DNA of 64,000 nucleotides from Eledone cirrhosa. Taxonomy: Eukaryota. Under the pieces are notes generated by a model that did no database searches, had not been told where the DNA came from, and saw only the letters and a list, made by a program, of their open reading frames with translations. The stretch is from the NCBI GenBank assembly GCA_964016885.1, contig OZ024743.1, positions 347,448,001 to 347,512,000 of the forward strand, read 5' to 3'. Positions 1 to 64,000 of the stretch are shown here, piece by piece. The position numbers and the translations under genes were made by a program. How positions within the stretch are numbered: position 1 is the first letter of the stretch; each line of letters begins with the position of its first letter.

Positions 1-760
1 TTCAACGACCATTCCACTTATTACAATGAAGCTTTGCTGGGAGTGGATTTGTCGATAAGGTAGCATATACAGAGTACGAAAATAGACCTGGAAGAAATAG
101 ATCCCGTCGCATTTGTTGGTATAACACACCATATAATATGGAGGTGGCCACACCATTAGCTAATAACTTTATTTCCCTTATTACGAAGCATTTTCCCCCA
201 ACACATAAATATAGTAAAATTTGTAATAGAAATACTATTAAGATTTCTTACTCTACGACTCCTAACCTTGCACATAACATCACAGCTTCAAGTTTAGCTA
301 AAATAACTAGCCGTAGGTACACGTGCAACCCTGTAGTTAATACTAACTGTAATTGTAGGAATCGGGTTGATTGCCCCCTATCCGGGAAATGCCTCTCTTG
401 TAACATTGTCTACATATGTAAGGTTGAAACACCCACGTCCCGTAGGGCCTACATAGGGTTAACCGCCAATAGATTCAAGCTCGGTACCCTCTAAGAAGGA
501 ATATGACGTCACTTTCAGCTTATATCTGGAGTCTAAAAGACAACCACACCCAATATAATTTACACTGGGAGATCCTAGCTAGGGCTAGATCGTATAACGG
601 AAATAAAAGACCATGTGACCTCTGCGCCGCTGAGGCCCTGGAAATACTCTACGCCACAGACCACATCTTAAACAAAAAATCTGAGGCAATTTCGGCTTGT
701 AAACATAAATTGCACATAACTTTCCTATATTACAGCCCCACGTTATACCCTAACGGATAG
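1..760 (+). pseudogene. Penelope-like element (Neptune-type) C-terminal linker/GIY-YIG endonuclease, frameshifted, 5' truncated by window
   Basis: ORFs 138-494 and 503-760 read KISYS..PN, CNCR...CPLSGKC, IVYICKV...YIGLT (GIY-YIG), LSAYIWSLK, WEILARA, CDLC..E, LNKKSE...CKH, the typical PLE EN motif order. Confidence 0.85.
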
Positions 761-1760
761 TACGATCTATACGTGGATATTTTACGTCTTGATGTGGTAG
801 CTAAATATATGTTTTGTTTATACCATTACTTATTTGCATAGGTAAGTATATATTACCTGTATGTTTTGTGAAGGTGCGTATACTTTCTCGTACGTATATT
901 TGATTGTATATGTTATGGCGTATAATTTTATATATTCTGGTACATATGGTTTGGTTATGTGTATACGGGAGTTTTGCGTCTGTGTGAGTATGCAGGTTCG
1001 TACGTATGTAGGGTGTGTGTATATGTGTATTTCATGTTTTGGTTGACTTACGTCTCCGAACATTTGTGTACTTACATGTATGTATGTGTGTGCGCTTGTT
1101 ATATACGTATTTATTTATATACGTTTATTTAATTATTTATTTATTTGTATACACTCACACACACACGCACATATTTATATGTGCATGGTTTTGTATACCT
1201 ATGGCAAGTGTTTTCGCGTATGCTTGTGTATGTACGATTTTGTATGCGTGTATGTATTTATTTAATTTCTATTATCTCTGTATTGTATTTATTTACTTTA
1301 TTCTTAACTCTGAAGAGGAGATTCATTCGGTCTCCTAGTTAGAATTTTAGTCTACGACTTCTGCTATACCGTTTACGTGGTATTGTCTTTGCGTTTAATT
1401 GTTCTCCACGATCCACATATGACGTATTATCTTCGTTTTTCCGTTCATTGCCAGAGAACGTCTCTATGAACCACCTAAGAGAACATTAGTCTACGACCTC
1501 TTTTATACCATAAACGTGGTTTTGTCTTTGCGCGTAATTGTTTTTCACCGCTCCTATTAATGACGTATTATTCCTTTTTCCCGTTCTTTGCCAGGGAACG
1601 TTTCCACGAACCAAAGTATCGACTTCCTGTCTTCCTCCGGTTGCAACGTTTTTTGAAATAGCCACCTCTGCGTTTACAGATTGACTTTGTTAGTTTCAGA
1701 AGATCCCGTTAAGGGTGAAAGCAGCGATTCTTTGCTTAGACTTTAATCTGTTATTTTAAT
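761..1760 (+). mobile_element. 3' UTR/pseudo-LTR of the PLE, with an internal ~140 bp tandem duplication
   Basis: Directly follows the EN stop; CTGAAGA plus hairpin GGAGA..TCTCC at 1310-1336; diverged duplicate 1348-1473 / 1487-1613; HHR-like motif 1692-1742; ends in (TA)n. Confidence 0.6.
1692..1742 (+). ncRNA. Hammerhead ribozyme, type I, core mutated (CAGAAGA)
   Basis: agttt-CAGAAGA-t ccc gttaa ggg t-GAAA-gca...tgc-TT-agact: stems I, II and III all pair, U4 changed to A. Confidence 0.65.
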
Positions 1761-1812
1761 AAATATATATGTATATATATATACATATATAATATATATA
1801 TATACATACATT

Positions 1813-1853
1813 ACAAGCTGAGGATCCGCTAAGGCGAAACAATTGTTCTCGGT
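1813..1853 (+). ncRNA. Minimal hammerhead ribozyme, intact core
   Basis: acaag-CTGAGGA-t cc gctaa gg c-GAAA-caattg-TT-ctcggt; palindromic stem III ACAATTGT; stem I weak. Confidence 0.65.
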
Positions 1854-1865
1854 ATGGTGAACTAA

Positions 1866-2130
<265 letters not shown>

Positions 2131-2239
2131 TATGGGCGCATATTCATTGTTACATCCATGCTTACATACAAACATACATATATGCATACATAATACCACA
2201 CATGCATGGGTACACTCATACATATTTATACAATTGTTT

Positions 2240-2795
2240 ATTATTAGATGACAACTGGAACAGAATTATCGTAGTTATTTATCACTAAGACGAACACCAG
2301 CACCAGCATCCTGAACAGCGACAATATCCAAAGCCACAACATCTCCAGCAACATTAACAAGGACAGAAACAGCAATGTCAAAAACAAGCACATATGACAC
2401 CAACAACATCAACGACATGAAAAACTTCACCGATACCAACAGCATTACATCAGCATACATATTAAAATAAACAAAATAAAAACAACAACAATGTATCTCA
2501 CTCTTTCTCTCTCCTTCATGATGTTTCTTACCTCCTTACTCACCTTGTTACTCTCCATATCTATGTTTAGCTACCTCTATATTTTCGTCACACTATCACA
2601 GTTTTCTTTTTTATCGTCGACTCCAACACCCAATCCTTCCCGCGCTACACACTACAAATCTGTTGGTCTCAGGGAGTCATGAGGCCTGACGTGAAGAACA
2701 ATACAATCTAGAGTCGAGTGACAATAAACTGTCTGAACTACGTGAGAATCTAGTGACAAAAGTGACAGCTATAATACCCCTATCGGGCCCTTATA
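2240..2795 (+). mobile_element. Possible decayed PLE 3' end
   Basis: IQSHN...NINKD-like end of EN, then C/T-rich UTR and AATAAA; heavily degenerate. Confidence 0.3.
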
Positions 2796-3038
2796 ATGCT
2801 CGTCACAGCATTTGTCACATTTATCAGGGAGAGAGGGATAAAAGAAAAGGAGAGCACACACACACTCACACAGGCAAACAATCACGCACACACACTTTCA
2901 AACACACATAAAAACAACATGTACTCCCAGTCCCAACTCACTTCTCCTAATCCCTTTATTTATTCAGAAGGTAAAGACGGGGTTGCCTTCTCTAAGCTGT
3001 CATATCAAAAAATCAGTGAGAGTGTGATTTCTTAAATC

Positions 3039-3095
<57 letters not shown>

Positions 3096-4366
3096 ATATG
3101 TTAGTATATATTAGTATATATATATATATATATATGTGTATTTATATATATATATTTAAAGTATACATATATATATACTAACATATACTAATATATATAC
3201 ATACATATAAATACCCACATGCATATATATATATGTATATATATATGAGCGTGAATGTGTATGAACTTGTGTCAAAGTTGGTGTGAGTGTGCGTGAGTTT
3301 GAGGTTTGTTTACTCCCATTATAAAAATGTTTTGCGCAGCTTCATCTTCCCATTTTGTTCTGTTTGGGTTAACCTCCCTTTGTCTTGTACCTCATCACAC
3401 AGGCACACACTCACACTCACACTCACACACACACTCATACATGCACAAACACAAATATACATAGCCAAGACATCTTCAACACGATGAAATCAACAACAAA
3501 AGCGATAAAATATACTTCATTGAAGAAACAAATATTTTAATGACGCTACATGTAATTCAAAGCGTTGTGGGAATTGTAAGAAATAACTGTAAAAACTGTC
3601 GGTTGTTATACACAATAGCATTGGAAATTGAGTGGAAATCCGCTATTGACGCTGATCAATTTTTTTCGTCTATGGTGGTATTTTACCCGATTTTCTATAG
3701 AAGCCTACTGTATTTATAGTCATTTCTGCGTCTGAGTTTCTTATATCTAAGATCTACGAATATATTTATGTATTCTTTTGTTCATTTACTAGTTTCATTC
3801 ATCGTAGAGCGGTTAGTTTGGACATCACCTTCATGGGTTTGGTTGATTATTTTGATCCCCATATTTATTTCCCTCGTATTTATCTTCATATGTATTTTCT
3901 CGATATGTGTATGAAGAACCGCTTGGCTACGGAAAATGAAGCATACAGCATGAACAAAACAAGTTTGTAACATAAAACACACACACACGCATACACATAC
4001 ACACACACATAACAAACAAACACACACACACACACAGAAACGCACACACATATATATATTCATACACCTATGCATATATGTTACGCTTTGCTTTTCTTGT
4101 ATGTCCTCCTCTCTCTCTGTCTCTCCTCCTTCCTCTCTCTCGCCCCTTCTCTTTCGCTATATATAAAGAAAGGACAGACGCCGATCGTCATATATACTAA
4201 TACAAACACGTATACATTCATATACATGTGTGAGTATATATATATATATATGTGAGTGTGTTTCTGTGTGTGTGTATGTATGCATGTGTACATACGTGCA
4301 TGTATGCATACACACTCACACACATATATATATACATGCATACACACACACATATATATATACATA

Positions 4367-4491
<125 letters not shown>

Positions 4492-4804
4492 CTGTTTATG
4501 TGTGTGTATATATATAATTGTAAACAATTGTACATACATGAATAAATAAAATAGATAAAATATATGTTGAAAAAATAAAGACGAACAAAAAAACAAGCAT
4601 GTAAAGAAATGATTTATTACTCATTTTTCATTGTTCCCACTTCCACAATTCCCCCTAACACCCCTTCCACAAGCTCCACCTCACTAAGGAGGGACATTTA
4701 TCATTTTTTGGCTGTGGTAAGTTCTCTTTCTGTTGACGGATTGCTATTACCTGTGGAAAGAAAATATTTATATTATATTTTTTTTTACGTATTATGAGGA
4801 TTGT

Positions 4805-5160
4805 CGTTGGGCTGGCTGAAATGTTAGAGCGCTGGACAAATGTTTTGTGATATTAGTTCAGGCTGTTTCAAATCACGCCGAGATCCACACTGGCTTTCAC
4901 TCTTCCGAGATCAATATATATGAAATAATAGCCAAGAACTGGTGTCGATATACTCTTCTGCCTATAATTTACAAATATTTTGTTTAAATAAGAAACAAAT
5001 TTCATGAAGAAAATCAATTTCTATCGGTAGAGGGTCGGACGCTATGCTTTCCAGCATAGTTACGTCCCTTTACGATCCGAGTTCAAATCCCGCCGAGGTT
5101 GATTGTGCCTTTCATCCTTACGAGGTCGATAAAATAAAGTACCAGTAATGCACTGAGTAT
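4805..5160 (+). mobile_element. tRNA-derived SINE, two copies (first decayed, second 5' truncated)
   Basis: B-box GTTCAAATCC at ~5081 and core cctttcatccttacgaggtcgataaaataaagtaccag. Confidence 0.8.
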
Positions 5161-5489
5161 GCGATTGTAGATTGGAGGACACAGGATGCACTTGCCTTAG
5201 CGGTCACAGAGACAGTGAGTTTTTGTGGGCTTTCACCAGGAATTACCCTCGGATGTTTACCCCAATTCGTGATTTTGTTTTTGTTAGAATTTTTCAGTTT
5301 TTATTGTATTCGTTTCAAATTTTTTTACACGAAAAGCCCCACACCGTGTCGTCATAAGTGGTCCTTAATTGAGACATGTTTGCTTACTAAAGAAATAATT
5401 GTTATCCTTACCGTCATCACTATCAACATCATCATCATCATCAACATATATAAATAAATAAATAAGTATATATATAAATAAGTCTATAT

Positions 5490-5684
5490 ATAATTCTTTC
5501 TACTGTTGGCACAAGTCAAGCAATTATCCTAGTACATTACTGGTACTTTATTTTATCGACCCCGTAAGAATGAAAGGCAAAGTTAATCTCGGTTAGATTT
5601 GATCTCAAATTGTAAAGGGCCGTTACTCTATGCTGCAAAGCATGGCGTCCGACCCTCTACCGATTCTGCCAATCCACCGCCCTT
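5490..5684 (-). mobile_element. tRNA-derived SINE, full length
   Basis: Reverse complement of the 11489-11685 consensus; A-box TGGCAGAATCGG, B-box-like, core and tail. Confidence 0.9.
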
Positions 5685-5694
5685 ATATATATAT

Positions 5695-5759
5695 GTATAA
5701 TACAAGGACAATTGGTTAAGCCTTCATTACGTTTATTGATTGGTGACGTGCGTTACGTT

Positions 5760-5808
<49 letters not shown>

Positions 5809-5809
5809 T

Positions 5810-5872
<63 letters not shown>

Positions 5873-6487
5873 AGGTTGCAACGTAATCGGTATGCCGGTT
5901 GAGCACTCGAGAGTATAGTACTATAAAGAACGAGGATTCAGTGTTGCATCATATCATATTTGTTAACATATTTACGTATGTTTCTCTACGGATCAGCTGG
6001 AGGCAAGTTCTATTACAGATCGAACATGACTCTGTAATCGAAAGTTTTTCAGATATGTTGGCATATGAGATCTGAAGTGTTTGAACAAACAAAATCGGAG
6101 ACGATCTCATATCTGAAGAACTTTCGTATAGAAAGTCAGGTTCGATCAGTAATAGATCTTGCCTGGAGCTGATCGATAGAGAAACATATGTAATTTATTG
6201 ATAAATATGACATGATGCAACACTGAATCCTGGTTCTTTATAATAATTATATAGGGAGTGTAACTTGCAGTTACTGTAGGTTCACCCGGGTGAGCACTCG
6301 ATGTTTAGGTTCACTTCTGTGTCGAGGTGTAGATCTATACACAGTGTATTATATTGAAAATATAACAAGGACGAGAGTCGGGTAAAATCGATACAGATCG
6401 AACCTTGAGCTGATCAGTGGCGAAACGCGCGTCACCAACCAATAAATGTAATGAAGGAGTAACCAATCGTCCTTGTTATCTTTTCAA
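5695..6487. mobile_element. Nested fold-back: outer inverted arms 5700-5757 / 6421-6480 (HHR 3' half GAAA-CGCGCG-TC, AATAAA) and inner ~320 bp hairpin 5922-6243
   Basis: acaaggacaattggtta..gtgacgtgcgttacg is the imperfect reverse complement of cgaaacgcgcgtcacc..taaccaatcgtccttgt; aagaacgaggattcagtgttgcatca pairs with tgatgcaacactgaatcctggttctt. Confidence 0.8.
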
Positions 6488-6605
6488 TATATATATATAT
6501 ATATACTGTATATATATGTAAAAGGTAAAGAGAAATAACAACACAATCGGTACAGTATATGGAAGGTATATATTAGGTTAAGGCTAGATGTAGCAGGAAG
6601 AGCGT

Positions 6606-6640
6606 ATTAACTGTTCGGATGCAAGTCCTTCATCAGAAGA
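6606..6640 (-). ncRNA. Degenerate hammerhead (CTGATGA a gga cttgca tcc GAAc)
   Basis: Minus strand ttct-CTGATGA-aggacttgcatcc-GAAC; one core A missing. Confidence 0.45.
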
Positions 6641-6720
6641 AAGAATGAGAAATAAAATAGATTGTGGGGACGGGCGGGATGGAATTGAGAAAAATGTCTT
6701 TAGATAAAAATAACAGGTCC

Positions 6721-6781
<61 letters not shown>

Positions 6782-7354
6782 ATATGTATGTGTGTGTATG
6801 TGTGTGTGTATGTGCTTGTGTGCGCACGTGGGGGCGTGTATCGGTAACACAATTGTTATACTATTTCATTTGTGTATAGTGTTGTTTTCTATAAAAGACA
6901 ATGAACTATATTATAATGTTCTCTTTACAATATTTTCTTTGAAGCGTCTCTGTTTTCTGCAACCCATGTTACAAAATAAAATGAACTAATAAATACTTAA
7001 AACCTAAAATAGAAAAAAAAAGAAATAGTCATCCTTATAATTACTGTAGCTGTATTTTTTTAAATTTTTAATATTACTATCTTAATTGTTGCTGTTGCTT
7101 TAGTACTTCTTTTCTCTGGTGACATCTTTCACCATAATTCCTGTAAATCATTCACAAAATTCCATCATGTAGAAAATCTAACATAATTACAAATCTATTG
7201 GATCCATTTCTTTACGAAGATCTTTCTTTTAATCTATTCATTTTCGGTCTTTGTTTCATTTATGTGTGCACGAGAGTGCCAGTGTACATGTATGTGTGTG
7301 GTGTGAGTATGTGTTTGCATGTGTGTATGTGGGTGCATGTATGTTTATGTATGT

Positions 7355-7355
7355 A

Positions 7356-7426
<71 letters not shown>
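7355..7426. repeat. (GT)n microsatellite
   Basis: Direct sequence. Confidence 0.97.
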
Positions 7427-7428
<2 letters not shown>

Positions 7429-9369
7429 GCGCACGCACTCAGGATTCCAGGAAACATTTACCAAGTAGAAAGATAGTACATTCGCAATAAAGCTTCACTC
7501 AATATTCAATAATGTTGAAAGGTTTCCTATGTGGGTGGGGGACCATATGTTTTCGAACGCTTCCTTGGCTATCCGTTCTATAGACCGATTTACCAACTGG
7601 ACACCCATCATGCAAAGGGCCTGTGTGCTCACTCACATGTAAGTTTCAGTATATCTTTGTATGTGTATGTGTTTTTGCATATATATCTTGTGTCACACAA
7701 GGGTAACATTGTGTGCAATAATTTTCTGTGTATGGCTGATGTATATATTCTGTTCCTATTCCTGTTTGTTTGTGTACATATACTCTTAAAATATTTTACT
7801 CAGAGGATGAAGGCCGGCAACTTTCATAACGTCACTTACCATCAACTCTTCAAAGAGTTGTGGCATGACTGCAGAAAGTCATTCTTTGTTCGATGGCTCA
7901 ACCCAATTGCTAGACGTAGTTGATTCTCTTAAAGGCCATCAAAGCCAAATTGTTGTGTTAACACTGGTGACGGATATGTCGGAGCATTTAAGTACATATA
8001 TTTTTCATTTGTGCACTTGTTTGCATGCATATGTTTATATGTACCTATGTGGATGTCTCTGGATGTGTGCACCTATGTATGAATATTTGTGTGTTTATCT
8101 GTGTATTTCGTGTGGTTGTGATTGCCTGCGTGTATGTGTGTGACACACGACGTATGTCAAAATGCTTGTGATTGCTCCTATCAAAAACCAATCGGCTTTA
8201 ATATCTATCTAAAACACCACACCCACTAAGGCACTGCGAAATACCAACCAAAGAGACATCCCACCTCATACAATAGAAACGCAAATCTCAATCATATGGT
8301 CCTATTTCTTACATTGCTACTCGTTCCATTACTGTTGCTCATTTTGTTGCTGCTGCTGCCTTTGCTACTACTAATATAGTTGCATTGCTGTTGCTATCAT
8401 TTATTTCTGTATTTCATATTGTTGTCATCATTGTTTAATTGTAACCTTTATAACATTTCTTCTATACCGTCTGATTGCTATTTACAGGATTGAGAGTAGA
8501 TGAGTACTGTCGTCATCATCATCATCTTGATCTTCGTCATTGTCGACATCATCACCATCATCATTATCATATTTGAACAATCCAATGCAACATATTAAAT
8601 TATCAATAGCGCTTCCGTTTATATGAAGAAATTTGTTTTTTTTAGTTACATCAGTTTTCCTTTGTTGTAGTGTTTGTTTGCGTCCAAGGTTACCAAATTG
8701 CGAATGGGCAATAACAAATTAAACTTATTCGCATAGGAACATGAATCTTCGATGTATTCCCTACATTTTTGTCTATCACGTCATTTACATATTTGTTTCA
8801 TTTCTGAATGTTATAGAACATAAAAACAAACTAGAAACTATCTCCTCTATAAGACTTTAAAGCATCTACATGGAGATTAGCAACACATAAAAATGAATGA
8901 GAAAAAAAAAAAATTTAAATACCCGATATGAAGAAGCAAAATAACTGAAAGTAAGAACACTAAATTATATACTGATCTTATAATCAACGAATTAGACTAG
9001 TATTCCCTTTAAGAATGAACACTCAGACATGAAAGGGAATAGAGAAATTTCTACTGCAGGACAGTGAAGTTAATATTAAAAACTGTACATTATGCTCGAA
9101 ACAAGACAATAGTTATAAATACACCGACAATTCCAAAGATAAATTTCAATTATAAAGTAATAAACAGGATGTTAAGTGAATTGACTGGCTTTGACTGAAA
9201 GCATAGGAACTCTCTAACAGTGTTCCATACACACCATCAACATGTGATAAATATAGAACATACCTTTTTTCACAGAGACGACAGATAGAATTACTAAAAT
9301 AACAGCAGGGATGAGAAAAATACTTAGAAGAAAGTAACCAGAAAATTATTAGAGTAATAAAGAAACATA

Positions 9370-9743
9370 ATAATTGTTTCTATTTTAGGCACAAGGCTAG
9401 CAATTACACAGTACATTACTGGTACTTTATTTTATCGACCCTGTAAGGATGAAAGGCAAAGTTAACCTCGGCGGGATTTGAACTCAGATCATAAAGGGAC
9501 GTAAAACGTAATAATTGTTTCTACGTTTGGCACAAGGCCAGCAATTACAATAATTGTTTCTACTTTTGGCACAAGGCCAGCAATTATCCCAGTGCATTAC
9601 TGGTACTTTATTTTATCGACCCCGTAAGGATGAAAGGCAAAGTTAACCTAGGCGGGATTTGAACTCAGAATGGCAAGGGCCGAAATTCTATGCATCAAAG
9701 CATGGCGTCCAACCCTCTACCGATACTGCTAATTCACCGCCCT
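9370..9743 (-). mobile_element. SINE cluster: full copy 9550-9743 plus truncated copies 9370-9505 and 9510-9550
   Basis: Repeated taattgtttctac..ggcacaaggccagcaatta tails and SINE core. Confidence 0.9.
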
Positions 9744-10480
9744 CAATTACAATAATGATCTATAAAACTAATTATTCTGAAAGATAAAAAACAAACAAAA
9801 AGCAAAAGTCAAAATCACAACGTTATTAAAAAAAAAATACGAAAGAAAAATGTAGAAATATAACATTCCACAACCAGCATCCATTCACAAATATCTACAA
9901 AGATGGAAAAAATATGAAGATACTAATATTAAATACAGATAGTGCAGCTGGTATAATGAAACATCATCTCCGACTGCCTAGTTTAGGTAGGTCAAAGTAA
10001 ACACACAGGCACTATGAAGATAGCAGATATGTCTTACTGAAGAATATGCCAACGTGGAATGTTAAGAAGCGGTACAAACATGTACCAAACATGATAGACA
10101 ACAAAAGCTTGGCCATAGTCACACGAAATATGTCTGTCCAGAGTAAAAATATACAGTTATAATAAACAAGGACTGGACAGAAAATATCTGTACTTGGATG
10201 TATATCACGATCCGAAAATAAGGAAATAAGTAGGATGTATGATATGAAATTAAAAACAGTACTAATATGGCACAATATATTTAAGACCATTCATACTATA
10301 AAAAACACATAAAAATGTGCGTTGACAAATATTTCTTATATAATTGGAATCATAGCATTATTCAATGAAAAGAACCGTATTTTACGTTATTTTAATTGTA
10401 TACTCAGAATGTGCAGGAAACGAGGGCACCCCGAATTTTCATAAGCCAAAAATCAGATGGGATGAGACGGATATTTGATT

Positions 10481-11001
10481 AATTTTTGGCATAACAACTA
10501 CAGTCATATTTCGGTTTTACTGGACCGCCTCAGTGAAGCATAGTCAACATAAATTTTGTCAAGTTCTCAGAACGAGTATTAGAAACAATTTTGTTTGTGT
10601 ATGAACATTTTTTACTAATTATGTAAATTAAAATAATGACACTGGTTTCTACTTTAGGCACAAGGCCAGCAATTACCCAGTACATTACTGGTACTTTATT
10701 TTATCGACCCCGTAAGGATGAAAGGCAAAGTTAACCTTGGCGGGATTTGAACTCAGACTGTAAAGAGACGTAACTATGCTAGAAAGCATGGCGTCTGACC
10801 CTCTACCGATACTGCCAATTCACCAGGCACAAGACCAAATTTTTGGCATAACAACTACAGTCATATTTCGGTTTTACTGGACCGCTCAGTGAAGCCTAGT
10901 CAACATAAATTTTGCCAAGTTCTCAGAACGAGTATTAGAAACAATTTTGTTTGTGTATGAAGAATTTTTACTAATTATGTAAATTAAAATAATGACACTG
11001 G
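10481..11001. repeat. ~165 bp direct repeat (10481-10645 / 10838-11001) flanking a SINE
   Basis: aatttttggcataacaactacagtc...aaaataatgacactgg occurs twice with a few mismatches. Confidence 0.92.
10645..10824 (-). mobile_element. tRNA-derived SINE
   Basis: Full match to SINE consensus, reverse strand. Confidence 0.9.
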
Positions 11002-11464
11002 AAGGTTTCCTAAAGGCTGTTATCTGCAAGAAGACAATATATTGAAATGTAGACAAGTATGCTTATAGTGGTAAGCTGAAAATATCATTCAGATAATTGA
11101 AATTAAACCCTGTTCAGGAGAAACGATTAGCGTTTGTAAAAAGGATCAAGGGATAGAATTCTTATTTTTTTTCAATTAGTCGAAACTGAAATATCTTAAC
11201 TCCAGAAATGTTTCTTGTTTATTAGACCTCTTCGGTGAAGTGTTGTCAAATAAATGAAAGAGGAAAAGTATGCTTTCCTATCACACTGTTCTTTTAAGGA
11301 AAATAGACACCGCGAATTAAAAGGCCACAAATATTTCCTTCCTAACAAATAAAAAAAAAAAATTAAGATACTTACCTCACCAACAGAGAGAATTACATCT
11401 CTCAAAATATTTTTGTTCATCGTATTTTACGCCTTTACTCCTCAATTATTCTTCTTTGATTCTA

Positions 11465-12770
11465 CCATTATTATTATTATTATTATCTAGGGCGGTGGAT
11501 TGGCAGTATCGGTAGAGGGTCGGACGCCATGCTTTCCAGCATAGTTACGTCCCTTTACGATCTGAGTTCAAATCCCGCCGAGGTTGACTTTGCCTTTCAT
11601 CCTTACGGGGTCGATAAAATAAAGTACCAGTAATGCACTGGATAATTGCTGGCCTTGTGCCTAAAGTAGAAACAATTATTATTATTATCTTTGGTTAACT
11701 TTGCCTTTCATCCTTATGGGGTTCATAAAATAAAGTACCAGTAATACACTGGTAATTGCTGGACTTGTGCCAAAAGTAGAAACAATTATTATTATTATTA
11801 TTAGTGGGGTCGAAAGGGCTGTGGATTGGCAGTATCGGTAGAGCGTCGGACACCATGCTTTGCAGCATAGATTTACGGTCCATTACTGTCTTAGTTCAAA
11901 CCCCACCGGGGTTAACTCTGCCTTTCATCCTGACGGGGTCGATAAAATAAAGCACCAGTAATGTACTGAGGTTCATTTAATCGACTTTCCCTCCTCCCAA
12001 ATTACTGGCCTTGTGTCTATTATAGAAATCATTATTATTGGGGTCGATTAAGGGCGGTGGATTGACAGTATCGGTAGAGGGTCGGACGCCATGCTTTGAC
12101 GCATAGTGTTACGGTCCTTGCCATTCTGAGTTCAAATCCCGCCGAGGTCAACTTTGCCTTTCATCCTTACGGGGTCGATAAAATAAAGTACCAGTAATTT
12201 AAAGGGTAATCGCTGGCCTTGGGCCAAAAGTAGAAACACTTATTATTGGGGTCGATAAAATAAAGCCCCATTAATGCACTGGATAATTGCTGACCTTGTG
12301 CCAAAGTTAGACACATTATTAATATCATAAATAATTGTTTCTATTTTTGGCACATGGCCAGCAATTACGCGGTACATTACTGGTACTTTATTTTATCGAC
12401 CCCGTAAGGATGAAAGGCAAAGTTAGCCTCGGCGTGATTTGAACTCAGATCATAAAGAGACGTAACTCTATGCTTCAAAGCATGGTGTCTGACTCTCTAC
12501 CGATACTACCAATCCACCGCCCTATTAATATCATAATTAATGTTATTAATGCAGGGCCGTGGATTAGCAGTGTTGGTAGAGGGTCGGGCGCCATTCATTG
12601 TAGTATAGAGTTACGCCACTTTGCGGTCTGAGTTCAAATCCCCATGGTTAACTTTGCCTTTCATCCTTACGAAGTCGATAAAATAAAGGACCAGTAAAGT
12701 ACGGGGATAATTGCTTGCCTTGTGCTAAAAATAGAAACATTATTATTATTATTATTATTATTATTTTATA
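11465..12770. mobile_element. SINE array: + copies at ~11489, 11693 (partial), 11815, 12052, 12247 (partial), 12554; - copy 12330-12523
   Basis: Consensus gggcggtggattggcagtatcggtagagggtcggacg..gagttcaaatcccgccgagg..gtaccag..ggccttgtgcctaaagtagaaac(ATT)n; A-box TGGCAGTATCGG, B-box GTTCAAATCC. Confidence 0.92.
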
Positions 12771-13043
12771 GCTGTTGTTGTTTTTATCATAAATAGAATA
12801 TATAGAATTTACTATCAAAAGATTTCCATTCTCATCGTTCTTGCGGCAAATGCGCAAATCATTACGACAATAATAATAATTATTATTCTCTTATTCATAC
12901 ATTCATTCATTAAATGTGTTGTATATTTTTTATCGTCGTATCATTATTTTTCCCGTTCTCCCGTGGTTGCAATTTTTTGCGGTAAAAAACAAAATGAAGA
13001 CTAAATAAATATTACATGAAAATGTTAAACATGTTTGTACGAT

Positions 13044-13115
13044 TCTTCTTCTTCTTCTTCTTCTTCTTCTTCTTCTTCTTCTTCTTCTTCTTCTTCTTCT
13101 TCTTCTTCTTCATCT

Positions 13116-13168
<53 letters not shown>

Positions 13169-13181
13169 TTCTTCTTCTTCT
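13044..13181. repeat. (TTC)n/(TTTC)n microsatellite
   Basis: Direct sequence. Confidence 0.97.
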
Positions 13182-14275
13182 TGACGACGTCGCCGTTTTT
13201 CTTTGTGATGGCGGTGCTGGTTAGAGGCTGTGGTTATTTTTTTAATTTTCTGTGCTGCCGTTATAGTCATTTACTTTGTTGCTTTTGTTGTTCTTGCTAT
13301 TGTCGATATTGTTGTATTGGTAGTTGTTATTGTCAATGTCAATGATAATTCTTAATGTTATTATTGTAAACATTATTGCTCGTTTGTTTGTATATTTTCT
13401 TCATTCTATTCAACTCTTTCTTTAAACGCAAACATTTGTATAAAAACAAACAAACAACATTTTTTTATCGTTGTATCAGCACTCCCACCGCACCACACCA
13501 TTCACCATAAAGATGTAAAATAAAAATGAAAATAAATCCGAAATAATATAAATAAATAAAACCTTTATTCAAAGTTTGAAAACATCAAATATAAAAAATG
13601 AAAATTTGGCAAAAAAAATGATTTCAAAATCAAAATCAAGGAAGCGTAAAAAATCCCAGATTTGAAAAGGAAGAAAAAGTACAAAAATATACAAATCTTG
13701 CATATAGAAAAAATTTTATAAAAGTGGGAACACCAACTAACTCAACCCCACCCCTTAAAAAAGCGATCTTCACAGAGTGCAGTATGTTTATATGTAATTC
13801 AATGGAATGGGTAAAAGGTAGCTAGGGCGGTGGTGCTAGATCAAACGGGTGTGGGATGTGTTTATTTTTTTTGTGCAGTGCTGCTGTTGTTATTGTTGTT
13901 GTTGTTCTCTTTTCAATGTAGTGCGCATTTATTTATTTTATTATACTTGATTCTCATCTCTTTCCTCTTTCGATACTGATAGTTTTTGTGATAATTTATA
14001 TGTTTGCGTGTATGTATGTTGGTGTGTGTGCGTATTGTGCGTATATATGTGTAAGCGTTTGTGTATGTGTGTGTGTGTGTGTGTGTAAGTGTAGGTCCTT
14101 GTCACAGTCTTTCTAGGTGCATGGATGTAGTGATGAGTCTCGCTGTCTGTGGTCTATGATAGTAGTGATGCTGATTCTACTACTTATGGTGCTGGAGGTT
14201 TAAGGGTAGAGATATTGGAGGTGGGGGTGGTGGTTGGGTGATAGCAGTGGTGATGGCGATCAAAAGGGGGAGTGT

Positions 14276-14571
14276 TCATACGGCTTCTGGTGACGATGGT
14301 AGAGGGGTAAACGATGCTTCTGGTGGCAGTGGTACTGGTGGTGGTGTGACTGGTGGTGTTCGTGGTTCTGGGGGAGATGATGCTGAGTTGCATACGGGGT
14401 GATGTTTCATCTGTTGGTAGTAGTGGTGAAGATGGTGGCAGCAGCGGTGCTGGAGGTACTGTAGGGTATTCTGGAGCTGGTTCTTTTTCAAGGAGTGGTT
14501 GTGCGGCTCACAGTACAGGGGATTGTCGGTGTTTCTGTTTCGATAGAACACGTATTTCTTTCTCTTGTTCA
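14276..14571 (-). CDS. Candidate terminal coding exon of a host gene; cytoplasmic-tail-like peptide (xNKRKKYVFYRNRNTDNPLYCEP...PPEPRTPPVTPPPVPLPP...*)
   Basis: Splice acceptor ttttgcag| at 14579-14572; only one long open frame (98 codons); basic cluster, NPxY and Pro-rich motifs; non-TE composition; UTR-like simple repeats and AATAAA downstream (e.g. ~13563, ~13861). Confidence 0.45.
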
Positions 14572-14964
14572 CTGCAAAACATTTCCACACCATTAATTTG
14601 ATTAAAAGACGAACAAAACTAAGAAACAATCTAAAAAAGATGACAATGAAAACAACAACATCAACAACAATAAAAACAACATCTATTAAACATAACAATA
14701 ACAATAGAAATAACAACGCTAACGCAAAAAACATAAAAATCAGAATGTCGAAATTTAGCTTTCATTATTGTTATTATTATTTTTTACAATTTTTTTTGTC
14801 AATTTCATGCATCCACTAGGGTGGCGCTACGGTTGTCATGGTGAATATATAACTATTTATGTATGTAGGTATATATATCAGTATGCAGGCATGTACTTAA
14901 TTAAGATTGTATGCTACTACGCAGAGAATGAAAGGTGTCATGTACATGATTGTATATGTGTAAG

Positions 14965-15569
<605 letters not shown>

Positions 15570-15700
15570 GTGAGGTTTTTTTTACAAAATGAAAAATAAC
15601 CGAGGTGTCCTACACGAGTGGAAGTATAAAGAAAAAGGGATGAAATCGAAAATGCAACTGAAGTCTTATTTTTTTTTTAAATATATATATTTATTTGGTT

Positions 15701-15738
15701 CCTTTACCGGTTTCGCAGTTCTTCTGATTTTCAAAAGG
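15701..15738 (-). ncRNA. Degenerate hammerhead in a (TA)n-flanked pLTR fragment (~15563-15770)
   Basis: cctt-TTGAAAA-t cag aagaa ctg c-GAAA-ccgg-TA-aagg then AATAAA; stems intact, C3 and G8 mutated. Confidence 0.6.
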
Positions 15739-15821
15739 TGAGTTGAGATGGAGGGTCTGTGGTTTTATATATACATACATATATATATATATATATAAAT
15801 ATATAAGTATATATAAGTATA

Positions 15822-15938
<117 letters not shown>

Positions 15939-16254
15939 AAAAGTTCTACTTAAATTGTTGGGATACAACAAGCAAATATTTTTATAACTAATATAAAGCA
16001 CTCAACAAATAATTGGAGTACAAATACGATATTAACAAATGGAAACTATATTTATAAAACCATATTTATTTCATTATACATATGTTAAGGACACCAAGTT
16101 AAATTATGGTGTGCTTTCATCAGATAAAATATAATATAGAGCAGTTTTATAAATAAATATTGACATACCCTTAAAGAATGCAACCATTACTGTTCGAAGC
16201 TCCCGGGAGCTTACAACAGTAATGGTTGCATTCTACATACATAAATAGTTATTT

Positions 16255-16790
16255 ATACGTACATATATATATGTGTGCTTGTATGTATATATATATATAT
16301 ACATACTACTGTACGTCTGTATACATATATGTATGTACGTATGCATACTTATATTTAAGTAACAGCCGTACTAAGAGTGGGAAATGAAATTTCGTTTCAT
16401 TTTTTCCGTTTATCGTTTTCGTTGCACCCGGCCGATTAACCCACTCGATATGCAAATTAGGCTACTCAGCCGTTAATATGCATAAGGAAAGTATATACTT
16501 TCAGACGTTCAATCATCTGGCAGGAAGGTATACGTTGCTGACGATAGTTAATAAACTTGAAACTAGTACAGCGTTCCTTTGTCAGTGTTGAACAAACGAG
16601 CAACGATGGTTGCTAGACACTACGGCTTAATACGGGATGTTTGTTTACAAACACACCGAGCATTATAATAGATGTTCGGTGAATCCATACGTACATATAT
16701 ATATATGTGTGCATGTATGTATATATATACATACTACTGTACGTCTGTATGCATATATATATGTACGTATACATACTTATATATATATAT
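16255..16790 (+). mobile_element. Non-coding ~432 bp HHR-bearing unit, ~1.2 tandem copies (retrozyme-like / non-autonomous PLE), family A
   Basis: atacgtacatatatatatgtgtgc...catactactgtacgtctgta repeats at 16255 and 16687; homologous to 58160-58975. Confidence 0.8.
16532..16574 (+). ncRNA. Minimal type I hammerhead, intact
   Basis: acgttg-CTGACGA-t agtt aata aact t-GAAA-ctag-TA-cagcgt; stem III palindrome ACTAGT; GUA site. Confidence 0.85.
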
Positions 16791-16810
16791 ATATAGAGAG
16801 AGATAGATAT

Positions 16811-17352
16811 ATCACTGATGAAGGACTAATTGTATTCATATATAACCCATGTGAAACACGCAGCACTCAATTCTTCTCATATTTATATATATATATTTTT
16901 CCTCAGCTGCGTTTGTCTGTTTCTTTCTTAATGCTTCCCCCCTCTCTCTGTATCTCTCACCTTATTTCGCCCCCTCTGTCAGTCATACTTTCTCTCGACT
17001 GCGTCTTCCTCGCACTTCCTCTCAGTCACTCTCTGCTTCTCCACCCTCTCACTTCCTCCCGTTTGGCCTGCGTGGGGGTCCTTTCTCAGTCACACCTCAC
17101 CCACGTCGGATGGTGTGTATATCTCTCTCGCCCTTGAAATTCACCCAGCTTAAGCTGAATAGATTTCATGTGCTTGTTTCTTCCTATCTTTCCGTTGCTA
17201 TACCATGTTTGTGTGTTTACTTGTCTCGCTCGCTTTTCGCTATATTACTTGTCCCAATAGCTTTATTTAGCTATTGCTCGCACCAACTGGAGGTGTATGA
17301 TTTTTAAAGCGATGGAATACCAATGAAAGTTGGAAAATCACTGATGAAAGAC

Positions 17353-17362
<10 letters not shown>
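16811..17362 (+). mobile_element. ~527 bp unit with terminal direct repeat beginning atcaCTGATGAa(g/a)gactaatt, family B
   Basis: Repeat at 16811 and 17337; homologous inverted copy at 18325-18905. Confidence 0.75.
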
Positions 17363-17392
<30 letters not shown>

Positions 17393-17396
<4 letters not shown>

Positions 17397-17600
17397 TATT
17401 GAAGTTTCCGTTGAAAATTGAAAAAGTCATAGGAGTGAAGAGTGCTCTATGTAAGTACCAGAGCAAAATTTAATGTATAAAATACAATACATTATAATTA
17501 CCTCATTACCAGAGGTTTCTCGAATAAGACGAATACGAAAGACACGTCTTCATTCGTTCGTCGGACGAGGCAATATAAAACATAGTGAAATATTTGGAAA
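17393..17600 (-). mobile_element. pLTR fragment with decayed HHR, related to 48408-48570
   Basis: Shares gaag..ttccgt..aaaagtc..agga..aagagtgctctatgta.gt..cagagc and cattaccag.ggtttct with 48408-48525. Confidence 0.55.
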
Positions 17601-17622
17601 GTCTCCTCAAGAAATGCAAAAA

Positions 17623-17986
<364 letters not shown>

Positions 17987-18057
17987 CTCTACTACCCTAA
18001 GTATTGTGTACTGTCGTGCGTTATGGTCCCTCTGGTTCCTTACCACAACTCCTTCGT

Positions 18058-18088
<31 letters not shown>

Positions 18089-18324
18089 GACTTGATTTTA
18101 TATAGAAATTACTTCTACAGAACTAGAACTGATTAATTCGTATTAAATCATGTAGACATTCCTCGAAATTTCATCCGAATAAAACAGTTCTAATTATGTA
18201 CAAGTTATTTATACATGAAAAAAAAATTGAATACTCTCTACCAACGTATTGCAGTCACCTCCCGATCCCTTCGGCAATCTACCTATATAAACACTCACAC
18301 ACACCTATGGATATATATATATAT

Positions 18325-18905
18325 ATATGAGAAAAATGGAGAGCTGCGTGGTTGCACATGGGTTACATATGAATAAAATTAGTCCTTCATCGGTGATCTT
18401 CCAACTTTCATTGATATTTTATCGTTTTAAATATCATATACCTCTAGTTGGTGCGAACAACAACTAAATAAAGTTATTGGGACAAGTAAAATAGGGTGAA
18501 ATGAGCGAGACATGTAAACAAACAACGATGGTATTTGCAACGGAAATATAGGAAGAGAAAAGTACATGATATCTGTAATCTTAAGCTTGGTAAATTCATG
18601 TACGAGAGATACACACCACCCGACATGGGTGAGATGTGAGCGAGAAAAGGATTTCACACAGGTCAAACAGGAGGAAGTGAGAGAGGGGGAGAAGCAGAAA
18701 GTGAGTGAGTGGAAGTGTGAGGAAGAGACCAGCCGAGAGAGAGTGTGACTTGCAGAGGGGGTAAAAAGAAGGTGAGAGATACAGAGAGAAGGGAATCAGT
18801 AAGAAAGAAACAGACAATCGCAGCTGAGCAAAAAATATAAATATGAGAAAAATGGAGAACTGCGTGGTTGCACATGGGTTACATATGAATAAAATTAGTC
18901 CTTCA
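18325..18905 (-). mobile_element. Family B unit, ~516 bp period, inverted relative to 16811-17362
   Basis: atatgagaaaaatggaga.ctgcgtggttgcacatgggttacatatgaataaaattagtccttcat at 18325 and 18841; body homologous to 16811-17362. Confidence 0.8.
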
Positions 18906-18937
18906 TATGCATATATAATTATGCGTGTATGTATATA

Positions 18938-19105
18938 TAGCCCCACCAGAGATACGAAAAAGAGCAGCAAGCGAGAGATAGCGCCAACAACAAACTACAG
19001 ATCCATAACACGCCCTCTTTTGCTCTATGCCAGTCAAAAGCCGCCTTAGATCCAAGAAAAGTTTCCTAAACAGTGTCAGATCCCTTGGAACATCAAGCAT
19101 AAGTA
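18938..19105 (+). mobile_element. Vingi/Ingi-like LINE 3' fragment
   Basis: Translates APPEIRKRAA..DP*HALF..KSRLRSKKSFL, matching the Vingi C-terminal APP.IRR...HPL...RL.SR.SF pattern. Confidence 0.6.
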
Positions 19106-19225
19106 GTGAAAGAGTAATTCGCTGGGAAAAAATGTAAAAATAGAGCTAAAGGCGAGCGAGGCAACGCACCCCGCGCCATATATATATATATAGCGACGAT
19201 GAATTAGTTTTGCGAGGTTTTTTAT

Positions 19226-21160
19226 ATGAAATCGTGTGTCGAAACAAATATTGTTATACTTGACAAATATTGTTATACAGTCGACGACCCGACAACGGGA
19301 CCACCAACAAGACCCGTATGCGGAGCTAATATAGCTAGCAACTACAGGATCTCCTACTTTCTCTCAATGGTTATACGCCCCATAATCAAGATGTCCCAAG
19401 ATGTATGTGACAGTACAGAGGACCTCCTCAGCATAATCAGTGAGTGCAACAAAAACAGGAGCCTATCCAACTGCATAATAGGCAGCATGGATGTGGTGTC
19501 ACTGTACCCATCCATTAACATTGATTTTGCTGTGAAAAGATGTGTGGAGATGATCATTGAGAGTGAGGTGGAGTTCTGCGACGTCGACACAGACGAACTG
19601 GGCCTCCTACTTAGACTTACCTACGACACTGACTACCTAGACAGCCATGACCTTATATGTTTCTGCCCTAGTAGACCTATAAGAGGTAGACCCCCCACCA
19701 TAACCTCAATGGCAAAAAAGACTCCCATGGGAAGGTGGATTGGGTGGACCAAAGCTATACGGACCCCCCAAAACAATGATCAGGTAAGAAAAATGGTCGC
19801 ACATGCAATAGGGGCTAGTATCAAAACTACCCTAAAGGGCTACATATTTAAGTTCAATGAGAAAATCTACACCCAAAATGAGGGAGCAGCCATCGGCGTC
19901 AGCATAGCTGGTGATGTTGCCAACCTTTTCATGGTATGGTGGGAAAGGAGACTTAAAGATCTCCTTAATGAAAGCTCCATAGACCTCATCATGTACTCTC
20001 GTTATGTAGACGATATGAATATAGTTATAAGAACACCCCCACTAGAGAGAACTAACAAGCTTGATTTAGAACGTAGCACGATGGAAAGCATCCAGCAGAT
20101 AGCTAATTCCATACACCAGAGTATAACTGTAACTATCGACTTCCCTTCCAAACACCCTAACAATAGACTACCTGTATTAGACAGAGAACTCTGGATTAAC
20201 ACTATAGACGAGAGAGCCCAAATTCTCCACCCACACTATGCTAAACCCATGGCCTCCAAATACTTGATACTAAAAAACTCAGCAATGTCCAGTAGTGCTA
20301 AGTTTAATATTCTGATCGCAGATTTGGTACAAGTGATGAAGAATGTGTCCCGCATGTGCGACCCAACAGAAATGGAAAGACACATCCAACACTTCATCAA
20401 CCGCATGCAGTTCTCTGGCTACAACCAAAGAGACAGAGTCAGAGTATACGAAGGAGCCATGGAAAAGTATAAGACCCTCATAGAACTGGACATGAAAGGA
20501 ATTTGCCCATTATACAGGAGCAAATCATGGAATAGCTTAGATAGGGCTAGACATAAGATAGGGAAAGCCACATCATGGTACGACAACCAGAGATACCAGA
20601 GTGTCATGTTTGTGGACGCCACCCCTGGAGGGAAATTAGCTAACCAGTGTAGAAAGGCCATGAGAAAGACCCACTTAAAAATAAAGGTGGTAGAAAAGCC
20701 AGGAACCACCATAAAATCCCTGATCAGCAAAACCTACCCTTTTAAGAAAACCCACTGTACCAATAGGAAATGTATCATATGTAAGGTGAACTCCCGGATA
20801 AACTGTAAAACTAGAAACGTAGTCTATAGCATAAGATGTACAGAGGGTACTTGCAGAAACATGACAACAACATACATAGGTGAGACAGCTCGTAGCATAG
20901 GTGAAAGGATAGACCAACACTGGGGGGAACTAAAAGGACGAAAAAACGTGTCAGTACTATACGAACATGCTAGACAACAACATGACGGTAACATAGACAA
21001 CATAGAAATTAGAATAATATCTAAACATAGAAATGTCCCAGCAGATAGGCAAATCAGAGAGGCCAGTGAAATAGAAATTAGAAGACCAAAGCTAAACAGA
21101 AAGAATGAATGGAATAACAACATCACCCAAACAAACAACACTGACCTAAGAGAAGTATAA
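19226..21160 (+). CDS. Penelope-like retroelement polyprotein: RT + Zn-knuckle linker + C-terminal GIY-YIG endonuclease (5' truncated; homology starts ~19280)
   Basis: TRPVC, SMDVVSLYPSI, GAAIG, RYVDD, LPVLD, YAKP; CTNRKCIIC..C; NVVY..YIGET.R...R..QH, EHARQQH, E, LN; no internal stop. Confidence 0.9.
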   Translation: MKSCVETNIVILDKYCYTVDDPTTGPPTRPVCGANIASNYRISYFLSMVIRPIIKMSQDVCDSTEDLLSIISECNKNRSLSNCIIGSMDVVSLYPSINIDFAVKRCVEMIIESEVEFCDVDTDELGLLLRLTYDTDYLDSHDLICFCPSRPIRGRPPTITSMAKKTPMGRWIGWTKAIRTPQNNDQVRKMVAHAIGASIKTTLKGYIFKFNEKIYTQNEGAAIGVSIAGDVANLFMVWWERRLKDLLNESSIDLIMYSRYVDDMNIVIRTPPLERTNKLDLERSTMESIQQIANSIHQSITVTIDFPSKHPNNRLPVLDRELWINTIDERAQILHPHYAKPMASKYLILKNSAMSSSAKFNILIADLVQVMKNVSRMCDPTEMERHIQHFINRMQFSGYNQRDRVRVYEGAMEKYKTLIELDMKGICPLYRSKSWNSLDRARHKIGKATSWYDNQRYQSVMFVDATPGGKLANQCRKAMRKTHLKIKVVEKPGTTIKSLISKTYPFKKTHCTNRKCIICKVNSRINCKTRNVVYSIRCTEGTCRNMTTTYIGETARSIGERIDQHWGELKGRKNVSVLYEHARQQHDGNIDNIEIRIISKHRNVPADRQIREASEIEIRRPKLNRKNEWNNNITQTNNTDLREV

Positions 21161-23146
<1,986 letters not shown>

Positions 23147-23745
23147 AAATATCTCCATAGAATCATTAGATAAGATATATACACCATTTCTTCTCCCAGT
23201 CAGCATAATCAACCACACATAAAAACAATTAAACCAGGCTATAAGATTAAAAGGCACCTATGAAGAAATAATAAATAAATAAACGACAGCCATCTATTCG
23301 CGATCAACAGCTATAGAACATTTACCCATCATTTCAATAGCACGTGAAAATCGATTAAATATATCGTCAACCATATACAATTAGGCATAACATTAAAGTT
23401 AGAAGAAAAACTGTATATAAACATACCAGGATTTATGTTTCTACCCCTTAGGGTTTCATTCGCCTTTGGAAATATCCGCTCAAGGATAAATTCTCGAGCT
23501 TCGAAATCTTCAGGAAACAAACTCACTTGAACGAAGATTTTTCTTAAATGATCCCCGCCAGAAACGAATTCAAAATGGCTAAGAATTGTGACGTGGCAGT
23601 GGTCAAATCAGAAAGAATCTGATTGCTGCCTTACGGCGAGTGGGCTGGTTGCTAGAAAGCGCAGTCTAATATTGCCTAAATTGCAGCGCAACCTTATGGG
23701 AGATTATCAAATATAAAGATTTACATATACACAAACTAGACAAAG

Positions 23746-23787
<42 letters not shown>

Positions 23788-23945
23788 TTACACCAAAAAA
23801 AATGTTTCATGTTCTGTGTTCTTTTTTATTGTGAAAGATCACCAGACGCGGACGACCTGCGCCTCCTTTCCTCTTTCTAACTCCCTCACTCACTTCCTCT
23901 CTCTCCCTCTCTCACTCACTCTCTCTCTCTCACACTCTCTCTCAG

Positions 23946-23981
<36 letters not shown>

Positions 23982-23994
23982 TATATATATATAT

Positions 23995-24500
23995 TGTTAT
24001 GCTTTGGGAGGGTCATGTTGCCAAAAAGAAACACACGCACCAGTTGCTTTCATTCCAATTTATTATAAATTAAATTTATAAATTTAAGAACCTATACATT
24101 TCCGGTTGGTTGGTTCGTTCCACAACCGGACGGTTGCTCACACATTGTCAAAGTTCTTTCGTCACACACTCTGCGACCCCCTCAGTGACTGGGGACTCCT
24201 ACCCTCTCTCTGTGCCTCTCCCCCGTTCTGTCCCACACCATCTTGTCTCTATGTGCACCGTGTGCCTGTCTGGGCATTTGCTACATCCGGGTGTCCGTGT
24301 GTGTTTATATATGTTTATTTATTTGTTCACCCACATGTCACTGGCTGGTTGTTTGTTCTATGTGTGTGTGTGTGCCCCCACCTTGTCTTTAATTTTGGTT
24401 GGAGTTCATCTATGTTTATTGCCCCTGTGATTTGTCTAAACATTGCGTCTTTTCTGCGTGTAGATTCTATTTTTTTTCTATGTTCTCTAATTTACCCTTA
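23995..24500 (-). mobile_element. Family C pLTR copy with HHR (24147-24189, CTGAGGG variant)
   Basis: Minus strand gtca-CTGAGGG-g gtcgca gagtg tgtgac-GAAA-gaac-TT-tgac; terminus atgaccctcccaaagcataacaatata. Confidence 0.75.
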
Positions 24501-25185
24501 TGTTCTACTTTAGTATATTGGTGGAGCATAAATGATTCCATTCCATCCTGAAGCTCTCGCCAGTGTTCATTCATCCGTTCTCCTGTACTACGAGCTGTCA
24601 CCCATATACACTATATTCTTATCTCTACATTGTCCTTCAGTACATCTTATGCTATATACTACATTTTTGGTTTTACAGTTATATATACATATAGGTATAT
24701 GGGAATGGAAGCATGAAATATGCATCAATTTATTTATTTATTTATTTATTTTGTGAAAAAAACATATATTCTGACATTAATATCTATACATATAAATATA
24801 CCCAATACATGTAAATATACGTTATTTATTCATATGTTACTCTGTATTTATTTTATCTAACGTATATGTCTAAGAATGCAAAGAATGAAATGCAAGTAAA
24901 ATGGCTCTTTTATTCTTAACATTTTCCTCGTTCGATATAATTTGGAATTCTTTGAAGAGTTATACAATTTTGAATTGGAATGAAGACTGATTCCTTACTT
25001 GGTATAAAACGAAACTCTTGAATTCAACGAAGCAAGATTTGGTTTGACAATCTTAAATGCCAAAATTCGATTAAACAAATCTAAAGTATATTGGAATTAA
25101 AACAATGGACAAATTGCATATGTAGAGACACACATTCACATCTACATGTATATCTACATGCATATATATGTATATATATATACGT

Positions 25186-25219
<34 letters not shown>

Positions 25220-25234
25220 ACAGTCTCTTTATAT

Positions 25235-25893
25235 TTGTCTCAGAGGCAGCTGATCCATCAGCTGAATGTAGAGAAGCCAGAGGCGATCACTAATGTAGGC
25301 GGGAAAAAGATAGAATTGGTTGAGGACTTCCTGTATTTGGGAGCAAATATTGGGAATACGGAAGATGATGTGGTTGAGAAGAAGAGCAAAGCCTGGGCGG
25401 CGTGCCACAGCTAGAGATCGGTGTGGAAGTCTGACCTTCGTAAAGACCTGAAAATCCACCTCTTCATTGCTGTATTGGTGTCCGTGCTGCTGTACGGGTG
25501 TGAGACTTGGACACTGACCAGGAAATTCACTCAGATAGTGGATGGACGCTACACGAGAATGCTTAGGATGGCTCTGAACATTAATCAGTATACACTGAGG
25601 ATGAAAAACCCAGAGCTGTATGGGAGCCTCCCAAAAGTCAGCTCAAAAGTGACACAGAGGAGACTGAGGTTAGCTGGACATGCTCACCGACATCCAGAGT
25701 TGACATTGTTCTCATTGCTCCTGTGGGAGCCCCTACATGGACACACTAGAAGAGGAAGACCAAGGTTAATGTATGTTGATGCCCTAAGGACAGACATTGG
25801 TCTGTTGGAGAAGCAGGACATGGCAGCGATAATGAGGGACAGAGCCCGCTGGAGAGAACTCGTCCTTGGATCTCGGGAATTTTACCCGCCCAT

Positions 25894-25897
<4 letters not shown>
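25235..25897 (+). mobile_element. RTE-clade LINE 3' fragment (RT thumb/C-terminus, one in-frame stop)
   Basis: VEDFLYLG, LLYGCETWTLT, RRLRLAGH, RRGRP, DRARWR; flanked by (TA)n. Confidence 0.88.
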
Positions 25898-25980
<83 letters not shown>

Positions 25981-26094
25981 CTATGTGTGTGAGCCGGTGT
26001 GTGCGTAAGATTCTCGTCCTAATATATGAAACGTGAAGCTAATATATTGAATTCTTTGATTTGTGTTTCCATTTACATTTTGGATTTAATTATT

Positions 26095-26148
<54 letters not shown>

Positions 26149-26169
26149 TGTGTGTGTGTGTGTGTGATT

Positions 26170-26465
<296 letters not shown>

Positions 26466-26804
26466 GTGTGTCTCTGTGTGTGCATATGTGTATGTGCATG
26501 TGAGTGTGTGTGATTGAATGTTTAACATATTCAATTCTGGGACTGTAACACAGATGGATGGAATTGGATGGGGTCAGGAATCACTATCAGATTTCATCTC
26601 GTGAATAATTTTTCTACATCAGAAAACTGTAGTTAATCACCAATCTCAGATCTTAATGAATCATTGACCTACAATATACACATTATGTTTCTCGGATTGC
26701 ACACACAAAATAATGGGTTGCAGCATTTCCTTAATTGCATACCTTAAGAAAGAATAAAGTCAACTGCAAGTGTTACATTCGTCCGCCATATTTTCTCAGT
26801 ATAA

Positions 26805-26990
26805 TTATTTCCGATTTAGGCACAATAACAATTGTTTAGGAGTGGAATGTTAATTAAATTGACTCCAGTGCGTTAGAAGTTCTTTATGTCATCGACCCCG
26901 TGAGGATGAAAGCCAAAGCAACCTTGGAGAGATTTGAACTCTGAACGTAAAGGGGCTTAATTATATACCACAAATCATGTTGTTCGACAC
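26805..26990 (-). mobile_element. Decayed SINE
   Basis: atcgaccccgtgaggatgaaagccaaag..gatttgaactc. Confidence 0.75.
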
Positions 26991-27698
26991 TAGCAGCCGT
27001 TATCCATACATGTCACAATTTGAATAATTAAGGAAGGTCATTGCTCGGCAGTGCACACTGCATGAAAATATACTAAGCTCCCTCAAACAGGACCTTCGCT
27101 TATTTGGAAGGTTCAGAAAAGTTTGTTCTAAAATCCATACCAAAGACCTCATCTACAGAGTTTTTCTTTCTCACTGCTCCCTCCTGTGTTTTTCAGGCCC
27201 AGAGATACACAGCTGAGATATAATGATCACGGAGTCGTTTAAGACCGTATATTTCCATAAGATAATTTCAGTCACATGTCAATATAGGAAAGCATACAGC
27301 AACGTATCTAGCAGCGTTGTATTCGCCCTATATGTACATCACATGGGGAGGTTCTTACCTAAAACTTTGGATTTTTTACTCTTATCTTCCTTGTAAGTTA
27401 CCCTATATCAGGACATCAATTGACTTGAGGAGTATAAAAATATTAAAAGCCAAATAAAGGCCATCATCGTTCTGCTCTCTGTGGTGGAGTCATTGTTGGA
27501 GTAATATTTAAGATATAGAGGTGGAATGTTTTGAACTCTGTCAAAATAAAGCTAGAAACCTCCCTTGCCAGTACAGTTCTTCTTGACGTCTCTATAAAAA
27601 ATGGTAACGTCCTGTCTTCGATCAGTTCTATACATCATAGTATAGGATGTAGTCATAATAGGATCCACAAAGGAAAATAATTTTCATCTCCGAATTTT

Positions 27699-27789
27699 AT
27701 GGACAATTCTGAGGACAAATCTGTGGACATTTCTGTTGACAATTCTGTGGACAATACTATGGACAATTCTGTGGACAATTCTGTGGACA
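27699..27789. repeat. 12 bp minisatellite (TGGACAATTCTG) x ~7.5
   Basis: Direct sequence. Confidence 0.9.
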
Positions 27790-28013
27790 CAATCAAGGAG
27801 AGTTTGCTTGTGAGCATGAATTCATATTTTTGTATGTGTATGTATATGTGTATCTATACATACAATTTTGTAAGCAGTTAAGTAGTCACTATTCGAAGTG
27901 TAGTAGATACATATATCCATTGGATGTTGCATGTCTCATCTTGTGTGTTCTATGTGTATATGCGTGAGTGCCTGTGTGCGTGTCAGTGATGTGTGTGTGT
28001 GTTTATATATACG

Positions 28014-28069
<56 letters not shown>

Positions 28070-28772
28070 TATATAATCGCATATAGCCACATTTCTGTTT
28101 GCTCTTATACATACTAACACCATATTCTCACGTATATTACACGTCCTCAATCCTTATCGTTCTACAATTCGCCAATATCTCCATATATGAATATTTACAG
28201 ACAATAACCGAGTATGGTTTGGCAGGTCACATTTTACAACATAAATAGAGAACCGATAAAATATATTTTTATTACATTATATTCTTGCTTTAAATTTGCA
28301 TAAACAAAGCTTTACTTAAATATGCTATTATCTGGTTATAAATAGAGATAACTAACGTGTCGGTTACTAACAAAAAGTAAAATAGGTAAATAGATAAATA
28401 CATAGATAGATAGACATATTGATAGATAGATAGATATATAGAGGTGTAGAGAGATACACAGAAAAAAAAGATAAACGCTAAAAAGAGCAATATACATATA
28501 TATATACATGATGATGATGATGGCTCCCCCCTCGATATCGAGTATGGCCATTGCACGATATACCATTATTAATAATTATTAATTAATTCTATCGTGCAAT
28601 GACGTGAAGATATTTTTTTTAAGTGTGGAAAGACTGTGCACTGAGCCAATCCCACTCTGAGCGACAGTAGCTATAACCCGAAAAGAAGAAAAGATCAACA
28701 TCATCGGTAACTACTGAGCCGCCAGTTTTATATCGGAGTTATCCCATATTCCTGAGTTGCCTTCTCCTAGAA

Positions 28773-29764
28773 CAGGGATCGGAAACCCCCGGCCCGCGGG
28801 CCACACCCGGCCCTCGAGTGATTGTTGTCCGGCCCGTCATCTTACACTGGACACTAATTATCTAATTAGTATCGAATACAGATACAGTAGTTCACTTCAA
28901 GGTTGTGTCGACCTGATGCCCATCACAAATCGCTGCTCATACCGTATATATTTACAGATACCTTTGTAACCATATTATATTTTCCATTTATTATTATTTC
29001 CTCTTATCCATCTTTTTCTGCATTTTCCTCAGCGACTGGAAGGTATACTACCTTACGGTTCGCATGACTCGCTTTTATACCCATATTGTCATTCAGTAAT
29101 ATCACTCGTGAATTATTGTCGTCTTCGTTTGCCTGACCTTACCTGTGCCCCCCGGCACAAGGTAAAGCTCTCCTTGGAAAAATTACTTCGTTCCCTCCTC
29201 CCCAGAGTATTTACATTTGAGTTTGTTGTCTGGTGGTATAACAACTATACAGAAGGTATCTTAATTCGATAATAACGTTTATTTAATTATTTGTGATAAA
29301 TTGTGTGAATTATTATTATTAGAACTAGACCAAAAGTGGTTTAAAAAAACAAATGGCAACCCTGATCTAACAACGTCGTTAGAAACCTGGTTTTATATAA
29401 TTTATTCACAATTATCATATTTTATCGCATTACTGTATTTGCATTTACCATTTGTAACTGTATTTCGTTTGTAGCAAGGAATTTGCTTTTTTTTTTGTTG
29501 ATTGTGATAGTAGTTGTTTTTCTCTTATTCCTGCAGTAAAATAAGGAATTTGCTTTTTTTTTGTTGAATGTGTTTGTATTTTTTTTTTTTTTTTTTTTTT
29601 GTTATTCCTGCACTAAAATAAGGGGCCTTGTTAAAATAAAATTATATTAAATTCCTTGTTTTGCTTTAAACCTCCAGAAAATGTATTTACATATTTAATA
29701 TACATGGCCCTCCTCCATGACACTGCATAGCTGTTTGGCACTCTCTCTCCAAAAGGTTGCCGAC
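28773..29764. mobile_element. Non-autonomous hAT (Charlie-like) DNA transposon
   Basis: Left end CAGGGATCGGAAACC..CGGCCCGCGGGCC with GGCCC subterminal repeats; right end aaaaggttgccgac lacking its last bases; target tcctagaa / cctagaa. Confidence 0.75.
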
Positions 29765-30059
29765 CTAGAAGAATGCCCTGAGAAAGGCTAGGGGTCCTTC
29801 ACTCGCAGTGGTTTAACTGCGCGGTACATGCCTATATACATATTTACACAATTTCGGATGGCCGTTGAATCTTATTAGTTCTTCCGCCCTTTGTCAGGTT
29901 TTGTTTTTTATCCTGCAGGGTGTCCAAAATCACCCTCCTCACCAAGTAAACTTGGTGGGGTTGCCGGTTTAGTCGCCGACGATCCTACCATGCGACAGGT
30001 TGTACTGGGTTACATGTTACCAGTAGCACTCAAGAGTGACGCGACATATATTCATGTGA

Positions 30060-30265
30060 CATACATACATACATACATACATACATACATACATACATAC
30101 CTATCTATCTACATACATACATACATACATACATACATGCATACATGCATACATACATACATACATACATGCATACATACATACATACATACATACATAC
30201 ATACATACATACATACATACATACATACATACATACATACATACATACATACATACATACATACA
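30060..30265. repeat. (ACAT)n microsatellite
   Basis: Direct sequence. Confidence 0.97.
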
Positions 30266-33200
30266 ATGGCGACCGTTGTGGTCAGTGTCCGATAATTGGA
30301 CGTGTGTAATTACGGCTTACATGAAGGCAACATACCATATATTGGAAAAAGTTGAGCTACATTACGCGGTAAGATTACATACAATAATTCTACATAAGTG
30401 TTTGAACTGTAAGTGTGTTGTAAAACACCTATTTATATGAACGATACATACACTTATGATATATGAACGATACATACACTTTAACATATAAATGCAACGT
30501 TGTTATATTACATTTATAAAGAAATATAAAAGTAACGTTTTCGATTCAGAAACAAAAATATAAGTGTTTGAACTGTGAATGTTGTGAATATGTTGTAGAA
30601 CACCTATTTATATGAATGATACATAAACTTTAACATATAAATACAGCATTGTTATATTATATTACATTCGTAAAGGAATATACTAAGTAACGGTTCTTTT
30701 TGTTCTCGATTCAAACGATTCAAGAACAACGTTTAAAACACAGTTGTAGAATTAAAAACTAACTGAAAAGAAATATTACCCAAGCTGTGAATAACTTTAA
30801 ATTTGATTCTGACAGAACTTTGTCGTAACTTTTAAAGAAGATCATCGACTATTTAAAAAAAATAAATACAAAATATTAGTGAATAGACGAACTCATCATG
30901 GCAAAAAGTACAAGTCTCCTTCGACCAAATCGCAATTACAACCGTTGTATACAGTGGAGCTACGAGCTTAACAAAGAATTATATGAAGCATACAAACAAT
31001 CTGAACCCCAAAAGTTCGGTTTTATGCAAAGGCTAAAAACTTTATGGAACTCCAAACACCCAGAATTAGACTTTTCTCCAAAGCATCTAAATGAACAGGC
31101 AAAACGTATCATTAGATGTAAATTGATATATCTAACGGAATCGAGTGATACTACAAATACAGCCCTTGTAGACAACCACCCCACCTCCACTGACAGACAA
31201 AGAGAATGGCCGGCTAAATCTAACAGTGAACAGCTCACCAACAATTTTGCTGAAATCCATCCCACTTCCACTGAAGAACAGCGAGAAAGGTCAGCTGACT
31301 CTAGTAGTAATTGTCACCACATCAACAACGAGGCTGCAATTCATGACTCTACTGAACAAACAGAGCACCAAAAACTTGTGGGCACCCTACAAGTGATATG
31401 GAACGATATGTTTCAAGAGATACACAGCCTTAATGTGAGTGACAGACCATACAACACTAGAGTCAGTAAAGAACCCACTAAATTGGAATTGGAAGCGGTG
31501 AACGAAATAGCTGGCAATTATCTGAAGGCTATACGATCTAAAGGTGTAGAAACGACATTTGAAACGCTCAATGTTTTGTTATATGTTTCAGCTGTCACAT
31601 TGCTATCATATAACACACATCTAAAACCACGCAATCAAGATACAAACAGAAAGCCTGAACCAGCGTGGATGCGAAATTTAAAAACCAAAATGTTGTCCCT
31701 GAGACGAAGTATCTCACACATCGCAGTCGTTATGAAATGCAACATAGAGAGAAACTTCACACGACACCAGGAAGACCTAAAGAAAAAGTTAGAGAGACGA
31801 TTTGGAGATACCAAATTTAAAACTTTGAACTCCAAATTACACCAGTTGAAACAACAACTCACAGCTACAACAGAAAGACTAAAATATAAGTCAAAAGCCC
31901 ATAAACGACAAGTGCTAAATAGATTGTTTGCCAGAGATCCTAAATCAGTTTATCGCAGCTTCGGTGGCAAAAGCTCAATCCCTGTAAACGACACCCCTTC
32001 AAAAGAACAGGTTGAGAACTACTGGAGATCTGTATGGGAAACGGATGACGGATTCAACAGACAAGCTAATTGGCTAAAACAACTGGAACAGGACTACTGC
32101 CAACATGTCCAGACAAAACAATATGACATAGATGGGTCAATACTGGAAACAGCTCTACAGAAAATGTCGAATAGGAAATCGCCAGGCCCAGACCTCATTA
32201 CAGGATACTGGTTGAAGAATTTCACTTTCTATCGGCAAGATCTCATACGGCTGTTTACAGAAACCATTAAGGGCACACAAGAACTGCCCAGATGGTTATC
32301 AACTGCCACTACTCTCCTCATTCCCCAAAATAGCCAAACCACCCTTGCTAAAAATTACCGCCCAATTGCCTGCCAAAACATCATGTATAAATTATATACT
32401 GGGTGCCTTAACCTGTTCTTACAGGATCACTGTGCTACCAACAACATCATAACACCTGAGCAAGCTGGTGGAAAGAGGGAGGTGTGGGGTTGCATAGATC
32501 ACCTACTAACTAACAAAATGATTCAGGAAAAAACAACAAAGAATCGCAGAAACATGACTGTCGTGTGGCTGGACTATCAAAAAGCATTTGATAGTGTACC
32601 TCATGGGTGGATTATTAAGGCTTTACAGTTAGCTAAAGTCCCACAACCATTAGTAGCTGCTGTTGAACGCCTGACCAAGAACTGGTACACCAATTTGATC
32701 CTTAGAGGTGAGAAGGAGCAGGTTAAGACTGATAGGATACATTACCAGAAGGGCATCTTTCAGGGTGATAGCTTGTCAGTACTACTCTTCGTTCTCTCAC
32801 TGAATCCACTATCTTACCTACTCAGGAAACAAGGTGGACAAAGAAGTGGGCCCAGAAGTATCTCCCATCTTTTCTTTGTTGATGACCTGAAGTTGTATGG
32901 GCCAAATATCAATGACATCAAGAAACAATTGGACCTCATTACACAATTTTCAACCGACATCAAAATGAAATTTGGTGAGTCCAAGTGTGCATATTTGGCA
33001 GTAAAACGTGGAAGAGCTGTGCCCTCCTCTAGAAATCTAGATATGAACGGCCTGACAATACAACCTCTGCAGTCAGGTGACAACTACAGATATCTTGGAC
33101 AGGATGAGAATGTCAGATATGATGGACCCATAAATAAGGAGAGAACCAGAACTGAATACCTCAGAAGAGTAAAAAAAATATGGTCATCAGAACTGTCAGC

Positions 33201-34487
33201 ATACAACAAATACATTGCCCACAATACCTATGCTGTGCCAATTATAACGCCAACATTTGGCCTACTGAACTGGTCATTGCAAGAACTAAGTGAGATGGAT
33301 GTTAGAACTCGTAAACTTCTCAGTGTTACTGGGAACTTTAACATCAATGGTGATGTGGATAGGCTATACTTCTCACGCAAGGAAGGTGGCCGGGGTCTAA
33401 AATCAATATTAACAACATATGAGACCCGGATAGTAACACTGAAGCAACACCTTCAACAGAGGAAAAAGGTTGGCGACCATCTTGCTCAGGTTTATGAGCA
33501 TGAAAAAAGAAATATCATTAGAATAGCGACTGATCTGGAGGAGAGATATGGAATAAAGCCTGATATAAATCTCTCACCCAGAGAAATCGGAAGATCCTAT
33601 TCAATGTTCAAACAAGAAAAAAAAATTGACCAATTTACAAAGAAAGTTGTGCATGGATACTTGAGGCGTAAAACACAGACCATAGAGGGGATAAACCACT
33701 CAAAAAGCCTGGCATGGAGTTCCGACAAGTTTATGACATCACACCTTGAGGGATATCTCTATGCAATACAGGAACAAGAACTCCCTACCAAATATCTGCT
33801 GCACAAAAGAGGAGGGCCAGCAGCTGACAATAAATGTAGGCTATGTAAAACAAAGATCGAGGATGTAAGCCACATTGTTGCCAGCTGCGAAAGAATGTCA
33901 TCTCGCTACTACCTCCCCACGAGACACGATGGGATAGCTAGAACTATCTGGAACGCACTTCGGAAAACAAAATTAACAACAAACGAGGAAGAATATATTG
34001 AGACAGATGGCACTAAGGAATACTGGTGGAACCTGAAAATAAAAACTGCCACCAAATTAAAGCACAACCGGCCTGATATTGTAGTTTGGGACCACACATT
34101 GAAAACGTGTTCTGTTGTGGAGATCAGCTGCCCACTTGATGTAAACGTTGTCAGAAAAATACAGGAGAAGGAGGACATCTACGGACCATTGATGAGGAGC
34201 TTACAAATCCAGTATCCAAGATACACCTTTAGCTTCATACCCATCATTATTGGTGCTACGGGTTATATACCAACCCGCTTGGACCAAAGTATGACCGAAC
34301 TTGGATTTGCGGATAAAAAGCGCAGCTCCCTAATTCATAGTCTACAAATGGCTGCGATAGCTGGCACCTTCAAAATATGCAAAACATTCTTGCGATTCAA
34401 GGGATGACAATTTCTTTTCTTTTACAACCTTGCCACCAGGAAGGTGGCCGGTCAAAAAAATATACTCGAAATTAAGAGAAAGAGAAA
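30266..34487 (+). mobile_element. Full-length R4/Dong-clade non-LTR retrotransposon
   Basis: ~630 bp 5' UTR, single intact ORF, short 3' UTR with hairpin gccacc aggaa ggtggc; 27 bp duplication 30091-30117 / 34488-34514. Confidence 0.88.
30898..34407 (+). CDS. RT + restriction-like endonuclease polyprotein (1169 aa, uninterrupted)
   Basis: KSPGPD, NYRPIAC, LDYQKAFDSVPH, GIFQGDSLS, FVDD, YRYLG; CRLC..HIVASC Zn knuckle, RHD, RPDIVVWD, VEISCP (PD-(D/E) RLE). Confidence 0.93.
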   Translation: MAKSTSLLRPNRNYNRCIQWSYELNKELYEAYKQSEPQKFGFMQRLKTLWNSKHPELDFSPKHLNEQAKRIIRCKLIYLTESSDTTNTALVDNHPTSTDRQREWPAKSNSEQLTNNFAEIHPTSTEEQRERSADSSSNCHHINNEAAIHDSTEQTEHQKLVGTLQVIWNDMFQEIHSLNVSDRPYNTRVSKEPTKLELEAVNEIAGNYLKAIRSKGVETTFETLNVLLYVSAVTLLSYNTHLKPRNQDTNRKPEPAWMRNLKTKMLSLRRSISHIAVVMKCNIERNFTRHQEDLKKKLERRFGDTKFKTLNSKLHQLKQQLTATTERLKYKSKAHKRQVLNRLFARDPKSVYRSFGGKSSIPVNDTPSKEQVENYWRSVWETDDGFNRQANWLKQLEQDYCQHVQTKQYDIDGSILETALQKMSNRKSPGPDLITGYWLKNFTFYRQDLIRLFTETIKGTQELPRWLSTATTLLIPQNSQTTLAKNYRPIACQNIMYKLYTGCLNLFLQDHCATNNIITPEQAGGKREVWGCIDHLLTNKMIQEKTTKNRRNMTVVWLDYQKAFDSVPHGWIIKALQLAKVPQPLVAAVERLTKNWYTNLILRGEKEQVKTDRIHYQKGIFQGDSLSVLLFVLSLNPLSYLLRKQGGQRSGPRSISHLFFVDDLKLYGPNINDIKKQLDLITQFSTDIKMKFGESKCAYLAVKRGRAVPSSRNLDMNGLTIQPLQSGDNYRYLGQDENVRYDGPINKERTRTEYLRRVKKIWSSELSAYNKYIAHNTYAVPIITPTFGLLNWSLQELSEMDVRTRKLLSVTGNFNINGDVDRLYFSRKEGGRGLKSILTTYETRIVTLKQHLQQRKKVGDHLAQVYEHEKRNIIRIATDLEERYGIKPDINLSPREIGRSYSMFKQEKKIDQFTKKVVHGYLRRKTQTIEGINHSKSLAWSSDKFMTSHLEGYLYAIQEQELPTKYLLHKRGGPAADNKCRLCKTKIEDVSHIVASCERMSSRYYLPTRHDGIARTIWNALRKTKLTTNEEEYIETDGTKEYWWNLKIKTATKLKHNRPDIVVWDHTLKTCSVVEISCPLDVNVVRKIQEKEDIYGPLMRSLQIQYPRYTFSFIPIIIGATGYIPTRLDQSMTELGFADKKRSSLIHSLQMAAIAGTFKICKTFLRFKG

Positions 34488-34970
34488 ACATACATACCTA
34501 TCTATCTACATACACATATTATATGCAGTTAGACAACTAGTTAGGGGATTGTATCCAATAAACCAACTAATAGATCTCGAAGTACTGTGAAGCAAGCATT
34601 CAAAAGCCTGAATCATCCCAGATTAACAATTGGAGTATATACATGGGGGAACATATATAGTGAAATAATGATTTAATTAGTGACCCTATTTCTCTACACC
34701 GGGTTCTCCCGAGGACCAGGGGAGGATAAAAACTATGTTCAGAAGACCATCAATAGACAGGATTGATTCACTGCATAGTCGTCAAACCATTTGTAATGGA
34801 AAATTTCCGAATAATTTGTTGTAAAAAGCAATTATGCATAGTTATGCGTCATTACACATTCAGAAACAAACACACACACTCTCTAACACACACACATCAC
34901 ATACACACACGCATATGCACACACACATACACACACACCCATATATTTATATATATATATATATATATAT

Positions 34971-35130
34971 ATTGTTATACTTTTCAGGGTCACGCTGCAA
35001 ACAAAAACATACGCAGCTATTGGCGTTCACTTCAATTTATCATACATTTCCAGTTGGTTAGTTTAATAACCGGATGCTTGTTTACTTGTTCATTTCCAAA
35101 GCTTTTTTGTCACACATTCTATGACCAAAA
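34971..35130 (-). mobile_element. Decayed family C pLTR end
   Basis: attgttatacttttcagggtca..catttccagttggtt..aaagctttttgtcacacattctatgacc, homologous to 23995-24180. Confidence 0.65.
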
Positions 35131-35475
35131 GAGAGACAGGAAATAAGAAATGTTTACAATATTCATAATAATTGTAACTATTTGGTTGGTTTTCAAAGCC
35201 TTAGGGAAATTTCAAATTTGAAAATAAGTAAGCCACAATCAAGACAACTATAGATATAATTGATCATTATAAATAATATATAAATAAGTCGGTTAAAAGT
35301 AACCTGGAGACGGAAAGTATTGGACAGTCACGTCTACGTGAATTGGGTTACGTCAGCTTGGTAGTTGTATAATACAGTATGGAAAAGTATAAGGATAAAA
35401 TTTGGATAGTCGTTAGCTAATTGTCAGTGTCGGTAGACGTTAGGACTAATTGTATTGCATTGTTCCACTATCTAA

Positions 35476-35670
35476 GGGCAGTGGGTTGGCAGTATCGGTA
35501 GAGCGTCAGACACCATGCTGTACAGCATATAATTATCGCCCGTTGCATTATGAGTTCAAATCTCGCTGAGGTTAGCTTTGCCTTTCATCCTAACTCTGTC
35601 CGATAGAATAAAGTACCAGTAATGCATTGGTGTAATTGCTGGCCTTGTTCCAAAAGTAGAAAGCAATTAT
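35476..35670 (+). mobile_element. tRNA-derived SINE
   Basis: A-box tggcagtatcgg, B-box gttcaaatct, core and tail. Confidence 0.88.
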
Positions 35671-35711
35671 TCCGCTATCTAGCTCCTTGCGAGTTCAAAA
35701 TCTGACTATGT

Positions 35712-35994
35712 GAACTTTACTTTTCAATCTTTCGAAATCAAAAAATTATGTACCAGCCATTGGTAGCTGATTCACAGAAACATCTGAGCGTCAAAGGTGA
35801 CGTGTAATATTTGTCCCAGCCCCTTGTGTTCTTAGTTCAAATCTCGCTGTGACAAACTTAAGAATCGCGTACTTTAACCCACAACTCTTAACCCAAATAT
35901 TACACGTCACCTTTGACGCTCAGATGTTTCTGTGAATCAGCTACCAATGGCTGGTACATCATTTTTTTATTTCGAAAGATTGAAAAGTAAAGTT
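35712..35994. repeat. ~100 bp inverted duplication (35712-35812 / 35894-35994)
   Basis: gtaccagccattggtagctgattcacagaaacatctgagcgtcaaaggtgacgtgtaatatttg is an exact reverse complement of the right arm. Confidence 0.9.
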
Positions 35995-36850
35995 CTTGCA
36001 TGCTTTTACCGAAGTCAACTAAAGCAAGCATTCATGTTTGGCATGCCGTTTGAAGATACCAATCTTTCTCTCACTCATTCTCTCTTTCTCTGTGTGTTTC
36101 TCGCCAATCCCCTCCTCTCTCTAACTGGTTTTGAAAACCCCGAAAATAGACATGGGTTCCCTCCTAGGCTAAATATAAAAAATATTCATGTCTGAAATGG
36201 TAAAGTGTAGAGTGCGTTTGATAATAGGTCTGCAGAATCATAAATGGTGTTTGCTTAAACAAAAACAACATCTGATCTAATACATTGGTGTGACATTGCG
36301 TAGAGTGAATACCAAAGAGGTTTTAGAAATGTCTTCTGTCATTTCAGCAAGAGTTAGGAAACTGAGAGCAGACACAAAACTGTTTTATAAAATTATAGAA
36401 ATACCAGCGTTCATACATAAATACCATATATTTATTTATATAGTAACATATATGTGTGTTACTATAAACACAAGCGCAGGGGCGCATATGCAGAAAGACA
36501 TAAGTAGTATACACATGTAAATAAATAGGTAAATGTGAAATTCTCTCTCCCCATCTCTCTCTCACTCACCCCCCTCTCTCTTTCTCTCTCTCTTTTTCGG
36601 TCTCTGTACATATACTTGTACATATACATATTAAAATGAACACAAAGACTCAAACATACATATATATATACATATATCTATATCTGTGTGTGGAGGGGGA
36701 GTGTATGTGTGTGTGTGTGTGAGTCTGTGTGTATGGATGTATGCGTATAAATATATATGTATATATATATATCTATATCTATATATATGTGTGTGTGTAT
36801 ATATATGTATATATATATGTATATATATATGAATATATATATGTATATAT

Positions 36851-37040
36851 AAAGGAGTCGGAATCCAGACGGCTGAGCTCTTGCCGTTTTCACATCTAGT
36901 TCCAGACTGCAGTCTTGATCTAGATGTTGAAACGGCTTGAGCTCAGCCGTCGGGATCCCGACTCTTTCATTTAACCATACTCCACCCCAAGTATCGAGTA
37001 ATCTGGTGAGTAATCGTCTACACACGTTTTTACTGTATCC
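36851..37040 (+). mobile_element. Small fold-back (36851-36967) with HHR 3' half and one-sided tail
   Basis: GAAA-cggc ttgagctca gccg-TC at 36929-36951; related to 17668-17690. Confidence 0.65.
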
Positions 37041-37055
37041 ATATTTATATATATG

Positions 37056-37194
<139 letters not shown>

Positions 37195-37249
37195 TTATAT
37201 ATATTTATATGTATCCATATATATATATATATGTATCCATATATATATA

Positions 37250-37371
<122 letters not shown>

Positions 37372-37374
37372 GAT

Positions 37375-37806
37375 ATGTAAATATACACGGGTGTATATGA
37401 TTGTGTATAGAAGATTATATTAATAAGAGGAATTCCAACTTTGTCTGATTTACTCGTTTTATTTACAATCCTTTAAGATATATAATGGTATTATAATGAA
37501 ATAGTATGATAGAATATTAAATTCTAAGTGTTAATTGAACAAGTACTTTCATGCTTTCGCAATCTTCAGGTTCATAATATGTGGTGACATTCGAGTTTGC
37601 AATTTTCAACAGTTGAAAATTGCAAACTCGATTGTCACCACATATTATGAACCTGAAAATTGCGAAAGCATGAAAGTACTTGTTCAATTAACACTTAGAA
37701 TTTAATATTCTATCATACTATTTCATTATAATACCATTATATAATTTAAAGGATTGTAAATAAAACGAGTAAATGAGACAAAGTTGGAACTCCTCTTATT
37801 AATATA
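37375..37806 (-). mobile_element. HHR-bearing fold-back element (hairpin 37416-37806, centre 37611, tail 37375-37415)
   Basis: ~195 bp arms, 1 nt loop, few mismatches, (TA)n on both sides. Confidence 0.92.
37536..37574 (-). ncRNA. Minimal hammerhead, intact (mirror copy at 37648-37686 has CTGAAAA)
   Basis: tgaac-CTGAAGA-t tgc gaaa gca t-GAAA-gtac-TT-gttca. Confidence 0.85.
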
Positions 37807-37815
37807 TATATATAT

Positions 37816-37877
<62 letters not shown>

Positions 37878-38289
37878 ATATATATATATATATATATATA
37901 TTACCGAAGTGGCGTTTCGACCGCAAGTTCAGGCGCCGTCGGCTAGTTACCTCTTCTAACTAGCCGAAACATCCTGAGCTCGCGGACGATGATGTACTTC
38001 ACCATACCCACTATGCATCATACCATACATCGAGCATTACTCTGAATTGTAGTGTTCCTAGCACACGTGCTGCCATCTACCACTATATATCCATACGTGT
38101 AGATATATACATATGTGTTTCATGCGTTATAGCAACTGCGTAGACGTCACCCACATGTTTGTGTTGCATGTCATTCCGGATATTTGTTTTTCCTGGGACT
38201 GTGAAGATATTACCAACACACAGCTTCAGTTGAGGCGCGCTTCCCATCTTATGCGTGTGCTTAAAATATATGTTGAGCTGGCAGTGGAT

Positions 38290-39030
38290 GTGTGGTGCTA
38301 GTCAGTTTGACATTCTGCAATTAATATCATCCTGTCGCAAGATTATGTAGTTGATTAGTTGCCAAGGTGTTGACCGTGGGTGCATCTAGGTCGTGGCTGC
38401 ATCTAGGTTATAGATGCATCTAGATCATGGCTGCATCTAGATCGTGGCTGCATCTAGGTCGTGGCTGCATCTAGGCCGTGGCTGCATCTAGCACGTGACT
38501 GCATTCTGCGGAAAGTTTGTGTTTGTAATGAAAGGCTCCTGCTCAGCACAAAATTCCAGAAGTAGCTGACTGTTGTCATGACGTTTCCCACACCATGTCT
38601 CCCGACCACATCCTTCCACATTTGAACATGCGGCCTACTCTTGCGGTGAAATCCCCGATTAGGAGGATTTTGTTATAAACAGAACATTCCTTATATCTGA
38701 ATATAACCTGTGCTTCTACACTGCCAGAAGCATCGGGGCGTAGAAGCTAAGTGTAGTATGATGCCGGTCAGGGAGAGGAAGGCGCATGTGACTGTGGCCT
38801 GTTGGATGGTGAGACAGTTTGGAGCCGATGGACCATGAAGCAAACTCCTGTGAGGAGTTTCATTCCTTTGTTTTTCCTTTTCAGTAGCCTGCGCCATGCC
38901 CCCACAGCCTTCCCTCATTTAGGAAACGAACATCAGGTGCCACAACATCGATAACCAGTCTAGGGAGTTCATGAGTGACTGAGGTCGAGCGGTGATCTGG
39001 ACGTTTTCTATTTGCAGTGTCAAGCAAGTT
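38290..39030 (-). mobile_element. Decayed RTE/BovB-type LINE, APE endonuclease region
   Basis: Minus strand RPDHRS..HEL.R..IDVVA, GDFTARVG, VVGRHGVG..DNSQLLLEFCAEQ..ITNT.F, MHPRS..WQLINYII. Confidence 0.8.
38381..38505. repeat. 17 bp tandem array (GCATCTAGGTCGTGGCT) x ~7
   Basis: Direct sequence. Confidence 0.9.
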
Positions 39031-39094
39031 TCTGAAGTTCCAGCATGCTTTGTTAAATGTGAAGTTCGGCCAAACGTTACTGGAGTTTGGGACA

Positions 39095-39897
39095 TGTTTA
39101 TTCCAGAAATCCCTTGCTTGGCAGTGCTACCGGGGGGCACTGCCTGTTCGGGATAAACTCTACAGGCACGGAAGTGCTGTCGGACGGACCTGCCCAAGAT
39201 GCGCACAGAGCGACGAAACCGTTTGCACGCACTTGTCCAATGTCCGTGCATTACTGACTTGTGGAGTTATGTCGATTAGCTACTGTCGCGTGAAGAACGG
39301 ATCCGGCTATCGACCGAGTCCATAGTGAATATCGACCCGCCACCTTCCTTAGGTCAGAAAAATCAGGAAATGTTCCTCTGTCTTGTGGCCGTTGCGAAAG
39401 AGGTTATATGGTGGACCAGATTAAAATGACTGAAGACAGACACTTTTCTCTTCGGCCAATCCCTCATCAACTTCTTCAAGTTTCACCTGGAAAGGAAGAT
39501 GAGGGTAGAGAGTGAAGTGCTGCCCCCCAGTACATTTGCTAAAAGGGGGATGAATGTGGCGAGAATGGCCCGTGTGAATGGGCCTATCTGACCATGCGCC
39601 TAGAGGCTAGCTAACTTGAGGAGAGGAGTGCTCTCCCTGGATGCCCTAGAAGCGCAGGGTGGTTCAGGATTTTGGTGGGGTACCTGAGTCACCCCAGTAT
39701 CGTCCACCCCCTATCGGTGAATTTATTTTGTTATATTTATGCATAGTTTATTTTTTATTTTTTTATATATTCATTGTTAATTAGGCTTGCGATTGTGCAC
39801 TTTTATTCGACCTTATTGTAAACACTCACCGTCCCTGGCTTTGTATTGTCCCCTACCTGTCGGCCCTTGATGCTAGTAAATGAAATCATTATTATTA
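39095..39897 (+). mobile_element. Tx1/L1-type LINE 3' fragment (subfamily with a different 3' UTR)
   Basis: FQKSLAWQCYRGALPVRDKLYRHG..CPRC..ET homologous to 46475-46985; ends ggcccttgatgctagtaaatgaaatc(ATT)3. Confidence 0.88.
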
Positions 39898-39898
39898 A

Positions 39899-40183
39899 TG
39901 GCCCGAGTGAATACTCTGAGTATGTGTCTGTAAATTAAAGGTAGAAAACTGGGAGAGGGCACTTGCCCTGGTGGTCAGGGTCACTGTGGCTTTTTAATGG
40001 GCTTTCTCCAGGAATGGCCCTCGGAAGTCTCCCCCGTATTGGGGAATTTTTCATTGTTATTTTTTTGTTACATCCTGTTTTAGTTTTTTTTTAACGCAGA
40101 AATGCCCATTTGTACCGTCCTGTATTGTCCTGAACCGTCCTTAATGTCTACTTTATGTAAACCCTTGTGGTCAATAAAGAAAG

Positions 40184-40223
<40 letters not shown>

Positions 40224-40230
40224 GTTGTTA
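39899..40230 (+). mobile_element. 5'-truncated copy of the 41461-47281 Tx1 3' end
   Basis: Near-identical to 46945-47281; (TTA)n tail. Confidence 0.9.
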
Positions 40231-41455
40231 TTCCTTGAATCTCAGTCATTGATGTTGGTTAACTGGAAAGTCCGTTGGATTGAATATCAAGCCACTACCT
40301 GCAGCCTCAGATATTCAGGACGTATCGGAGGGTTCTTGCTGTTCCAAGCAAGCATGCCTTTTGAAGCGTTCCAAAAAGCGTGAAGGGGCCGATTTTCTTT
40401 AACCATCCCTGGAAACTTTTGGAGATAGTCCCCAGTGCGCCTATGACAATCGGGATCACTTTGACTTCATGGCAGTTCCAAATCCTTTTCACCTCCCACT
40501 TTAGGTCCTGGTATCGGTTAATTTTCTCCCTCTCCTTCTCTTGCACTCTCGTGTCGAAAGGGCAGGCCACATCGACAATCAGACACGATCTTTTTTCTTT
40601 GTCCACAACCACCAGGTCAGGTCTATTGTGTTCCAGTTTTTTGTCCGTCTGTATCCTAAAATCCCACAGCACCTTCACCTGATTGTTCTCCATCACCGCC
40701 TCTGGCCTATGCTCATACCATTTCTCAGAATGTGGTAAATTGTTTACTTTGCACAGGTGCCAGTGGATCACCCTGCCCATCACATCGTGTCTCCATCCCT
40801 TATAGTGGGTCTGGGCTAGGTGTTTACACTTGGACACAATGTGAGCCACAGTCTCCTCTCTCTCTCCACAGATCCTGCACAGTGGGCTAGCCTCCTCCTT
40901 GTAAATATGGTGCTTCAACCACTTCGTTTTGAGGGCCTGCTCCTGCGCAGCCATTAGCATTCCTTCTGTAGCCTTTTTGAGGTCTCCTCTTCTCAACCAT
41001 TTCCATGTCTGTGGATCTCTAAATTCAGTTTTCTCAAAGAAGGTACTATGAAGGGATTTTCCCTTAAGGCTGCTCTTCCTCCTTGATGTTATTTCCTCCT
41101 TGGACATCCCCTGGCCTACTGTCCCCTCCTTCAGTACAGTTCTGAGCATTGGCTCCTTACTATAGGTCACGTATTTGTATAGGTTGTTTTTCTCCATCTG
41201 AACCCAGTCCTCTATGCTGATAAGACCTCTTCCACCCTCAGATCTCCTTAGGTAGAGTCTATCGACATCACTCCTCTTGTGGAACATGTTGTAGATAGTC
41301 AATAGCTTCCTAGTCTTCCTATCCATTTCTTTTTGTTCAGCAACATTCCATCTCAGAATTCCCGCACTGTACCTAATAATAGACACAGCTCGGGAATTTA
41401 CTGCGCTTATGGCATTTCTGCTGTTCAGATGTGACTTCAATACGCTCCTTACTAT
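40185..41455 (-). mobile_element. R4/Dong-clade element, 5' truncated (ORF 40307-41479)
   Basis: RLYLRRSEGGRGL, AAQEQAL, CRIC..ETVAHIVSKC, RHD, RPDLVVVD, VDVACP; 3' tail (AAT)n. Confidence 0.9.
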
Positions 41456-41849
41456 TGTTAACTGTATATAAGTGCACATACATTGTTATCTGAAAAAGAC
41501 ACCCAAAAAGATTGGGGCCTTGAGCCCAAAATTTAAACTTTTATAATTATCAAACAAAATTTTTTCTTTGAAACATCATGGCTGACTCAGAGTCACTCCT
41601 TTCTCACAAACTAACACCTCACACCGACACCACCATTGTAAATATTACTACGTTTGCCAACACTAAAAAAAATATAAGCAGTAGCAATATTTTAAATTTG
41701 TCTCAGGCAGACATTCATTTCCCGCCATTACCAATGACTGCAGGTGTTAAAGCCGCCACCACCACCACCACCACCGCGACAACCCCCCACCACCACCACC
41801 GCGACAACAGAAACAAAAGAAAAAAAATAAATTAACTCGTGATATCGAA

Positions 41850-43531
41850 ATGAATTTATACAAATTGAACTCTTCCACACCGAACACCACTGACACCACC
41901 ACCACCACAACTGAAACAAAAATTAATAATAACAAAAATAACGATAACAACAACAGCAACAATGACATTAAGAAAACCATCCTGAGTTTTGCCAGAGTAG
42001 CAAAACAGTGCGAAACATTTCAGGTAACTCAGGAGGAATTACTAGAAGCCAAAAAAATGGTAAAGAAAGATGGGTACAGGGTTAGCCTCTACCCCACCTA
42101 ATAAAATGGAGCATCGGCGCCTATGCACCGTGTCTTATCGAACAATTAATATAAAATCGCGCCGAGTGGAATGGGCATCCGAGTCCCATATCCAAAAAGC
42201 TTTGGGGACATGTGTGGGCAAAAAAAACCCACATCAGACGTGGGCAGAAATATGGAACCGTGGACGTGTTCTTTGAAACACCACAGGAGGCTAGAGAACA
42301 CGCCATGGCCCCATTAAGAAGTGACGACTTCACACTCGTCCCAAGCTATTGTGTCCAGAGACTTGTGAAGATCAGGGTGATCCACGTTCCACCGGCCATC
42401 GAAATTCCCTGGCTAATGGTTGCCGTCCTCGCCGACATCGAGGCCAACAACAAGATAATTGAAATAGCGAAAGAGAAGCAGGAGAACTGGTCCGGATCTG
42501 GGATGGAGCTCCTGATCCAAGCGGACCAAAAAAGAATTGAGGAGTTCCCAGAGGTAATAGACCTCACTGACGGCTGCCACCTCACCGTAATCGTTGAGGG
42601 TAGAAGGCCTAGGTGTGTCGTTTGTGGTGAAGGAACCCACCTAAGGTTTTTCTGCCCTCAGGCTAAAAGGTTGAGGCCACATCTCCTACCCACACCAGTG
42701 ACTCAACCATCAACACCACCAGCAGCAGAGTTGGTAGCAATAACTGTAGCAGCAACAACAGAAGAAACTGTAACAGCAACAACCCCAGCAACAGTAGCAA
42801 AACCAACACCACCACCACCCAACGCTTCAGAACTAGCACCAGCGCCTACACCATCCACCGCGCCACAACCAATACTAACGCCTGTGGAGGATTTTCCACT
42901 CCCCGGCCTATCACAACTGGAGACAGATTGTGACGACGAGGAGTGGGAAACGGTATCAGGAAAAAAGAAAAAAAGAAACAAAAAAAGATAAAATTCTCTT
43001 CCTTCCCTCTCCAAAAACAAAATACAGAGGGAAACATATAAACTATCAAACAAAAAAGTTAGGACAGATATACCACCATCCACACCAGCACCACCAACCC
43101 CATCACCCCAAACACCAAGACCATCACCATCATTAACCCCAACACCACCATCACCTACACCACAAATGTCACCAAAAAGCGAAACAGAAACAAACCCACA
43201 ACAAACGCAAACAAAACAAAACAACCAAAACTATACACACTACATAGCATTAAATTTGAACAACAACCAATTATTACACTACATGCAACACAACACCAGC
43301 ATCACAGAAAAAGACTACACAACAACCCAAAAGATCACACCACCTCCACACATACAAATCACTCGCATCACACAGAAAACATACATGACACTAAAACAAA
43401 CATTTCCCAAAGACATCGGAGACTTCCAACAAGCACTCTCCAGGAGGATTTATAAGGACATCCTTCCTGAGGAGGCCACAAGCAGTGAAAAGGAGGGAGA
43501 AACCATCCTTCCTCTACAAGAAGTAAGGTGA
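41850..43531 (+). pseudogene. Tx1-type ORF1 (gag-like, CCHC knuckle), stop and frameshifts
   Basis: EGRRPRCVVCGEGTHLRFFCP, Pro/Thr-rich region, EWETVSGKKKK. Confidence 0.8.
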
Positions 43532-43565
43532 GTGGTCTTTCCCATCTTTTCCACTCCATTTCAAC

Positions 43566-46500
43566 ATGATCTCACTCAGAATAGGCAGCATAAATGCGGG
43601 TGGCTTGGGGTGGTCATGGAAGCAGGGCCACCTGCTCAACAACCTCAGGTCACTAAACATAGATGTAGTGGCCATCAGTGTGACCAGAGTCTCCGAAGCA
43701 CGGGCCTTCGCACCGATCTTCGGCGGCTACGATGTGTACGCATCACCCAGCCGTCCGGGATCGGGGGGAGGAGTTGCTGTGCTTTTTCGGAGAGGTTTGG
43801 ATCTTGCCATACGGGCCATCTTCCTGGACCCAGAAGGTAAGTTGGTGGTGCTGGACGTGACCAGCGGAGACGGGCAAGCTTTCTGGTTAGTGGCTGTCTA
43901 TGCCCCGACAGGTGCAGGGTGGCCTGATTTCTTTCGGCGTTTGGAGACCTTTCTTGGAACGTCCCGCTCTTTAGTGTTAGTTTGGCGACTGGAACGGGAT
44001 CTTAGATGCACGCTGGGACTGTGTGGGATTAGTAGATAGGGGAGGAGGGCGCAAGAGTCTAACCAACCTGCTCAGGCGTTTTGAACTGTCTGAGAGGTAC
44101 CGATTGGATTTCCCGAATGTGCCAATGTGGACTTGGACAAATCGCATAGGTTCATCCAGATCATATCTAGATAGAGTATTTTGTAGGGAAATAGAGAGGT
44201 CTAGCATAGGCTGTCCACAATTCAAGATAGTCAGCTACACGGACCACAAATTCGTGATCTGTGTGCTTGACTTAGATATGCTTCATAGACGAGGACCCGG
44301 CTACTGGAAGCTAAACGCGTCCTTACCAGCGCGCAAAGCCTACAGAGACCGGATTAGCGAACTAGTTAAGCGAGCGTTGATGGGGGGCCATCGTCAACAA
44401 CAAGTGGTGGTTTGCTCTGAAAAGAGCAATTAGAATAGAGTCCATTAGGTTTAGTAAGGCTTTAGCAATAGAGAAAAATAGAGCAGAGCGAGAATTAGTT
44501 AGAATATTAGACGAGGCGCTTAGCAAAGGCATCGCGACCGACGTACTTGCGGCAAAATTGGCCCTTGACCAATTCTACAATACAAAGCACGAAGGCTGCG
44601 TTGTCAGAGCTAGGGTGTGTGCTCTCAGACACGAGGGGACGAAAGCCGTTCAATGGGCCCGAGTGGCGGAGGCGCGTCGTGGCAACAAAGCCACGATCCG
44701 GTCTTTGGTGGACCACGTCGGGCGCATGCTACTCGGTCCCGGGCAAATGTGTGAAGCTTTTCAGCGACACTTCGAACAGCTGTTCGGGCGCAGTGGCGGG
44801 CCAGATCGAGGGATGGACTTTAGTGTAAACCTCTACGGACTGCCGCGCTTCTCGGTCACTGAGGCGGAGTGTTGCGAAAAGCGGATAACAGCCGCTGAAG
44901 TACGGGAGGCAATGACTAGCTGCACAAGGGGTAAATCGCCTGGTTTGGATGCTCTGCCCTATGAACTTTACGTACAGATGCCAGACTTGTTCGGAGGCCT
45001 TTTGGCGGACGTCTTCTGCAACTGGCAATAGAACGGGAGAATTCCCAGCTCTGTGAACCGAGGAGATGTGGCGCTGCTGAGAAAGGATCCGAACAAGGGG
45101 GATAACATAGATAATTTCAGGCCCATAACACTGCTAAACACAGAATTCAAGATTTTGGCCAAGGTGCTAGCAAAGAGGTTGGCGCTTGTCGTTGGTGGTC
45201 TGGTGGGAGAGGCGCAGACGTGTGCCATTCCCGACAAATCTATCCACGACAACCTCCACCTCATGCGATACATCGTAGAGAGGGTAGCTAGGAACCTGTC
45301 ACGGGTGGGTCATTGATCAATTTAGATCAGTCGAAAGCTTTCGATAGGGTCGACCATCGTTACCTAGCGGCAGTCCTGAGGGCGGCTGGTTTTGGGCTCG
45401 TCTTCAGAGGCTGGATCGCTGCCATGGACAGCGACATCTGCTCTGTGGTGAGAATGAACGGTCACCTTTCGGAACCGTTCAACATCATGCGCTCGGTCCG
45501 CCAAGGATGTCCCCTCTCGTCCCTCTTGTACGTATTGACTCTCGAGCCATTACTGCACAAACTGGAGACGTTGAGGGGCGTCCCGCGCGAACAAGGATGC
45601 GGAAGATCCGTGTCACCATATGCGGACGATGTCACCGTAGTGGTGTCGAACGCCAAACACATCGAGGCGATCGGCACTACACTAAGAGAATACGAAGCGG
45701 TGACAGGAGCAATGATCAACCAGGAAAAGTCAGTGGGCCTGCAGCTCGGCACCTGGAGAGGCAGGTCCATGCCGTCCAACAGCGTCGTCGGGCGCTGGAC
45801 GGACGGACCAGTTAAATTGCTAGGGGCCTGGTTCGATCCGGACCTCCATACGGACAAAAACTGGGACGAGGTGACGAGCAGGGTGGCATCTCTCACCCAG
45901 AAATGGTCCGAGAGGAAGCTATTCCTGAAAGGTCGAGCGGAGGTGGCTAACGCGTACATCGCGTCCGTCATCTACTACCGCCTGACCGTCGTACCTTGTC
46001 CTAAGCCCCCCCTGAGTGCGCTGGAGCGTTTGCACTTTCGCTTTTTGTGGAAGGGACGCGCTCCGATGGTCAGGCGGTCCATCTGCTGTCAACACCCGCT
46101 ACGTGGAGGGCTGGGCTTGCCGTGTCTGATGATGTGCAGACACGCGCTCAGGCTACGACATCTCCACCTCTTCCTCGACGGTGATCAGGGGTGGTCGCCG
46201 TTTGCTAGACGCGTCTTTCCCCAGCTCGTCTCTTTGACGGAGGTGCAGTCCTGGGTCAAGCGAAGACCGAGAGGGAGCGCTTGGAGACTGGAATGTATTC
46301 AGGCGCTCACAGCCCTCGACCACTCGGTCAATGTGATCGGTGGAAACTCTACCTTGGCATTCTATAGGGGATTAGTGGAGGGGAAGAGTGACGACGTACT
46401 TGGAGAAACTCTGGCGTCGACGAAAATCAACTAGCCAATCTCTTCGGAAGGACTTTCGGGCCGGGGCCTATGGACAACTTCCAGAAATCCCTGGCCTGGC

Positions 46501-46985
46501 AGTGCTACCGGGGTGCTTTGCCAGTTCGGGATAAACTCTACAGGCATGGAGGTGCCGTCAGCCGGGCATGTCCGAGATGCACACAGGGCGACGAAACCGT
46601 CCTGCACGCACTCGTCCAGTGTCCGAGCATTGCTGACTTGTGGGTTTATGTCGAACACCTGCTGTCACGTGTAGGACGGATCCAGCTATCAGCTGAGTCC
46701 ATCGTGAGGATTGCCCCGCCCTCTTCCTTTAGCCGGGAAGGGCAGGCAGTTTTTATCTGTCTGGTGGCCATGGCGAAAGAGATAGTATGGTGGACACGTT
46801 TGAAAGGGCTGAAGACGAGCACTTACCTCTTCGGTGATGACCTGATTAACTTTTTCAAGTTTCATTTGAAAAGGAAAATCAGGGTAGAGAGGGAAGTGCT
46901 CTCTTCCCAGCATTTTGTTGAAAGATGGGTGAGAGAGGCAAGTATGGCCCGAATGAATGGGCCTTCTCTGAGTATGTGTCTGTAA
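43566..46985 (+). pseudogene. Tx1-type ORF2 (APE endonuclease, RT, Zn finger), several frameshifts/stops
   Basis: SINAGGL, GVAVLF, VYAP, TDH, GYWKLN; KSPGLD, FRPITLLN, DQSKAFDRVDH, RQGCPLS, YADD; CPRC..ETVLHALVQC. Confidence 0.9.
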
Positions 46986-47225
46986 ATTAAAGGTGGAAAA
47001 CTGGGAGAGGGCACTTGCCCTGGTGGTCAGGGTCACTGTGGTCTTTTAATGGGCTTTCTCCACAAATGTCCTCGGAAGTTTCCCCCCTATTGGGGAATTT
47101 TTCTTTGTTATTTTATTACATCCTCTGTTTTTTACACGCAGAAATGCCCATTTGTACCGTCCTGTATTGTCCTGTACTGTCCTTAATGTCTACTTTATGT
47201 AAACCCTTGTGGTTAATAAAGAAAA

Positions 47226-47285
<60 letters not shown>

Positions 47286-47289
47286 CTAT

Positions 47290-47480
47290 GGCGGTGTATT
47301 GGTAGTATCGGTAGAGGGTCGGACGTCATGCTTTGACTTAAAGTGTTGCGGCCCATTCCATTCTGAGTTTAAATCCCGGCTAGGTTAACTTTGCCTGTTA
47401 TCCTTACGGGGAAGATGAAATAAGGTACCAGTAATGCAGTGGATAATTGCTGGCCTTGTGCCAAAAGTAGAAACAATTCT
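47290..47480 (+). mobile_element. tRNA-derived SINE next to the Tx1 tail
   Basis: SINE consensus match. Confidence 0.88.
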
Positions 47481-47839
47481 TAATGTTTTTCTACCAGTTT
47501 GCCCTTGTGGCCACTAAAGAAACCATTATTATCATTATATTTTTCTTTCAATTATATCGTGTATGTGTGAGCAAATGTGTTTACATAATATAAGAATATA
47601 TTACCAAACCGTTGTGAGGCTATTCTGAAAGCCATTTAATCTTGAAAAATATTAGCTGCCATAAGTGACACTTGAGACGAGTTTGTCGCAAAACGGGTAT
47701 CTGAATACATGCAACGACGTGAAGGTGAAATGTAAGCCTAGCCACACCTGTTCTGCAGGTTTGCTATGCCTGATGAACGACTCCTAAAAAGCTTACATTA
47801 TCTCTCAAAATTTTATTTCAGACATACCGCACACATGTA

Positions 47840-47893
<54 letters not shown>

Positions 47894-47904
47894 CACACAC
47901 ATAC

Positions 47905-47971
<67 letters not shown>

Positions 47972-47976
47972 CAAGC

Positions 47977-48399
<423 letters not shown>

Positions 48400-48504
48400 G
48401 TGTGTGTCAATGAAGTAATTCCGTCGGAAAAGTCCAGGAAAAAAGAGTGCTCTATGTAGGTTACAGAGCTTAATAGTTGTGTAATAAACAACATAAGATA
48501 ATTA

Positions 48505-48565
48505 TTTCATTTACCAGTGGTTTCTTGAAAGCAAACAAAATTTGCTTTCAGTCATCAGAATGAAA
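48505..48565 (-). ncRNA. Hammerhead ribozyme, intact
   Basis: tttcatt-CTGATGA-c tgaaagcaaa ttttg tttgctttca a-GAAA-ccactgg-TA-aatgaaa. Confidence 0.9.
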
Positions 48566-48687
48566 AAATCCTGCTGTATTTATTGACAGTAGATTTTAAA
48601 AACAAAAATATAATATATATGAATGGGAGGCTTGAAAAGGTAGAAGGAAAAGAAACACAATAAATATAAAATAGATAAACACACATG

Positions 48688-48718
<31 letters not shown>

Positions 48719-48748
48719 ACACAATTACATACATACATATATATAGAC

Positions 48749-48783
<35 letters not shown>

Positions 48784-48834
48784 CACTCACACATATACAC
48801 ATATATATACATACATATACACACATATATATAC

Positions 48835-48871
<37 letters not shown>

Positions 48872-48915
48872 CATATCCATACATACACATACACACAAAT
48901 ACACAAACACACATG

Positions 48916-48949
<34 letters not shown>

Positions 48950-49819
48950 TACATATACACACACATTTTATCATACATATATACACACGTACATACACAC
49001 ACATACATACACACATATATACACGCATACATACGCACTCACATATATAGATATATGTACGCACACCTAGATACGCACACACACAAATAACTATAAGAAA
49101 AAATAATAATAATAAAAAATAAAAAATAAAAATAAAAACAATGGTTAACCGTATTATGCAAAAGGCCATCACATCAAAATAAAAAAAATATACGACTTAA
49201 GAAAATAAAAATAAAAAATATTATAAAGTTGACAGCGATACAAGAAAGGACACAAATAAATAAACAAACACACGTGGTAAGCAATACACACATTTACACA
49301 TACACATATATACATATAAATATATACATACACACACACACAAAGATAAAAACATCCCGTACTCTATCGATTGATCTATTTTAGACCATTCGAGGGAATA
49401 ACAAAGGGGCATAATGAATTGTTCTTTGTTTACCACTGAACAATTTAGGGTTCTACAAATCTTGAAAGGCACTTCAACTTGCCTGAACTCCAAGACCGAG
49501 ATCTTCAGATGTTGTCCTCATCTGAAATCACATCTGATCTGTAACTGGATTGACATTCCTACGATGACTCAACAACATTGCACTTCTCTGCTCTCTACAC
49601 CTTACATCCACTACGAATTTTATTACTCTCTGAACTCACTTTCTGTACTCTTATATTCTTTTTCTCCCTTATCTCCCCTTATATTTAAACGTTTTAACGT
49701 TTTCCTATTTTAATAATTTTCCTTATTCCCTCCTACTTTCTACATTACCCTTTACATACCCACCTTTTTTATTTATAGATATTTATTTCTGTGTGTATGT
49801 ATGTGTTGTGTATATGTGC

Positions 49820-49939
<120 letters not shown>

Positions 49940-50282
49940 GTGTATATAATTATATATATCTGTATGCATAATTACATACAGAGTGATTTAATGTTTATTT
50001 TCATTGATTATTTGCTCTAGGAATATGTTGAGTGCTCTAAATCTGCTCTAAACATTCATACCTTTATCTATTTATTTATTTATTTATTATTTGTCGTATT
50101 CCCAACTATTTGTTTACTCCTTACACCTTTTTATTTTTATATATATAATATTTATGTATTTTCTTATATATATATATATAGCCAATTCTAACACATATAT
50201 ATCCTAGAAACGATCGTTAAATAATGAACTTTTTTTGTTTAATATAAGGAACTGTTTCATTGTCTTATTCATTATTTTTTTA

Positions 50283-50320
<38 letters not shown>

Positions 50321-50379
50321 AAAATACATAAATATTATATATATATATGTATGTGTGTGTGAGTATATAAATATGTGTA

Positions 50380-50427
<48 letters not shown>

Positions 50428-50925
50428 GTGTGTGTATGTGTGTGTGTGTATGTATATATTTATATGTATGTATGTGTATGTGTAGATGTGTGTATTGCTT
50501 ACCCCGTGTGTTTGTTTATTTATTTGTGTCCTTTCCTGTATCGCTGTCAACTTTATAATAATTTTTATTTTTATTTTCTTAAGTCGTATATTTTTTATTT
50601 TTTATTTTTAATTTGTGGTGACGGACTTTTACATCATACGGTTGTCCATTGTTTTTTATTTTTATTTTTTATTTTTTTATTATTATTATTTTTTCTTATA
50701 ATTATTTGTGTGTGTGCGTATGTAGGTGTGTGTGCATACATCTCTATATCTGTGTGGTATGTATGCGTGTATATATGTGTGTATGTATGTGTGTGTATGT
50801 ACGTGCGTATATATGTATGATTATAATGTGTGTGTATATGTATATATGTGTATGTGTATATGTATATATATATATATATATACATGTGTGTGTGTTAGTG
50901 TATCTGTGTGTATGTTTATGTATGG

Positions 50926-50969
<44 letters not shown>

Positions 50970-51020
50970 ATATATGTATATATATGTGTGTATGTGTATA
51001 TATTTGTATATGTATATATA

Positions 51021-51105
<85 letters not shown>

Positions 51106-51283
51106 ATATATGTATGCATGTAATTGTGTGTGCGCGTGCCCGCGTGTGTGTGTGTGTGTGCATGTGTGTTTATCTACTTTTATATTTATCCTGTTTCCTT
51201 TCCTTCTTCCTTTTCTAGCCTCACTTTCATATAGATTATATTTTTGTTTTTAAAATCCACTGTCAATAAATACACCAGGATTT

Positions 51284-51344
51284 TTTCATTCTGATGACTG
51301 AAAGCAAATTTTGTTTGCTTTCAAGAAACCACTGGTAAATGAAA
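51284..51344 (+). ncRNA. Hammerhead ribozyme, intact (identical to 48505-48565)
   Basis: Same sequence on plus strand; 7 bp stem I, 10 bp stem II, GUA site. Confidence 0.9.
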
Positions 51345-51807
51345 TAATTATCTTATGTTGTTTATTACATAACTACGCTCTATGCAAATTAGTCTGCCCA
51401 CTACTAATTTTCATAGAAAAAGCATATAACGATATGTGCTTTCACGATTCTCTAGAAAGGCCGGAAGATAGGTAAATATTGCTGATGAGATGTAACAACA
51501 TCGAAACTAGTTCAATATTCCTTGTCTGGCTTTCTGGAGAATAGAGGAAAGGTGTTTCCTCAAAAACCAGTATGACTCTAAAAACCGGTTTGTCTGTGTG
51601 TTTACATACAGAATAGCTGGACACTCACAGTAAAGTGACCAGTGAAAAACTCGGTACATCTACATATGTATACGTGTGTGTATTCATATGCATACTAGTA
51701 TTTCAGTATACATATGTGGATGTACATTTTTAACTTAATTGTTTAAGCGTCAGTCATACAAAAGTGAGTTACAAACGAAACGAAATTTAATTTCGTTTCG
51801 TTATTTG

Positions 51808-51844
<37 letters not shown>

Positions 51845-52350
51845 TTATTAAAATAACAGGAGGCTGGACTTGTGTAAATCCTTGAAAGGTTTATTATACT
51901 ATGATCATTTCAATGACCGGGTTCCGTATGAATCCGGTGATATAATCAGGTATTCGAAATATAATAAATGAATGTAACAGATAAAATCCATGAGGGCGAC
52001 CGGATAAAGTGGAAGATACTAGATGGTCGGTCGTCTTCGGGTCTATGATTTTCAGCCCCATGGATTGAATATGTAACATTCATTTATTATATTTCGAATA
52101 CCTGATGATATCACCGGATTCATACGGAACACGGTCATTGAAATGATCATAGTATAATAAACCTTTCAAGGATTTACACAAGTCCAGCGTCCTGTTATTT
52201 TATTATAACATTTAATTCCGTAGTCGCACCACCAACTACACAAACGAAGACGGTTGAGTTGCTTTAAGTTGAGTACTTTCCATATTATTACATCAAGATT
52301 GACCATACGGAATTGACCAGCTCTATCCACTGGTGAACCTTCAAACCTAA
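51845..52350 (+). mobile_element. HHR-bearing fold-back (hairpin ~51845-52205, tail to ~52350)
   Basis: ~140 bp arms, structured spacer, (TA)n on both sides. Confidence 0.9.
52098..52155 (+). ncRNA. Hammerhead, intact (mirror copy 51896-51953 has CTGATTA)
   Basis: atac-CTGATGA-...accg..cggt..-GAAA-tgatca-TA-gtat followed by AATAAA. Confidence 0.82.
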
Positions 52351-52474
52351 ATATATATATATATATATATATATATACCCCACTCTCAAGAGCGTGAAAT
52401 TAATAAACCTTTGTTCGTACTGCCTCTCTGTTTTGTTCCTGTTCAATTTTTAACTATATATATATATATATATA

Positions 52475-52613
<139 letters not shown>

Positions 52614-53057
52614 GGAGAGAGATAATTCAATAATTCAAAGATTTGAGTTTACTCTATCGCATAGCTATGCCCAAATGTATAGTTATGTATAGATATATAT
52701 AATTCATCCCTTCCTATAATTTATTCCTCTTTGTCTCTCTTTCCTTGATCAATTCTCTTTTGCTCTCTATACCTCTACTAGCTATATTTTCCCCTCATCT
52801 GTTTTCTCTCTGTCTTTCTTTTTTTCTTTCCTCTTTCTTCAATAATTATTTGAATATCTAACAGATATGTAAATTGATGTTATGTATTTTTAAGCTTTCT
52901 TACACGCACCCTCTGTATTATATGTATTACATGTAAGTGTTCTCATGTCTCAATCTTAAGTATATAAGGTATATAAATATTGAGTTTAGCATATCTTACT
53001 CACTACCATGACTGGATCTTAACCATCTACTATGTCAGGGTATGTCATGCATCATCT

Positions 53058-53118
53058 TATTTTATCTGATGAGGACGTACTGTTGAAGTTAGCTCAGTAC
53101 CTCGGAAATAATAAAATA
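53058..53118 (+). ncRNA. Hammerhead lacking stem III
   Basis: tattttat-CTGATGA-..gtactg..cagtac..-GAAA-TA-ataaaata. Confidence 0.55.
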
Positions 53119-53180
53119 TACTTCATCACAAGAAGTTCTATTTTTGTTAATATTTTGAATTAATATATATATATATATAT

Positions 53181-53611
53181 ATTGGTAAACGGAATAGAAA
53201 ATGCTGACAAATTGTTCACAGTTGAAAAATGGTTTAATTAGGAATAAAAGAGTATTAGTGATTGTATGGGTTAGTATTCAGTTGTGGTTTTAAGATTTTA
53301 AGTTTTTACCGGGTGCGCATTTCTAAATGCTTTTCAAAAATAATTTTGAGATAGAGTGTCCGAGCTAAATGCTTTTCAGATCAGAGCAAACAGCACGGAC
53401 ACTCAATCTCAAAATTATTTTTGAAAAGCATTTAGAAATGCGCATCCGGTAAAAACTTAGAATCTTAAAACCACAACTGAATACTAACCCATACAATCAC
53501 TAATACTCTTTTATTCCTAATTAAACCATTTTTCAACTGTGAACAATTTGTCAGCATTTTCTATTCCGTTTACCATTATATAATAACTTGTGTGTTACAC
53601 CTCTATTCTTT

Positions 53612-53615
<4 letters not shown>
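53181..53615 (+). mobile_element. Fold-back element, family D, with decayed HHR (TTGAAAA..GAAA-tgcgca-TC at 53421-53446)
   Basis: ~180 bp near-perfect arms, ~30 nt spacer, 3' tail, (TA)n flanks. Confidence 0.9.
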
Positions 53616-53674
<59 letters not shown>

Positions 53675-54196
53675 ACATGTGTGTGAATGTATGTGTGTAT
53701 CTGTGTGTGTAAGCAGGATTATATGTGTGTGTAAATGGAATCAGCCTTATTTATGTACATGTATTTAAATGAATATAGTGTCACATATATTTACATGGGT
53801 GTATTCATATATATAAATATATACTCACATGAGATATGTGTGTGTTAGTGTGTATGTATGTGGGTTTGTCTGAATTCCTGTGTATGTATGTGTGTGTGTG
53901 GCGGCATGTGTACGTGTGTATGGGTGGGTGTGTTTTTGTATTTCAGTGTTTTTTCACTGCTGCTTAAAACAATTAGTAAATAGGTTTTGTTGAAATAAAA
54001 CTCAATGTTCCGTATCGCTCCCACACAGAAAAACCTTGCACGGAGGCCTACTTGCAAACTCACATACCCCTATATAGAATTGCATATATGCATACACATA
54101 GACACACATAGACACACACATAGACACACATAGACACACACGTAGACACACACACATACACACATATATATCTATATATCTCTCTCTATATATATG

Positions 54197-54287
<91 letters not shown>

Positions 54288-54313
54288 ATATACATATATA
54301 CATATATATATAC

Positions 54314-54379
<66 letters not shown>

Positions 54380-54380
<1 letters not shown>

Positions 54381-54816
54381 AAATTATGGGTGTCATGCCA
54401 GAAAGACATGCGCCATATCACCCGCAAAATAAGCTCTAAGATCTAACGAATAGGTCCGAGCATTTAATAGTAACTAGAAATTGATTAACATATAAATAAA
54501 CATGAATAATCACAGGAGATAATTTTTACAAGTGTGTAAGCACACATAGCTAGGTAGGTAACTAAATAAAGTTAACCAGAACTTCAAAAATAGATACCTT
54601 ATAATATGATTAATCTTCCCTGTATATATTCCATTAAAGAAATATATTTTTTTAATGGAATATATACAGGGAAGATTAATCATATTATAAGGTATCTATT
54701 TTTGAAGTTCTGGTCAACTTTATTTAGTTACCTACCTAGCTATGTGTGCTTACACACTTGTAAAAATTATCTCCTGTGATTATTCATGTTTATTTATATG
54801 TTAACCAATTTCTAGT

Positions 54817-54821
<5 letters not shown>
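54380..54821 (-). mobile_element. Fold-back element (hairpin 54468-54821, tail 54380-54467), no HHR recognised
   Basis: ~175 bp arms centred on atatat at 54642-54647; (TA)n flanks. Confidence 0.88.
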
Positions 54822-54885
<64 letters not shown>

Positions 54886-54934
54886 ATTCTACAGGACTAA
54901 ATGTGTTTCATTCTTTAGAAATCATCAGGAATCT
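54886..54934 (-). ncRNA. Hammerhead, core intact
   Basis: attc-CTGATGA-t ttc taaa gaa t-GAAA-ca...tg-TA-gaat. Confidence 0.75.
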
Positions 54935-55393
54935 GGCTTTCCAAAAATAAATGTTGTGGTATTTATATCTTTTCATGTGGTAAGAGAGGGTGGTGAGTGG
55001 GATGGGTGGAGGTCATTGGTTGAAAGAAAAGGGAATTCATTAAAAGCTAATTCTTTAAGTCTATAGTTTATATTTAGAGTGACAAAGGCAGAAAGGATTC
55101 TATAAACAGGTTCAGAATGGGGTGCCACTCCTTATTTTTGAGTTTATATTAAGCTAACAATGCCTATATTTCAGGTGTCTATAAGATGGTTGGGGGCCGG
55201 GTATGGTTGATGGATTTAAAGAAAAGGGAAATTCTTTAAAAGCTAATTCTTTAAAGTTCTACTTAGAGTGACAAAGGCCAAGAGAATTCTATAAACCAGT
55301 TCAAAATATTGGGGGTCTATCATTATAGTCATATTTCTCTTAAGCTATATTCCAGGTGTCAACAGACACATTCACATACATACACACACACAT

Positions 55394-55498
<105 letters not shown>

Positions 55499-55637
55499 CA
55501 CACACATACATATATATACATACACATGTATATGAATTCCCTTTTCTTTCAACCAATTAACTCAACACATCCCACTCCTCACCCTCTCCAACCACCTGAA
55601 AAGATGTAACTACCACTACATTTATTTTTGGAAAGCC

Positions 55638-55688
55638 AGATTCCTGATGATTTCTAAAGAATGAAACAGTTCTAGTCCTGTAGAATCT
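55638..55688 (+). ncRNA. Hammerhead with looped stem III (can fold as a monomer), intact
   Basis: agattc-CTGATGA-t ttc taaa gaa t-GAAA-cag ttctagtc ctg-TA-gaatct. Confidence 0.88.
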
Positions 55689-55773
55689 CATCTATATTAA
55701 AACTTTTATACTCTGCTATGTATTGAGTACCTTACTTACTGTGGTTACCTCCGATTCAACCCGGAATAACTTA

Positions 55774-55839
<66 letters not shown>

Positions 55840-56079
55840 GTTATATATATTAGAGATAGAGAGAGAGAAAGAAAGAGAATGAATGTTTGTAGTTTTATGT
55901 GATTGTGTGTGATTACGAGTACAAAACACGCAGGGACTTGTGTGCCAACATTTCCATTTCCGAAAGCTTATATAACATAACATTATATTCATAAACAACC
56001 ATAAAAAAATTGTAATTACATTTATATGTATACTCACAAACACTCAATAGCACACACACACACACATGCATATACACCC

Positions 56080-56112
<33 letters not shown>

Positions 56113-56634
56113 TACATACACACACACACACACATACACACATACATACACACACACACAGACACAAACATATATATATATATAATCGGATTACAAATAT
56201 TTTAATACTGAAAGAAAGGAATAATATCTATATATATGTATGTATATATAGGACCGGACGTACATCTGTGTGAGTATCTTTTACGGTTTCCAGTTAACGG
56301 GGTATAGTAACCAGCACATGATATAAGTAACACAAATTAATAATGGTCCCCCGGACAGAATTGAAACATACAGCAAGAAAGGTAGAAAGCACCTCCCAAA
56401 ATAACCACTTACGAACAGAAAATCAGAGAAGTAGGACAAAACGATAACGGGCATTGTTGCGACATGTAAAGTTGGAGAAAAGATATACAAAAACAAGAAA
56501 GTAAAACATATGTTTGTACACAGAAATACAGTGGGGGAACGCGTGTAGCGTCTTTTGATGAAAGTCTACAAACAGAAATATATATGTGGTAGAGACACAC
56601 AGACGATTAATGCTGACTAAGGAAAAGATTGCAG

Positions 56635-56734
<100 letters not shown>

Positions 56735-57000
56735 GCGCAGAAGCTGATTAGTATAATCAATGTCAATTCTGATTAAAATTCTCTATGCTAGGAAAAATAT
56801 ACAAAAAACTAGGAAACAACAGAGAGAAAAGCGCTCGCCTCATTATGTAAAAGTTATGTAATCTGTTTTTTATGCATATGGCAGAACCGAACCGATAGCT
56901 GTATCTATAGCTTTTAAGGCTTTAACTACAGAGAAATAATAAACAATGATATAAGGATATATATATATATGTATATATATATATAAATATATATATATAT

Positions 57001-57451
57001 ACTAGACCTAAAAAATGAGCAAGCTCAAAAGAGCCCCAGAATGTTATAATAAACCTTCAAATGTGTGGGACTAGAGTTGTTGCTCAAAAATATTGTAATC
57101 ATTATCTATCTTACATCTGTGGCATCCTTTTATAAAAAAGAGACTCATAACGAACTCAAGACGACACGATAATTATTTAAGCTAATGTACAATATCTTAT
57201 ATTAGATGTTTAGTAATGATTAATACGAAATGCACTTAAACCGAATTCTATATTATAAATTCACTTAAATAATCATCGTATCGTCTTGAGTTCGTTATGA
57301 GTCTCTTTTTTTAATAAAAGGATGCCACAGAGTGTACGATAGATAATGATTACAATATTTTTGAGCATCAACTCAAGTCCCACACTTTTGAAGATTTATT
57401 ATAACATTCTGTGTGTGGCTCTTTTAAGCTTGCGCATTTTTCAGGTCTAGT
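57001..57451. mobile_element. Older fold-back/MITE-like element, ~180 bp arms
   Basis: actagacct...aggtctagt; aaagagactcataacgaactcaagacga pairs with tcgtcttgagttcgttatgagtctcttt. Confidence 0.82.
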
Positions 57452-58159
57452 TTAATATTTTTTAAAGGCAAGGCTTGTAATAACTCTAGTTAAACATGAT
57501 ATACATATTAATAATAAATTATCGTTGTAATGTAATTAGATTATATAATTGTTATTTTATAAATGATCTTATAAATATTATTGTAAGATGTATAAAAATA
57601 TTTTCAGACTTTTAATATAAACAACTACAAAAACAATCAATATTAAATAAATATATTTTACATAATAATTGTTATAGTTGAATTAATAAAAATTAAATAT
57701 TACACACAAATAGTCTAACATCATAATAAAAAAATAATCTAACATATTAATGATAAAATAATCTAACATAAAACGAACAATAATATGGACAAATATACAA
57801 GTAAATATGATACAACCAATATTATTAGCATGTTATAACAAACAAACAAAAATAGTTAATATAAATTAAAAAAATCATATATAAATTAACTATATAACTT
57901 ACCAAAACGAGAAAAATATTTTGATCAATAACGACGAAATACAGGAGGAAATGTTGGAAGCGAATCGATAAATAAATGTGCAAACAAAATGGCGGATGCT
58001 TTTGAGCAACTGACGATACATTACCAAAACATGTTTGGCAGCTATCACCACGGCCACCGACACCCCTTGAATGTTTTATTCACAAGCTACGCATATTTGT
58101 CAGACACGCAGACTTAAAACATTCTGTAGTTAGTCACTGCGTGTCTAACAGATATATAT

Positions 58160-58975
58160 ATAAATGGAAAAAATGAAATTTCATTTCTCACTCTTAATAC
58201 GGCTGATACTTAAATATAAGTATGTATACGTACATACATATGTTTATACAGACGTACAGTAGTATGTATATGCATATATACATGCACACATATATATATA
58301 TGTACGTACGGGTTCACCGAACATTTATTATATTGCTCGGTTTGTTTGTAAACAAACAGCCCGAGTTATTAGCCGTACAGTGTTCGGCAATCATCGTTGC
58401 CATTTTCTTCAACACTGACAAAGGAAAGATGAACTAGTTTATAGTTTATTATCTATCATCAGCACCGTATACCTTCCTCTCAGTCAATTGAACGTTTGAA
58501 AGTATATACTTTCCTTATGCATATTAACGGCTGAGCAGCCTAATATGCATATCGTGTGAGTTAGTCGGCCGGGCGTACTGAAAACGATAAATGGAAATAA
58601 TGAAATTTCCTTTCCCACTCTTAGTACGGCTGATACTTAAATATAAGTATGGATACTTTTATACATATATGAATACAGACGTACAGTAGCATGCATATAT
58701 ATACATACATGCACACATATGCAAATTAGGCTGCTCAGCCGTTAATATGCATAATGAAAGTATATAGTTTAAAACGTTCAATTGACTGACAGGAAGGTTT
58801 ACGGTGCTGATGACAGCTAATAAGCTAGAAACTAGTTCATCGTTCCTTTGTCAGTGTTGGACAAAAGGGCAACGATGTTTGCCGAACATTGTACGGCTAA
58901 TAATTCGGACTGTTTGTTTACAAAAAAAACGAGGATTATATTAAACGTTCGTTAAACCCATAGGTACATATATAT
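58160..58975. mobile_element. Family A units: ~1.3 tandem copies on - (58160-58715, period ~427) plus inverted partial copy on + (58716-58975)
   Basis: Homologous to 16255-16790; ataaatggaaa.aatgaaatttc repeats at 58160 and 58587. Confidence 0.85.
58801..58843 (+). ncRNA. Minimal hammerhead, intact (minus-strand copy ~58426-58468 has GAAA>TAAA)
   Basis: acggtg-CTGATGA-c agct aata agct a-GAAA-ctag-TT-catcgt. Confidence 0.87.
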
Positions 58976-61144
58976 ATATATATATATTGAACATATAATT
59001 CAACGACACGGCTTTATGACAAAGCTGTCTCGCTGATTTGATCTCAGTATCACGTTAAAGGTACACCCTTCTTTGACATAATTACCCACTAACAGACAGG
59101 AGCTCACATTTCCATTTATCGGACAATTGGATATTCATCGTCGACATTTATGGAGATCCATTACACCTTTACATAGTTGTAGACACATAGGAAGTACTTA
59201 TGTGAACCACATCCTTAAAGTACGCAGGAAGCAAAGGAATGATCAAAATGAGAATAGCAGATGTTGCGATTGTAACTTATATACCAAGACATCTCTTGTA
59301 GATCTAAATTCATTGACCCAAAAACTTCTCTTTGAAAAGTCTATGACTCCCCTCCCATGTATAACTAGATTGCTTGGCTGTCAAGCAGCGACGAAAGTGT
59401 TGTAATAAAAACGCAATATCTATTTTGTTTATTTTTCAACAAGTTCAAGCACTATGTATGTCCGACAGGACAAGATAAAGGTCACGCAGACATGACTCTC
59501 GTTGCTGTTGTTACAAAACTTAGTATCATTCTATTAGAGGTTAATTACTGCCAAAGACATGTTATTGTGGGTTGTATGAGGAAGTGAGGGTAAGTTCAGC
59601 AATAACATGTTCAGGAAAACACGTGCAGAAAAAATTATAAAGACACTGTATAACATAAGAGCCCTACACCTAACTACCGTAAGCAAAAAAAAAAAAATAA
59701 ACAGTGCAGATAAGGATACAACTGCTTCAAAATACCGGATGCGTAACATATGACAGGATTAAGTATTCGAATATAGATACTTATAAGCATAACATATCTA
59801 TGCCGCCTCTCTAGAGTGAAGTTAAAATATATACTTCCAAAATATATTTATAGTTTTAGTTCCATTTCACCTATGTCTATAATCTCAATGTGAAATGTGT
59901 GAACAATCTTTCTATTAGGTGATATTCAAATATTTCTCTGATTTCTGGAGACACCTCCGAATCATTTCATTACAGCTTTGGTTCCAGATTTTTGTGCTCC
60001 GAGGTAATATTTTACTTAAGTATGTTTGTCTCATATCCTTTGAGATTCTGTAAGATAAAGAACTACCAGTCCAGGGCGGTGAATGTGGAGAATCGAAAGA
60101 ATATACCTTGTGATATTGTCTGTGTCTACGTTAGGGGCAGACTTAATTCATCATCTGGCCCTTGGTTAATTTTGTTGAGTCAACGTTGCTCCAATCATTC
60201 AAGCCAAATCTACTTTTCTCAGGATCCCCCCCCCCCTCACTCACACCAGTTTCCAAGATTTTGGAAACGGCTGAGGGCTCTAGCCTTTTCCATTTACTAA
60301 AAATGACCATTTTTTTTTACCTGAAACGCGATATCTCTAGACTATGAGATAGAGAGATTTGATATATCGTGTACTGATATTTATGTCATAATCTGTCTGT
60401 AAGGGTTCAGGGTTCTGATTCATCTATACAATCAGGACAATATACAATTTTGATTCCTGCTTGCAATATTTTCAGTTTATATGTTTTGATAATACGTACT
60501 TTGGACAGGCATGATTGCTGCAATATATCATTACAATTTCTTCATATATTTGGAGAGAGCATAGATGTTCGAGTCAATAAACCAGCAGAAAGACATCTGA
60601 GTGGAAATCAGTTCATATCCTGCCCAAGGAACTAAATGGAGTCTACGATTCACTCTCACTTCCAACAAACTCTAATATTTCAGTCGTCCAGTACGCCTAG
60701 TCGCAACTAGGTACTATAAAATGACATGATTGTCCTTGAAATCGCTAGCCGCTGTACAATTCACGAGTAATTGAATGCTATACAAAATGGCGCAGGGCAG
60801 ATGAGCTGGTGTCTATTGTGATGTTCCTGCTGTACTTTTTCAACAGGAACTATTTGCAGACCTACGTTGGAAAACTACTCTCTTGTCTAGCAGATTATTC
60901 AATCTAAATAGATCCGAAAGAGAGTTATTAAGACTACAAATGATGTTTGTTGAGCCTTAACAGAAACAATCGTTAATGTGTGAAGATTGATAATTAGGGC
61001 CGTTGATCGTCTTTTTGGTGGTGATGAATAAGCCAATGCGGGAAGAGAGGCTGGAGACGTAGAAAGACACTGACTGGGTTTGGGTAGTGGGTCATGGGCT
61101 TTTGCATACAGAACGCACGCACAAACCCACATAGAAACATTATC

Positions 61145-61233
<89 letters not shown>

Positions 61234-61389
61234 ACAGGAATAAAAAGACGATTACTAGGAAGAAAAAAAATGTTTTCCTTTTTATTTCTCTCTCTTTTTT
61301 CTGGGTTAGAAAATGATTAAAACGAAATATTTTACTTTGTGTGAAGTGTTAAGGTATTAGTTAATTTATTTATTAATTAACAATGGCAT

Positions 61390-61420
<31 letters not shown>

Positions 61421-61436
61421 TATATTTAATAATTGT

Positions 61437-61474
61437 CTATTACCGGTTTCAGCATCTTAATGCATTATCAAATG
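61437..61474 (-). ncRNA. Degenerate hammerhead
   Basis: TTGATAA-t gcat taag atgc t-GAAA-ccgg-TA. Confidence 0.5.
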
Positions 61475-61789
61475 ATAATAATATGTATTGGTGTAAAATG
61501 GAGGTGTTGAAAGTGTTAAGGAAATGGGGCAGAAAGAATAATATTATTTACAAACAAGGTTTATGAAGTTAAAAGAAAAAAGAAAAGAAGGGGCGTAATG
61601 TGGAACATAATAAGCCAATGTGAAATAAAAAATAATGTTATTTACAGGCATAGTTCTTGAAGATAAGCAGATCAAAATGTCTTAATATAGCAAGAGTGCT
61701 TAGTTGATCCATGATGGAGGGAAATGGTAGTCTGGGGTTTGATATGATTTCCCTTTTTAGAGAGTTAATAATCATCTTTTTCTCCCTGT

Positions 61790-61988
<199 letters not shown>

Positions 61989-62944
61989 TGTATACCTAAC
62001 GGAATAAAATCATATAACACTCACCATCTACCAACACCGATACACGAGGCACCATTTACTCTATGATGTTACGCAAACTCACTTTCCAAGCCTCAAATAT
62101 ACATACAAACAGCGCAAAACACGCTTACGGGTCAAGAATACATATGCAACGTATGAAAAAAAAAACGTAGACAGATTCACATATATTTATAATTATAAAC
62201 TTGTTCCTCACAACCAAATAAACATAAACAATGAGCCTTAACATTCTCAACGCATCATAAGAATCTCAACTAAATACCGACTGCCTACCCCAATGAGAGA
62301 CACGCACAACTAAGCACACATACCACACTTCCAAAACATAATGAAATAACATGATCATAACCCTCTGTCATAAATTATGTACAAAATATATATGAAAATA
62401 AGCAATTACACAACATCGATATAACATCTACACACAATAGCACACTTAAAAGATGTACATCTATATATGTTTAAAAGAAAACCCTAATAAAAAGATAATG
62501 ACGCCAGATTTGGTTCGAAATGCCTGAAAGAAAAAAAAACTGCCACAAACAGATCTGATGAATTATAGACATAAATATATTAGCAAACATGACACCTGAT
62601 CCAACCAGACGCATAAAACGTAATCTTGACGAGAGACTAGCCAAAAATTCATTACCCTACTCTCCAACTCTACTTCTAAAACGTTATTTTAATCACACAG
62701 ATATCTCTACAGAGTTACATCCCAAGCTATTTTAACCTTTTTAAATGTTTCGTTTTCATTTTTATTGCTGTCTTCCGCTCTACTTTTTCTGTGTATGTCT
62801 AACCTTAGAATCAAGATATAACTCTGCCTCTGATGAGATATTCAATGAGAAAATATAATACACACCATTTGATTTTAATTTCCTATTTTCTCATCGAAAA
62901 GCAATGTTTTAGGGGAAACCATAAACAAATTATTTAAAAAAAAA

Positions 62945-63915
62945 ATGAATACAAACAAAGGAAACAGAACTCCAGGTTCATTGGCCGATGAGGTGGAGTT
63001 TGGCAGTTTCGGCTCAACCGGGGTCACAGCGTCAGTCACAAGCCAAATGCTGTCCATTGAAGTAAGAGATGAGAGACAAAACATTAATTTATAGTAATTA
63101 AGCTACAAGAAGTAAACATAGAATTTTATGTGACGTCAGGGGAAATGTGTGGTGGCTCATGCAGGACGAGAATATTCATTGAAACAACCAAAAATAGAAG
63201 AAAAAGGCAAGAAGAAAGTAAGTTATCGTGTTAAAATGTGTTAGGCATTGCAATAAATGAGGGGGGGGGGACACATTCGCCACATTAGTATTGATAAACT
63301 TAAAGCATACCAAAAACAGGACAAGACAACGAACGAAAAACATTTCTTTTAATGTACATAATGAACATAATGAACATAAACACACACAGACACCCGGATG
63401 TGGCGCATGCGCAGACTGAGCACACAACACACACACAGAAACAAAATGGCGTAGGACAGAACAAAGGAGAGGCACAGAAACAAAGAGGTCACAACGTGTG
63501 TGACGAAAGAACTATGACTATATATAAACAACTATCTGGTTGTGGAACCAACCAACCAACCAGAAATTTATAAAATTATAAATTTATTATAAATTTATTA
63601 TAATAAATTGAAGTGAAAGCAACTGGTGCGTGTGTTTCTTATTGGCAACATGACCCTCCCAAAGTATAACAATACCTTAATAAATTATTATCTTAAAATA
63701 AAAATACAAACGAAGGCAACTGAACTCCTGGGTCATAGACCGTTGAGGGGGACTTAGGCAGTTTCCACCCTTACCAACGGCACTGCCACCCCTTGTCACA
63801 GCGTCCGACATAAGCAAAACGCTGTCCAGTGGAGTAAAAGACGAATGACAAAACATTAATTCATTGCAATTAAGCTACATGTATACATTCAATTTTATGT
63901 GACGCCAGGCAAAAT
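62945..63915. repeat. Diverged ~200 bp direct repeats (62945-63150 / 63700-63915)
   Basis: aatacaaac.aagg.aac.gaactcc..gtcacagcgtc..gacaaaacattaatt..aattttatgtgacg occurs twice. Confidence 0.8.
63170..63675 (+). mobile_element. Family C pLTR copy (HHR 3' half gtcaca..tgtgac-GAAA-gaac-TA-tgac)
   Basis: aaaatggcgtag shared with 21351; terminus atgaccctcccaaagtataacaata. Confidence 0.75.
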
Positions 63916-64000
63916 ATGGAGAGAGAGAGAGAGAGAGAGATAGGGGGGAGAGAGAAAGAGAGAGAGAGACACAGAGAGAGAGAGAGAGAGAGAAAGAGAG

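Follow-up and report, generated by a model that had tools for sequence, protein, structure and literature searches.

The 64,000-nucleotide stretch of Eledone cirrhosa DNA analysed here (the window) carries, at two loci, a non-coding repeat unit of 420-432 nt that bears one type I hammerhead ribozyme (HHR) motif per unit and is arranged at both as partial tandems. Locus A is a single arm of what we term family A (16255-16785, plus strand, 531 nt, subfamily 1), truncated at its 5′ end and terminating 3′ at a fixed site, site A, beyond which lies (TA)n; its 1.23 units of 432 nt bear out a first-pass annotation of the sequence, which had described about 1.2 head-to-tail copies with a period of about 432. 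For locus B, where the same annotation gave about 1.3 copies (period about 427) and an inverted partial copy at 58160-58975, we measured 1.31 units of period 427 in a 561-nt minus-strand arm of subfamily 2 (58160-58720), whose 3′ end is a second fixed site, site B, running into (TA)n, together with an inverted 263-nt arm on the plus strand (58717-58979) that stands back to back with the first via an overlap of about 4 nt. The 3′ end of the shorter arm falls inside a TA-rich hairpin and is likely an end of the A kind shortened by slippage. The two loci are 83-87% identical, and the 432-nt period was not reported by TRF. An imperfect palindrome of about 110 nt (16148-16257) lies immediately 5′ of the 5′ end of locus A.

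Within the unit, a long TA/TG-rich hairpin is predicted directly before end A (16255-16341, plus strand), with a similar hairpin in the sister family described below. Between the fixed 3′ ends A (about 16352-16357) and B (16413) lies a ‘tail’ of about 59-61 nt (16355-16413, plus strand), inside which a U-rich hairpin is predicted; past 16413, 60 contigs of the public run X1 switch to (AT)n. By prediction only, the unit folds more stably than its shuffles (z -7.7), the circular fold reaching -133.6 against -96 +/- 6 for shuffles, with a similar branched circular fold in both families.

Several other repeats share the window. Directly 3′ of locus A is a different family of about 530 nt (16813-17358 and 18320-18900), present as a partial tandem with inverted copies, which begins with a CTGATGA motif beside (TA)n and is unrelated in sequence to either family studied here. 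Two more inverted pairs of HHR-like motifs (48520-48558 with 51291-51329, and 54905-54928 with 55644-55667) are possibly other back-to-back insertions of the Penelope-like element (PLE) type. A dispersed repeat of about 200 nt, which we take to be SINE-like, recurs in many copies, often as inverted pairs (5022-5689, 9363-12757, 35469-35671 and 47254-47490), and LINE-type reverse transcriptase (RT) frames occupy 30883-34407, 40307-41485 and 42155-46985, the 1,174-aa one being open throughout.

The hammerhead motif of locus A (16523-16582, plus strand) has a stem I of 6 bp (16532-16537 with 16569-16574), a stem II of 4 bp and a stem III of only 2 bp, capped by the palindromic sequence ACUAGU, with its core at 16538-16568 and the predicted cut after GUA at 16568; the duplex of the palindrome is valued at -6.8 kcal/mol. 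At locus B, the core of the shorter arm is intact (58807-58837), with the predicted cut after GUU at 58837, and that of the minus arm (58432-58462) is broken by a change of G12 to U. The earlier description of one HHR and no ORF per unit therefore holds for the motif and for coding capacity, the longest ATG-initiated ORF of the circularised unit being 60 aa on the plus strand and 52 aa on the minus strand, but not for the ribozyme of that minus arm. At least two consecutive intact HHRs are found at L078, L151, L152 and L153-155, elsewhere in the genome, the loci of the window having at most one intact HHR per arm. Across the 3.0-Gb genome, the family-A core pattern has 12,927 exact matches against 0 for its reversed control. 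Of the 155 Rfam matches at E<=1, the 150 that were listed include no hammerhead for family A, the scan otherwise yielding microsatellite-driven miRNA matches and a sub-threshold HH9 match for the sister family at 51464-51535.

The pairing of the ribozyme has been maintained through sequence change. The two subfamilies of family A differ in stem I (U.G to G.U), at position 7, at the base of stem II and in the cleavage triplet, and the stem I covariation claimed previously (ACGTTG/CAGCGT versus ACGGTG/CATCGT) proves genuine, corresponding to this swap. Taking these subfamilies and the sister family together, 90.8% of cells are paired and double changes occur in 7 of 13 pairs, in a set of 26 rows (21 distinct) whose relatedness means that the figure is not a probability. 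The companion claim for stem II fared less well: among 10,998 matches, the first 100 that were listed include no AGTT/AACT, 98 having AGCT/AGCT and two a single change, and in run X1 both positions show the common allele at >99% of depth, so that AGTT/AACT looks like two decay mutations private to the locus A copy. Contigs ending near 16570 were considered as evidence of cleavage and rejected, since they coincide with a polymorphic site at 16571.

A sister family, B, is represented in the window by a copy at 51375-51812 (plus strand), a colinear homologue with a unit of 466-470 nt that ends at its own B site into (TA)n and has its HHR core at 51482-51512. The alignment of family B with family A is colinear (score 209 against 30 +/- 5 for shuffles), with a similar predicted branched fold. 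As pairing is kept by compensatory change between families that are, judged by eye, about 60% identical, the ribozyme is under selection. The stem II base of family B is the canonical G-C; family A lacks the canonical 10.1-11.1 pair, having U.U or C.A instead, for which reason its cleavage may be slow. Genome-wide, the family-B pattern has 9,683 matches, the first 100 listed all being family B, and the two families together account for about 22,600 exact HHR cores. Family B is much younger than family A and includes arrays of up to 31 units bounded by PLE-type ends.

How these units enter the genome can be read from their ends. For family A, 170 windows were taken from the genome, namely 60 best-score matches, 90 pattern matches from the start of contig C1 (the last 60 of which were chosen because their end motifs are intact) and 20 multi-copy regions picked by hand; after merging into 127 loci, and leaving out three that lie in one long array, 124 loci with 227 arms remained. 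Site A was defined as phase ~92-105 and site B as phase ~159, the latter including alignments that stop at the T-run just before it. Among 223 visible 3′ ends, 84 lie at site A, 81 at site B and 58 elsewhere, 25 of the last group in the TA-rich hairpin before A. The two end windows, about 60 nt apart, thus hold 165 of 223 3′ ends while making up about 5% of the unit, and TA repeats adjoin 147 of those 165. The 60 loci chosen without selection for end motifs gave the same pattern, and visual inspection identified about 41 termini among the first 100 matches listed for site B and about 25 among the first 100 listed for site A. The 5′ ends, by contrast with these fixed 3′ ends, are scattered over all phases.

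Of the mapping that the first-pass annotation had proposed, the genome-wide count has yielded 12,927 core matches, and the phases in the 124 loci free 5′ ends and two 3′ sites. Its argument from circular permutation is not supported as stated: phases are free at the 5′ ends but not at the 3′ ends, for which random permutation is rejected by the two fixed positions. Linear monomers produced by hammerhead cleavage can likewise be rejected as template, as ends do not pile up at the cut: only 4 of 227 5′ ends and 1 of 223 3′ ends fall near it (phase 310-320). The arms that end at A or B are longer than one unit in 88 of 165 cases and cross the predicted cut site in 130 of 165. We interpret the fixed 3′ ends as two internal priming sites and the 5′ ends as ordinary truncations.

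The arrangement of arms into inverted pairs obeys a strict rule. Where both ends are visible (n=65), 36 pairs have one A and one B end, none has two of either kind, and 29 have an unclassed end (p=3e-11). In family B, where the same two kinds of end lie about 70 nt apart, 25 inverted pairs are A+B, one is B+B and three have another end. In family A, the 5′ phase of one arm does not depend on that of its partner (the two lie within 30 nt of each other in 9 of 65 pairs, 9.2 being expected), which excludes a fold-back origin of the inverted arm and indicates that the second arm was primed separately. At the junctions, the arms overlap by 1-6 nt in 28 cases, are joined bluntly in 5 and via filler in 22, and overlap for longer in 10.

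Such features have precedents among the PLEs. In their anatomy, the 5′ arm is inverted and just one of the two ends has a tail (Craig 2021, 10.1101/2021.04.23.441226; Arkhipova 2013, PMC3846280), and in vitro work on a PLE describes two internal RT start sites at the boundaries of the tail, AT-rich DNA being nicked on both strands, each of which is then extended (Frangieh 2024, PMC11167929). The hallmarks of EN+ PLEs, namely 5′ truncation, partial tandems and an inverted 5′ arm, are all present in the insertions of the unit, and the pairing of one end of each kind, with the two fixed ends, is the PLE ‘tail’ signature. PLE involvement, as already suggested in the first-pass annotation, is hence more strongly founded than originally argued, through the two fixed ends and the 36 of 36 classifiable pairs, and we regard PLE-type mobilisation of the unit as very probable. 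The possibility that the unit is instead a satellite spread by DNA-level processes (unequal exchange or extrachromosomal DNA circles), with an incidental ribozyme, draws on the 2- and 4-unit periods seen in L151, L152 and L153-155, which point to local DNA-level expansion, but it leaves the fixed 3′ ends, the free 5′ ends, the (TA)n targeting and the one-of-each pairing unexplained, all of which match the coding PLE of the window. DNA-level dispersal of the unit is already largely refuted, and we consider this explanation extremely improbable.

That coding PLE is a 5′-truncated element on the plus strand (19190-21633) with an open frame at 19208-21160 whose product combines an RT with a CxxC linker and, at its C-terminus, a GIY-YIG-like region. 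Its designation as GIY-YIG and as Neptune/Nematis-type comes from motif reading and Craig's description as opposed to a Pfam match or a tree. The element has an inverted tail-bearing stub (19190-19270) and a tail-less 3′ end that runs into (TA)n. Its family has many near-identical copies in the genome, with open frames of up to 1,218 aa, and is apparently young and active; it targets (TA)n, has tails of ~56-58 or ~45 nt, and its inverted pairs combine one tailed and one tail-less arm in 13 of 13 resolved cases, with one further pair unresolved. In this family (the window copy and L251-L258), the tail lies within the first ~28 codons of the ORF and an atypical HHR-like motif is found at ~21396-21440. 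A similar tail is found in a second Neptune-like family, whose protein identity to the first is 58-65%, and a PLE remnant at 30-1868 of the window combines pieces of a GIY-YIG-like frame with a long UTR and an HHR-like motif (1818-1840) just before (TA)n. The closest named relative of a PLE protein of the window is labelled Octopus vulgaris (67% identity).

Whether one of these elements is the parent of the unit is a separate matter, and one on which the first-pass annotation had allowed that the unit might prove to be only the pseudo-LTR (pLTR) of a coding PLE, recognisable by a fixed phase. The phase is indeed fixed at the 3′ end, but the unit was not found as a pLTR. A reading as the pLTR of a coding PLE that the genome still contains, or as what an internal deletion has left of one, with the copies as truncated PLE ends, accords with the PLE-like character of every insertion hallmark and has a parallel in Xenopus, where 24 of 57 retrozyme families are reported to match known transposable elements, mostly PLE termini (10.64898/2026.07.22.740005). 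Against this, head-to-tail units run through every phase, and among 92 free 5′ ends none is preceded, at a fixed phase, by non-unit sequence that recurs at another locus, the 5′-flank matches that were found being unit-to-unit, one duplicated flank and one unrelated repeat. The UTRs of three PLE families of this genome, the extent of the comparison and to that degree a point for the remnant reading, show no significant similarity to the unit, the families being that of the window's coding PLE, the second Neptune-like one and that of the PLE at 30-720 (N1, N2 and the 30-720 family), with a single high score being traced to an adjacent family-A arm. Of 30 loci with odd ACUAGU-type HHRs, five belong to neither A nor B, and these have no PLE ORF match. 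A coding parent was thus not found via 5′ flanks, UTR alignments or odd HHR variants, one PLE family having been searched genome-wide, and we judge descent from a coding PLE still present very unlikely. The donor of the enzyme is a PLE by insertion signature, with no sequence match in the families compared, and the unit has a tail whose sequence is unlike the tails of both Neptune-like families; that the Neptune-like family of the window or its sister is the donor can be put forward tentatively, as somewhat less than an even prospect. With no RT/GIY-YIG ORF, the unit is to be classed as a non-LTR retrozyme and not as an autonomous PLE, in line with the retrozyme-like label of the first-pass annotation.

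The form of the RNA template is less readily determined. Non-LTR retrozymes are described as HHR tandems that produce circular RNAs, with PLEs as candidate helpers (PMC7229834; PMC7761336), and copies of more than unit length had been read earlier as fitting a circle. Such copies are indeed present, but an uncleaved tandem transcript gives the same outcome (PMC11167929). This is the substance of the main competing explanation, in which PLE two-site priming is the same but an uncleaved linear transcript, read through from an existing tandem array, serves as template, the HHR being weak or dispensable and no circle being formed. It has a direct precedent in PAc, the one PLE studied in vitro, for which uncleaved RNA is reported as the dominant template, with insertion still occurring with HHR mutants (PMC11167929). 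The non-canonical stem II base of family A is compatible with it, whereas the HHR pairing kept by compensatory change between A and B speaks against it.

Allele sharing within insertions bears on both possibilities. In family A, paired arms share 13 of 141 rare alleles (42 loci; null mean 1.2, maximum 5 in 500 draws) and tandem neighbours 18 of 91 (32 loci; null 0.7), and the subfamily of the two arms agrees in 42 of 42 clear pairs, four more being ambiguous. Most rare alleles of family A are unshared and divergence within insertions is star-like (median 3.6-4.0%), the private alleles being consistent with decay after insertion. Sharing within insertions could also arise by gene conversion after insertion.

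The younger family B is more informative. Among 19 new insertions, six have a marker that runs through every pass, or almost every one, of the two arms (96C twice, 357G, 57T, 137A and 428T), and 376A marks a seventh, short insertion. Two of these markers, 57T and 137A, were counted genome-wide: 137A has seven genome matches, five being all passes of L329 and the remainder one dimer elsewhere, and 57T has 13, seven being all passes of L325 and six being single copies on other haplotypes. In run X1, 57T is nearly absent. No longer homogeneous source array for either marker exists in this assembly, which favours copying from monomer to multimer, although one assembly can miss a source. It is this insertion-wide spread, with no equally long homogeneous source in the assembly, that weighs most directly against a linear transcript, since only monomer-to-multimer copying would let a new allele fill a whole array in one step. 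The two markers favour the monomer circle and are better evidence for it than more-than-unit length.

Other arrays lean the opposite way. Several young family-B arrays are heterogeneous or mosaic (arr5.74, arr14.04, C3:113.97 Mb, L323, L324 and L327), and at L322 the variant 447T occurs at the same pass in both arms, a register match that fits a multimeric template; both observations sit well with a linear transcript. An array of 18 identical units (C1:30.83 Mb) was considered as proof of a circle and found not decisive, its haplotype being 100% identical at >=5 loci, so that a homogeneous linear source is available. Arrays of 49 or more units also exist as possible sources. These include the family-A satellites L153-L155 (C1:51.77-51.79 Mb; 49+ units with a 4-unit period); there are also ABAB dimer arrays of family A (L151 and L152) and a variant family-A array with a spacing of ~500-540 nt (C3:12.27-12.29 Mb). 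A reading of the ABAB arrays as products of a heterodimer circle is unsupported, as most units of the two alternating types in L151 have 3-4 private alleles in common. The 2- and 4-unit higher-order periods of the older A arrays are best read as later local expansion, the timing of which we infer. On balance, a linear read-through transcript without a circle is rather unlikely as the template, and a monomer circle is, in our estimate, the fairly probable main one.

Our preferred reading is therefore of a high-copy, ORF-less non-LTR retrozyme that is mobilised by PLE proteins at two priming sites, probably through a monomer circle of ~430 nt, a composite that we hold with moderate confidence. 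Weak palindromic helix III is reported to permit cleavage in multimers and not in monomer circles (Cervera 2014, PMC4209133). By analogy with that work, transcripts that read through tandem copies would cleave themselves in the double-hammerhead form, which is needed because a 2-bp palindromic stem III is too weak in the monomer. The released monomer would then be ligated into a circle, which should be stable given the weakness of a lone stem III. A GIY-YIG PLE protein, the presumed enzyme, would nick a (TA)n tract on each strand, and one of the two would serve as primer at site A and its partner at site B, which lies ~60 nt downstream, as the observed ends and their pairing suggest. Each cDNA would be of random length, often running past one unit and across the ribozyme junction, as seen in the arms, and two cDNAs would be joined by microhomology or filler, as at the junctions, into back-to-back arms. 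Some long arrays may later expand locally into the observed 2- or 4-unit higher-order repeats. In a more far-reaching version, the retrozymes would be active PLE parasites, a PLE dimer priming both (TA)n strands on a single ~430-470-nt circle and rolling for up to a dozen or more turns; we put its chances at slightly below even.

Comparison with known systems shows features of two groups in the unit. Like metazoan non-LTR retrozymes (PMC7229834; 10.64898/2026.07.22.740005), it forms ORF-less tandem units with one type I HHR, is AT-rich and strongly self-paired, and occurs in thousands of copies, from monomers to long arrays, in a genome that also contains PLEs. Its unit of 420-432 nt is slightly above the range given for invertebrate retrozymes (170-400 nt). 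Like EN+ PLEs (PMC3846280; 10.1101/2021.04.23.441226; PMC11167929), it shows partial tandems, 5′ truncation, a 5′ arm in inverted orientation and a tail confined to one of the ends, with two internal RT start sites, microsatellite targets and an HHR upstream of the tail. Unlike those elements, it has no RT/EN ORF and no coding parent was found, its inversion junctions are mostly not palindromes, and its tail measures ~60 nt in family A and ~70 nt in family B as opposed to 30-40 nt. The newt and axolotl satellite-2-type dimeric hammerheads (PMC7229834; PMC4209133) resemble it in their weak palindromic helix III, with a double-hammerhead fold expected, but differ in that the unit occurs mostly as dispersed insertions of 1-2 units with precise PLE-type ends; cleavage here is predicted. 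Caution on activity comes from Xenopus, where 8 of 9 predicted retrozymes are reported not to have cleaved in vitro (10.64898/2026.07.22.740005).

The helper enzyme of animal retrozymes and the circular template are both open questions. A 2020 review states that no motif in the repeats points to the helper (PMC7761336), and vertebrate retrozymes have been tied to PLEs by co-occurrence and pLTR homology (10.64898/2026.07.22.740005). In the retrozyme texts surveyed, PLEs are implicated through the type of HHR, through co-occurrence and through pLTR homology, whereas here the link comes from fixed ends, tails and paired arms; in the main texts covered by the survey, we found no description of such ends, tails or paired arms for retrozymes, nor of cephalopod retrozymes. 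With ~22,600 HHR cores, the two families form a sizeable repeat class in this genome, and their insertion ends point to PLEs as the helper. The strict rule of one tail per pair, with independent arms, suggests an in vivo role for the two RT start sites described in vitro (PMC11167929). If a PLE dimer does roll on a circle, these insertions would provide direct evidence from the genome that PLEs mobilise animal retrozymes and that the template is circular, an intact candidate for the enzyme being encoded there too, and the coexistence of a very young family B with a young coding PLE that retains full-length ORFs makes the question directly testable.
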